A stretch of 64,000 nt of DNA from Hyphochytrium catenoides (GCA_900088475.1 FLMG01002562.1:83398-147397), one strand, 5' to 3'; shown: positions 1-64,000, counted from the stretch's first letter. The notes: generated by a model not told the origin, from the letters alone. Made by a program: numbers and translations.

Positions 1-61
1 GTTGTGCATCTGTGTCGCCTGGTCTGGCCGATGTCCTAATGTCCACGATCTCTCTGCACAG

Positions 62-3000
62 GTACTGGCGGGTTGATGGACACATCATCGGCTGTTCTTT
101 TGCCGTCAGAAGGCAGTTCCGCTGTTCTTCTTCCTTCTGAACCTCTGTCACAGCCGCCATGGGACACAGGTAAAGGGAAAGTATAGCAGAGATACCCTGC
201 AGTAGCAGAAAGGGGAGAAAGGAAGAAGTGGATAGAAACGAAGAGAAGCCTTGGTTACCAGCACCGAGCATTGCTACTGTCTTCTGCTTCTTGATTCCTT
301 CAAGCGACATATCTTGATCTTTATGGCTTTCAAATCCTTTGACCTATTGCTTACTAGGAACAGCCGCCACTACCCCTGCAGTCGCACCAATGGTGCCTCC
401 CCCTCCAGAGCTTGGCGGACCTATAGCTCCTGGTGAGTTGCTATCAAAGTGTTTTAGGAAGGAAGAGAAGAGATATGTTGAACGGGGAACTGAGAGAGAA
501 GTGCTGTTGATCTTTGGGCTTGCCGCCTCTCAGGTCTAACGTCCTCACGCTTGCGTAGATCCGTCACTTACTAGCGGGACCGAGCTGCCGCCGATGATCC
601 CAGTCCCCGCTTCCCTGCTCTCTGCTTCAACAGGAAGTCCGGTCCCTCTTACCACTCGACTTCCTTCAGTCACCTCTCCTGTCCTCCCAGCCTACTCCTC
701 GTCCACAATGTCCTCGTCGCTATTGCCATCACCAGTCACTGTCGCCCCTGCCAAAACAGGACAAGTAGGGGCAGCTGGACGAGGAGGAGGAGAGGTTATG
801 ATGAGAAGAGCCTTCGAGTACTTTAAGCAGCACTTGAAGATGGAGGACTATAAGAACCTTATCGACCAGTGCAAGATCCCAGGGGTAAATCTTAACTTAA
901 GCCCCTCAATTGCATTGGCCTCCCGTTCCTCTGGCTCCGCTCTATTGCTCTCATCTTGTTATCTCTCTTCCTCCACTATTTTTCCCTCCTCTTTCTCTCT
1001 CTCTCTCTTCTCCCTCTCCCTACCAGTTGTCTTTCGGAATCTTGCTTCGCCTACTTTGCTGCTCAATATCGCAAATCTTCCGTCAGAGAGACGGTTCTCT
1101 TCAGCACCACCAGCTCTTTTTCCCTTCCTCTCTTTCTCGCTTCCTTTAGTTTCCGGCACGTCTCTTCGCAGCCACGTCCAGCGTTATGTTCTGACGAATG
1201 TGACATGACGTCCTATCGCTCCCAGCCCATCTAAGTCTATCCCCTCTGTTTTCCACCACAGGTGGATAAGACAAGAGTTATCAAACAGCTAGTTCCAGTT
1301 GATATTTATAAGCGGGCCATCAACTATGCTAAGGTTGCTCTCCGTCCCTCTGATAATTTCTCTGGGTTTCTCTACCAGTCTAACAACATTGCCTCTGGCC
1401 TGCGTGATGCTCTTCTCTCTCTTCTACCTCCATTTATTCTCTTTGTGGCCCTGAAAGATGTTCCGCTAGAGCTCTTGACATCTGTCGACTGTGGTCTACA
1501 CTTATGGACTCGGAATCTATCGTTGCTTTCTTTCTCGTCCGAGATATTGGAAAGTCAATGCTGCTCGGCTCGCTGATGGCAACCTTTGCTGAGCCCCCAT
1601 CTCTGTTTTTGAGCTCTACTAACTTGTATGACCCATGTCCCATTTCACTTTCACTTCTCCCTCCTAAGGCTGCTGCAGGAGCGACACCTGCCAAGACCTC
1701 CGGGGCTGAGGCTCAAGCACAAGTAGATATGCTAGCAGAGAATATTGAGCATTCGGCCATATGCCAGACCCCAGACTGCAAGGTAGAGTAGAGTGGGCCG
1801 ACGGACAGACCGCACCTAGAACCTGCGACATGCAATGGGCAGAATGAGACACGACGACGACAGGGTGCACATCGACGTCATAAAGCTCAGTGTAGCAAAT
1901 CTCAACTGTTGCGTTGTCCAGCTCTCGGTTATCCTCGCTCTTCTCGAGCCTTCAGCCCCTGAAACCTCCGTTCTGGCCTGCTCTCAAATATCTGTTCCCC
2001 TTTCCCTGGTCTCGGCGGTCCTAGTATGGGAGTCACCTTCACCTCGTCCTCCTCCGTCTCGTCCTCAGGTCGTGCCTGAAGGCCTATGTTCAAAGATACG
2101 GGAATGGGTGCAGCACCGGCGGACGTGTGATATTCACCGATGCGACAAGTGCGCGAAAATTGACCGCATTATAAAAGTTCATCTCTCAAAGTTCTGCAAG
2201 AACAGATCAACTTGTCCTCTGTTATCTCTTAGGCCCCGAACTACGGCAGCGGTAAGATTCACTCATGACAAGAGTATGAGAGTACAGGGGCGGGGTTGGG
2301 GTGACGGCAGTGGGATTGGAAGCGATAGCGTAAGCCATGCGTCAGGGGACCGGCAGCCCGTGGGACAGCTTTGCGAAGGACTATCACTGAGTCCATTTCG
2401 TAGGCTCTGTCTACAGTACCACCGGCTGTGCCTACCCCGGCGGCACCACCCACAGCCCTTGCCGCGAAGCCCGCACCTTCGCAAGCTGCCCGTGGGACAG
2501 CAGTAACAGGTGAGAGGAACTTGTTGTGTCTTTGCCTCTCTCTTACGTCTACTCTTGTCCGTCAAAACGTGTGTCCTCCCTGCCTTCACGATCCACATAA
2601 GCAACCATGTTACTGTGATGGGTCCAATCTGGCTAATGGTGTGGTGCGTATTGCGTCCCTGTACCAGCCAAGCAAGGGGCGAAAGCAGCAGCTAAGGCCA
2701 GCGGTAGGCTGACTTCCTCACACTACCTCTCACTCACTCTCCATCAAGCGTGTACACTTTCGTTATGTCTTTCTTCCTTGTTCCTTTAGAGACTAATCTC
2801 GCCTTCAAGCTTTCTCTTTCCCTAGCTTCTGGGAGCTCCCTAGACTCAATTGCACCTGATATTGACTAGCTGTTAATGCTTTCCTGCTTATCCTCTAATT
2901 CTTGCCCTGGTCTTTGATCTCTTCGTGATCCGTCTTGCGCAGTCTGACCTCTTTGATCAGCAAAAGCAGGTTCTAAACAGGTGAAGACCAAGCAAGGAGC

Positions 3001-5519
3001 CAAGGCAAGCTCCGGATCAGGCGTGGCAGGCAAAAAAACAGCCGGAGCAACTGGGGCGAAAGGCGGGGCAAGCAACTCTGCAGCGGCAAAGAAGAAAGGT
3101 GAGCCTGCAAATGAAGCATGGCGGGGGTGTTCTTAGCCGGCTTGTACCATATGTTTCGGCTATGGAAATGTGCCTTTCTGAAGGCATGCAATTGAAGACT
3201 TCAATAGATAGATTTAGGTTCTTATTTCGTCACAACGTCGTGCTTGGACGGCGAAGTTGACATTGCTCTTGCTCTTCTCATAATCCACCTTACTGACCTC
3301 CTTTCACAGCTTATGCGGAACAAATGGCCGTACTGGGTACTAAGCTAGGCCACGCCAAACAATGCACTGCCCCTCTTGGAACATGCCCCGTTCCCGAGTG
3401 CGATAACTCAAAACTCCTTTTGCAGCACATGGAGCAATGCCAGGAGAGCAAGGAGGGAAAGGGGTGTAAGCAGAGACAAGGATGTCCAGGTAGAAATAGC
3501 TGTGGCCCCTCTTACTCTCAACCCCATGCTGACGCCCTTTCTTGTTAACTCTTTCGCGCCTATGTCTCCGTAGCATCCACCCTATTATTCAAGCATATAA
3601 ACTCCTGCAATCGGCCAAAGTGCCCTATATGTAGCGGCTACAGAGCTCAACTGGCTGGGGGTGGCGACGGCGCGGCAGCACCTCCGCAAGCCAGTGCCCC
3701 AACACCCCTTGCTAAGGCTGCACCAAAGGCGAGTGGGAAGCGGCCAGCACCAAAAAAGGAGAAAGAGGGAGGGCCCCCTAGGAAGAAAGCGAAGTCAGCA
3801 GCTGAGAAAAAAGCGGCAGCAGCTGCAAAAGCTTCGCCTACCCCAGGCCCTTCATCTCCAGATGCTGGATTGAAGGAGGCTGTGGAGAAGAAGAAAAGGA
3901 AGCCAAGCCATGTGATCGTCTTACCTCCACAAAAGGAAGAAGAGCAGAAGGAGGAAGAGAACAAAGACCTCCTCCCAATCTCTCCTGAAGAGGCCAAGAA
4001 CGCTTCAAATGTTTTGTCCTTTACTCCTGTTGACCTACAGCAGGAGAAGGGCAGGGTGCTAAAGGTCAGATTTGTGACACATCCTGCCGTACCACTCACG
4101 TCCTTCTCTCCCTTGTTTGGTCGTGTTCACCTCATAGTTTCCCTTGGCGGGACACTGAACCTTTCTATCATGATTTTTAGGTATCGAACTCTGCCCTTCT
4201 TCCTGCGAGGCGTCAGGAGTTGCTGTTAGCTGGAGTACTGAAGGAACGGTGGTTTCTCTGTAACGTCTTCGACGGATCTACCGTTATGACCAAAATAAGA
4301 GATGCTGCACTTGGAGCTGGACTGACCATCAAAGAGGGAGATGTTGCCAGTTGTGAGTACCTCTCAAGGGCAGCGCAGGTACTGACACAAGAGGCCGATG
4401 TGTAGAGGGCCCTTCCCATTCACTTTTATCCTTGCTGATGCCCATCGTAGGGTTGTAAGTGTTCAAGCCCCTTGTTTGTTCATTATGGGTCAATCAGTCC
4501 CAGAGTTTCTCCGCCTAACGACCCTTGCCTGCAAGGCATAAGAGGCAGTAGCTCTAGCCTCTGCCCTTCTGCTGTTAAATCTTACTGCATAGACTGACTC
4601 TTTCGTCTTTCGTTCTCTATTGTGTCTCTATTCTAGTCTCTTCCTTCTGATTCCGTGGCTCTATCTTTCTCTATCTTTAAGTCTCTTTCTCGCCTATTTC
4701 TCCTGTCTCTGACGCAATCAGCTGGTCTTCTTACCGTGGTCTACCTCTCATCCTCGTGAGCAGGACTATTTAATGGAGGTGATAGAGGAGCTGATCCCGA
4801 TCAGCAGGCTGAGGACTGGACACCATCTGCAGGACTTTCAACGGAGATTTCCCTCAGATTTTGAGTTTGCACCGTCCGCGTTGCCCTTGGAGGCGGTCAG
4901 CGCGTGTATGTCAGAGGACATCAAGGCCTCTGAAGAAGCCGATGCCAGCGTCAAGAGATCAATCTTAGAAGAGATAGAGACGGCCGAAAGATTAGCGCTA
5001 GAGGCAAAGAAGAAAAAGAAGCGAAAGAGCAAGCCCAAGCCAGAGGACGACGAAGACGGTCTCGTCAACGGTACAAGCAGTAGAGAAGCAACGATGGACA
5101 TCGTAGAATTAGCCAGAGCCGATTTGAAGGTTAAACTTGTTGCCAGAGCCAAAGGAGAGACAGTCGCCGGGTTGAGAGCTTCTCTTTTCCCCGAGAGGAG
5201 AGACACGCATACTATAGGAGCCGCCATTGATGGCCCTCCTTTAACTTCTGGCATAAGCTCCGTTGCACCCAGCGGAGAAGTGCAAAAGGGCGAGACAGGA
5301 CCTCCAACAGCCTTAGAAGCAGCTCTCTCTCTTCCCTCTGAGTCAAAAGAAGAGAAAGTCTCTGTTGATCACTCGTCGTCGTCGTCAGAAGCAAAGCCTA
5401 TCGCAATACTTCCCCAAGACTTTTTCGCCTGGACGGACAGCCATCGAGATGCACTAACAATGCAGCTGAACTACAAGCTGAGAGCGCTGGGTAATCAAAA
5501 GAAGAGTCTGGCGATGTGA
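62..5519 (+). CDS. TAF4: TAF4-like TFIID subunit with N-terminal RST-like helical domain and two TAZ zinc fingers (multi-exon; 5' end lies before the window)
   Basis: Exons join in frame through GT-AG introns from 62 to stop TGA at 5519. TAZ1: HSAICQTPDC..C / HRRTCDIHRCDKC / HLSKFCKNRSTC. TAZ2: HAKQCTAPLGTCPVPEC / HMEQC..C..C / HINSCNRPKCPIC. Exons 4181-4378 and 4764-5519 give VMTKIRDAALGAGLTIKEGDVASCEYLSRAAQDYLMEVIEELIPISRLR (TAF4-type histone fold), then a charged spacer and IAILPQDFFAW, resembling the TAF4 C-terminal conserved motif. Confidence 0.75.
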
Positions 5520-6047
5520 GAATTCATTGTTAATAGTTTGGCTAGGTAAATATATGTGTGTCGTCTTTTTTTCTTCCCTCTGGTTTGATTGTGCATGCAG
5601 CGAAGGGAAGATAGGAAAGGACTTTGTGGGGATAAGCAGGTATAGTACTATAGTGTAAGAGGAGAAGAGGAATGAGCTGCTCACCGCTCACCGCAGCGAG
5701 GGATAGCAAAAGAACAGCGAGACTCTGTCAGCAAGGCAAAAGTGAAGATGAAGGATAAGAGCTAGCCTTCTAACCCGCAGAAATGGAGGTCAGAAGCAGA
5801 GAGCCTTGCTTATAAGAAGGAGTGAGACAGGACTGAAGAGCTCTAGTCAGATAGGACTGCCACGCAAAGAGACGTAGGGAGGACAGCATTAACAATCGAA
5901 TTCGTGACATAGTATTAGCTCGATGACTATAAATAAATATACAGTGACGCCAGGTCACTGCTGCGGTGAGTTGGCAAACCCTTTGCCAGTGAAAGAAGCA
6001 GACAAAGAGACAGACAAAGACATAAAGATGACCAGCGAGGAGGAAAC

Positions 6048-7289
6048 TTATGCATAGTTGTGGCGACTGGCGTTCATGTCGCTGAGAACTTCATGGAGCC
6101 GCTTTGTAGCAAACTCCTTCATCCGCGGGGAAGCAGCGGGGTTAACGCCGAGAAGGTCTGTCCTTTCTGGTTGGGTCTCAGATAGGCACTGTCTCACCCA
6201 GGGGTGTTCTAAGAGTTGTACGGCCGTCATCCTCTGCGCCGGATCTTTATGCAGCAGTGATCGGATAACCGCCTTGGCACTCTCGCTAACATTTTTCCAT
6301 CGCGGCCCCTCAAAGGAGATTCTCCCTTCCCTGATCCTCTCCACAACGTCTTCCTCTGATGAGGTTCCGTCCAGGTCGAAAGGGTGCATTCCGCTCAGCA
6401 TCACATACAGACAACAGCCCACAGACCACATGTCAGAAGCTGGAGTGCATTCCCATTTGTCCTGCATCTCTGGCGGCCAGTAAGCCTTCGTCCCTGCTGT
6501 TGTCTCCTCCAGATGAGAGTTGTCCAAGAGATCATCCTCCTCCTCATCCTCAAGGCTCCAGCTGTCCCATTCTCTCCGTTCTTGTCTTGTTGGGAGCATG
6601 GTGGCACAGCCAAAGTCGATAATCTTGATCTGCCGCTTGCCCTGCTTCCTTAGGATCATCATATTCTCTGGTTTAAGATCGTTGTGCACCATACCGTGGC
6701 CATGTAGAAAGATTAAAGCTTTGCTGACATCCGTCAATACTGAAGCTGCTAGCTTCTCTGAAAATCGGCGATACGTATGCAGATAGTCAAAGACTGAGAT
6801 GCCGTTGACAAGGTCAGTGACGACGTAATAATGGTCTTCATCTTCAAAAGCCTCATGAAAAGAGATGATATTCTCATGCCCGCCCCAGGAAGAGATCTTC
6901 TTCAGGATAGAGACTTCCCGATGAACCTCTGCGTGAAGGGTATGGCGCCTTACTAGAGTCTTCACTGCTACAGAGGTACCGCTCGTCACGCTGGTGGCGC
7001 GGCGAACCACACCAAAGGAACCTTTACCAATTGCAGCGCCCAAAGAGTATGAATCCTGACCCTCGAGGAGCTGCTCTGGCTCAGAACGCACAGGCTTTGT
7101 GGGCGAAGAGTCAATAGCTTCAGTTCGAGGTACAGAGTTCCCGCCTTCGCTCTCACTTAGGCACAAAGCTGCAACCGCCAAAGACGCCAGTGCCCAAGGT
7201 CTAATGCGCCTTGAAGCATCTTCTGACGTTGCTCGGGGCCGTACTCTTGATGGCATCACCGCTTTATTATCCGCGATTCTAAGGGCCAC
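6048..7289 (-). CDS. Ser/Thr protein kinase, CaMK group, intronless; true start uncertain (ATG at 7256, or within the N-gap upstream)
   Basis: Motifs GKGSFG, VAVK, HNDLKPEN, IIDFG, GTKAYWPPE, DMWSVG and W.NVSESAK. The frame stays open upstream to the gap at 7336. Confidence 0.93.
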   Translation of the reverse strand: MALRIADNKAVMPSRVRPRATSEDASRRIRPWALASLAVAALCLSESEGGNSVPRTEAIDSSPTKPVRSEPEQLLEGQDSYSLGAAIGKGSFGVVRRATSVTSGTSVAVKTLVRRHTLHAEVHREVSILKKISSWGGHENIISFHEAFEDEDHYYVVTDLVNGISVFDYLHTYRRFSEKLAASVLTDVSKALIFLHGHGMVHNDLKPENMMILRKQGKRQIKIIDFGCATMLPTRQERREWDSWSLEDEEEDDLLDNSHLEETTAGTKAYWPPEMQDKWECTPASDMWSVGCCLYVMLSGMHPFDLDGTSSEEDVVERIREGRISFEGPRWKNVSESAKAVIRSLLHKDPAQRMTAVQLLEHPWVRQCLSETQPERTDLLGVNPAASPRMKEFATKRLHEVLSDMNASRHNYA

Positions 7290-7335
7290 AGCAGCGGCTC
7301 TTGTGGATGTAGAGAGAGTGCGAGGCCTGCAGACC

Positions 7336-7377
7336 NNNNNNNNNNNNNNNNNNNNNNNNNNNNNNNNNNNNNNNNNN
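7336..7377. other. Assembly gap (others at 47509-47528, 53057-53058, 59997-60103, 63191-63230)
   Basis: Runs of N; several are next to AG/CT microsatellites. Confidence 0.99.
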
Positions 7378-7687
7378 AATCGTTATCGACAACGTTTTCT
7401 GAAGCTCTAACGTCAGCTGCCTTGTCTTCCAGATGGAGATTTATAATAAGATCACTTTGCTGATTGCGGAGACTCTGTTTTCTCTCAGCTCCCCGATCTT
7501 CTACTGACAGGAGCTCAAGAGAGACAAGACGGAAGTCTGGAGCGCTGTTGATTGACCACAAGCGGAAGAAGAGCGTGACTCGGTGACAGAGAGCAACAGC
7601 ACAAGACAGAGGAGCAAGAACCGAGAGGAAAGACTGCAATAGAGGAGACGGCGAGATGAGAGGATGACTAGACGAGAGAGGGGGCGA

Positions 7688-7720
<33 letters not shown>

Positions 7721-7887
7721 AGACATGAGACAGGCATGGGGCTTTCTTGTGCGATGGTTTGGACGGAGTGAGCGCGAGAGAGCCAGTCCCTGTGCTTGTG
7801 CGTCTTGACCCCAATCTCCCCTTCTTTCTCTCCTCTCACTGTCTCGAGATCTTAGGTCTTTTAGACCTTTCGTCGTTACAAAGCTCA

Positions 7888-7921
<34 letters not shown>

Positions 7922-8025
7922 CCTCTCTCCCCTCAAGCCTAAGGTTGGCTAAGTTGTCCTCCCCTACCCTATTGTGGGTCCAGGAAGGGATGAGAAATCG
8001 GTCAAGAAACAGAGAGAGAGGGGGA

Positions 8026-8030
<5 letters not shown>

Positions 8031-8093
<63 letters not shown>
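8031..8093. repeat. (AG)n microsatellite, representative of many (e.g. ~7690-7718, 8850-8879, 53059-53093, 55540-55625, 57589-57670, 61395-61435, 63075-63256)
   Basis: Perfect dinucleotide runs seen directly. Confidence 0.98.
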
Positions 8094-8099
<6 letters not shown>

Positions 8100-8847
8100 A
8101 CGAGGTAGGAAGGCATGCATTGAAACTTTCATTCAAGCTTTCTTGTGAGCTTTTACCTTCCAGAATATATATATATTAATAAAGAAAGTGTGCTGTTTTA
8201 TGGTTTTGAGTACAAACCTGTCAGAATTTGCCCCTTTCTATCTTCAAAGATAAAATTTATTAGGACTATTCTGATAAAAAAGTACAAAACCTTTGTTAGG
8301 TAATTTTTCCCAGCGCAATGTTTCATAGCGGGGGTTGGGTCCCAAGATCTTGCCTTCCGTCTAAATAAAGGACGCATTTCTATTGCGGCAGGCTAGGCCA
8401 TAGACGTGACAGAGTGGGGGCCGTTAGGATCGTAGAGAGCCAAGGATTGGCCGTAAATAAAAAGACGGCAGAAGACCAAGGGACAGGAGTGTTTGCGGTT
8501 AAGGATTAGACACTTTGAGGCTTTACTTTGTTAGGTATTTCCATACGGCGGCGAAGGATAGAGAGGAGGTCGAACTAGAAGTAATAGACCTCTGAACCTC
8601 TAAAACCCAAATCCTAATCAGACAGAGCTATGAGAGATATATGACTGGTGAGATTAGCCCAAGCACAAAGTGTATAAGGTACAAGAGCGGTACAGACAGA
8701 GGACAAAGGAGACACGAGAAGGCCCCAAGAATCCGTTACAAGTCGTCTCAAACTGCCAAAAGCCGCCAAAATTTTCTTCCCCCTCTGAAAACCACTGTCG
8801 TGCCAAGCAAAATGTTGCCCTCTCTTTCTCGGGCTCCTTTCTCTCTT

Positions 8848-8882
<35 letters not shown>

Positions 8883-10291
8883 CTACTCCCAGGTGTTTCC
8901 TGTCTCTGTCTAGCTCTCGGTCTGTGTCTCTTGGCTCTCTGTCTCCATCTCTCGATGGATCTCAATCCACATCTTGCTCTTCTCAATCTTCAGTGGTCAA
9001 TGCCAGCCAATCATCGCTTCAAAGAATATCGTCCCTCAGATGACTGAAGTTTGCTTACTGAAAAGAGAGAGAGAGAAGAGACGAGGAGTAAGGAAAGAGA
9101 AGAGGAGTTAGTGTCGTCATTAGGCAGATTGTTATTGCGTCATCTGTAAGACTGGAGAGCGAGAGCCACATGAGCGTACTTCCCTCCTCGTCAGAAAGTT
9201 CCTGCTGGCGGTTACGGAGTGGTGAAAGCCTCTGATTGACAGCCTTTATGAGTGCCAAAGGAATGGCACTGAGACGCAAAGAGATACGCCTTGTACGTCT
9301 TCCAACATAGACCATCTGGGATGCCTTTGGAACAGTGCTCTGTCTTCCACCGCAACGATGTCCTCCACTTCTGACTCCCTCTAAAAAGCTAGGGCTTGCT
9401 AGGGCGGAAGAGGCTTTGCATGAAGTGCAGTGCAGTGGACGGTGCAGGATGATGCTGGACTGTTAGAGGGAGATCTTTCACCTGATTCTGAACCGCAAAA
9501 GGCTGGGATCAGCTCTTTGATCCAATATTGATCCAATGATCAAGGGCACTTGTCTGCAAGAAATTTCACTGGTTGGTTCTTCCCGACTGTTTTTCGTGCG
9601 TAGAGAAAAGATTAGATGGACCGAAAATAGAACGCTGGCATAGCTGCTGGCATGTTGTTGGGGAAGGAGAGGATGGTGTAGGGGCGACCATCTTTTGGGG
9701 CTGGCGAGCAGCAGAGGTACATAGCTCTATGCTGTAGGTATTATTAACCTGGGAGAGGCACATAGCTGCCTCTAGTGTCACAGGTTGCTACGGCCCGCTA
9801 CGCTATACATCTACAATGAGAAAGCAAAATGCGAAGAGCTTCCTGGCAAAGAGGGGCGAAGGCATGTGCCATGTCTGTCGTCTCCAGCATCCCTTGGTTG
9901 TTCCGCTCCCGGTGAGGCGCTAGCGCATCTGCCGAAGCGGCACCCAAAAAGGGCCAACCATCTTTCCTCCCAAAGAAGGATCTTTGCGTCAAGATAGCTC
10001 CGCTAACACGGCCCAGCAGGGCATTTTCTGGGATAGCGGGATTGTTCTGACCTTGGAGCCGGACAGCTTTACCCTTGAATATTGGACCTTGCTCTTCCTT
10101 GGATGTCACCATAAGCATTTAGCCCAAGTACACCTTCAAAGTATAAGCGAGCTTATAAAAGCTAGAGCCTGATGCTCTTGGTCGAGAGGGGAGGGCACTC
10201 GTGCACGTGCCTTTACCAACATAACATGAACAGATTCCACGATGCTGCCTATTGGGAAGTAAGATTGCTTGTACCTGGTAGCTTACTAATC

Positions 10292-11704
10292 TCATCGGAG
10301 GACAATGTGCTCTACCTCTCCTGCAGGAAGAGATAGAGCCGTCAGTTGTTTCTCTGCTCGCTCTTCCTTAGACTTCATCTTCTCGCGGTGCCATTGCTCT
10401 CTTCCTTCATCCTGCCACCGTTGCGTCCATGCAGAGTGAGAGGCTGTGCGTAGGACTACAGCTCTATATTGCCCAGGGTGAAGGCGCTGAAACAAAGAGA
10501 TCACGCCAACCTCTTCTATGCCACCTTCAGCTCCTTCGATTGTTCCATCCGATACCAGTAAGAACCCCGTCTGTCAAGAGGATACCAGAAGAGCAAGACA
10601 ACCAGTAAGCAGCACCCAGGGTTTAGAAAGAGGCACTAGGGGCATGTTGGCAATGAAAGTGGGAATAAGCAGCTCTGACTTGACAGACAAAGACGGTTCC
10701 CGTAGAGGAGTGTCAGAATTTTTTGAACCACGCACCAATAGAGAAGGGAAGCGGATAGCAGTTGAGAACATTGAGAAACGATGATGAAGTGGGCACTAGG
10801 CTGGCAAGATGGACGCTCTCATACCAAACCCAGTGCCCTCAAGTCCCATAGAGCGCAAGTATTCCAGGGACTGGTCAACCCGCTTAAAGGCTGGATGCCT
10901 TCCTTGAACTGATGACCCTCGCATTCTAGGCCCGCTACCAAGGTTTGCCTCTTCTCTTTGTCTTCATGTTCTCCTTCCGATTCCCCTTGTGAACCTTGTC
11001 TGCCTCTATAGAAGAGCAGATATAAGCCATAGACCTGTTCCGCCGTCAGCGTCATCTCTACAGATTGGAAGAGCAGAAGAGGGAACTTCTTCTTGGCAGC
11101 AGCGCAGACTAGGGCGTTCAAGGCTGGACAAAAATTGCTCCAGAAGGAGACCGGAATGATGTCTACCCAGGCAAGGTCTGTGACGCTCTCCACGACGAGA
11201 GAGTGAAGCTCCAAGTCGTCTAGCCCTTGTGTCCCTACAGCGATAAGAACCTTTGTATCAAGAGGTAGACGAAGAGAGAGCGCAGGGTAAGAGAGACACA
11301 ACTCTGGATTCTACTTCACCTAACCCGTATCCTCCGTGCGTCTCTCTCTTCTTTGCTCCTCCTCTTTTCCTCGACGTTTTCTGGTCAAAGGCGGCAACTT
11401 TCATCACTCTTCTCTCACCAATTGTCACCTCTTACTTCTCACGAGATTTGCCGTCGTTCCTCAATGGACTCCGTTCTCCTCTATGCCTTACCTTGGAAGC
11501 ATAACTTCTAGCAGACAGGCAAAGCTCTCGCAACTTCTTAAGACTATCGTCTACGTTAGAGGCCTTAGACTTGCGAAAGATCCTCGTGCCAACCACAATA
11601 GACTGATGAAAAGTATGAATGGAGGAGCGCGGTGAAACGCTCGCCAACTCTTCCATCTCTTTGGCCTCTTCTGGCGGGCTTCTTTGGGCTTGTCCGCTTG
11701 CCAT
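10292..11704 (-). CDS. Uncharacterised protein, about 305 aa, probable GT-A (GT2-like) fold; exons 11704-11492, 11250-10825, 10570-10292
   Basis: Two phase-0 GT-AG introns give a continuous ORF: MASGQ..IVVGTRIF..VLIAVG..IIPVSFWSNFCPALNALV..LLLFQSVE..TLVAGLECEGHQF..SPWNTCALWD..TGFLLVSDG..GGIEEVGVISL..EKMKSKEERAEKQL*. Confidence 0.8.
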
Positions 11705-13222
11705 CAGCGGATGTGCTCGTGGTATTTTTCGGTTTCCCGACCGCTCTAACTCATAGCTGCCATAGCGAGTTGAGTTGATGTGCTGTCAATCTTTGATCAT
11801 ACGTCCACAGACAAGCTACGGTCTCTTGGGGCTTAGCGCGTTAGGCGTCAAGTGGCAGGAATTGAAAAGGCCAGCGCTTTCCCACAAGAAGCGGGGGCTG
11901 CGGCACAAGAACGGGAAGCTCCAGTTGTCGCGGATAAGTGAGACAGGTGACTGCGACGGAGATTATAGAAGTTGTATACATGTGCAGCTCAGATGCGCTA
12001 CATTCCCAACGGCACAATCCATCCTCACTAGTGTTGAATGTCTTCAGATCAAGCAACGTCCGTTACTCAGCTCAGAAACAGCCGATAGTGCATCAGAGCA
12101 TGGAGTCCTTATCGACTCAATCTACACGCAGTCGCTTCTTGCTTCTTCGGGTCTCAATGATGATCTTAGCCGGCATTTGCTCCTTCTTTCTGATAACCTA
12201 GCGCCCAGAAAGTTTTGAAGCTCAAAGAGCTCCAGGTTCCAGACGAAGATTCAACAGACTAAGTAGGCAGCCGATAACTCTCAGAGCGCGTTGCGAGGCG
12301 GGGGGTGCGGAGCCACTCACCCAGAAGGATGATAGGCCTATCTGGGGGTAGCTGGGAGAAGGGGGGAGTGTCTCCTCCACCTGTGGGGTTAGAGCGTGAC
12401 ATCTATCGACGCTTGACATCTCACCAAAGGGGAAGTTCTGATCATCCCATTTTTGTCGTTTTATTTCTTTCCAGAAGGTAACAGGTGAGCGCTATCCCAT
12501 ATCTAAAGCCTCCTGAGCTAATATATTGAGTAAACGCGATGGCCTCTCCTGACTGCTCCTGTGATAGTCGTAATATAGGACAAATGGCGGCAATGAAGAA
12601 AGGTCGTTACAGCTGTACAATGACCTTTGGGCAGTCCAAGGGGAGCGAGAATTAGTGGCGGCCACGTGGAAAGAAAGAAGAACAAGACAGAGCAGTAGAG
12701 ACTGTCGCCGGGGGAAGGGATATAGTTGAGAGCGTGCTCTGTGTCAGTTAGAGACAGAGGAAGTATAAGAAGCCCCAGGTGGTAGGGCCTGAGGGAGACA
12801 GGAAGAGATTCGACGACCGCTGGTTGCAAAGGCATCGCCGATGGATGGAAAGAGCTTGATGCGCGTCGTGGGAAAGAAGAGGGAGAGCTAGAAACAAGCG
12901 CTGCCAATCGGGCCAGGGAGCACTACCTCTTTGATTTGCCTTGTACCCGATACCTGTATATAATAGATTCAAAGGCCTTCCTACCAAAATCTAGAGTTTA
13001 TATGATATCTTACATAGCACTGAGCACTAGTAACAGGCTCTATCCTAGTCTTTTCAATCAGCCCGTCTTGGCGGAACAGCGTTTCCAAACCCGGCGCTCG
13101 TCAATCTACACTCTAAGGAACTGTATACCGCAGTAGTTCTAAGGTCCGTCCGGCGGCTTTCTGCAAAGTGCCTGTGTGCTCTCCCCCTCGCGCTCTTACA
13201 TGGATGGAGGTCCTGTCTTCGT

Positions 13223-14431
13223 TTACATTGAGGGAGCCGGATCCTTTGGACCTAAGGCAATATCGTCCTGATTCAGCCATGATAACCTCCATCGCGCAGA
13301 CTCGTCTGCCGTCTTTTTTCTTCCACCTCCCCAGATTCCGCAGGCCTCAAGCAGGAACTTGTTGAATAGAGGCGGATTGTCCAGAAAGAGCTGATGTCCG
13401 GCATTCGGCACTCTGATCACTTTCGTAGGTACTTTCAGACGGGGTGCAACCGCATCTGCATGCCTAGCGTCCATCCAGTCCGTATCGCCATAGATAAAGG
13501 TTACAGGTACTTTAAGCTCCGGGAGTCTCTCACTTAGAGGTTCTCTTGCGTAGGCAAAGGGAAGGAGAACTTTGCCTAAGCTGTACTCCCCGCTGCCCTG
13601 TGCAGCAGCATTATGATATAAATAGCTTCCCATTGCCTCGGTATCCACGTCTGGGTTCATAAAGCGGTTCTTGGCGTATCCATTGATGAACCGAGGGCCG
13701 AAAGGCCCTACCAATCTCAAGATATCTTGAGGAGAATACCCCGCTTCCCATAGATTTACGAGGCCCGAGACCATCCATCGCTGCCAGAATGGCAGACTAG
13801 TGAGCCTCCGGGTAAATGGATCATCTTCGGGCTTTCTTGGCACTCCTGCCGGACTCGCAAGGACAAGATGCTCAACATTCTCCGGATGCTTGAGTGCGTA
13901 TGCGGTGGCAAAGTAGCCGCCCAGTGAGTGACCACAAAGCACCATCTTGTCTATCTTGTTGGCTTTTCGCCATTCGTCCAGCGAGGAAGTAAACCACTCC
14001 TCAGTCTCTGATAAGGTCTTCGGGTGCCACTTAGGCCGGCTAGACCGACCCATTCCCAGCCAATCCAGCGCATAGAGATGTGTTTGGCTGCTCAGCTGCT
14101 TATAGTTCAGGTACCATCCTGCCACGCCCATTCCAAAACCATGGCAAAGCACGAGAGGCGTAGTCTTTCCTTTGTGCTGAACGCCGCCCTCTACAGTGTG
14201 AAGGTGAAGACCCTTGCCAACAGGCACATCCTTGACTTGGAGTTCTGTTCCGCTCAGCTCCAAGAGCTTTTCCTCTGCAGCAGCGAAGTGCTCCTCCTTG
14301 GAAGGAATCCACAGGTTTCTCAGCCACTTCATGCTGGCTTGTGGACCGGCTTCAAGGCAGGGGCGAAGAAGACGGAGACTCTCAGCAGACGCAGGTAAGC
14401 TGGTAGTCTTCAGTCGTCGTACGAATGACAT
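13223..14431 (-). CDS. ABHD4: Alpha/beta hydrolase of the ABHD4/ABHD5(CGI-58)/CLD1/Ict1 family, intronless
   Basis: Oxyanion HGFG, DWLGMGRSSRP, nucleophile motif GHSLG (Ser retained, unlike animal ABHD5), IYGDTDWMD, and C-terminal HX4D motif HQLFLD. First ATG at 14431. The N-terminus is Arg/Ser-rich with few acidic residues, like a mitochondrial presequence. Exact orthology among ABHD4/5/CLD1 is unresolved. Confidence 0.93.
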   Translation of the reverse strand: MSFVRRLKTTSLPASAESLRLLRPCLEAGPQASMKWLRNLWIPSKEEHFAAAEEKLLELSGTELQVKDVPVGKGLHLHTVEGGVQHKGKTTPLVLCHGFGMGVAGWYLNYKQLSSQTHLYALDWLGMGRSSRPKWHPKTLSETEEWFTSSLDEWRKANKIDKMVLCGHSLGGYFATAYALKHPENVEHLVLASPAGVPRKPEDDPFTRRLTSLPFWQRWMVSGLVNLWEAGYSPQDILRLVGPFGPRFINGYAKNRFMNPDVDTEAMGSYLYHNAAAQGSGEYSLGKVLLPFAYAREPLSERLPELKVPVTFIYGDTDWMDARHADAVAPRLKVPTKVIRVPNAGHQLFLDNPPLFNKFLLEACGIWGGGRKKTADESARWRLSWLNQDDIALGPKDPAPSM

Positions 14432-15498
14432 ATGAGGTAGCTCCACAAGTCGGCAGATTGCAGAATGAAGAGAAAGCCCTTCCAGATTTTTTTGAGACCA
14501 ACCCCAAAGAGCAGATCACCAGAACACGACACCCACTAAAGGACCGAGAGGTTGTAACGTGGCAAGCAGTCACCGCGATGCGAAGCGAACAGAAGGAGGA
14601 GCAGAGGACTTGTCACTGTGAAGCTTTATGCGGGGTGTTCGTACAAAGTATTGGGACCGTGCTGCGGGCAGCTTCAGAGCTGATCAGCTGTGAGCTGTGA
14701 GGAACTTGACCAAGCCCAAGGGCCAAGGAAGGTGAAGGAAAACACTGCCACTCCCCACAGTCCTCTCTACCGTTCGGTGGGTGTTCTGATGAGAAGCAGG
14801 GGATGGCGACATGTGCGACAGGGGACAAAGGTACAAGACAGAGCGCAGAACCATTACAGATAAAGACTAGCGCCGCTTCGGGGAGATATTCAAGAAAGTA
14901 GACTTGGACGATTGTGACAAGAAAAATGGAAACCATCACTCATCTGAAAGAAACACATGCACCTTTGCAAAGATGCATCGTGGTACACTCCAGTAAAGAC
15001 TTCTCTACGAGTAGGAATGAAAATATTGAAGGCTTCGTGGCAGCAAACTGAAACAAAGTTTCCAATATACCTTGATTACCGTTAGCCGTGATCTTTTGAG
15101 ATCAACGTAACGATAACTACATAAATCCGTTGTGGCAGAAGACAGTGAAGCGGTGCCGCGAATGGCGATCATCATTCTGTCCTGCCGACTCTGATGAAGC
15201 GCTGGAAGGAAGGCGCTGCCCTTGCTGATGATGGAGATAATAAGGACCATGGCTGTTGATGGCAGACAAGTGCCATCCTCACTTGGCAGTGCAGAGGGTT
15301 GCTATGTCAGTCGCCTCCATGGACACTCTCTCTCTGTGGGCTTCAAGGCACCAAGACTTTCAGTCAGGTCTATTCTATTATTGCTAAACCTGGCAACGCT
15401 ACGGGTAGTGCAAGGTTACGCTGTCAAGCACTTCGCGACTAAGCGACGCCAACTTCACACTGCGTGGATGCTGTGACACAGTCACTGCTACGTTGGCA

Positions 15499-17472
15499 AT
15501 GGACCTTGTTCGCATCTTGGAGCAGTTCAAACAAGAACTCGAGTACGTTAATGGCGAAAATGAAGGGAAATTGAAGCAGGTAGACACGTATATATGCAGA
15601 GCTCGTCTGGCCTCTTCGTCTCTGATTGTATAACCAGGCAATTCTTGAGGGTGACTAACTTTCAGGCGTTCCGCAGATCTACGACTTCTTTGATGTGGAC
15701 AATGATGGATTGCTACGGCCCCCGGAGGCGATCCGCCTCCTGCACGTTGTAAGTGTTTGCTACATCAACGTGGGTCCGTTATCGTCAGCTTCTCTCCTCG
15801 TTTTGTCTCTAAGTCTATAATGCCAAAGAATGCATTTTTCACCAGTTAAGGTCTCTGGTCCAACTCCCTCTCCGTCGTCTTGTCCCTCCAACTCCCGTCT
15901 CCGTCGTCTTGTCCCTCCTTATCTTAGCTATGCCCTTGCTGATGATGCCATCCTCCTTGGCAGTCGCATGCTTCTCTCTCTCTCTTCTCTCTTCGTTGCT
16001 TTGCCCATCTCCTCGATTCTTCTTGCCATGCAATGATAGACAGCTCCTTATTTTGTCCCCTTTGCTCTAGCTAGGATGTGACGTGGACATTAGCTGTCTT
16101 CAAGGCTTGCCCATAGTAGAATATACAGGTCTCGCCCTAGCCACGACCGGGCCTCCCAGTCTTTCCTTGACGCTTTCTCACCCTTCACTTATAACCATCT
16201 CTACCTTCTCCTACAATGCACTCTTGTCCTTTCAACTCTTACACGTTCGTCTTAGTCACCTTAGTCATTCAAGTCAACTCAACTTTGCTCAGCTCTTACA
16301 CAGCCGTCCTTAGTCCTTCGTAGTGTTTTCGCCAAGTATCTGTCGACTGTTAGGGAGGAAGATGGGTCGCCCGCTTTTCAAGGAGCCGTCCAGAGTGCAG
16401 ACGAGAACCGCTCCGTAACCCCCACCTCTTCCGCCAGTAGCGCGGTACCGCGCTTGTCCTTAACAGCTCAAATGGGTCACGCACCTGTGCCTCTAGACAT
16501 TGTACGACAGGGCTTGCTGCCCTTCGTCGCGCACACTCGCTTTTCTCCTCGTTTAGACTGTATCTTACTACTGTCTTGCCCCAGCTCCGGTGACAATTTG
16601 AGCTCTGGATAGCTAACCTCTTGCTGTTCTCTATCTCTCGCTATGCTGTTCACCTATATCCCTGCTTGGCTCACTGTTTGACCTCTATTCTTCGCTACTT
16701 TCCTATCCTTTCTGCTCTCATCGGTCTTTGATATCTTTCACCCCTTTATTCATCTATCGAGGCTTCCTTCTTCCTTGCATTTCATCTTTATACTATCATG
16801 CCAAGCTCCTCCTCTTCGCAGCACCGCTAGGTGACTCCATATACCTCCGCTTTTGCTGTCAAGTGACTCTGACAAAACTCATCGCATGCTGTTTTGGCGC
16901 AGATAATGAACTTACTGGACAGACAGAGAAAAGGGTCTACAGATGTCAATCATTTAAGAGGCTTTCTTCATAGTGCTGGCGTGGACATTTCTCCCGATAT
17001 CTTTAGATGGATGGCCGAAAGCCTCTCTCAGAGGTAAGCTCAAAGACACTGTTGGAAGAGGAGGAGGTACCGCAGGAGACTCTATTGGAAGGTTCCGCAT
17101 ATACCGCAAAGATATTCGCTGACTTTCTAACATTGGGCCCTCCTATATCCTTCCTCTAACATCATGTAGCGACCAGGAAGGTGCGCCTGGCGAGGATAAG
17201 GAAGGAGAGCCATTAAACAATGGATTAATTACCAAGGCCAGTCTCGGGCGTTTCATCAAGCGCTTCGGAAGGCCTCACAAGAACGAGGATGGGCAGAAGA
17301 ACGGCAGTGAGTCCGGAGCGCCTGAGATCTCAAGTTAAGGTTCTACGGCATATAACCGCTAGTGCTCCTTGCTTTCTCGCTCCTCTATTCGGCCTACCGT
17401 GCCTAGATAGTTGGCCAGACCATTTCGCAACTCGTCTCTCTTTGTTTGTCTGCCGCAGGAAGCCGTATCTAG
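15499..17472 (+). CDS. Small calmodulin/centrin-like EF-hand protein (multi-exon; internal splice sites partly uncertain)
   Basis: Exons MDLVRILEQF..KLKQ | IYDFFDVDNDGLLRPPEAIRLLHV (canonical EF loop) | LGCDVD.. | ..VFAKYL.. | IMNLLDRQRKGSTDVNHLRGFLHSAGVDISPDIFRWMAESL (degenerate EF hand) | ..NNGLITKASLGRFI.. | RSRI*. Not represented as one ORF in the ORF track. Confidence 0.7.
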
Positions 17473-18742
17473 AGTCTCACTGGCTCGTCCGCAGCCAAAT
17501 ACCTGCTCCTCAGCTTCACCCTTGACTGAGCAGTCGCTGTGAAGCCTGACATTGTCTTAGTTTGTCCTTTCCTGGTCAGGCTTGACTTGTACGTACATTT
17601 CTTGCATTCACGCTGCTGAAGGCTGCTGCCGATCTCATAGGAAATTAGACAAGTCATCGTACTATTTCTAATGCCATCCATTCATTTGCTATCCTTCTTA
17701 GTTTCTTAGAGTGTTGGAGTCAGACGACTGCTCCAAAGTTGCCTCCAGCAGCTATTGGCTGAGAGGAGCAGTTACCAGTCATTCATGGCCCTTAACCAAG
17801 TACTAAGCTAGCGCTGCTGTTAACTCAAAAGAGGGCTCTGTCGGCTGATGTCTCTAAACGGCAGAGCCACAACCTGCTAGTAGTAGAGTACTAGCGCTGA
17901 CAGCATATCAAAGAAGCAAAATCCTTTGCTCTACTCCTTTCAGACCGCGCCGGAGATTGGTCCTCACCTGGCTCCCTCAGCTGGCTGCTCCAACTAGTGA
18001 CCGGTCTTGGACTGCTAAATGAGGTTGACACAAGTGCGACTTCACCTTTAGCTCTTCAAGGTCACGCTTCTTCTTCTCTAGCGAGATCAGTCGCCTGCTT
18101 GGTCTACTGATGGCTACTGATCAATGTACATGTTGGGCAGACTCAGAGGATTTGCACATGCAGCGAAAGGTAGTATTGAAGGTCAAGAATGACATGGAGA
18201 AAGGCTGACAAACTTCCACGATATTTCACTCCAAGCAACAGACAAGATTCACCGGCCCTCTCCTTGCAGTCGACGGAAAGACACTCTTCCTCTCTCCATC
18301 GACCTCCTCCCTTCTTTGCTCTCATTGCCCTGAACTTCACCTGAACAGACCTACAGGGGTCCTTGTCCGCCCTCTAATCATTGATAGGCAGTCCTCCTCA
18401 CTCTTCAATAACTTGGCATTGCCAGGTGCTAGTGAACAAGGACCGGACGACGACGAAGATCCAGGAACAGACAGAACCCTCTCTCAACCATTTCTCTGCT
18501 CAAATGAGCGAGTATGTCTCGCCACCGGGATGACGACGGAGAAACCTTCTCGTGCTACCACGATGGCGATAGGGCAAACTGCCGTCAGTGCTGGGTAGGT
18601 TCAGGCTCAAAGAGATATAAATCTTGGTCAATAAATATATGATGATAAGCTAAATAAGCTGGGCCCATCGTCGACAGACTTATGCGACCAAGTGTTCACG
18701 CCCTCAGATTCTCTGCGGATTATTCCTGGAGAAGAGGGAACG

Positions 18743-19072
18743 CTAACATCTTGGCAATTGGAGGCCATGGACGCATTTGCCCTCCTTACTACACTTGATA
18801 TACTTGTTGTTCACTTCATCACCATCATAAGGGTCAGGGCACAGTCCGGTAACGTTTTTGGCAGAGCAGTAGGCGCTAGCACCTGGCTGACTCTGACAGG
18901 CGTACATCGGTTTTGCACCTTTGAATTGGAATTCAAATGCTTGGTAGCCATGCTCGCACTCGGTCTTGGCCTCATCCTTAGAGGAGAACTTCACCCCTGC
19001 GCAGGCGGAGGTGAGAGCTGGAGCAGCTGCAAGGGCAGCAAGGAAGAGAGCGGCGCAGTGAATCATCTTCAT
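18743..19072 (-). CDS. Small secreted cysteine-rich protein, 109 aa, intronless
   Basis: ATG start, signal peptide MKMIHCAALFLAALAAAPALTSA, 8 Cys in the mature part, ending in Cys then TAG. Confidence 0.8.
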   Translation of the reverse strand: MKMIHCAALFLAALAAAPALTSACAGVKFSSKDEAKTECEHGYQAFEFQFKGAKPMYACQSQPGASAYCSAKNVTGLCPDPYDGDEVNNKYIKCSKEGKCVHGLQLPRC

Positions 19073-20018
19073 GTTTGTCGATGTTGTTCTGGGGATTCTG
19101 TGTAGAGTTTGCAGTCCGGGCTTTTTGATCTTGGCTTTGAAGTGGCTGTCGGATCCTTGCGCTATGACTGGAAAATCTGTGAATGACCGATGGACGGTGA
19201 GAAGAGTGCCATTACCTGGCGAGAGGAGTGCTTTTCCACCAGACGCTACTCCTGCTCTGGACAGTAGTCACAGAACCAGAATCTCAACCCGGAAAGAAGA
19301 AAGCAGAACCGGAAAGCAGGATCATCAACCACCACTCAATGTTAAAGAGGTATAGCAAGAAGCGGTGCCACACCATCTCGCTCCTCCCTCACTTCGCCCG
19401 CTTTCCTTTCTGACCAGTTTTCTTCACTGAAGGTATCCATAGCTACGGAAGGGAGGGACTTCTATTCTGCGCTCATCATAGAGTAAGAGGTCCTTTATCT
19501 CTGCGTTCAGATGATGTTGGAGAATGTCTCTGTACTTTTTTGTTTATTTTTCATTTTTTCCTCCATCTCGCTCTCTCTCTGCCTCTTCTCTCTTTCCCCC
19601 CCCCCCTTTCTCTCTCACTCTCTCTCTCCGATCGCGTTTCTTTCATCCCTTATAAAAAAATCATGTTCAGACGCTTCGATTCCTCTTTTCTTCTCCGCGC
19701 TCTTTTTCGTCATTATGATCATCACTTCTTAGTCGTAGAGCTACTCTCTCTTCTAATACTCGACTCCTTTCTCCCTCCTCCTCGTCCAGCTGATTCTCAT
19801 GCAGAAGCTCATGCAGAGGTCCTATACTCTGGTGAACAGTCCCTTTATTGCCTGTATATTACCTCCTCCTCTTGGTACTGAACTGAACCTTTCGAAGACG
19901 GAGAAGCTCCTCGTCCCTGAGCTCCGCGCGTCAGAACCTTCCGTATGTCGCATTCGTTTCCTGTTCTTTCTTGAGTATGCTCTGGCTCTATTCTTATCCG
20001 TTCCTGCTTTATAATAGC

Positions 20019-20044
20019 TAGGGTTAGGGTTAGGGTTAGGGTTA
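20019..20044 (+). repeat. Interstitial telomeric repeat (TTAGGG), about 4 copies
   Basis: TAGGG-TTAGGG-TTAGGG-TTAGGG-TTA seen directly. Confidence 0.9.
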
Positions 20045-20997
20045 CTGTACAGTACGGTTATATATGATAAAGTACAGTAGTAGGGTTGCAAAACGGCTGT
20101 ACTGTAATCGTAGTATACTAGCGATAGATTCTAGATATCAAGGCGCTCTTTGTCCGGATCGAGAATATAGAAGATGGTTTTAGCGATTACTCGCTCACTG
20201 TACAGAACAGTACAGACCAGCGAAGGAAAGTGGGCAAGTGCGGCACTGCCACTCTGCGGCAAAACAGTAGTGGGAAGGTAGTGGCGGCTGGAGAGTTGGG
20301 CACGTCCAAGAGACGCTGCGACGACGATGCAGTTCAGGATCTAGAAGAGCTAGTTGCCGCCTCGACCTGGGGATAGAACTATTCTGTTACCTGGACTGGC
20401 GAATAGTCATTAGAAGGCTTTGTGTCCTGTCATCTTCCTGCGTTCGCTCTCCGTAGATCCTGAAATAAATAGCAGTCTTTGAAGAGAAGGGGTAACACAT
20501 CGCGAAACATTGTCAGGGAAGATTAGTGAGCTTACCGTGACAGCCGACTGCGCTGAGTGGCTGAGCCGCAAGAGATCACCGTAGTTTACCTTCCCCATCC
20601 CCGTCCTCTACAGCCATTGGACTTCCCTGCGCGTGGTATTCGCTTTTAGCCCCGGCATGCAGCACTCTTGCTCTCTCTCTCTCCCTCTCACTCCCTATTC
20701 TCTCGTTGCTCTTCTCTCTCTTGGTGTACGTTTGAGCCTAGTTCTCTTGGTGTACGTTTGATTGTACTATGTCTTTTCACCGGCCGTTCGCAAGTCGCAA
20801 TCAGTCTTGCAGCACTTGGTTGACACCTCTATGCTTCTAGACAGTTCATCACAGTCCATCCCGAGCAAGTAAATTTAGGAGACCCTCTCGGGGAAAGCTG
20901 ATTATGTGGCTTATCATAGAAAGCGGGCCCAAGTATTAGAAACCTCTCGATCTTATAAACGATGTAACAAACTAAGTGCTGCCACGCCATCTAGTCA

Positions 20998-23900
20998 TTA
21001 GGCGCTAAAAATGCTCCTGATGTCTTGCAGTCTTCTCTCAACCATGTTCCTTTCATTGGCACCCTTGATACCCTGAAATGCCTGGTCTATCAGCTCCTTC
21101 TTCTCCTTCTGGATCTCGAGAACCCTTTCTTCCACAGTTTCTTTCACCACGAAGCGGAAGACGTTGACAGCCTTCGTCTGTCCCAGCCTGTACACTCGGT
21201 CTATGGCCTGAGTCTCTGTTTCAAGGTGAAAGAAGCAGGTCCGCATAAGAGCAGAACCAGGGAGACGAAGAAAGCTGAAAGGTTTGGGGCAAAGTGCGAG
21301 CAACATAGGAGTTGTGACAAGTGCATATCCTGGAGGTTGCAGAGCGGACGGCTGCTTAGACATAGAGGCATGAGGTTGGAAGAGTAACATGAAGGAGAAT
21401 TTAGCAAGTCAATAAGGACGAAGAAACCACGAAGAGCAACGAGGATAGCATCGGTAGCATACGAGTGCTAGTTGCAGCATCTTTCTGGGAGGCGTACCAA
21501 TGGCCGTGTTCCACCAAGGATCCATGAGAAAGACTTGAGATGCTTGAGTGAGGTTCAGACCCAACGACCCACTGCAGGGCAATCGTGGAGAGTATAAGAC
21601 TGATTAGATTGACATCGCGACTATGCAACAGAACGAGAGATTCGTTAATGAATAACATCTAGTACCATTTGAGGGACATAAGGAGGACAGGGTAAGCAAG
21701 ACTGTCATCTTCGCCGTCTTCCTTTTTGAAGAGCTCCAGGCATTCATCCTTCGCCTTTCTCTGCATCTTTCCATCATATCGCAAGAACCGGATCCCGTTC
21801 TCTCGCAGCTGCGGCTCTATAAGGTCCAACATTGAAGTCCACTGGCTAAAAACAATCGACTGAGAAGAAAGAGATGAGAAGGGCCAAGTTAATGGAGCCG
21901 AAAGGGCATAAGATTTGCGTGAGAAGACAGAAAAAGGTGCAATCCTGGGAATGCTGCTTGGGCGTAGGTCGTGAGACGCATCGCTGGATGAAGAGCAGTT
22001 GAGACAAGGAAGTAGGGCAAGCTGGGAACCTCGTACCCTAATACCCTTCGGTGTGACTTTTAGAAACTGAATAAGGGCATTTATCTTGGAGCTTGAAGGA
22101 AGGGCACCAGTGTCGTCAGTTTGCTCTTTAGCCTCACTTTCCTCTTGCTCTGGAGGAAGAGAAACCAGATTCTGCGGATGGCATCATAGAGATGAGCATC
22201 AAGAGACGTTCGGAGGTAGAGAGGTGCAAGCCTGAAGATAGGAATGGAAGTATTATGCAGCCCGTGAACAAAGACCAAGGCTAGACAAGGAGCGGCCGTG
22301 TGGTCAGGCTGGAGTCAGTGCGCCGTTTACCTGTCTTTGTATTTTGGCTCGACAGAGAGGACAGCTAGCCTGAGTTTCTATCACCTTCAATATGCAAGGC
22401 TGCGGGAATAACCAAGCGAACGGACATGCTGATGATTAGCCGACCATTGACGCACTTCTTAGGGCCAGAATAGGGCCGGAAGCCTGTCATTACCTCGCAG
22501 AAGACGTGTCGGCAAACTGTAATCACGCTGCAGAGCCACACCGATCCCCGGAGTGAAGAGTGCCCACAGGTAAAGCATTAGCGTCACAGATGCGAACATT
22601 GGAGCCCAAGACAAGGTCTGAGTAATAGGGGAGTGGCTCGAGAGAGGGCTAACGCGTAGAAGTAAGGCAAAAACGCCCATTACCATGCCAGGAGTTCTCT
22701 GTCCCAAACAGAAGTAATCGGAATTCAAGGAGCAAGGCCAAAAGTCCTTACAGAATGGACCTCCTTCCCCGTCAACACTTTACCTGTCCTTAAGTGTGTC
22801 GAGACAAATGGGACACTCCTCGCCTTCTCCAGCAACGTCTCTTAGTATATCCATCAGCATATTTCTGTCTTCCTCTGTCAGCGACGATGGCATTACTGCG
22901 TCTCCTTTCTTTGAGAGGGACTCCAAAAAGTGCTGTGGACAAAGGGAAGTGTGGTCACAAATCTGTCGCAACCTCATCAGGATCTGGAGAATGTGGGTGT
23001 AGTTCTTCATCTGTGGATATTGGGGAGGTTGTTAGAGCGTGGCCAGAGCGATGAGGACAAGTCAGAACAAAGACAAAGGATGTACAGTCTTCTGGAAGGT
23101 TTTTGGCTCCGGGAAAGGAGGCGGCAACAAGATAAGTGGAAGGAACGTGAGAAGACACAAATGGAAGATGGGCCTGTATTTCCCACGTGGACAAGGTACG
23201 ACGCTGACGTATAGAGTGTCAGTGCATACAAGAGTAAGAGAGGATTGGACATGTAATGCAAAAGCGCAGCCCCGACTCACCGCAGTTCCCTCTTGAAGAT
23301 AGTTCTCAACGACTCTCTTACTCTCTTTCTCCACTTTAGCGTAAAGAGCTCGCTCCTCAGGGGTGAAGTCCAGCTTGTGCAGATACACGGTGCACTTAGG
23401 GAGTTTGATGATAGGTTTCCCATTGATCTTCATGGCTAAATAAAGATAGTGGTTAGAGGAAAAGCTGGCACTCGAAGGGTGAAGAGCAAGAGACCAATTA
23501 GCCGTACACTTGTTTCTCCTGATGCTAATTGACTTCATCAGAGCCTTCAGGCGATCGAAGCCTTCCTGATAGCCCTTCTTAATAGGCCTGAATATAGGCA
23601 TTGCGTTGGAGCCGTTAGCCAAAGTCAACAAGAGTGAAAGGAACAAGGCCGAGATACCGTTGACATAAAGGGGACACCGAATAACTGAAGAGTTTGGCGG
23701 CATAGAGAGAGCATTATTGCACGGAGATGAAAGTGACCGACGCGCAACTTGACACGGCCTTCCTCACCTGAGAAATGATCGACTCCACCACTCATAGGAA
23801 TCAAACGGCTTAAAGCGCAAGAAGCTGAGGATGGAAAGCAAGGTAAGTTAATTAGAATCGACCAGAAAGACAAGGCGAAGACTAAAGGTGTCAAGAGGAG

Positions 23901-26900
23901 ACCAGCAGGAGAGTAGCAGGTGAGCAGGCAATCTTCTTTGGGATATCTTGCAGGCCAGTGTCGGCCACCTAACATAGGGGATAATCAGCTACGGACGATC
24001 ACCTGAGAAGAGCGTATAGGTCCTCAATCTGTAGAAAGGAAGAGTTGCAGTGCACATAATGAGCTGATAGTCTCATGCAATCTTCTGCTTCGTCCACCTT
24101 CTTGAAATGAACCCCCAATATCTCGTATTGACTAGGTGCGACACTGAAGCGTTCTTATCTGTCAGTCCTTGAAAGCTAGCAGATCAAACCTATCGTCCTT
24201 CTGCTTGCCTCTGCGGTCTCTCTCTCCGGCGGCAGCCCTCTCGCTTTGCTATCTCCATGGATCCGTCACAGCAGTCTCCAATAGGAGCTCCTCTTATCGT
24301 ACCTTATTGGTGATGGGGGTGCCACTTACTACCCAGCGTCTTTCAGCGTTAAGATTTGTGCATGCGATACTTTGCTTGGCCGTTCTTGACTTGATCAAGT
24401 GTCCCTATGCGGCGACGGTAAGGAAACAGAAGGGGATGTAGGCCAGGGAAAGAGAAAGAGGGATGACAATAAGAACCAGAGCCAGAGCGGAGCGTAACGT
24501 GAGCACGGACAGAACTCTGCCCTTAATAACCGGCAGTGAGGCAAACTAAGACAGGAGAGACGATAGGAATACGGCTAGGTAGAAAGCAGATTGCAAGATA
24601 GAAGATATCAAGCTATCAGCTACCTCGTCTAATATAATCCTCCGCCAATTTGTCTTGAAGAGCGGCCCGTTAAGAGTGCTACCAGCGCTTGTGAAGTCAG
24701 AGGACACAGTCTAGGGAAGACAAGACAAGCTTGAGGCTTAGCGAAAGAAAATCGACTCATTTTCCGCCGATCCTCAGCTCATAGCCTGGCACGGTCTCCG
24801 TCCTTCCAGTAGTTCAACCTTATATAGAATCTCTCACTCTCTTACCTGATAGGTAGTGATGACCACATCGAACTTTTGCAGGGCTTTCGGATCCGTTAAT
24901 CTGTTAGGCCCATGGTAGACGTAGTACGAAAGAGCTCCCTCATTTGTGTGCTCTTCTATCTGAGAAGCCCAGTTGTTCACAACTGCAAGGGGAGAGATGA
25001 TAAGGGTTCCCGTGCTATACTGAGGAGCGGAAACACCTGGAGAGGTGAGGAGAGGAGCCCCCGTAGGATCTGAAAGGATGAGTGCTATCATCGTCAGAGT
25101 CTTGCCCAAACCCATCTGTGTCGCAAAAGAAAGAGCTCGTAGTGTCAGAAAGCCGGCCAGCCTAACGTTTAGGCGGAGTGTACAGAGTCAAGGCCAGCTT
25201 GAAAGCCACGAGACAGAGACAGATGTAAGCATCAACGATGAGGGTAGGCGACCTTCTCTCAACGTCGCAAGTGACAGAGAAATACTCGATGGAATTAATG
25301 CTAGATAACAAGTCAGTAGAGCAGAACGAGGCGAACAACAGGAGAACCAATAAATATGTCAACTCGCACGCACGGAGCGTTAAGACTAAGTGCTTTTGAA
25401 AATAAAGGCAAGACGAAGAAGTGTCTCTCACATCGTCTGCCAAAATCCCTCCCCTGCTCAAGACCGGTCTTTCTTGTGCAGAGGCTGTCGCCACATTAAG
25501 ATAGAAACGTCTTCTATCTTGTTCTCGGTATGCCCAGAACTGGACGGGCTGCTCTTTAGGCGTACTTGGCAGCGCAGGATGCTCCTGTTTCACGCACCAG
25601 GCTAAGCCCTGGAGCTGATGAGACAACAGGGACGTCTTCAACTGAGAAGGAGGTGACGGATGGAGAGGAAGCTTCGCCATGTCAATGACTGAGCCCATAA
25701 GCTCATCCTGCAAGAAGTGATGGGACCAATATACTTAGGCAACAGTCAAGCAGCCGGATTTGCTATTGGGGGAATGGACCAAGCAAGACCATACCAGGGG
25801 GTAAGAAGGAACTTGCAGATGCCTACCAGGGCAGTCTGAATAGCCTTCCTATCGGACTGCTGCGTGTTCCTCCCGCGCAACAAATTCTCCATCTCTGACT
25901 GCTCTCCAACATAGGATGACGGAGCTGCAGAGGAAGGATAGAGATATATCTGTCTCTTCTTGAGGTCATTTACAATACCCGCTCGCTTTTCTTCCTTTCC
26001 GTACACGTCAATGCTCACTCCCATCCGATACTTTGGCTTGCCGCCGGTAGGGCAAAAACCTTCAACGCGGATGTCTCCTCTATCTATTAGCGGCGCTAGC
26101 ACTGCAGCTACCTCTCGCGGGATGTGGCCGACCTGGCAAAGATATAGAGGTGTGGGCAGTGTTGGATAAGAAGTCGACCATAGTTGAACAGGCGATGCCA
26201 CTGAGAAGATCTCTCTTTAGGGAAAGAAGATATGGTGGGCACGACAACGCGTAAGCCACGGCCATTGTAAACCACAAGAACTGAAGCAGCGGACAGAGAA
26301 CCTGAAGACGCAGCACCTAGTAGGGCCCGTATAAGGACGAACTAAAATGCAGCCAGTACCTGCACATCACTGATGTTCCACACTGCAATTGCATTTCTGT
26401 CATACCTAAGGAGTCGAGAGGCGGAGGGGAAGTCCAAGGATCAAGAAGGAGCAGAGAAATGGGTTACGAAGGACAGCAAGGATAAGGCGAGGAGTGACAG
26501 AAAAAGGTGCGCGGAAGGGGGTCAGCACTTCCGCCTTAGGTGGGACGTACTGGTTATGTGGTTCTCTTACGAGACGCACTTGCTCTCCCTTCCCCACCTG
26601 TGATCAGAGGTACGCGGAACAAACGACATTAGACAAAGGGCCTGTTGTCTCTTAGAGACAGGAACTGAGGTAAAGTTGGGGAGACAGTAGAGAATGAAGG
26701 CAAGTGAAAGACTAGTGACAGTGCTCAAGGCATCGAGAAGACCTCAGTGGCCAATCATCACCACGTAGGCTAAGCATAGATCCTGCCTGCTGACATCAAT
26801 GGTACTACATTGCACCGCCATAGAGAGACGACATAGAGGGAGACAAGAGAGAGAAGATGACGATGGGAGGCACCTACCACTCCTTCATAGTACCGAATGC

Positions 26901-27347
26901 CCACGATCGCCCCCTGGTAACGTCCAAAGTTCACTTCTGAGGCCACAACATCGTCCGTCTCGCCTTCTTCATCAGAGGCTTCCCCTTCGCCCGCTCTTTG
27001 AGGCTCTACAGGTGCAGATATCTCTGCCAAACGCGTCAGAGCTCCTTCCGCCATGAAGTTCGCCAGGTGCTCTACGCCAGTCAGTTGTAAGGAGTTGCCG
27101 CTAGAGCTGGTGCTTTGAGGAGTCTGGTCAGAGCTGTCAGCGGTGGCAGAGGATCCAGGCGTCTCTACATGGGATCCTTTGTCGGGGGCTTTGCCTCTTC
27201 CTGGACAACCTGGACGTCAATTTTCTGTAGAACAAGAAGATGAAACATTGGCTTACGGCGAGATTTGGCTATAGGGCCAGGCTTCGCTTGTGCCTTTTGC
27301 TTGCGCTTTCTCGTTGACGCTGGTTGGAGCTCGCTTTTGACCTCCAT
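20998..27347 (-). CDS. HLTF: Rad5/HLTF (SMARCA3)-family DNA translocase and E3 ligase: HIRAN + SNF2 ATPase + C3HC4 RING + HELICc (multi-exon)
   Basis: HIRAN: [40 protein letters not shown]. Walker [37 protein letters not shown]: CPIC..CRHVFC..C..CPLC. C-terminal [27 protein letters not shown] and [11 protein letters not shown]. The introns I checked are GT-AG. Confidence 0.95.
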
Positions 27348-28652
27348 GTTCCCCTTAGCTTCTACGCCGGACGAAACTCTCCCTTTAGTTGAGACGACTT
27401 ACTGAAGAGTCGTTGCCTGATCTTCATCAATCTCTTTGGCCGTCTGATCTCTCTGTGCAGCGCGAGCGGTGTGACAGATTATCTCTGGGCATCAGAATCT
27501 TCAGCTGCAACAACCCTTCGCGCCAACTTTCAAACATCTTCCAAAAGCTGTTCTGATTCTGATGCTAGCTTCGGGAATGGCGGTTAGATTTGACACGAGA
27601 GCTTTTGTTGACTATTCAATAGCATTGGAAGGTACTATATTCGGGAACACTACATGACTGTTTTGGAGAACTCTCAAGAAAAAGTTGAGATCTTCGCACT
27701 CCCAGATAAGTTGAGATGAGATCTTGGAGGTCAAGAAGTAATCTGAACACGGTAAAACTGAAGTCCGCTGGAAGCGCGATCCTGCCGCTCGCGATGAACA
27801 GCTGCCGACAACTAAGTAGGGGTTGCTATCCTTGCCTTGACATACAGCGGCGAGGCTACAACGGATAAAAAGGGCACGTGGTTGCGGTGGCATTCTACCA
27901 CGACACGGGACAGGAGAATAGTTGCTGCTGCAGTTTGGACGACCATCCCGTCCAAGGGTCTCATTGGTACTACTCTTCACTCAAGTCGCCATTAAGCAGT
28001 GCAGGCTACCGAGATTCTTCAAGCTTTACTATATAGAGGAGGTCCGCTACCTCGACACGCTGACAGTAGAACGGCGCAGAAGAAGCTGCTTCCGCTATCG
28101 TTCCTCTCTGAGCGACCTACTTCTTGACACCAGTATGATACCTAAGAACCGTAACAACATGCGGTACCAAGAAAAGGAAGAATCCATGCGGCTGCTTCAG
28201 CATTGCTATCATTTTCGATCATCTCCGTCGTCGCCGTGTTGTTGCGTGTTTGTTGTGAGTAACCTCAGAAGATTATCAAGAAGACAGGTTGATGACCGGG
28301 CTGTCAATCAACAGACCAGGAAGAAGAAGAACTACCGTCGGGTGGTGGATGCATTTCATCAGGGATGAACGTGGTAATGAGCTTCGATGATAATGTAATG
28401 GGAGGACGTGTGCTACGTCCCGTCCAACAGAGCTACAGAAAGACAAGAGAAGATGAGCTCTTACCGGCTCATCATGACCTACAGAACATCATATAGGCGT
28501 TTAGCATCAGCTGTGTTACTCTATATATAGCCTCCTGTGGACCCAAACCATGGCTGCTGTTATCAAAATAAACTAGAAAGTTTGACGATGGCAATGAAAC
28601 TAACCAGCATTCATCAATGATGAAAGAGAGAAATGCATACCAAGGAGTAGTG

Positions 28653-29954
28653 TTACTCTTTCGATTGGTGGACGAAGACCAGGCCCATAAGTCCAATCTT
28701 TACAATCTTCAGCACAGGTCTTTCTTCATCTTGGTCGCTTTCTTCTTCGCTTTTAGCGTCTTCTCTTGCCATTGCACCACCCTCAAACCGCCTTCCTGTC
28801 CTCTTCTTATTCTTCTTTTTCTTGCTATGCGCGCTATTTGAGGTCAGTCCCATGACGTTTATTCCAGAGCTAATAACGTCAATATGAGGAGGGACCGTCA
28901 CGCTAACCACTCCTCCTACCGAGGCCAAGTAGAGCTTTGTCTCCCCAGGTAAGAATTTGGCTTCCTTGAGGTTAACGTTAGTGCACCCCATGACCGAACC
29001 GACGTACATGCGTCGAGGAGCAGTGAACTCGCCATTCTTATGTACGAGGCCCATGATGGAGAAGTAGGTTTGACGACCTTTCACCTCTTCCTGATGGGTG
29101 GAAGGGAATGAAGCCGATCTCTTTTGCCCTCCTTTCTTCTCTACATGGCCTCCGGCACGTCCGCGAACGGTAGAGGTAAAGGCGGTTGGAGTAGAGACTC
29201 CTGCCGCTGCGCCTCCTCGCGTTTGTCTGGTGTTTCCCTCTTCTTCTGTGACAAACGCGGAGGTGGCAACCGCCCCCATAAGTTCCTCGGCGATGGCTTG
29301 AAGGTCTCCGATCAAAGCTTGAAGCTCCTCAAGAGATGAAGATCTGAAAGCAGTCTGCAGTCTCTGTGAGTAGTCACTCTCGTCCAGAAGGCGTCTTTCT
29401 CTTCCAAGCGCAAGGACGTCAATCACGCTCTTCCTGAAATCTTCCACGTCAATTGCGGTGGCGTAACCTTGCACTGGAGCAGCGGTAGCACCACCGGCAG
29501 CAGTTGTTAGAGCAGGATAAGAACTTCCGACTTGGCTGCCCGAAGAGGAGGTAGCGTTATACGTTGCAGGCGGGGAGGCCGATGCCGATGCAAGGTGAGA
29601 AGAAGGCGAGTTCATTTCTCTCTTGCTAATCATGGGGGCAGTAGCTCCCATTGACGCCTTAAGCTGTGCTGGCTGTACGTCTTCACGTCTAGGTAAACCT
29701 GAGTCTCCGTCACACGGAGTTAAGTTATCAGGCGCCCCACCGCTGACCGCACTGGTGCTGCTGAAGCTGCTAGCGCGGTGGTTGGTCTGAGATTCTTGAA
29801 AGCCAGGCGGTGTCTGATGGGTGGTTTGATGATCCACGACAGCGGTCTGTTGTGGTGGGGGATGGAGGTGGGCGTCACTAACAGTATGGCATTGCTGAGT
29901 CTGACTGTTACTAGGATCTTCTGCCTGGTTGGTGGTAGATAGCTTGCTGTTCAT
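28653..29954 (-). CDS. Intronless 433-aa protein: low-complexity N-terminus + DUF1707 (SHOCT-like) + LiaF/DUF2154-like beta domain (bacterial-type architecture)
   Basis: EDFRKSVIDVLALGRERRLLDESDYSQRLQTAFRSSSLEELQALIGDL matches the DUF1707 pattern. FSIMG..GEFTAPRRMYVGSVMGCTNVNLKEAKF..LASVGGVVSVTVPPHIDVISSGINVMG..PVLKIVKIGLMGLVFV matches the C-terminal beta domain that typically follows DUF1707 in bacteria. Confidence 0.85.
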   Translation of the reverse strand: MNSKLSTTNQAEDPSNSQTQQCHTVSDAHLHPPPQQTAVVDHQTTHQTPPGFQESQTNHRASSFSSTSAVSGGAPDNLTPCDGDSGLPRREDVQPAQLKASMGATAPMISKREMNSPSSHLASASASPPATYNATSSSGSQVGSSYPALTTAAGGATAAPVQGYATAIDVEDFRKSVIDVLALGRERRLLDESDYSQRLQTAFRSSSLEELQALIGDLQAIAEELMGAVATSAFVTEEEGNTRQTRGGAAAGVSTPTAFTSTVRGRAGGHVEKKGGQKRSASFPSTHQEEVKGRQTYFSIMGLVHKNGEFTAPRRMYVGSVMGCTNVNLKEAKFLPGETKLYLASVGGVVSVTVPPHIDVISSGINVMGLTSNSAHSKKKKNKKRTGRRFEGGAMAREDAKSEEESDQDEERPVLKIVKIGLMGLVFVHQSKE

Positions 29955-32657
29955 GCTGACGGCGAAACGCAGAATGACAAGGTAAGGTGTTGTACGCGAT
30001 GATGCGTCTAGTCCGCCAAGCAGCCGTCTATCTAAATCTTTGAAAAGACATCGTCAGTAGTGCGTGCTGGTGCTCTTCAGCCAGGGTACACCAGGAACAT
30101 CACTCTCTGACCTGAAAAGCGATCCTGTCCACTTCTATCTGTCTGGTCTCCACGCACGCCTCTCAATGCCAAGAAGCAGCTCTCTAGGAAGAAGCTGCCA
30201 CCGTGGCCCAATCTTCTTGCCTTCCTGCTTGCATCTTGGACTCAGACCCCACAAGTTTATCTTTTTCATAAGGAACAGGTGCTATTTTCTTCTCCTGCCC
30301 CTCTTTTCCTGTCCTCCCCGCCTTGCAGAAGGGGGGGCCCAGGGGGGGGTCAAGGGTAAAATCAATGAGAAGGCCTGTGTCCCCTGTCATCAGTTCTGAA
30401 AACGCTGGACGGAGAGACCATCACTCCTGTCCCACTTCTGTTATTAGTACTGTAGGAAGGGACAGAGCAGAGACAGCCAGAGACATGAGCAATGACCATG
30501 ACGGGCAGACGAGACAGAGCGAAAACGCAGGAATAAACAGAGGTGTGTTGAGGAACATACATATGAAGAGTCGCTACGGACCGTCGATGTTATAATCATG
30601 TTTGGGATTTGAGATGACGTGTATCCGGCCGTTAGCGGCGACAAGCCATCCGTTATCCAGAACGCCACAGGCATCACATCAGAATCCATCATCATCATCA
30701 TCGTGATGGCCATTCAATCTTCGACTAGAGAGTAACTCACTTCTCTCTATCTACTGCCTCTACGAAGGACCTATGGTGTCTACTATCTAATACGGGCTAG
30801 GCCTACTCTCCAAAAAAAAGTGAGATAGTAGATGCTTATGAAAGCTTGGAGATAGACCAGCAACAGCAGGCAGCACAAGCAGCAGCAACAAGAAAAATAG
30901 AAGAAATAGGAAGAAAACTAATCTGTAGCTGGCAGAGTTGAAGAACAACGACGAAGGGAGAGTTCTTTTATATAGAGTTGACCGAGTCCCCACGATAGAC
31001 CCCCACGTCCCACCAGCAGCAGTGTGATAGAAACCTCTTCGTTTGCTGTTGTAGGGTCCCCGGTGCTAAGAAGAAGGATGAAATAAACCGTGGTACTTGC
31101 TTTCCGTATTATCTTCATCGACGACTGGAAAGGTAATGGTTGTTCCATGTAAAAAGTTATTGATGATAGGAGTCTATTTAGAAGAGTGTTACTGTTAAAG
31201 ACCAAGAAGGAAAGACAAAGGAAAACGTTCTATCTAGCCACCACCACAGAAGCAGCAGAAGCACCGGCGGATGAGGAAGAAAAGAGGGGGAGGAAGAAAA
31301 CTGACGGCCAGCTAACGCAGGCGGGAACGGAGACAATAGTATAACTCACCACTAACAAGTAGTGGGACCCTACATTCTGTTGTATATTATTACGCGAGGA
31401 GAGCAAGACATATGATTCTCAATGAGGGCTCATCAGCAGCATTGGGTGCTGTAGGAGAGATAGAGGATCAGCAGTGGAGAAGTAAAAGGGTGGTGGAGCC
31501 AACCGGCGGTCCCCGCTTTACTGAGAGCCACCCGTAGACTCAGAGATGATGGGGAGTAAATCATGTCGCCGCCGTGGGTGGGCCCGTCCAGTTCTTTATT
31601 CTTTACTCCCGAAGACTTCTGTTCTCGCTGTCGGTAACTAATGCGGTGCATGATGATAAAGATACTACATTCGTCGTCGTCGAAGCACAAAAGAGTGGTG
31701 GTGGCGGAGGTCTCTCAACGACGTAAGTACCGCAAGCACTATGTACGAGTGTGGAAGCGGGGACTGCTGACTGTAAGAAGACAGTGTTCGCTTCCTCCAT
31801 CGATGCACCAAATGCCAAAGCTCCTGATCATATCATATTATATCCAACTGTTCAGCTCGCTCGGAGTAAGAAAGGACGACGCTTTGTGGCCGGCCTGATT
31901 GTAGGACTAACTCAACTGTTGCTGCTGCTTCGACCAGAAAGTATAGTTGTAGAGAGGAGGCGAACGATGGAAAGTAGAGCTTTGAACCCTACAAACAGGT
32001 ACCTTGAGAGTTAGTCGTGCTTGCCCCCGCCAGCCACCAATCCTGACGACTTCGTCATGATTCCTTAAAGTGGAGAAATCATGCGCTAATTATAAAAAGA
32101 CCTCTTTTAGCATTATTCCGTCATGTCACTAGTGAGCTGATGCTCGCCCTTGCCTCCGGCTGATCAGTGTCCTGCACAGCCGAAGGAGAGGACATGCTAC
32201 TACTGCTGTAAGGACGGCGTCGTCGCACCTATTGCTGGAGCAGCTGGATGGAGCGCACAGGGGACACCAACCACGATAGACTGGCTGATATAAAAATAAA
32301 AAAAAACTAAGAACAGCAACAAAGAGGTTGATCTCTATATATTTCCTGCGGTGGGCTTCTCGGAGTAGACATGCCTCCTTTTTCTTTATGCTGAGATGAG
32401 AAAGCGAGTAGTTCTATCTCAATAGGTTTGCATTGCACCATTAGTTTTGGCCAACTGATGGGTCTGCCAACGGTGGGTCATTAGGAAAGTAACTAAATGG
32501 TGGGAAACAAAAGAAGAGAACGAGCCAACCACATCCTAATTAGTATGGCGCATCCATGAAGAAATACCACTGAAAGGCGGCGTCCGCTGTGGCAATAAGG
32601 CGTTTATCTGCACAGCATTCATCGACTAATAGTTCTGGTGTCCATACATCAAAGGCT

Positions 32658-33084
32658 CTAAAGGGTTGTGCCACTATTTTGCCTTGCTACAATTATGCCC
32701 ACCCCTAACATAATGCTCTACGTGTAACTTGGGTGGGAATCCAGTGTGCCTGACCACCCCAGAAGAGTTGAAAGATCACACTATCTCTCGCGGTCTGCCT
32801 TCTTTGGTCCGCTCTGCATAGATCTACTTGGGCTTTCTTGATCCTGTGCTAATGTCCTTCATGGGCGAAATAGCAGCAGCTCTTTTGAGAGGAGAAAGCA
32901 GCTTTCACCATTTTAGACATAACTCCTCGACGGCTGGGAGTTAGAAGGTGCCCTTGGAATATGTTGCCCCTGAACTGAATGGATGGCTAGCAAAACAACT
33001 CAAGACGGTTTGTCCATGGGGTGTCCTGAGATCAGACGCCACTTGCTCTTGCTTAGGTTGGGCAAATAGTGGCACAACCTTTAG
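32658..33084. mobile_element. MITE-like non-autonomous DNA transposon, about 427 bp
   Basis: Left end CTAAAGGGTTGTGCCACTATTTTGCC (32658-32683) versus reverse complement of the right end CTAAAGGTTGTGCCACTATTTGCC (33061-33084): identical except for two single-base indels. TA/TWA at the ends; no long internal ORF. Confidence 0.7.
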
Positions 33085-33733
33085 TCGTAGGGGACCATGG
33101 ATATGTTGCTAGTCGTTGTCTTCTTCTTTTGGAGGGTGGCTGCGGAGCCCTTGGTCTCCAATAATGACGTGAGGGGTCATCTCTGCCCTGTCTCAGCTCA
33201 TACAGCAATCCGATAGCGCTGTGCTCGTCGAAGAAGGACACCAATTATTGTACCTCGAGGGAGGATCATCCTCTCATAGTTAGTATTGGGTGCTCTACTG
33301 ATCCATCACGCGAGTCGAACTACACGTACGACTACAGGCTTACTGCTTCAGAGTAGGGAACTCTAGTGTATTTCCTATGGTTTGGGAGGGAAAAGGGACA
33401 AGGGTGGGAAATCAATAATACATATCTATCTCTTGCCAGACAGAATGGAGGAGAGATAACAATGGAGATCCTTCAGTAAAGTGGGACTTTACGCAATATG
33501 GTCAGACAGAGGTTTTGATGAGATATCATTGTTATTGATGGAGAAGCATGGGGACAGAGGGAGAAACCATTTGTACCACCACACTGTCAACACAAATTGC
33601 GAGACAGAGTCATGCGGAATAGCGTCTCCTGGGTTGAATTGTAACCAGTTGAATCGACACAGAATCGAGAGAGATACGGGGAAGTTAGTACGCTTCACAA
33701 GGGAGGAGCAGTGAGGCGTGATGGCCGGTGCAA

Positions 33734-34179
33734 GGCGGGGCGGGGCGGAACGAGAAGCGAAGCCCAACCGCTTGTCTCTGATTCAGCGCTGTTCTTCGCT
33801 TCTGGGCTGGACGCCATACTTCAGCGTAATAACGGCTTCCGCCATGTGGTCAGAGCCTTGCTCGGATATCTCTGGGCTTTATAAATGCACTCCGGGCAGC
33901 TCCTGGCGATCAGAAGGACCATGAACCGAAGACCGAGGGTAAGGAGTCTCTGACAGCACGTCAGCTCACCGGCACGATGCTTCAGTCTGCTGGTATGGGT
34001 TCGGGAACGCTGTAGAACGGTATTGAGTGCACAACTGTTTGTGGCTTACTCTCCGCTAGCTCTTTGTTGGTCAACTGTCGTGTCTCCAATTATTTGTTGA
34101 AGACTGGGACCTGCTTTTTCCCTCTTTCTAAAAGTTCTTTGTGAATGAATGCCACTTATTCGAGGCCTTTCACGTGCAG
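33734..34179 (+). promoter_or_regulatory. Putative Piezo core promoter and 5'-leader intron
   Basis: GC boxes GGCGGGGCGGGGCGG (33734-33748), TATAAA (33880-33885), strong donor AGG|GTAAGG at 33939 and acceptor TGCAG at about 34179, upstream of ATG 34338. Confidence 0.35.
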
Positions 34180-34337
34180 AGAAAAGACTAGCATGTCAGG
34201 TGTAGAGCAAGGTTAGAAGTGATAGGCGTTTCGCGGGATCTCTGTGGCTTTCTTGAAATGGCTGGAGACGTATAGCCGCTGCCACTGGCTGCCTTGGTCG
34301 AAAAAGGCTTGACCGTTTACGGGGAAGGGCACCACAA

Positions 34338-37300
34338 ATGGAGGACAAACGTGAATCTTTGGCTTCGGCCAACGAGCGACGGTCGCTGCTATCCACATCT
34401 GTAGTATCTGACCCTGCGATGTACTTCACTCCCGATGAAGATAGTTATCTCTCAAAGGTGGCAAGGAGTGACTCGTCTCCTCAGTTGGAGGGAGAGCGAG
34501 ATACGCTTACTAAGACACCTGTGTCTCCAATGGAGAAAGGCAGGAGTAGTGCCCCGCAATCTCTCTCTCCGTCTGCTAGAGAGAGAATCCGAATGTTCCA
34601 GAGCCATTTCTCGTTGGAGGGCGTCTCTCCTTCTCTGCCGACAGACTACTCTATGATGGCTAGTCCCGACCCAGAAGAGCTACGAGGCAACAAATACCTT
34701 GGTGAGAAGAGCGTGCTAAGAAGGAGACACACGAGAAGGTCTCTGCAGAGCTCCAGCTTGCCAGGTTCACCACCGTATGAAGAATATCAGGGTTCCGCTC
34801 CTATGTCACCCTCGTGGAATAGGTCTAACCGTCTCAGGTCTGATACTGCCTCCGTCCACTAAGTCTTGGTGCCTCATCTTATGATCATGGAACTGTCCGG
34901 CCTTGGTCCTCTTCTTTCGTTCCTAGTCTTCCACTATTCTTACCTCATGTTTCCACTTCTCAACTAACCTATGTGGTGCGAAGACTCCATTGCCTAGTGC
35001 TTCCCTGAGGGTAAACTAACTTTTGGTTCCCTCGACTATAGAGACAGCAAGGGAAACTTGACGAAGGGTAGCATGAGCGTAGGAGAAAGAGTGGCAAGCT
35101 GGCTCTTTCCTTTACTCCTGCTGTTCTCTATTTTCATAGGACCTGACGCTATCACCATGCTATACACCTTGGGCTACGTGTTCGACGTCTTTGTACCGCA
35201 ACGACGCGTATGGCTATGCATAGCTCTTGCGATAATCTCCCTCGTTTCTTTGGCACTCTCTGTCGCTCTTCAGGTGCTCTATGCAGTGAAAGGGGAAGAT
35301 TATGTCCTCTATGGCTCTCAGACTGTATGGGTTATCTTCGGACTAGGCCCTGCGACGAACGTCTGGGCTTACATCCAAGCTTTTCTTCCCGACGTCTTTG
35401 CTCTTTTAGCAGCCGTCATCTTTTTGGCGCTAGGCAGGAAACTACAGCCTGTGCTGCACCTTCCGGGCCTAAATCCTACCGAAGCCTCTATCTTTACGGT
35501 GTGGTGGGCCAACACTGTTGGTTCTCTGATTATCCCCATCATCGCTATGTCTCAGCCTGGGCCGGTGCAACTTGTCTTCTTTATTATCTTTATCCTTCTT
35601 GTCCTCCGTGCCCTTTACTCAGCCTTTGTCATAGAGAGCACGGGAAGATATATCCGCTCTAGCGACCGCTTCTTCCTCTTCCCTATTCGGCTCTGTCTGC
35701 CGCTGGTGCTGTATAATGTCACCACATTGCTATTCCTGTAAGTACCGAAGTCTCATTCTTCAGGTTGCTTCTTTTAGCGTCTCCATCAGTGAGGGTCTGT
35801 TTTCCCTCCGTCTCCATCTCGACGTCGCTTACTCTTCAGCATCTCTGTTCTTTTCTCATTATTTATGCGTGTTTCGCTTATCTTAGTCGAGATCTTGGCA
35901 CGCCTCTCTTCGTTCCATGACTGTGCGACTGGTGGTTATTCTGTCTCATCCGTCTAATTAAGAAATCTTGACAACTGACATGTCTTTTCGTTCCATCCAT
36001 ATGCTCCTGGTGGTTACTCTGTTTCCTCTGCCTATCTAGGAATGTTTGCTTCTTTCCTTACATAAGGAACCTCGACATTCTCGAAGACAAGTTAGAGTAC
36101 ATGGGCCTTTCGTCTGATGTTAAGGTAAGTGAGAGATTGAAAGAAAGGAAAAGTTTGCTACGCTCTTGTCCCGACTCGGCTGTGTTCACTTTCCCCCGTC
36201 TTGATCTCTGGCTAAGATATCTATCTATCTTGGTTGCCTTAACCAGGGGGTTCTTTAACCTCTGCCTTCCCTCTTTTCTCTCTTCACTCCAGTCGTGGTC
36301 CGTCTTTGTCTACGTGGGCGGCTCGATTGTGATGTCAGAGTGCTTCGCTTTCTCAGCGCGCTGCTGGTGGTCTCAAGGCAGGAAGATTCTCGAGTTCCCT
36401 CCACGGAGAAAGAGCAGAGGATACGCTTTACCGACGGTGGCCATGGTCGGACGCTCTCGTCTCGCACCTGCGACACCTTCGCTGGTCTCTTCTCCATTCC
36501 GTGCCCAACCCAATAGAGGGTTGGACGCGAGAAGGAGCTCAGAGTACTATGACGCGACGCACACTCCAATGGCAGTTGACGCAGGAGAGGACGATGAGAT
36601 ACAGACGCCACGCATAGATCTAGAAGGCGCAAGCGATGTTGATGAGGATTATTCAGAAGACGAAGAAGAAGAAAATTTAGAGGAAGAGCTAGGAAGAACC
36701 GGCATCCTCTACTACACAGTGGCCACCATTCACAAGGATATCTCCCGTCTTCCGCTTAGCGTGAAAATCATATTCGATAGGAGAGGAAGATTCCTGAGTG
36801 GCATGCTTTGCCTTCTTTGGGCGACGATCTTTCCTTCATATCTCTCCCTCGCCCTCCTTCTCTCCGGTTTCTTCATCTTCATCTTCATGAATGTGGAGCC
36901 ATTCAGGTTCACTCTTCCCCTACTCACTATCTATTGCCTTACTCTTCTCTCTCTGCAATACGTCGTCAACTATTCCAAACTCAGCGATTCTCTCACGAAT
37001 GAGGTCTTTGACCGGATCACATACGACATCCCCTTTCTGGGGCTCATCGTGCAAACCTTCTTTACCTTACTCATCGTATGGGCTTCCGTGTACAATCTCA
37101 CTTATGCCGCGCTCATCCATGCCAAGTATCAGAATATTAGGTAAGAAGACTGTATAGGAGCGTCAGAGAGCCTTATTGCTAAAATCGAGCTTGTCCTCAG
37201 CGGAGTCGCTTTGCTTTGCCTTTCGCTCCTTCACTATCTATATCCAGTATGTACGGTCGCACATATAACCTCTACTGCCTTTGTTTTCATCTTTGGTCTG

Positions 37301-40300
37301 CCCGATTAGACAATGCAAAGAGCACGGATTCCCCGATGTGCTCGAACCTGGCGTGGAAGGAGGCTCTCCCAAAGGCTTTCACGATCCTCCAGATGTCAAC
37401 CAGTACCCCCGCTGGCGACAATGGACAAAGGACGCAAAGGAGATCCTTATGTTGCAAGTTGACCAAGTCATTCTTGCCATTCTCCTAGTCCTCGCCCTCG
37501 TAGGACCGAAAACAGCCAATATCCTGCAGGCTGTCTACGTTGGCCTCATCGTTCTCCTCGCCTTCCTCACGCCTCGGAACAGGAGAAGAGCGTGGCATAT
37601 TCTGCATTTCTACTCGTTGGGAGTGGTGGTGGCCGTATTCGTCTGGAATATTGTCTGCCCTACTACGACCACCACCACTCTTACGATTGGAATGGAGTGT
37701 TATGTGAGTGGAAGTGGAGCCACTTGGGGGGAGCTCTTCCTCTCCCGCTTCACGATCGCAGTGATTATGGTGCTGTTGGTAGGTACATTCTCTACCACTC
37801 CTCATTCTAACAGTTCCAAGTCATCAGTTGGCTTGCCCTATAGCTACGCATTTTCGCTCTACCTCTCTCTCTTCCTCATCTAACTAAGGTTGACCTTTCC
37901 ACAGTTAGGTCTGAGGCCTATTGTCTAGTGCAGTACAAGTCATTTGGTCTCATAATAACTCATGCTTTCTACTTGCCCTGGATCCGTCTGCCACCGTACA
38001 GATTGAGCTCCAAATTATCCTGTATAACATCATAGAGGTAGAGAAGAAGAGGAAGAAGCTAAGTAACCAGAACCTAGTAGAGGGCCGAGCCAGGGTCGAG
38101 GGTGATGACCATCCTTGGTATCATCTCTCTTCGCTGAAGGCCTTTATCTGGGTCTTCTACTCGGTCTTTGGCACTGTCTTCGTCTACGTTACCCTTCTTC
38201 TTTTGGCGCTCTCCAGTGAGACCGAAGTATATGACAGAAATGCGACTTTCGTTGGGCTCGGATTCCTTGTCTTGTTCTGCATCCTACTCACGCTACACCT
38301 GGGAGCCATACTTAAACATCCCAAGGGCTCTCCTGCTGTTCTCCAGTGGATGAGGTGGGGCAGAAAGCGGCAATCCCTATTCGTCCTTCCCGCTTTTTTG
38401 CTCTTGTGGTCTATTTCCTCCCGTTCCTTTGCTATACATCTCCTTTACTATGGAGCAGAATGTTGCGCTCGTTATTCTTGGAGCCTACAGTCCTCGGCTC
38501 CCCAAAATCGCACGTCCTATGTCACCTCTTAGGCCCATTCAGATCAGTTATCAGCTGGCTCTATGTCTAGAGCCCCAATTACCTTCCGCTCCTACTTCTC
38601 AAAGCTGAGCTCTGACTATCTGCCCTAACTAACGACTTGTCTTCTCCTTTCCTTCTTTTCATGCTCCAGATTACTGTTGCTGTACCTCGTGGTGGTCCTC
38701 CTCTGCCGTTATCTCTACCAGTTCAATGTTGTGGAGGAGTGGCTGACGGACCATTGGCCATGGACGAATAGTGTCACCTTGGCTGGCGTGGGCCTAACTA
38801 CATTTGATAACCTCTTCCTGGGATTGCTGCCTATGATCCTGGTACGATACTCCTTCAGTCATCTGAACCTGCGACTTTTCCTTTCTTCTGTTGGTCGATC
38901 TACTTTGCTCTTTTATGGAGTTATTTGGACTTAAAGACGGCTCCATTCCCACCTGGGCAGGCTATTCTGGTCGTCTATGGTGCGATATGCGCGTTGGCGA
39001 CAGTGCAAGCTGCACCCAGAAGAAGGAGACGGAAGAAGAGGCCTCGACACCTCCCTTCTCTTGACGAAAAGTGGGCGAAGATTTTTTTTGAGTTGCTTGT
39101 ATTGACAGGGAAGAGGCTGTTGGTATACCACAGTCCCTTCATTACTTTAGCCATTGCCGGTTTTGTGGCTCTGGCGGAGGTGAACGTAGCAAATAGTGTC
39201 TATGGAATCATGGCGCTGATGCTTTCCTTCAGCACGTCTTGGAGAGGTGAGACGAAAGGATTCTTCCCAGCATCAGACTTACCTAGAGATGTTGACATTT
39301 TTTGGTAATGCACAGGCGCTTGGTGGACCCTCTCGGTGCTGGCCTTCGCTTTGCTTCTTGCTCGTTACGCTTTCCAGTTCAACTACTTCGAGCCTGGAAA
39401 GAACTTCCTCAGTGCAGGACCAAACGCCTCCTGGTGGGGCTTTACAAGGCCCCCCACGTCTACAAATATAATGTGGACTGTTGTTTGGACTGAACTAGTG
39501 GTGCTTACAGTGACGTCTGTGCAACGAATGTAAGTGAACAAGAGAAAGAAGAGAAGAAGCCGCCCTTTCTTTCATGGAAGATCCAAATAGACTTAGCCCA
39601 AGCGTTTTTCCTGCTACCCTCTATTTTGCCTCGTGCTTGTGCTATGATAAGTGTCATGTCTTCCTAGCTCCTTTTAACTGTTTCCTGCTGATGTGACTCC
39701 TTCCGCTCCTTAATACCGCCTTACATTTATTTTTGTCAGTTCGCACTTGCTAGAGGAAGAAGTGATGGAAAAAGACCAGCTTCAGATATCTCGACGCCTG
39801 AAGAAGAGAGCACGGGTTGAGATGCTAACGAAAAGGTCAAGTAGAGAAGAGGCTGTCCTCAACCCTCTTTCGCCCACTTTCCAGAAGTCGAGTAGAGAAG
39901 GAAACCATATTGATCCTCTTACCCCCACTCCCTATGAAAACGGAGCCGCAAAGAAGATTGTGGCCTTTGACAGCAATGCGAAGATCCTTGCGACTCCCTC
40001 TCGACCAGACCCTACCTCGCCCCGATCGCCTATCTCCCATGAGGGTGGGCAAACGTTAGTTATAGGGGAAGAGAAGAAACCAGAGGTGGAGCTCCTGGTA
40101 CAGCGACCGTCGTCCTTCTTTGGCCAGCTATATGACGTGTACGACTGCCTTTTCTTTTTCTTTGTGGAGAAAGCAGCAGAGATCCGCCTAGAAATTTCGC
40201 AGGTAACCTACCATATAGCTCCTGCATCACCCTTCTATGATGCCCCCCACTCTTGTATCCCTAATCTTTGTCATTGGATGCATAGATCCTGCTGGTGCTG

Positions 40301-43300
40301 GCTGCCTTGAATGAGATGAACATATACAGCGTGGTCTACATGGGATTACTGCTCTACGTACATGCTATACCTCCAGAGGCCCTAAAGGGGTACTGGGGCC
40401 TATGGAGATGGATTGTACTGGTATGAAGGCGCTCTCACTTCTTTCCCCTCATTCTTTCCCTGTCTCACTTGCGTTTCCGCTCCATCGCCGTTATATCTAT
40501 GATGCGTTGGGCTTCCCAGGTCTGTCTCTGCTTGCAGTATCTTCCATACATTGAGATCATTCCATCGGCGGGCCTTGACAAGCAGACAACATGGCCTTGG
40601 AGCGCTCTCTCCTCCGCCTATGAGGAGTGGTTCGGCATCGGCGGAGCAGGTAATGGCTGTAGCAACTGTGTCACACCAACAGATTCTAGTGGGGTCTTTG
40701 AGACCCCTGAATGTCTCATCGTTTTGATGAGCTTATTATCTTTCGTCCTCCGGGTTGGTTCTCGCTTTGGCCTGGCTCCGCGCTTTCGCTCGCTCTAACT
40801 CATGCGGCTGGAATTCTCTTCCATTTCTAGGCTTCGGCTCCCCGAAGGACTTAATGTATGACCTACTAGTCATCCTCACACTTGCAACGATTCCTTCGGC
40901 GACGGGTATTCTCTCAACTGCCAGGTCGATGGGTAAGCCGTGTTCTCTTTTCGGCTTTACAAGCAACCACCTTTTCTTGGCTCCAAGTCTTGCTTGCAAG
41001 TTAATAGAGATATGTTCTACATCCTTCCCTCTGCTAGCATTCCACCCACTACGTTCTCCGCACTTGACTCCACCTCCCAGTCTCGTAAAACCATATAGCA
41101 GCTCTTTTACTTCGGCCGGGTCCTAGGGAAGCTTCACCTTCCTCGCTCCTCTTTGATTACTGATATACTCTTCCTTCCCTTTGATATAGAGGAGACCTTT
41201 CAAGCGGAGTATGATCCTGATATTGTCGATTCAGAGAGAGAGATGACGCGAGCGTCCTCATCTCCAGATGTGGTTGACATGATAGATATAGCAGTTGACA
41301 GAGCAGACACGGAGAGAACAGGACGTAAGCACTCTTTATTTTTTCTTAAACTTGCTGCTTCCTGGTCGAACAATGCCAGGTCCAGGTTTAAAAGCCCTAT
41401 GGCCACAACGTGCCTTCCTTGCTTTATACCCACTCCAGTTACACATTCTTCCCCTTTCTGACGCCTTAATCTTGTGCCACCTTCCTGTGCAGAGTCGAAC
41501 CATAGGAAGGGACGGCTTATGCGGGCTTTCACCCGGCAGGAGACTTTGTCCTCGCTATTCCTTCCAGACAGCTTGGCTTCTCTTTCGCACACACCAGTCT
41601 GCGGCGATTGGAATGACTTTACTCTTCCCGTACATACCACATTATGGGACTGGCTGCTATTCTTCATTTACGTGGGAGGCTCAAAGATAGTTCTCTTTCT
41701 TGGCTTCATCGTAGGGACACAGAGGATGGATCTTTTTCACCTGGCGTTCCTGATCCTCTCCATATATCTTCTCCTTCATGAGAACATTGTCAACTCTCAG
41801 TACGCAAATCACCTTGAAAAATCAGAGGAAGAGAGACGCAAGGCGACCGAAGTGCTTGCAACAAGGTCTAAGACTTCTCTTTGGAAGACCTTTAAGGCCG
41901 TCTTCTGTCGCCGAAGCCGAAGAAAAGAGGTAGCACCCACGCAGGAAGGCCGAGAAGGAAGTGAGAATGCACAGGAAGCAGAAGAAGAGGAAGAAGAGCA
42001 CCAATCTCGTGCCGTATTTGACTTCTTCAACTGGCTCAACATTGTATTTCTCAGCATTCTGGTCTTGTTCCAAGCTCCTTTCTTCCCTCTTCCTCCTGAG
42101 AAGCAGAACTGCAAGCCGGGTACTACTCTGCCAGACGATGAAGGTATTTGCCTTACCTATGCTAACGTGATTGGCATTGAGAAGTACAGCATGGACTACC
42201 CTGGAGGTAAGCGGCGCTCTGTGTGACATTGGCCTTGGACGTTGACCTCATCTTATTATCATTGTGGCTTCTCATAGTCGGCACCTCTCAATCCTACTAT
42301 GTAACCATCTCTGGATCGCTTTCTAAAACTCTCTAGGAACCTAACCAATGTTTGTTCTCCCCGCTCTATCTCAATCCTCGGCGGTGCCATTGGTCAAACA
42401 ATCAGCCCCAGTATACGACTCCTCCTCTCCTCTTCCATCCATTCTACTCTACATCCTCCTCCTCTTCCAGACTGCCGTGTATCGCAGTCGGGGCTATGAG
42501 TACGTAAGGGGATACTACTGCAGAAAGCTGAAGAGAGCGCAAGAGTACAGGGAAAAGATTGAGAGGAGCATGCTCTCGCGCCGTCTCTCCCGATGGATGT
42601 CAATGATTAGAATGAGAAGCAATCTGATCCATAGGTTGCATGAGATCATGACCAAGACAATGAGCGCTACGAACGAGGTACCAATTCCCTTCCTGCTCTC
42701 TCTTTCTTCGCCTATACCATAGTCCATCCAACCCATCTGTCTTGAATGACACACCACGCTTCAGTCTTTTGACCTATGTCGAGCGTCTCACTGTTGCTCC
42801 AGATGGCTACTTTAGTCCAAGTCCTGCTTGCTGCAGCTTTGAGTTACCCCTAACACTGCCACTGTTACGTTTACTAGTTGCTGGATTTGGCTTCAGGAGT
42901 GCGCAGCTCCCTACCGCCTGCCGCCCCCGGTCGACCCACCTGCAGCAATGCAACTGCCAACTCAATAGATCTGACTTGGGCACCTCCTCCGGCTCTGGGG
43001 CACAAAGTCCTTGCCTACAGAATTGTTAGACAGATATCTCCCTCAATGACTCTGCTGGGGGACTTCAACGAGATGATTCAGGTCGCTCCCTGGCTGTCTG
43101 TTGTTCACCTGTCGTTTTGTCTCTTTCGGTCTGTCTTAACAATCCCAAGCGGTCCCATCGAGGGCATGGTCTCTCTTCCTCCGAGGCTGCTTCTTAGTAA
43201 AAGACGCCCTTCACACGGTCAATCCGTTCTAACAATCGCTGATCGACCGCTTCTTTCACTTTGGAGCAGATCCCAGGCCACGTCACATCCTTCACTGTCA

Positions 43301-46300
43301 CAGGACTGCTACCTGATAAGTTTTACGAGTTCCGAATCTCTGCAGTCAACCGTAATGGCGAAGTTAGTATTCGATCCCTTCCGGTCCTTGATCCATTTGC
43401 TTTCGGCTATGGGTTCTTATCTATGAGGGCTCTATCCTAATGATCTGGGCATTGTGGATCTCATTCCTCTACCGATCCCGCCTGGACGTTCCTAACCCTT
43501 CTGATCACTTTCTCACGTCTTGTCTAGGGTCCGCAATCCCGAGCGTCCGAGCCCTTCCCTACTCAGCCAATAGACTTTGGAGAGACCGTTCAGGCGGGGC
43601 CCATGCGGCTCCTAATCCATGAACAAAAGAAGAAACGCGGCGTCATCGACGGGATAACGAACATAATGAAGAAGGTGATGCTACCTCTTATAAATCTCTG
43701 TCTGTCTGTAGCTCCCCGGCTGCTCTCAGTAGGAACTTAGAGTCGCTTTAGCTATGACATCCCTTGTTGCCATTATTATCCATCCGATCCTTACGCCCAG
43801 TTATTGTAGGAGCGCGTTCTGTTCCGCTTCGTGGTTATGGATCCGCGCCGTTTTTCATGGTACCTCGATGAAAAAAGCGCAGCGAAGCATCGAACAGAGA
43901 TGAAGAAAATAAGGGTGCCTACCTCTTTCAAGTAAGTACTGATCCTCAAACTTACGTCTCGATGGCCCGTACTCTGCCTCTATCCATGGTTCCTCTTGCT
44001 TTGTCGTCCAGGAACACTCATTATCCTCACAATTACCTAGAAAAACTAACGTGCTCCCTTTGATCTTTGTCCCTTCCCTTATGTATTGCAGAGTGAAATA
44101 TATCCACTCTGTTCACGTGCAGAGTCGGCCCGTTCAGTTTGATGAGAGTTCACCCTTCCAGCGCTGCATTGAGGTTCTGGTGAAAGACTCGGAGAAGGAG
44201 TCGGAAGTCCTTTATGTCATGCAGCCAGGTACGTCTCCTCTTACTTAGAAGACTGTTCCCTCATCGACGTTCTGGTCTGTCTTACTCTTGAACGTCAACG
44301 GGAACATCTCTCCCTACTTCCATTCTACAACGCCATACAGATATCTCCACCGTTGCTGGTCAAAGGTCTTTTTCGTCTCTTGGTGTTCCTATCGTTATTC
44401 TGCTCCTTGTTATTATCAGAAACACCGCTCACCGTTTCTGCATCTCACAGCCTCACTAACTCTGTCTGTTGCAGAAACTGACGAAGAATTGGAACAATGG
44501 AAGCGGATATTTGCTCGGCTCTCACCTCAGATGGCGCTAAGCGCAGAGCTGAAAGATCTTCGGGAGGAGATCTTTGCGGGAGAGGTTGGAGTCCGCCCTA
44601 TTTCTCTTTATCTTAACTTTTGTCCATCTGGCTACTCTTTCAGTTTATACTACTTCTCGACCTCCCTTCGGCTCTCTTCATTCATCTATAGACCAGTCTC
44701 ACTGACATGAGCGGCGTCTTCTGGCTGTGACAGGACGAAGAGGAAGATGCAGCGGACGAGAAGAGCGAAACTAGTAGTAGAAGCGGGAACTTGGAGGGTG
44801 TTGACTTTGAAGAAGAGGAAGAGAAAGACGAAGGACCGCCCGCTTGGAAGAAGGCGTACAAATTTTTCTACGTAAGTCTTAGGATACCTCGAAGCTCCTT
44901 GTCACTGCCCCATCTGCTCGTCGTATCTCTCAATCACTTCTTACGACATAGAGTAATATTCTTGCTATTCAACGCTGGCCCTATCGCCCTTTCCTAAGAC
45001 GGTCGAAAGTTGTTTAACGCCATGCGTCTTCTCTGGTTGACTTAACTTTACCCTTCCACAGGAGCTTCAGGATTCAGCAATTCGCCAAGAAGTCCCTCAT
45101 CCGGAGGACGTGGCATCCTTCCCCATTCGTTCGCTTCCCAAGCTTCTTCTGAACATCGTCAGGAGCAGGACGGAGTTTATTGTCTATGCTGTGGTTGTAT
45201 TGTCCTTCATATATGAGGTAGGGTCCTCCAAAGCTATTGCCTCTACCCTTTACCTAACACTTTTGAGTGCCATCACGTCATCCCAGTTGCCTGTGTTCCC
45301 CTTCCGCATTGCTCTAACGTCAATTTTTAAGTATGGCACACTTATGCACGGAGGAGCCCACCTCGAGTGTGAGGAGCTGGTTGCTTTCTATCTTTCCTTT
45401 CATATGCCAAGATGATTGCTCGGAAGAGTGCGTTCCTCTGCTTCTTTTCGCCCTTGATTGTCAGCAATGCCCTAACTCATCTCGCAGAATGATCTTCTTT
45501 CACTGATACCCGTCCTGATGTGCTTTGGCTATGCGATTCTGGAGCACCCACGTCCCAACTCTCATTTCTGGACAGTACTAATCAAATATGTAAGAGAATT
45601 GTCGCATCTTCCCTCTCTCTATAATATGGGTCTGTCTTTTATTAAGACTACTATGCCCTCGGCTCGATGAGTAGACTGTATGCGGAATCCACTGAGCACT
45701 GATTGATGTTTGTTTGTTCTTCCACTGTCAGAACCTGGCCGTACTGGCGATAAAGTACATCTTCCAGCTCCCGATCTTCTGTCAAAACACAACGAAGAGC
45801 ATGACCTTTTATCCCAGGTGAGACTTTGAAGGAGTCATGCCCCTGGTAGAAAGTACCAGCTCTGACTTAGACCAAGGACTGACTTTGAAGCCGTTCCTTC
45901 TGCCCCTCTCGTCCGCTAGCATTCAACCGTGGTGCCCTGAAGTTGCAGTATCATCGGTGGATAGTGGCAGCTCCCCTGTGCAAGCAATGGCACTGTTCGG
46001 CGTCTATAAATTTGATGGACTTCTGAATCCGCACATCAACTCTACGCTAAGGTACAGTGCTTGACATCCCACATCCCTGTTGCTGGCCCTAGCAATCACT
46101 CTTCAATCCTTTCAAAGCTGTTCACTAGCCATCTCTTTCCGGTGGCGCGATCAATGGGATACGAAGTACTCACCGCCAATGTGTTTTCTAACGTAGGGGA
46201 ATCATCTTTCCGTTCCTGACGTTTTTAGCCCTGCTCTTCCATCTCTCAGAGTTGGAAGTTCGAGGGTTGTATACCCCTCTAAAAGACAAGGACGTCTCAA

Positions 46301-49300
46301 AGGAGGAGGAGGTGGATAGAAGGAAAGAAAGAGAAGATTCACTGCTTGAGGATCTTCTCGGGGACTACCAAAAGGCCCTAGATGAGGAGAGGAATAAACA
46401 AGAGCTGGAGAAAGCCTCTCTGGCATCTCCTCAAAAGCCGTTGCTCACAAGGGATGATCATCAGAGTAGCGTCCAGGAGAAGGCCATGACGAAGGCCGTG
46501 CCTATATACGTTGACCACAATCGCAGCGCCAAAGCTTCAGGACTGCCAGAAGCGGTAGCGAAGCTGGTACGGTCCATCTTTGTAGATCTAGCTTAAGCGA
46601 GTTATCTCTTCTATGGCCTTTCACAATCCACTTGTCTGATTGTGCTTCTAACACACTCGTTATGACACGTCGCGGATTTCAGGCACCAAATGCCGCGAAT
46701 GACTACTTTGAGCGAGTCATTCCTGCACCTCCTTCTGGATGGGAAGAGGATATCGTGGCAGCCTCCAAGGGGGAGAAGCCAGGCTCTACGTATCGATCTC
46801 CCGCCACAGTCTTCCACATTATTATTATCGCCTACTCCCTTCTCTTCTCCAACATGTTTGAGGTCGATCTCTCGACTAATCCGCTGGGGCTGGATAAAAG
46901 TATCAACAGTTCTCTTTTGAACGGGATCGCCGTGCTAGTCGTGTGGTTCGAGGTAGGATGCTGTGAGCTCTCCACTTCCTCTACCTCTCTCTCTCTCTCT
47001 GGCCCCCATCTCTATTTGTACGATCCCTTTCCCTTTGTTCAAACCAGCCCTCCGTAGTCTACTCCTCGCTTAGTCGATCCGAACCCTAGAGCGAGATCAA
47101 CTAATACCCTTCCCGTCCCGTGACCTGCTCGCTCGTTCTACCGCAGGTGTTCTTCCTCTGCGCCGATGAGGTTGCCTATGTGGCTACCTCATTACGGCTA
47201 AAGCTTCTCATTCACTACGTCTACCTGCTGATGGTGTCCCTGATGTTTTTCCTCTTCATCCCACTCTATATCAAGACGTTCATCTGGTCGAGGTTCTCCC
47301 TTGTCCTGCTCTTTGTGCTGTACGCAATATCATTGGGCTTATCCTGCCTGCAGGTAGGTCTGCAGCCTATAAGATTTCTTTCCTTGGAAGTCTTCATGGC
47401 ATGCCTGCGTGACCCCATTATATGCGTCTCCGGCCACACAATTTCTATATATCTATCTCTTCCACTCTGTGCAGTGTTGTTTATATCTCTGGTGTGCTTT
47501 CAGCTATCNNNNNNNNNNNNNNNNNNNNCCTTTGAACGCGTCTTGCCTCAACAGATTCGGCACGGATACCGTGTCTTCAGGGGTAAATCTGACCTCCTGA
47601 CGGCTCGCGGCTTTTCAACCGTCCAGCAATACCGTCATGCAATCTTCATGGCGATCCCTTTTGCCTTTGAATGTCGATCGCTCTTGGAATGGACGTTCTC
47701 GAAGACAGCCATGTCCAGGTGAGTGCCTCCCTGCTCCTCCTTCATTTCATTCTCTATTGGCTCTAGCCCGCATCTCTTTAGTCTTCCTTTGCCGTGGGCC
47801 CTTGTTCCTTCGTTTAGCCTTTTAACTTCTGTCTTTTAACTTCTGTCTGAGAAGCCCACTGTGTGTCGCAAAGACATTTTGACCGGGTATCCTTGTGACT
47901 CTTTTTTATTTGCCTGCTAAAGAGAAGGCGTTAAGTCCTACTACCGTTCATCTACTGACTTCCACCTCTACTTCCATCAGGCCGATGTTCTTCATGCTAA
48001 AGGAGGTGTACAGCGAGATGTACCTCACAAAGTGCTCCATGAAAGACAGAATAGGAGACCCGCACTGGAAAGGTAAGCGAAGAGAATCATGCTTTGCCTC
48101 TAAGTTACAGGGCCAAAGTTGACACGTCTTTCTGCATCTTTCGTGGGTCCTAGGATTCAAGAAGCAGACTCCCATATCGAAGATCTTCAATGGTTTCTGC
48201 TGCTTTCTTATACTGCTGCTGATCCTCCTGGGCCCCATGTTGCTCTTCAGCAACCTTTCGCCGTCGTACGATAACAACAGGCTCAACCAGGCGGCGCTCG
48301 AGATAAGCATCAGGGAGGCAGGAGCCCGGCAGGCAGTGCCGCTCTTCACGAACGTGGTACGGAAGGGGACGCCAAAATTGATGCGGGGGTTTGTAGTTGG
48401 GCTTGGCTACCATTGTAGAGAGGTGCAGAGGGTGTCGTTGTCGTTTGGGTGGTAAAGGTGGTCTTGCTGGGACTCGCTTGTCTAAACACCCTTCTCTCCC
48501 CTTGCCGTCGTGCCCGCAGGTGGGCACCTTCGTGGAGGTGGAGAGTCTTCCCTATACGAAGATTTCGAGTTCGGTGGCAGAGATGGTAAGCATAGCCAAC
48601 AAAAGTCTCTTCACCTATCCTGCTTAGGGTTAGGCTCTTGCTTAACACAGAACTTGGGAGTTATGCGGCAGTTCAAACGCACAGGGTCATCTCACCGCTT
48701 GGTCTCCTTGCTTGCAATTGATTGAGCCGCTTAGCGGTCGCATGGCGCGGCTAAATCTCACTCTTGGTTGGGAATTGACTGTTTTGTTAGGTGCCTACCC
48801 CAGTCTTCTCAGATACTGTCTGGAGCGCTTCGCCACCTGCGAAGGAGCAGTTGGTTAAACGCCTTGGAGGCCCAGATGCGCGATTCGAGTGGGTCATTGC
48901 CTTGACATTTGTGAGAGACCAGCCGCCTCAGAACCAGCAGGTGAGAGTCAAGATGACTGTGGGTAACGAGACAGAGGAGATCAAAGGGACAAATGCTTCG
49001 AAATATGCGGGTGGAGACGCTCGAGGATGGAGTCAACAACCAGAAAAAATGCAAATGGGGGGCAGAAAGACCTGATGAGCAACACGACAGACACAGAGAG
49101 CGCGAACAAAAGAGCGAGAGCCAGAAGAGGGTTAGGAAGAAAGGGAGGGGGACAGAGGGAGAGAGAGAGAGAGAGAAGAGAGAATAAGGAGTGACCTACT
49201 GCAGTTCCGCTATTTCTGGCATTGTGATCTGCAGAGGACACTTCCACTTTCTGACCCGCCTCTGACACTGGACCAACGCTGTTCCAGGTCGCCATTGAAT

Positions 49301-50815
49301 TTCGCGCGGGTATCACAGCTGAGCAACAGGCTCGAATGGTGGAGATTGTGAACGCCTCGTTGGCGTCCTCTGCTTCCTATGAGTCGTCAGCGCTGATTGT
49401 TGAAGGCTTGTATAGACCCGTCATCTCCTTACCGCCTAATGGTAAGCGAGAGGAGCTTGATAGTCCTTGTTATGCTGCTGCTCTGACGTACGAGGGCTAT
49501 ATATTCCGCTCTTTCGCAAACAACACTCGATGAATGCTCCTCGTATATGTCCCACCCCTTCTATGGGAAGCTTCTAAGTCTATCATGACCTTCGTCGCGC
49601 TTCCAAGCTTGGGACTAAGTCTAGTGTATGCAGGTGACCCTTTCGCCTTGGATGACTATGCGCCGCTTAGCGTCTCGTTGCAGCTGATAGTTAGTAACGG
49701 CATTAGCTACTGGAGCGCCACGACTGTCAGGCCTGCAGCGTCTGCTGTAAGCCCTGAGACGGCAGTGTTAACTTGTCAGGACATAGGTAACGACAGCCGG
49801 GTTCCTGGTCAGAGTGATCGATCCTACGTGCTCATGACAAATCTACTTACTGTTTATCTCTTTATGGCCCCACATTGGCATCTGTTCGCTGCCTTCCTTG
49901 GGTCTCGAAGTTGAGTTGTCTCACTAAATCTGCCTGCACCTAAGAGCTCTTCGTTAACTGGTCTTCCCCTCCTAACGAAAGCTCGGTTTCTGGCCCGTTC
50001 CGCATGATATTTGCCCTGCAGATGGTAGTGTAGGTGCTGGAGTCTGTGTTATAGCCGTCTCGGCGGACGTCATCACAGGAGTGGCTACCACGCTGAGCAA
50101 GAACATCAATGGATATGGCATCACAGCTATCTACATCTTTGTAAGTCTTCTTAAGGGTGTTTTGTCCTCCCTTGCGGTCTCACAACGTGCCATTCTTCCC
50201 CCACCGATGTTCCCTTGTCGTTATCTCTCTGCCGTAACGCATTGACACACACGCAGTCACTGACCTCTTACCTCTTCTTCTCTCTTAAATCATCCCGTCC
50301 GCTCATCCCGGTAGATCATTGTCACTCTGGGTGGCTATGTCAATAAAATATTCCGCGGGAGCTTCCATCAAGTGATATACAAGGAACTCCCTGAGCCGGA
50401 GGCCATTCTAGACCTCTGTGAGGTACGCCATCAGACAAGAAAGATGGGAAACTGTTGTTAGGAGACCGCTCATTGTGGTGGCGAAGGATGGGAGAGCGCA
50501 TGCGACCAAAGTCTGTAAGGAAGTGAGGGAGAGAAAGCAACACACGGTGCAATCCTTCGTTGACGACAGAAAGCTTTATTCCTAGAGATAAACGGTGCGT
50601 ATACCCTGTATCGCTGACTGACCGGAGTCCGCCTTTTGTTTGCTTTGTAGGGCGTGTTTATTGCTCGGCAGATGACCTATATCGGACATCTAAAGGACGA
50701 GATGAAGCTCTTTGACCTGGTCATCTTACTGCTTCGGTCGCCGCAGCTCCTTCTCAGACTCACGGGAAGGAACAGCATCTACATCCCGGACCCCAAAATT
50801 ATCAAAGTAGACTAG
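34338..50815 (+). CDS. PIEZO: Piezo-family mechanosensitive ion channel with inserted FN3 and PH-like domains (over 30 exons)
   Basis: Many multi-TM exons joined by canonical introns. Repeat-B motif FGYAILEHPRPNSHFW, LALLFH..RGLY, QIRHGY, and the PFxxExxxxxxW signature PFAFECRSLLEW (about 47650-47695). Outer helix LILLGPMLLFS, cap domain, inner helix GITAIYIFIIVTLG and CTD IYKELPEPEAILDLCEGVFIAR..DEMKLF..LLRSPQLLLRLT, stop TAG at 50815. Confidence 0.95.
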
Positions 50816-51131
50816 AACTCTCTCTCTCCTTCTCTCTTCTTCCTCACTTCCGTTTTTCAATTATGACATGATCCTGCTCTCAAAGCGCAACTCAATAGAC
50901 AAGCTAGACGCCCTGTGCCTAATATTCACGCTAATAGACAACCATCGACCACGTATACTCAGATCCCTTATCCGCCAGTCGCCAACTCTCTCTCTCGCTC
51001 TCTCTCTCGCTCTTTCTCTCTCTCTCCTCCCTTTGCCTCGCCCTATCATTGCTTGGTCATTACTTTGCTTGGCAGTGCCATGGAAAATCAAGTGGCTGCT
51101 CTTCTTAGGCTCCAGGGCTTTTTATTGCACG

Positions 51132-52955
51132 CTACCGCTTCATCTTCCGCCTAATCCTTTCCTTCCAGTCTAACATTTCCATGGTAATGCTTCCTTTCTC
51201 GGCAACGACTTCTAGCTGAGGGAGAGAGGGAGAACCAGGCGACGAGGAGGTTGCGGGAGAGGAAGATGAAGCTCCAAAGAAGGAGGTAGAGAGTGAGCTG
51301 GTGGCTGCGGTCTGAGTGTCAATCTTCCCGGATCTTTGGCTGAGCACGCTACCCGACCTACGGAAGAGGGCAGGGGGCCGTAAGTCAGTCAACCTGGGAA
51401 GAAGAAGAGAGAACCAGGACGGAATAAAGGCTAGATAGCCAGATCCCGGAGCGCATCTTCACAAGCCTAAATCAGAGCGAGAGGAGAGAAGCGAAAGAGA
51501 GAGACCCACGGGAGAAGGGGAGAGCGAGAGAGCGAGAGAGCGAGAGAGAGAAAGAGCAGTACGAAGTCTCTGTACGCCACAAACGCGAATGATCCAGAGA
51601 TTGCAGTCTTACCTAGCATCGTTTCTCTTGCCCTTCAGTAGCAAAGCAACTTGCTTCTTGTCCTCTTCCCATAGCTCGTTTTCTTTGAGCGCAGCGGGGA
51701 CTTGGACGGAGATGGGGGCCGCTGCTTTAGCTCTGACACGCGCGGAGAGCTCCTCACCAAGAGTGAGGGAAATGTCCCCACTCTGCGTTGTCAGTACGCT
51801 CTCACTACTCTCTTCCAGCTTCTCAATGTGCGCTTGAATGTCTCCTTCGCCCTGGACTTCAGCGTTCACTGCGCCATTCACACTGTCGAGGCGGACAGAG
51901 GAAGCTGATGGGATGGAGAGGCGTACAGAGCCATGCGTTGATCCCAGCGTCACGGCTGCGCGCTCAGCCTTGCTTACAATGGAGGCTGTAGAGGCATAGA
52001 TAGCGCCGATCTCAGCGGCTGGACCTGCAGATTCTCCGGACGAAGATTGGTGAAGCTCTGAGTCTCTCTGGAGATTGACAGCTAGATCTCGAGCGGTCAG
52101 TCTCTTAGCGGTTATGCTCTCAGCAGTGAGACTGACGGTCTCTCCCTCTAGATACCCAGAGATGTTTATCCTCCCTCCTTCGCTAGAGAGAGAGATGACC
52201 TTCCCTCTCACTTTGTGCAGAGAGATCACTGCTCCCTCTCCTCTCCTCTCCCTTTTCTCTTCTTTTGAGAGAGAGACAGAGAGATCGGCTTCAAGCTTGT
52301 CAATGATCGTCACGGATGAGCTGGGTCCTACAACGAGATCTAGGTTGAAAGTATAAGGAATCTTCATGTCCAGCCTCACGCGATCGTTGGCGGCACTCTC
52401 TCGTTCTGCCACGAGGAGAAGAGCGTCTTCTTTCTCTTCTTCTCTCTCCTGTCGTCTCCCGTCTTCTCTTCTAACGTCAAAGGGCGGGAGGACTTCAGGA
52501 ATCGCCTCTGGCACTCTGACAGACGACAGAGGCGTCTCTCTATGCATCCGGAGCTCACAGTGCTCTATCCACTGCGGAGAGACAGAGATCTCAGCTGCCT
52601 CATACCTCCCAGCCAGCACCCGCAGCGTGCCTCGCGTGCCTGTGGCATACGAGACACAATGCTCAAAGACAGAATCTGCATCTTTGCCATCATCATCGCC
52701 AGCCGAGGCGCTAAAGCTTCGAGACTCTAACCTTGGACTGGACCAGCGATGGCGGTAGGTCGCCCTGTAAGGAGTGAGTGCGGCACGCGGTTGGGAAGAC
52801 TGTCTGCATCTTGGCTGAGAGAGAGAGCCAGGAGCGAGGAGAAAGGAGGAGGAGAAAGGGCGGGAGAGATTGTCCTCGGGTCTTTGTCTAAGGCAGCGGG
52901 AGGCTCTGGTGCCTTGAAGAGAAGAGAGAAGTCCGGAAGGGCGCGGCCGCATCAT
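51132..52955 (-). CDS. DUF4097 beta-repeat protein, FAM185A-like, probably mitochondrial (2 exons; intron about 51612-51394)
   Basis: Arg/Ser/Leu-rich presequence, repeated beta units (VTLGSTHGSVRL, VRLDSVNGAVNA, LTTQSGDISL), and C-terminal exon LEVVAEKGSITMEMLDWKERI. Confidence 0.8.
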
Positions 52956-53058
52956 CCTGCCAGCCGAGGTACAGCCGAGACCGCCTTATAAATAAAGAGA
53001 TGTCAGAAGATAGAATGAGGTGACATAGGAGACGATGGGATGGAGAAGGAGCTAGGNN

Positions 53059-53097
<39 letters not shown>

Positions 53098-53382
53098 TTT
53101 ATTGGGAAGAAGAGACACTTTACAACCTGTTTTATAAAAACCAACGAAGAATGCAACAGTGTCAAACTACTTTCTACCGTTTGGCATGAGGTAATCAGTC
53201 TTTGCATTCACATGGTCCAGAGTGGTAGAATATGGGAGGAATGGCTGGTAATGTTGGTTTTTATTGTTAGAAAAGCCCTGTGTTATATATACCATCTGTC
53301 TCTTTCTGCCTCTCTCTCTCTCTTCCTCTCTCTCTTCCTCTCTCTCTCTTCCTCTCCTCTTGGCGCACAGTAGGCAGGTGCA

Positions 53383-55571
53383 TCAAGCTTTCCTCTTCTT
53401 CTTTGAGTCGCGTATACTCTTAGAGATGAGTTTCTTGGTCTTCCGCGCTCTCTCAGCTCTTCTTCCGCCTCCTCCTCCGCCTCCCGTCTGGCCTTTCAGC
53501 TTCTTCTTGCCCAAGATCCTTCTTGCAGCGCCTGCTACTGCTCTTACTCCTTCATGCTTGCCCCGTGTCTCTCCTCGGTTGGGTGCATCTTTCTTCGTTC
53601 TCTTTCCACAGACCTGGACGCGGATGCGTCTCTTTGTGGGAGCGAAGACAGACTCGTGAAGCTTTAAGGCATTGACGACGGAAGCTCGCTCCTGCAAAAG
53701 AGTTTGAGGAAGGTAGCTCTGACCGTCCTCGTACCATTCTTCCCCTGCCTCTCTCTGTCTATCTTGCTCTCTCTGTGCGCGTTGGCCTAAGGCCCCTTTC
53801 GCCTACACGCGCGTCTCTCCGTCTCTCTGTCTCTCATCCTCTCTTTTTCACTTGGCCTACGCTTCCTCCTTTTTCTGTAAGTCGAGTATGTACTAGATAT
53901 TTCTACCTTGAAAAGCACGTAGCCAAATCCTTTGCCCATGCCCGTCTCATTATCTCGGATTAACCGAACATTCTCGATCGATGTGCCCTCCGCCACCTCT
54001 GGCATATTAGAGTCGAAGAAGTTGCGAACCTAAGAGATGTCCATCACTTAGCGCATGGAGAGAACGAATGAAGGTGTAAAGCACGCATAGCGATGAGGAG
54101 GAGGACCGAGAGAGGGAAAAAAAGAGAGAGAGAGACAGAACGAGAGAGACAGAAAGAGAGGGTAGAAAGAAAGAGACAGAGAGAGAGAAGAGGAGAGAGG
54201 AGAGAGGCCGGGAGAGAATGAGAGAGAGAGACAAAAGAGGTCTATAGGCTGTCTAAGAGGACAATCACCGCCTGGTAACGCCGAGTAGTACTAGGAGTCA
54301 GAATACGAGGAGAGCCGCACGCTTGAGGAGGGAAAGGATTGCAAGGAAATCGAAATGGCATCGGCATCGAAGAATCTAACGAACATCGAAAACGTACCGC
54401 TTCTTCTGTGACATCGAAGGGCAGGTTGCCAACAAAGACAGAGCGCTTTGGGTCCATACTAGGCGAAGAGTAGTCGACACGTAAATGCTTTCCTTGAAAG
54501 AGCTAGAGACGGCACCCGAAGACAATGGAACCAGAGTGCATCAATGGTTGAGTCATAGTCTAAGCAGAGGTATATTGAAGGCATGATCAACAAGAAACGT
54601 TGAGAGTCGAGGCAGAGGCCATAGGAGAGAGAGACATGTAGGAGACTGAGGCAAGCGAAGATCAAGGGAAGGAAAAACAAGGATGAGTGGTAGCGGGAGA
54701 GAGAGGAGGAGAAGGAGAGGATAGAGGGAGAGTGAGAGCGAGAGACTGTTCGGAGGTGTGTCAACCCTTACCTCATTGTTGGCCGCCAGAGCCTTCTTCA
54801 CGGATTCCTTCTCTTTGAAGACGACATAAGCATTCATTGTGTCTCTATTAGGGTTCAGCAGACCTCTGTTTGCTGATACTTTCTTCACCAGCTTCTGATT
54901 GCCAGGCTGATCGATCGCTACCCCTAAGATTGGTACAGAACGGAGTCTCACCGACTGCACAGCTCCAAAGCGCTTGAAGAACTTCTCAATGTCCTTCTTA
55001 GAGGCAGAAGTAGGCAGATTCCCAACAAAGATTGTCCTCTCTTCCGCTTCAATCCCTGTGTCTGCTTCCTCCTTCGAGTCCACAGTGAGACCTGGACCCA
55101 CAGAGTTTGGGCTCTTCTCCGTGTTATTCTCCTCATTATCTTGCCCCTCTGCCTTTTCTTTATTTCTTAGCTTCTCTTCCAGAGGGTCAGCCTTTGCCTT
55201 TAGTTTGTCCTTCTTCTTTTTCTTGCTCTTCGTACCCACAGGCTCATCTTTACTCCCTATACTTTCTCGTCTCTCCTCGTTCTTCTTTAGGCCTTCAGAA
55301 CGTAGAAAGCAGTGGTTGGTGACTCGTAAGGGGTAGAAGATAGTTGTCAAGGACGATGACGAAGAGAGCAAGCCCGCGGTGAAGGGAGACACACACACAG
55401 TCACACACAGAGGGGAAAGAGGGAGAGAGAGGGAGAAAGAGAAAATTAGAGAAGAGATAGTGAAGAGAGACCAAGGCCAGACAGGAAGGGGTCTCAGCGA
55501 GGATGGCGAGCAGAGCAAGCGATGAAGAAAAGAGACAGACAGAGAGAGAGAGAGAGAGACAGTGAGTGAGT

Positions 55572-55627
<56 letters not shown>

Positions 55628-56016
55628 AGAAGTACAAGAGAGACTAGCAAGAGGCAAGTAGAAGCGCCGAAGATGAGTGAGGAACCTAGTACCGCTGGAA
55701 TCCTCTGTGTCTGCTTGAGACTGTGAAGGAGCAGGGGAAGGCACCTTCCTCTGCACCCGGCCAAACTTCTTTCGACTCTTCTCAAAAACGTCCGCCAAAG
55801 GGTTTGTCCCTGCATTATCTATTGCCTCCGGTGTATCATCGGAGCTCTTCTTGCGCTTTCTCTTTAGGGGCTAATAAGGTTACGCAAGTAAAAAGCCCGA
55901 GGATTGGAGAAGAGACGATCATCAGTCAACCGACAGGAAAGCTTGAAGGTATAACGAGCTGTCACCTTAGGAGAAGTGCTCCCCAAGGACTGCAGAAAAG
56001 TCGATATCTCCGCCAT
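53383..56016 (-). CDS. RBM34: Nucleolar two-RRM RNA-binding protein RBM34/Nop12 (multi-exon)
   Basis: RRM1 ERTIFVGNLP..VQSVRLRSV..NAYVVFK; RRM2 DPKRSVFVGNLPFDV..IENVRLIRD..GMGKGFGYVLFK; Lys-rich tail with HEGVRA. First exon MAEISTFLQSLGSTSPK (ATG 56016) splices in frame to RKRKKSSDD. Confidence 0.92.
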
Positions 56017-56650
56017 ACTGCCGTTGTGCCCTAGAGCTCTCAAATCTGGCTCCACCTAGCTTGATTATGGAGAAAGGAAACGAAGGCCTCCTAATGTACA
56101 GCAATCCCACTATAAGTGTATGTCACTCCATCAATTCAGCGTCTTCCTTAGCGCCCAAGTCTCTGCATCTCTTCTCTGTCTCTTCATCCATCATCTTCTT
56201 CATCGGAGGCCCATCAGAATCTGCATCGCTGCGCCTGTCTGTCTCTTGAGCCCGCGCTGGTTGGTCCGCACCAAGCTGCCAATTCTGATTCGGATTGGAC
56301 CCGATAGTACGTATCCGGAATAACATAGCGCTTATAGATTGATATTTCGGTATAGGGTTATTCTCATTCTGCTCACATATCATAGTTGATATTTGATAAC
56401 CATGGGGATTGATTATCTGGAGTTGAAGTCTCTCTGATATGAAGGTATTTTGAAAGCTTCTGACGGATTCTGAAGCTCTGAAGCTCTGAAAGCCATCGAT
56501 GAAGCTTCAGAATAGAACTTGCTCAGCTTCACTCAGGCTTGCTATTGAGCTTCCCACTGAGCTTCTCACGCCATAGACCTCTTCCGCTCTGTCCTTCAAG
56601 CTATGTGAGCTCTGTCTATGCAACCTCATGCTTCTCCACGTCTGCTGCTC

Positions 56651-57583
56651 ATGACGTTTCGGAGTGAGGCAGTAGCTGTTCGGCGTCAATGTTATTGGGA
56701 TGAGTGCTGGAAAGAGACAGCCTACATGGAAGGAACAGGAGCCGCCAACACAGGTTCTAGACTCTAATGTGATAATTATTGCGCTGCCTTCCATATGCTG
56801 ATGTCCATCTCTCTTCTAGATCCTCGGTCAAGAAGCGACAAAGGAGCTAGTAACTCATGTCTGCCGAGAGATTGAAGCTATTGCCAGCTCAGCGTACGGT
56901 CCTTATGGGTCTCTCAAGGCCATCAGGATAAACCAAGCTAATCAACAGCCTGGCAATCTTCTGATCTCCTCTTCATCACGCTTTCTCTTCTCTGAGAACG
57001 TACTGCACTATGGATCTCCGCCGTCTAGGGTGCTTTTATCATTCTTGCAGACGCAGGTCAGCTCCTTCACCATTCTCTGCTGCACTTTATGGGCCCTCCT
57101 CTAAGAAGGCATTGCTCTTCAGATTGTACAGCAGGGAGATTGTGGGCTCTTTACCGCTATGTTTGCCTGTCGGTGAGTAAGCCTAAAGAGCCCATACACC
57201 GTTCTGCACTATCCACTAGGCTAACATTTTTCACTTTCTCACATAGACTGGTGCGTCGATTCTTGGAAGAGCTGGACGGCTCAGCCTCACGATCAGCTCA
57301 GCTGCAAGGTATACTGATGAGCCTCTGGGCCTCCGGTGCTATAGAAACCCTTGATCAAGCCGTCTCGCCATGTTTCTCCTTTCTCTGTCTCTCTCTCGCG
57401 TTCGGGTATCGCCCACCACCCGCTCTCTGTCTCTTTCTCTTCTTGTCCCTCCTTTGCCGCTCAGGGCCTGTCTTCCCCTCTGATTTCCCATGTTTCTCTC
57501 TCTCTCTCTTTTCCACTCATCAATCCCCTCACCCAACTGCCCATCACCGACTGTTGTCCTTCTCCATTTTCTCTCTCTCCCCC

Positions 57584-57632
<49 letters not shown>

Positions 57633-60600
57633 GTCTCTCTCTCTCTCTCTGTCTCTCTCTCTCTCTCTCTTCACTCTCCATTCTTGACTATCTTCGCGGC
57701 GTTGTCCCTGTGATTTACTTGTACTCCTTCCACGTAGTCCTCTCTTTATGTCAGCAATGCTGCAAAGAGTTCTTGGAACACTCAGACAATCCTCTAAGAC
57801 TGGAGTTTCAATGGAGCGAGTCCTCTCCCCTTCTGAGCTGTCTCTCCGCCATGTTTAGAACAAAGAGCGCAGCCCGGCTGGGAGAAAAGGAAAGAATGTT
57901 GCTCTCGACACTGTCTCTACAGGCCTTCCTCTCCTCTCTCGCCGAGAGCCCTAGCGGCACGGTATGGTTGCGCCAATCTTGACCAACTTTGGGCTTTTGA
58001 GGCCTTGGGCGGAGAGAGAGAGAGTGTGTGTTTGTGTGTGTAAGAGAGAGAGAGAAAGAAACAGATAGAGGGAGAGAGCAAGACTGCTGTTCGTCAGAAG
58101 GACAGTGATTGCGGAATCTATGGTCCGAGAGAGGTAAAACAACAGAGATCTTGGCAGAAGAGGGAAATTGTGAAAGACTGAGGCAGAAGGTTGCACGCCA
58201 CGCGAGAGAGTGAAAGAGAGACAGAGACAGAGTAGGGGAGACGGATACAGAAAGAGAGGAGAAAAAGAGAACTGATATGAGCCTGTTGCCGGAAGGGGTA
58301 ACAGAAGAAGAGACTGCTCACTATTCTGCGCCCGAGAACTAAACAGCTAGCCAGATCTCTGACCTTATTCTTTTGAACCAGCTGGTACCTAAGATCAGGA
58401 TCCTGGAGATCAGTGGTGTCCCCACGACAGCGTCAGAGGTAGTACTTACTTCACCTCGAACCAAACGAGAAAGAGAGAGAGAGAAGCCCTAAAAGGAGGT
58501 CCGAATTGGCAGGGATGTAGAAGACGAACTAGGGATCGGACAGTTGATAGCTGGGACGTTGACCTGAAGAGAGCAGGAAGAAAGGACCTAACATTCTGCT
58601 CTGTGGCAGGTTGCACCCTACACGGTGTTCCTTGATACTCCTGAAGGCATTCGAGCTCCTCGTATGATCAAGAACGTCTCTGTTGCTCTCTTTCGAGGAT
58701 CAATAGACGTCCCAGAGTTGTCATTCAAACTGGAGCTTGTACCTGACGGTAAGACGCCAGGTTGAGGAGGACAAGTTCAGGGAGGTCACTCTCCTGCGAT
58801 CGCAATCGGGAGACAAAGTGGCTCGGCACCACGGGCGGGCCCTCAAAGATAGGGAGAACAGAGAGGGAAGAATGCGGAAAAGAGAGAGGGAAGAAAAAGA
58901 AAGAGAGAAGAGAGGAAGAGAAAGAGAGATAGTATTACAAGGTACAGAGAGATATCATCGGGCTCTTAGAGGAGACAACAATCGCGAGAGCTAAGAAGAA
59001 TTCTGCTATACTTCTTGCCTAGAGAACAACCCATCGTTCACTCCTGCCAGAGAGAGAAGAAACTACCTGGAACGGATAGCGCTCTCACTTCGCGATCTTA
59101 AAGTAAAGGTTGTCTGTTGTCAGAAGCTGATCCATCCCTATATCAAGGGGCTTCTTGCAGAGAATGACATTGTTGCTCTTGAGAGATTGTCCATACGGCA
59201 CATAGGTAAGGAGGAAGACAGAGGAAGCCGTGGAGAGACTGATAGGTTTATTCTGTCCTTGTCTTTCTTTTGCCGTTGTCACTGTCACGCTTTCCTCTCG
59301 TCCTCCCTAGTTTCCTCTCCTGTTGACTAAATACTCTTGGAAATCGTTGGACATGGATTATTCTCTCTCTATAGCTGCTCCTTCGTCCCTGTCGTCAGAA
59401 AGGAATAATCGCTCTCGCTCTCTCTCTGTCTTTTCTCCTTGCTATGCGCTGTACGGCCTCCCCTCGCGCTCCTGCTTTAGACGCGGTTCAGGCCATCACC
59501 GGCGCAGTACCGTTGGGAGACTGGGCATGTCCTCCAAGGGAGGAGGAGCTGGGTTGGGCCACCAGCATAGAGTCCAAAGTGGTTCACCGTCAGAAGTTCA
59601 TAGTCATTCAGAATAACGATGTGTGAGTCACTCTCTCTTGATCTCTCTCTCTCTCTCGCGCGCGCTGTCGCTATCTCTCTTCAGATGTGAGATACTCTCG
59701 TTAGTCACCTCGTCCAGACCTCTATACCTCCATTACATATTCTGATGTTTAAGGTGCTTTCTATCAGGGGAGAAGAGGATTGGGGGACGGGACCCCGAGC
59801 TCCGTCGCACGTCCAAAGGCGTCTGAGACCTGTCACCACGCTTGTGCTTTGCTCTTCAGATGATCTGAGTGCTAAAGAAGTCAGAGGACTTGTCGATGTA
59901 AGAGAGATTGGGAGGACGCGGTACCGAAGGAGAATGTGTCAGATGTAGGATGATAGCAGAGCGGGACATGAGCGAGAGAAAATGGAGTCGAGGGTTNNNN
60001 NNNNNNNNNNNNNNNNNNNNNNNNNNNNNNNNNNNNNNNNNNNNNNNNNNNNNNNNNNNNNNNNNNNNNNNNNNNNNNNNNNNNNNNNNNNNNNNNNNNN
60101 NNNCTCTCTCTCTCCCTCTCTCTCTCTCTCACACCCTCTCTCTCTCTCTGTTTGTCTGTTCGGCCTCTCTTTCTTTCCTTCCTTCTCTATGCGATATCAG
60201 GGCGCTTTAATAGTGTTACAGCGGCTTCTTTTCCAACCGGTTCTCCTTCCCGGAGGAGGGAACGTGGAGCTTGTGCTGGCTGAGATGCTGAGAAAGAGAG
60301 CGAAAGGGGAAGGAGGGTCGGCCCTTCCTTATTCTGCCAGACGCGGGATAGAGCTAGTTGCAGAAAGCTTGGAATTCGTTGCATCAACGCTGTTTATGAG
60401 CAGGACAGCCTTCACGAGGCAAGAGGTCGTTGCAGGTGGGGAAGATGCGTCAAACACCAACAGAGAGCGATGCAGAGAGCGAAAGAGAACACAAATTGGA
60501 AAGGAAACCAACATCGTTTCGGCAAGGAGAAGGGCCGGACCAGGAGTGAGAGCAGGACAAGATGGGCAATGAGTGAAGATCGACGAGTTGGAGGAGGGGC

Positions 60601-61317
60601 ATCAGAAGATAGTGACTATTCACCATATGGGAGGAAATGAGTTAGCGTGAGAAGGTATGCAGGGTATCCCTAGGAACCGCTCTCACTGTTCCTATCTCTT
60701 TTCACCAGCTATGAGAGACTGTTTGCCTCAGATGACTCCGTTTTTGGAGAGGCGTCCAGTCGGGAGCTCCCTCCAATTTGTGACCTTGGTTCCCAGTGAA
60801 AGAGAGGAGACGGACCTGGGAATAGATATGAAGGTCTCTCTCTTACTGTCAACTCGTTGGTCCTTCTTGCTGCATCTCTTCCCGTCTCCTCGTCTCTGTC
60901 TTTCTTCTTCTCTCCCTTCTGCCTCTCTCTATGTGTCTCTTCCATTTCAGCTCCTTCCTCCTCTCCTATCCTCATTTGCTTCTCTATGAGCCTAACGTCT
61001 AAAATCTGAAGAACTGACTGGCTTAGGGTTCGCGTCTTCCTTCTTCTCTTGCTTCTTATGGTCTCTCTCCTTCTCCATTGAAAGCCAATATCTGACGATA
61101 ACTATCGTTGCCCTGCTCTTCTTGCTCTTCACCCTGGCAGAGATTGCCCATCGTACAGATATTGAGCGTAGAAGACGGTGTCTCTCTTCCTTTGATCTCT
61201 GAGCCCATCCTGGAGCCGCTGCCCGCGAAGTTATCTGCCATATCTCTTGCCTTTGAAGCCGCCTCATCCCTGCTAAATCTTAGGGCCATGGTTCTCAACA
61301 AAGACATAGCTCTTTGA
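56651..61317 (+). CDS. MKKS: Chaperonin-like BBSome assembly factor MKKS/BBS6 (multi-exon; start codon tentative)
   Basis: IASSAYGPYGSLK, diagnostic GDCGLFTA (degenerate GDGTTS), AMFRTKSAARL..LSLQAFL, VVCQKLIHPYIK, LPGGGNVE, and C-terminal ILEPLPAKLSAISLAFEAASSLLNL, matching the human MKKS motifs as I recall them. Confidence 0.88.
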
Positions 61318-61391
61318 AGAAAAAGAAGGGAAAAGATGGAGGTGCTGCCATGGTATAGTTACCAGTCTGCATAAGGGGCGAACTGAAGCTC

Positions 61392-61438
<47 letters not shown>

Positions 61439-61737
61439 AAGAGGGACATAGAAGAGAAGGGAAGATCCAGATCGCTACAGGGTCGTATACATAGAATGAC
61501 AAAGAAAAAGGCTGTCTTGCCTTCAGTTCTGGAGCTTAACCTAGTGCCCCTAAGAAATAAGAATCTACAGCTAGCTGGGGAGAGAGAAAAAGGAAAGGAA
61601 GGAGACAGAGAGAGAGAGAGAGAAACGACAGAGAGGTCGCAGCCAAAGCTCCTTATCTCAGCTAATTTTCTTCGGCGAAGATGTGCCTCTGCCCTTGGTA
61701 ACTCTTTCCTAGCACTTTCCTATCTCTCTCTCCTCTC

Positions 61738-62799
61738 TTATGTCTCTAATCTGTCTGCACAGTCTAAGAAGATCTGTCTCCCATTCAAAGGCTGAGTCTC
61801 TCTATGATTGAACACATCGTCCAGCTCTTTCTCTCTTGTCTCTCCCTCTTTCGTCGTCGCTCTTGCCCTACTGCTTTGACGGTGAGCCTGCAATTGAAGA
61901 GCCACCAGAGAGGGAGGCACGGGGAGAATATTCCGGAAGATCAGCCACTGGACACCTTCTGTACAAGGAGGAGCCGTCAGACTGCCAGTATAGGAGAGAA
62001 AGCCGCCCGCGGGAGAGAGAAGAGAAGACAGAGAAAGAGGCTGCTCGATGGAGACGGCTGAGCCTGAAGAGAGAGCCTTCTTGGCGGCCCCTGCTATCAC
62101 TTCCCAGTTTGAAAGAGTCTTCTCCACCGCCTCTCTGCCTCTCTTCTCTTCTTCTCTCTCTTCTTCCGCGGATAGAGTCTCGCTCACTATCACTTTCTCT
62201 CTCTGTCTCTCTCTCTCTCTCCTGGTGGTCACCCGAGCAAGTTGTCCTATGACGAGAGTGGAGTTGTCCTCAACAGAGCGGTGGACAAAGTGGATTTCCA
62301 TAGGAAAGTGCTGTCCTCCCACCGTGTGATCAGAGAGAACGTGGACGTGAAAACTCTCAAGAAGAAAGCGCTTCTCTCGATAGAAAACGGAGACATTGGA
62401 AGAGAGAGGATCTGAGAGAGAGAGTTTTAGCTGTCCTGGGAGAGAAAGAGAGAGAGAGAGAGAAGGGAGAGGAGAAGAGGGATACAGGAGACGGAGAGAG
62501 GATGGTGCGAAGCAAGAGAGAGGCGTGTCCGGGTCCCAAGCAGGTAAATCTATAGGTGACTGCGCTCTTCCGCCACAGGCTCCACAGCTCCCATTCTTCC
62601 ACTGCTGCTGCCAGAGATAATTGGAGCAAAAAGGAGGCAAAGTCGATGAGGAAGAGAGCGAGAGAGACGATGGAAGAACATCATCCCTGACGGCCAGTGT
62701 GGCGCCTACCGCGCGAGCTGGAGTGAGTGAGAGAAGAGCTAGCAAGAGGAGGAATGGCCGAACCCTTCCCGCCTGCATTATGGTGCCCTCTTCCGTCAT
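61738..62799 (-). CDS. Secreted alpha-type carbonic anhydrase, intronless
   Basis: Signal peptide RPFLLLLALLSLTPARA, CGGRAQSPID, zinc ligands FHVH..EIHFVH, YTGSLTAPPCTEGVQW, NHRETQPLNGR. First ATG at 62799. Confidence 0.93.
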   Translation of the reverse strand: MTEEGTIMQAGRVRPFLLLLALLSLTPARAVGATLAVRDDVLPSSLSLSSSSTLPPFCSNYLWQQQWKNGSCGACGGRAQSPIDLPAWDPDTPLSCFAPSSLRLLYPSSPLPSLSLSLSLPGQLKLSLSDPLSSNVSVFYREKRFLLESFHVHVLSDHTVGGQHFPMEIHFVHRSVEDNSTLVIGQLARVTTRRERERQREKVIVSETLSAEEEREEEKRGREAVEKTLSNWEVIAGAAKKALSSGSAVSIEQPLSLSSLLSPAGGFLSYTGSLTAPPCTEGVQWLIFRNILPVPPSLVALQLQAHRQSSRARATTKEGETREKELDDVFNHRETQPLNGRQIFLDCADRLET

Positions 62800-63950
62800 A
62801 GAGTCCGTCTTGTTGGCGGTGCGCGAGTGGGAGCGAGAGAGAGAGAGAGACAAGAGGCAAGAAGAAGGGAAGTGAATCCTTTCCGCGGTCGCCAATGCTG
62901 GGAAGAGCTAGTTTCTAGATGTAGAGGGAGAAACGAAACACTTTATAAGAACTTTGGATGCTGCAAAGTGATGGAAAGGACATTGAGCCTGCAGCGAGAA
63001 TGGAAAGAGAGAGAGAAGAAGGAGGAAGAAGACAGAGAGAAGGAAAGATCACAAGCGACAAGGGGAGAGCGGAGAGAGAGAGAGAGAGAGAGAGAGTTAG
63101 ATAGGTAGAGAGAGGAGATAGATAAAGATAGATAGAGATAGAGTTAGAGTTAGAGAAGAGTTAGGGAGAGAGAGAGAGAGAGAGAGAGAGNNNNNNNNNN
63201 NNNNNNNNNNNNNNNNNNNNNNNNNNNNNNAGAGAAAGAGAGAGAGAGAGAGAGAGAATGTGAGTGAACCAGTCAAAAAAGATCTTTCCCAAAAGATTCA
63301 ACAGACTACCAAAAGTCCGTTACTCTTATTCTCGAACTTGTCCCTATTTCTCAGATGTTCCTTGCGTTTTAGGTTGTTGTTGAAGTATTTAGCCTCGGTA
63401 TATTGTACTAACCTCGGGTACCCAAAAGTAACAAGCATTGGGCACCCATACTTTTTCTTCTTGTTCACAGTTCTACTCGTACGAAGGATGAGGTTATTGT
63501 TTACTGGCGTGACGGAAGTGCGTACGGACGTATTTTCCTTCTTGTGGCCTACTAACTGAGCACTGTTACCGTTGTCCATCGTGCAGAAGAAGAAGAAGAG
63601 TAGGTTGGCTGCTGCTGGTACCATCAACTTCTCGAGTATGCGAGTTGTTGTTCATCATGGCTGTCGTCGCTTCCAGCCTTACTAGAGCTGGTTCTTGTCT
63701 GATGTTATGCGCAGTACATTTTAATCCTTCCATCACATCATCTTCCAACAAGAAGAACGCTGCTGATTGTCTAGTAGATAAAAAATAAAGCTGAAATTTG
63801 AAAGAGTGGGTTTTTTTGCGGTGCTGAAGAGGACTATTCATCATCATGACGAGTAGTTCCCTCTTTCCGCTTCTTGTTCTACTACCGATAACAGCATTAC
63901 TGACCAAAAAACTACGTCACTCGTGGTACTAAATAATCTCTCCACTACTA

Positions 63951-64000
63951 CTAGAGACCGCCCCGCGCGCGATGGTGCGCGCGGCCTTTCGGAGGAGGAA
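63951..64000 (-). mobile_element. Probable Helitron 3' terminus (element extends beyond the window)
   Basis: On the minus strand: 8-bp GC stem CCGCGCGC-ACCATC-GCGCGCGG (63984-63963), an 8-nt spacer, CTAG (63954-63951), then T. Confidence 0.55.

What the first reader, a model, noticed from the sequence alone, without database searches (positions are those of the whole stretch)
42878..44585. Piezo channel with a built-in fibronectin-III + PH module in the cytoplasmic beam/latch region
Seen: directly after the beam-like helix (YEYVRGYYCRKLKRAQEYREKIER..LIHRLHEIM), six exons splice in frame. They encode a full FN3 domain (PAAPGRPTCSNATANSIDLTWAPP..VLAYRIV..TSFTVTGLLPDKFYEFRISAVNRNGEGPQSRAS) and then a PH-like domain (VQAGPMRLLIHEQKKKRG..RFVVMDPRRFSWYLDEK..IEVLV..LYVMQPETDEELEQWKRIF). 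The normal repeat-B transmembrane unit resumes after it. Established: animal and plant Piezos lack these domains, the beam/latch transmits force to the pore, and basic beta1-beta2 loops of PH domains (here KKKRG) often bind phosphoinositides. Inference: a Piezo subfamily with its own lipid sensor and an elastic or tether domain, i.e. a PIP-regulated or cytoskeleton-tethered mechanosensor. Similar architectures may exist in other stramenopile annotations; I cannot confirm novelty.
Basis: partly seen in the sequence, partly recalled or inferred. Interest (0 to 1): 0.85.

Follow-up and report, generated by a model that had tools for sequence, protein, structure and literature searches.

The report
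Piezo channel with built-in FN3-PH cassette
The window encodes a Piezo-type force-sensing ion channel with a folded fibronectin-III plus pleckstrin-homology module built into its chain just after the lever ("beam") helix; the module is real, but it is the catalogued and so far unstudied architecture of oomycete Piezos, here seen in a more distant, intron-rich stramenopile.

Summary
Six GT/AG-bounded exons (42878-44584, 813 nt, phase 0 to 0) read in frame from the beam exon (42406-42677) into the next Piezo exons. They encode an FN3 domain (exons 1-2) and a basic PH domain (exons 3-6). The gene is a true Piezo: its downstream exons hit Pfam THU_Piezo1, THU9_anchor (with the PFEW motif) and Piezo_cap in colinear order.

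The cassette is not a nested gene. In a metagenomic relative, the transmembrane helices, beam, FN3, PH and next helices lie in one uninterrupted 1254-aa ORF. Every oomycete genus returned shows the same order, with Pfam fn3 and PH above threshold. The spliced window module aligns to that relative across all junctions (E 7e-63). AlphaFold models of the orthologue match titin-type FN3 and classical PH domains.

One Plasmopara record is even named for it. I found no paper that describes or tests it. The same cassette was already noted on other pieces of this genome (s1-326245, s1-349939).

What is new is a very divergent, non-oomycete member. Lipid sensing is plausible, since the PH is basic, but it is untested and the canonical phosphoinositide motif is incomplete. 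No RNA covers the cassette junctions in this organism.

The parts
34338..50797 (+). Approximate span of the multi-exon Piezo gene. The 5' end is not determined; the 3' end is the last Piezo_cap exon.
   Evidence: tblastn of oomycete Piezos is colinear from 37416 to 50797. There is a weak Piezo_TM1-24 hit at 36101-37144 and Pfam hits on the downstream exons.
41603..42206 (+). Exon with the TM25-27-like helices and an acidic loop. Its 3' splice site is supported by RNA.
   Evidence: An RNA contig of run X1 joins it to 42406 across a 199-nt GT..AG intron. It aligns to P0002 660-790.
42406..42677 (+). Exon with the last helix of the preceding unit (TM28-like) and the long basic beam helix.
   Evidence: The RNA-supported acceptor is at 42406. 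It aligns to P0002 788-880. A family profile of this region hits only Piezo1 in the PDB, at residues 1168-1318 (E 0.25-0.38, weak).
42878..43081 (+). Cassette exon 1: end of the beam linker and FN3 strands A to C'.
   Evidence: Pfam fn3 positions 2-37, E 2.4e-4. 48% identity to P0002 880-948.
43270..43362 (+). Cassette exon 2: FN3 strands E to G.
   Evidence: Pfam fn3 positions 43-74, 29.5 bits, above the 25-bit cut-off. The intron before it sits at the same codon and phase as in metagenome locus L004.
43528..43674 (+). Cassette exon 3: FN3-PH linker, PH strand beta1 and the basic beta1-beta2 loop (KKKRG).
   Evidence: Family PH HMM alignment and MAFFT alignment.
43810..43931 (+). Cassette exon 4: PH beta2-beta3 with the invariant Arg, the conserved A-x-K-H-R helix and a polybasic loop.
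   Evidence: tblastn to P0002 1024-1063, HMM alignment and near-invariant columns.
44092..44228 (+). Cassette exon 5: PH strands beta5-beta7.
   Evidence: HMM alignment and secondary structure of the orthologue model.
44475..44584 (+). Cassette exon 6: PH C-terminal helix and the start of the linker.
   Evidence: HMM alignment reaches profile position 141 of 142. The orthologue model has the C-terminal helix.
44734..44871 (+). Acidic linker exon after the cassette.
   Evidence: In frame and aligned to P0002 up to residue 1200.
45062..45589 (+). Exons that begin the next transmembrane helical unit (THU8-like).
   Evidence: Pfam THU_Piezo1, 33.2 bits, above the 27.2-bit cut-off, on 45485-45589. 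Translation of 45062-45211 shows a hydrophobic helix.
47132..47719 (+). THU9/anchor exons (47132-47356 and 47531-47719) with the PF-x2-E-x6-W motif. The intron between them holds an N-run at 47509-47528.
   Evidence: Pfam Piezo_THU9_anchor positions 51-124 (33 bits) and 123-175 (48 bits). Motif seen. N-run located.
48791..50797 (+). Cap and C-terminal exons (48791-48979, 50315-50443, 50651-50797).
   Evidence: Pfam Piezo_cap positions 41-92, 226-261 and 263-297.

Best explanation
The window holds one long, intron-rich gene for a Piezo-type mechanosensitive channel subunit of a non-oomycete stramenopile. Its cytoplasmic loop that follows the beam helix is the loop that in mammalian PIEZO1 carries the lateral plug, latch and clasp. 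Here it contains a folded FN3 domain followed by a basic PH domain. The cassette is a constitutive, vertically inherited part of the protein, orthologous to the FN3-PH cassette of oomycete Piezos (shown, about 0.95). Most likely mechanism (inferred, about 0.4): three copies of the cassette hang under the central part of the trimer. The positively charged PH docks onto anionic inner-leaflet lipids, either phosphoinositides or bulk acidic lipid. The rigid FN3 links it to the proximal end of the beam. Membrane lipid state, or a partner bound there, would then bias beam movement and access to the intracellular ion exits.
For: - Exon structure and frame.
- The gene is a Piezo by Pfam on its own exons.
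- FN3 by Pfam on the window exons.
- The spliced module aligns to P0002 at 31% identity over 394 aa, E 7e-63, across all seven junctions.
- P0002 is one uninterrupted ORF holding Piezo helices, beam, FN3 (E 1e-16), PH and the next helices, and the next ORF holds THU9_anchor and cap.
- The same order with PH above Pfam's cut-off is seen in Phytophthora (31.3 and 28.4 bits), in a Logan metagenome protein (P0004, 31.2 bits) and in Aphanomyces (25.5 bits).
- About 45 oomycete proteins share it.
- Family HMMs hit the window FN3 and PH end to end.
- AlphaFold models have pLDDT 87 and 83.5. The FN3 matches titin and Robo3 FN3 domains (TM-score normalised to the target 0.8-0.9). The PH matches SKAP-Hom, ArhGAP27, GRK2, TAPP1, DAPP1 and Akt3 PH domains.
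- The PH part is basic in all members (pI 8.4-10.6; window 9.35, net +5), with an invariant beta2 Arg and a conserved KHR helix.
- Metagenome locus L004 shares a phase-0 intron at the same FN3 codon.
- Plug, latch and clasp connect to the beam in mammalian Piezos: PMC9256749.
Against: - No RNA covers the cassette junctions in this organism. Only one 306-nt contig was found, and it ends in the beam exon.
- No Pfam PH hit is obtained on the short window exons themselves, so PH identity of the window copy rests on orthology.
- The canonical phosphoinositide motif is incomplete, and the beta1 Trp that is near-invariant in the family is Pro in the window.
- The beam assignment rests on a weak profile match (E 0.25-0.38) plus position.
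- Placement of the cassette under the pore is an inference from mammalian structures. No trimer model was made.
Confidence: 0.8

Rival explanations
1. The PH-like domain is a protein-binding module rather than a lipid sensor. Together with the FN3 it would bind another part of the channel (CTD, anchor or a neighbouring subunit) or a cytoskeletal or regulatory partner, replacing the animal clasp and latch contacts.
For: - The canonical K-Xn-(K/R)-X-R motif is incomplete.
- Structural neighbours include protein-binding PH and PTB folds: GRK2 PH, which binds G-beta-gamma, and the EPS8 PTB domain.
- The closest FN3 matches in the PDB are titin's FN3 domains. Titin is an intracellular protein whose FN3 domains serve as protein-protein scaffolds (my own knowledge).
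- The conserved residues include a non-basic surface (D, Y, E, S-P, F).
Against: All family members keep a net positive PH, with conserved basic residues in beta1, beta2 and the beta3-beta4 insert. That pattern is typical of membrane-facing PH domains. No partner is known.
Confidence: 0.35
2. The cassette is an optional, alternatively spliced block. It is 813 nt and phase 0 to 0, so skipping it keeps the frame. This would give channel isoforms with and without it, as PIEZO1 and PIEZO1.1 differ by the plug exon.
For: The whole cassette is phase-symmetric, and so are the FN3 block (297 nt) and the PH block (516 nt) separately. The precedent of Piezo1.1 is described in PMC9256749.
Against: In P0002 and in oomycetes the cassette lies in one continuous ORF with the flanking helices, so it is constitutive there. 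There is no RNA evidence either way in this genome.
Confidence: 0.1
3. The six exons belong to a separate nested gene or are mis-joined, and are not part of the Piezo mRNA.
For: Only the lack of RNA reads over the cassette.
Against: - The first exon has no start codon and the last has no stop.
- The alignment to relatives in which everything is one ORF is colinear and gap-poor.
- The architecture is conserved in about 45 proteins.
- There is no sizeable ORF on the opposite strand.
Confidence: 0.02
4. The cassette faces the outside of the cell, with the FN3 acting as an extracellular adhesion domain.
For: Most animal FN3 domains are extracellular. My crude hydropathy count of helices was inconclusive.
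Against: - The cassette follows the beam, and the region before it matches PIEZO1 1168-1318.
- It precedes a 4-helix THU_Piezo1 unit and THU9_anchor. In solved Piezo structures the four-helix units begin and end in the cytoplasm and the beam is intracellular (PMC9256749).
- PH domains and a polybasic surface are cytosolic features.
- The best FN3 matches in the PDB are titin FN3 domains, which are intracellular.
Confidence: 0.02

Closest known systems
Oomycete Piezo homologues, for example Phytophthora infestans PInf_013599 (P0049), P. cactorum 'Piezo non-specific cation channel, R-Ras-binding domain' (P0046) and the Plasmopara 'putative pleckstrin domain, fibronectin type III, immunoglobulin-like, Piezo family' protein (P0053)
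   Same: The order is the same: N-terminal blade, beam, FN3, PH, acidic linker, THU8, THU9/anchor, cap. The shared motifs are LPPxAP, TLLGDF, GEGP, R-[YF]-x-V-x-D, A-x-K-H-R and S-P..C.E.
   Different: The cassette is only 31-34% identical, and the window sits on a very long branch outside the oomycete crown groups. The window gene is broken by many introns of about 135-250 nt, whereas oomycete genes are nearly intronless. The beta1 Trp is replaced by Pro, and the PH is less basic.
Metagenomic relatives P0002 (locus L001) and P0001 (locus L004)
   Same: Same cassette in the same place. L004 shares the phase-0 intron in the middle of the FN3.
   Different: These organisms are unidentified and intron-poor. 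L004 has a long insertion in the PH beta1-beta2 loop.
Mammalian PIEZO1 and PIEZO2 (for example PDB 5z10, 6kg7, 8yez)
   Same: C-terminal pore module, THU9/anchor with the PFEW motif, THU units and a beam after TM28.
   Different: The loop after the beam carries the lateral plug, latch and clasp elements and disordered sequence, not FN3-PH (PMC9256749). No fn3 or PH region was matched in the PDB Piezo chains.
Titin-type FN3 domains and classical PH domains (SKAP-Hom, ArhGAP9/27, TAPP1, DAPP1, Akt, GRK2)
   Same: Same folds, as shown by Foldseek matches to the orthologue models.
   Different: These are soluble or scaffold proteins, not parts of an ion channel. The Piezo PH has an extra helix plus a polybasic loop between beta3 and beta4 and lacks the complete phosphoinositide signature.

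Membership tests
Piezo channel family | Cap (C-terminal extracellular) domain, Pfam PF12166 | tested here: met
   Three window exons hit profile positions 41-92 (30.8 bits, above the 26.9-bit cut-off), 226-261 and 263-297, in colinear order.
Piezo channel family | THU9 + anchor (PF24874) with the conserved PF-x2-E-x6-W motif | tested here: met
   Hits of 33 and 48 bits on 47132-47356 and 47531-47719. The motif P-F-A-F-E-...-W is present in the translation. The motif is defined in PMC3681921.
Piezo channel family | Repeated four-helix transmembrane units (THU_Piezo1, PF23188; Piezo_TM1-24) | tested here: met
   THU_Piezo1 scores 33.2 bits, above the 27.2-bit cut-off, at 45485-45589. There is a weak Piezo_TM1-24 hit at 36101-37144. 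The gene is colinear with oomycete Piezos.
Piezo channel family | Long intracellular beam helix after TM28 | tested here: inconclusive
   A helix of about 70 residues, rich in basic residues, follows a hydrophobic helix. The family profile hits only PIEZO1 in the PDB, at 1168-1318, but with E 0.25-0.38.
Piezo channel family | Homotrimeric, mechanically gated cation channel | not testable with these tools
   This needs a structure and electrophysiology.
Fibronectin type III domain (PF00041) | Sequence match to the fn3 profile over the whole domain | tested here: met
   The two window exons cover profile positions 2-37 (21.7 bits) and 43-74 (29.5 bits; cut-off 25). Orthologues score 45-62 bits.
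Fibronectin type III domain (PF00041) | Seven-strand beta sandwich fold | tested here: met
   The orthologue model has seven strands and pLDDT above 90. Foldseek matches to titin and Robo3 FN3 give TM-score normalised to the target of 0.8-0.9 and rmsd 1.6-3 A. The window copy itself was not folded, because a spliced sequence has no reference to pass to the tool.
Pleckstrin homology domain (PF00169) | Sequence match to the PH profile | tested here: inconclusive
   The short window exons give no hit. Orthologues reach 25.5-31.3 bits, above the 25.1-bit cut-off. The window PH matches the orthologue HMM end to end at 86.6 bits.
Pleckstrin homology domain (PF00169) | Seven-strand beta barrel capped by a C-terminal helix | tested here: met
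   The orthologue model has pLDDT 83.5. All 23 Foldseek PDB matches at E <= 0.001 are PH-superfamily folds: classical PH domains plus two EPS8 PTB-domain entries.
Pleckstrin homology domain (PF00169) | Canonical phosphoinositide-binding signature K-Xn-(K/R)-X-R in beta1-beta2 | tested here: not met
   The beta1 Lys/Arg and the beta2 Arg are present, but the -2 position is Leu in the window and in the relatives aligned. High-affinity phosphoinositide binding therefore cannot be assumed.
Stramenopile (oomycete-type) FN3-PH Piezo | FN3 then PH inserted between the beam and THU8, with the family's conserved motifs | tested here: met
   Of the near-invariant PH residues, the window keeps R, D, Y, E, A, H, R and S, and lacks the beta1 Trp.

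The most novel reading that the evidence does not exclude
The FN3-PH cassette is the functional replacement of the animal plug, latch and clasp. It would act as a lipid-dependent cytoplasmic gate or brake attached to the proximal end of the beam. It would be ancestral to the whole oomycete and hyphochytrid-like branch of stramenopiles, as suggested by the shared mid-FN3 intron. Piezo gating in these organisms would then be directly tuned by inner-leaflet phosphoinositides.
Probability: 0.2. Interest if true: 0.75.

Novelty: new member of a known kind. Interest (0 to 1): 0.45.

Why it matters
Piezo gating depends on the beam and on the small elements that follow it. It is also known to depend on membrane phosphoinositides (my own knowledge: Borbiro et al. 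2015), yet no dedicated lipid-binding domain is known in animal Piezos. A whole branch of stramenopiles, including major crop and fish pathogens, carries two well-folded, separable domains at exactly this position. That gives a natural experiment: delete, swap or mutate the cassette and ask what it does to mechanosensitivity and lipid dependence. The window shows the cassette is older than the oomycetes and is kept under constraint in a very divergent, intron-rich lineage. The architecture itself is already visible in public annotations, so this is a pointer to an unstudied feature rather than a discovery of a new kind.

Tried and rejected
- RNA support: two run searches found only one RNA-type run, with a single 306-nt contig. 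It confirms the upstream junction (42206 to 42406) but stops in the beam exon, so the cassette junctions remain untested.
- Whole-library HMMER search with the exon 41474-42226: only three hits. Two were useful (P0001, P0002). P0003 is a repeat protein and was rejected.
- The window's own annotated protein was not found in any protein search.
- Pfam on the single PH exons gave nothing.
- Foldseek with the two-domain model was swamped by FN3 hits, so the PH was modelled alone.
- The metagenome scan failed with alignment A1. With A4 it gave one short FN3 fragment, L003, which was uninformative.
- A hydropathy count of helices for topology was unreliable.
- Apicomplexan origin was considered at first, on composition and repeats, then dropped. 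Prole & Taylor found no apicomplexan Piezo, and the neighbouring hydrolase's best named relatives are stramenopiles.
- Folding the window's own spliced module was left out, because a spliced sequence has no reference to pass to the tool.
- Literature searches for FN3/PH in Piezo of protists or oomycetes found no description.


Full report
**Observation.**
- After an exon ending at 42677 come six exons with AG/GT borders: 42878-43081, 43270-43362, 43528-43674, 43810-43931, 44092-44228 and 44475-44584.
- They total 813 nt (271 codons), enter and leave in phase 0, and keep one frame open into 44734-44871 and 45062 onward.
- The first exon has no start codon and the last has no stop. The opposite strand has no ORF above 58 aa.
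- The FN3 pair (297 nt) and the PH quartet (516 nt) are each phase 0 to 0 as well.
- Introns are 135-246 nt.

**The host gene is a Piezo.** Pfam on the window's own exon translations gives colinear hits:
- THU_Piezo1 at 45485-45589 (33.2 bits, above the cut-off).
- Piezo_THU9_anchor at 47132-47356 and 47531-47719 (33 and 48 bits), including the PF-x2-E-x6-W motif that Prole & Taylor call absolutely conserved (PMC3681921).
- Piezo_cap at 48791-48979, 50315-50443 and 50651-50797.

tblastn of full-length oomycete Piezos is colinear on the + strand from 37416 to 50797. The cassette falls at the same relative place as theirs.

**What the cassette is.**
- Pfam fn3 hits cassette exons 1 and 2 at contiguous profile positions: 2-37 (E 2.4e-4) and 43-74 (E 8.5e-7, 29.5 bits). 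This identifies the domain and supports that splice.
- The four PH exons are too short for Pfam on their own.
- A whole-library HMMER search with the neighbouring exon recovered P0002 and P0001. P0002 carries fn3 (E 1e-16) and PH (22 bits).
- In orthologues the PH passes Pfam's cut-off: Phytophthora boehmeriae 31.3 bits, P. infestans 28.4, the Logan metagenome protein P0004 31.2, and Aphanomyces invadans 25.5.
- The spliced window region aligns to P0002 813-1200 at 31% identity over 394 residues, E 7e-63, without breaks at any junction.
- HMMs built only from the relatives hit the window FN3 (104 bits, positions 1-98 of 98) and PH (86.6 bits, positions 2-141 of 142). None of 200 shuffles hit.
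- AlphaFold models of the P0002 cassette (pLDDT 87) and of its PH alone (83.5) show a seven-strand FN3 and a seven-strand barrel with a C-terminal helix.
- Foldseek matches the FN3 to titin, Robo3 and contactin FN3 domains (TM-score normalised to the target 0.8-0.9). All 23 matches of the PH model at E <= 0.001 are PH-superfamily folds: SKAP-Hom, ARAP2, ArhGAP9/27, GRK2, TAPP1, DAPP1 and others, plus two EPS8 PTB-domain entries.

**Not a nested gene.**
- P0002 is one uninterrupted 1254-aa ORF on a 59-kb eukaryotic metagenome scaffold. It holds Piezo helices, beam, FN3, PH, an acidic linker and the next helices. The following ORF holds THU9_anchor and cap.
- A second scaffold (L004) has the same gene in a few ORFs. 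Its short intron in the middle of the FN3 lies at the same codon and phase as the window intron between 43081 and 43270.
- Word-indexed searches with the cassette returned about 45 Piezo proteins from Phytophthora, Nothophytophthora, Peronospora, Peronosclerospora, Plasmopara, Hyaloperonospora, Bremia, Pythium, Globisporangium, Aphanomyces, Saprolegnia, Achlya and Thraustotheca. All have the same order. One is named 'putative pleckstrin domain, fibronectin type III, immunoglobulin-like, Piezo family'.

**Position and topology.**
- The exon before the cassette encodes a hydrophobic helix and then a basic helix of about 70 residues.
- A profile of this region from 24 family members hits only PIEZO1 chains in the PDB, at residues 1168-1318, which is TM25-28 and the start of the beam. 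The E-value is only 0.25-0.38, so this is supportive, not proof.
- The cassette is followed by a four-helix THU unit. In mammalian Piezos the beam is intracellular and its two ends connect to the clasp and the latch. The lateral plug that follows the beam gates the intracellular ion exits and is removed in the Piezo1.1 splice form (PMC9256749).
- The cassette therefore occupies the plug/latch/clasp loop on the cytoplasmic side. My hydropathy count could not verify this independently.

**RNA and population evidence.**
- Only one RNA-type run held any of the region. Its single 306-nt contig joins 42206 to 42406 across a GT..AG intron, which shows the gene is transcribed and spliced as modelled just upstream. 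The contig ends at 42621.
- A DNA run holds a second set of contigs 90-95% alike. Among the differences listed within the cassette, 5 are exonic (3 synonymous) and 15 are intronic, and both indels are intronic. This fits purifying selection, but the list is partial.

**Mechanism.**
- The PH part is basic in every member (net +2 to +18, pI 8.4-10.6). The window copy is +5 with pI 9.35.
- The textbook K-Xn-(K/R)-X-R signature is incomplete, with Leu at -2. The family's beta1 Trp is Pro in the window.
- I therefore favour electrostatic or low-specificity docking to acidic inner-leaflet lipids, with the FN3 as a rigid connector to the beam's proximal end (about 0.4). A protein-binding role is a strong rival (about 0.35).

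**Organism and phylogeny.**
- The window protein is absent from the protein collections searched.
- A neighbouring single-exon hydrolase has brown-algal best named relatives at 47-50% identity, against 37% for oomycetes.
- In a tree of beam plus cassette, the window sits on a very long branch (3.5 changes per site) outside the Peronosporales/Pythiales and Saprolegniales groups.
- Earlier notes of this scan call the genome a non-algal stramenopile with a kalium-channelrhodopsin. The intron sizes fit the 208-nt mean reported for Hyphochytrium catenoides (PMC5795050). This is a lead, not a finding.

**Novelty.**
- Reviews and surveys mention Piezo homologues in oomycetes without noting the extra domains (PMC4820453). 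No paper in the library describes an FN3-PH Piezo.
- The architecture is nevertheless catalogued in public records.
- An earlier follow-up in this scan reached the same verdict on another piece of this genome (s1-326245). I tested that claim independently here.
- The window adds a divergent, non-oomycete member and a shared intron that argues for an old, vertically inherited cassette.

Noticed in passing
window 42878-44584: The cassette as a whole (813 nt), the FN3 pair (297 nt) and the PH quartet (516 nt) are each bounded by phase-0 introns. This layout would allow domain insertion by exon shuffling, or frame-preserving exon skipping.
   Followed up: partly
window 43081/43270 and L004 about 9003-9077: The intron in the middle of the FN3 lies at the same codon and phase in the window and in metagenome scaffold L004. 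It is absent from P0002 and from oomycetes, so it is probably an old intron lost in the intron-poor lineages.
   Followed up: partly
window 47509-47528: A run of 20 N (an assembly gap) lies inside the intron between the two THU9/anchor exons. It does not touch coding sequence.
   Followed up: yes
window 41200-47100 (DNA run X2): The DNA run holds a second set of contigs 90-95% alike across the gene (71 of 91 contigs). This is a diverged haplotype or a paralogue. The differences listed are mostly intronic. Earlier notes report the same cassette on two other pieces of this genome.
   Followed up: partly
L001 16882-18624 and L004 13975-16247: In both metagenomic scaffolds the Piezo gene is followed by two homeobox (Homeobox_KN) genes. 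This conserved synteny suggests the two unidentified organisms are related.
   Followed up: no
Tree (P0062, P0069, P0018 versus P0064-P0068, P0071): Saprolegnian oomycetes carry at least two old paralogue groups of the cassette-bearing Piezo. Aphanomyces invadans appears in both.
   Followed up: no
P0074, P0075 (Phytophthora kernoviae): These two gene models match only 11% of the query (the beam end) and lack fn3 and PH in the precomputed Pfam list. They are probably truncated or mis-joined models rather than real loss of the cassette.
   Followed up: no
window 13223-14446 (-): This is a single-exon alpha/beta hydrolase of the ABHD4/5 or cardiolipin-phospholipase type. Its best named relatives are brown algae (47-50%), not oomycetes (37%). 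One unnamed Logan protein is 65% identical.
   Followed up: partly
window, many places (for example 7256-8148, 54553-55815, 57089-57982): Long (CT)n/(GA)n tracts give SLSL and RERE pseudo-ORFs throughout the window. I first mistook this compositional feature for a coccidian signature.
   Followed up: no
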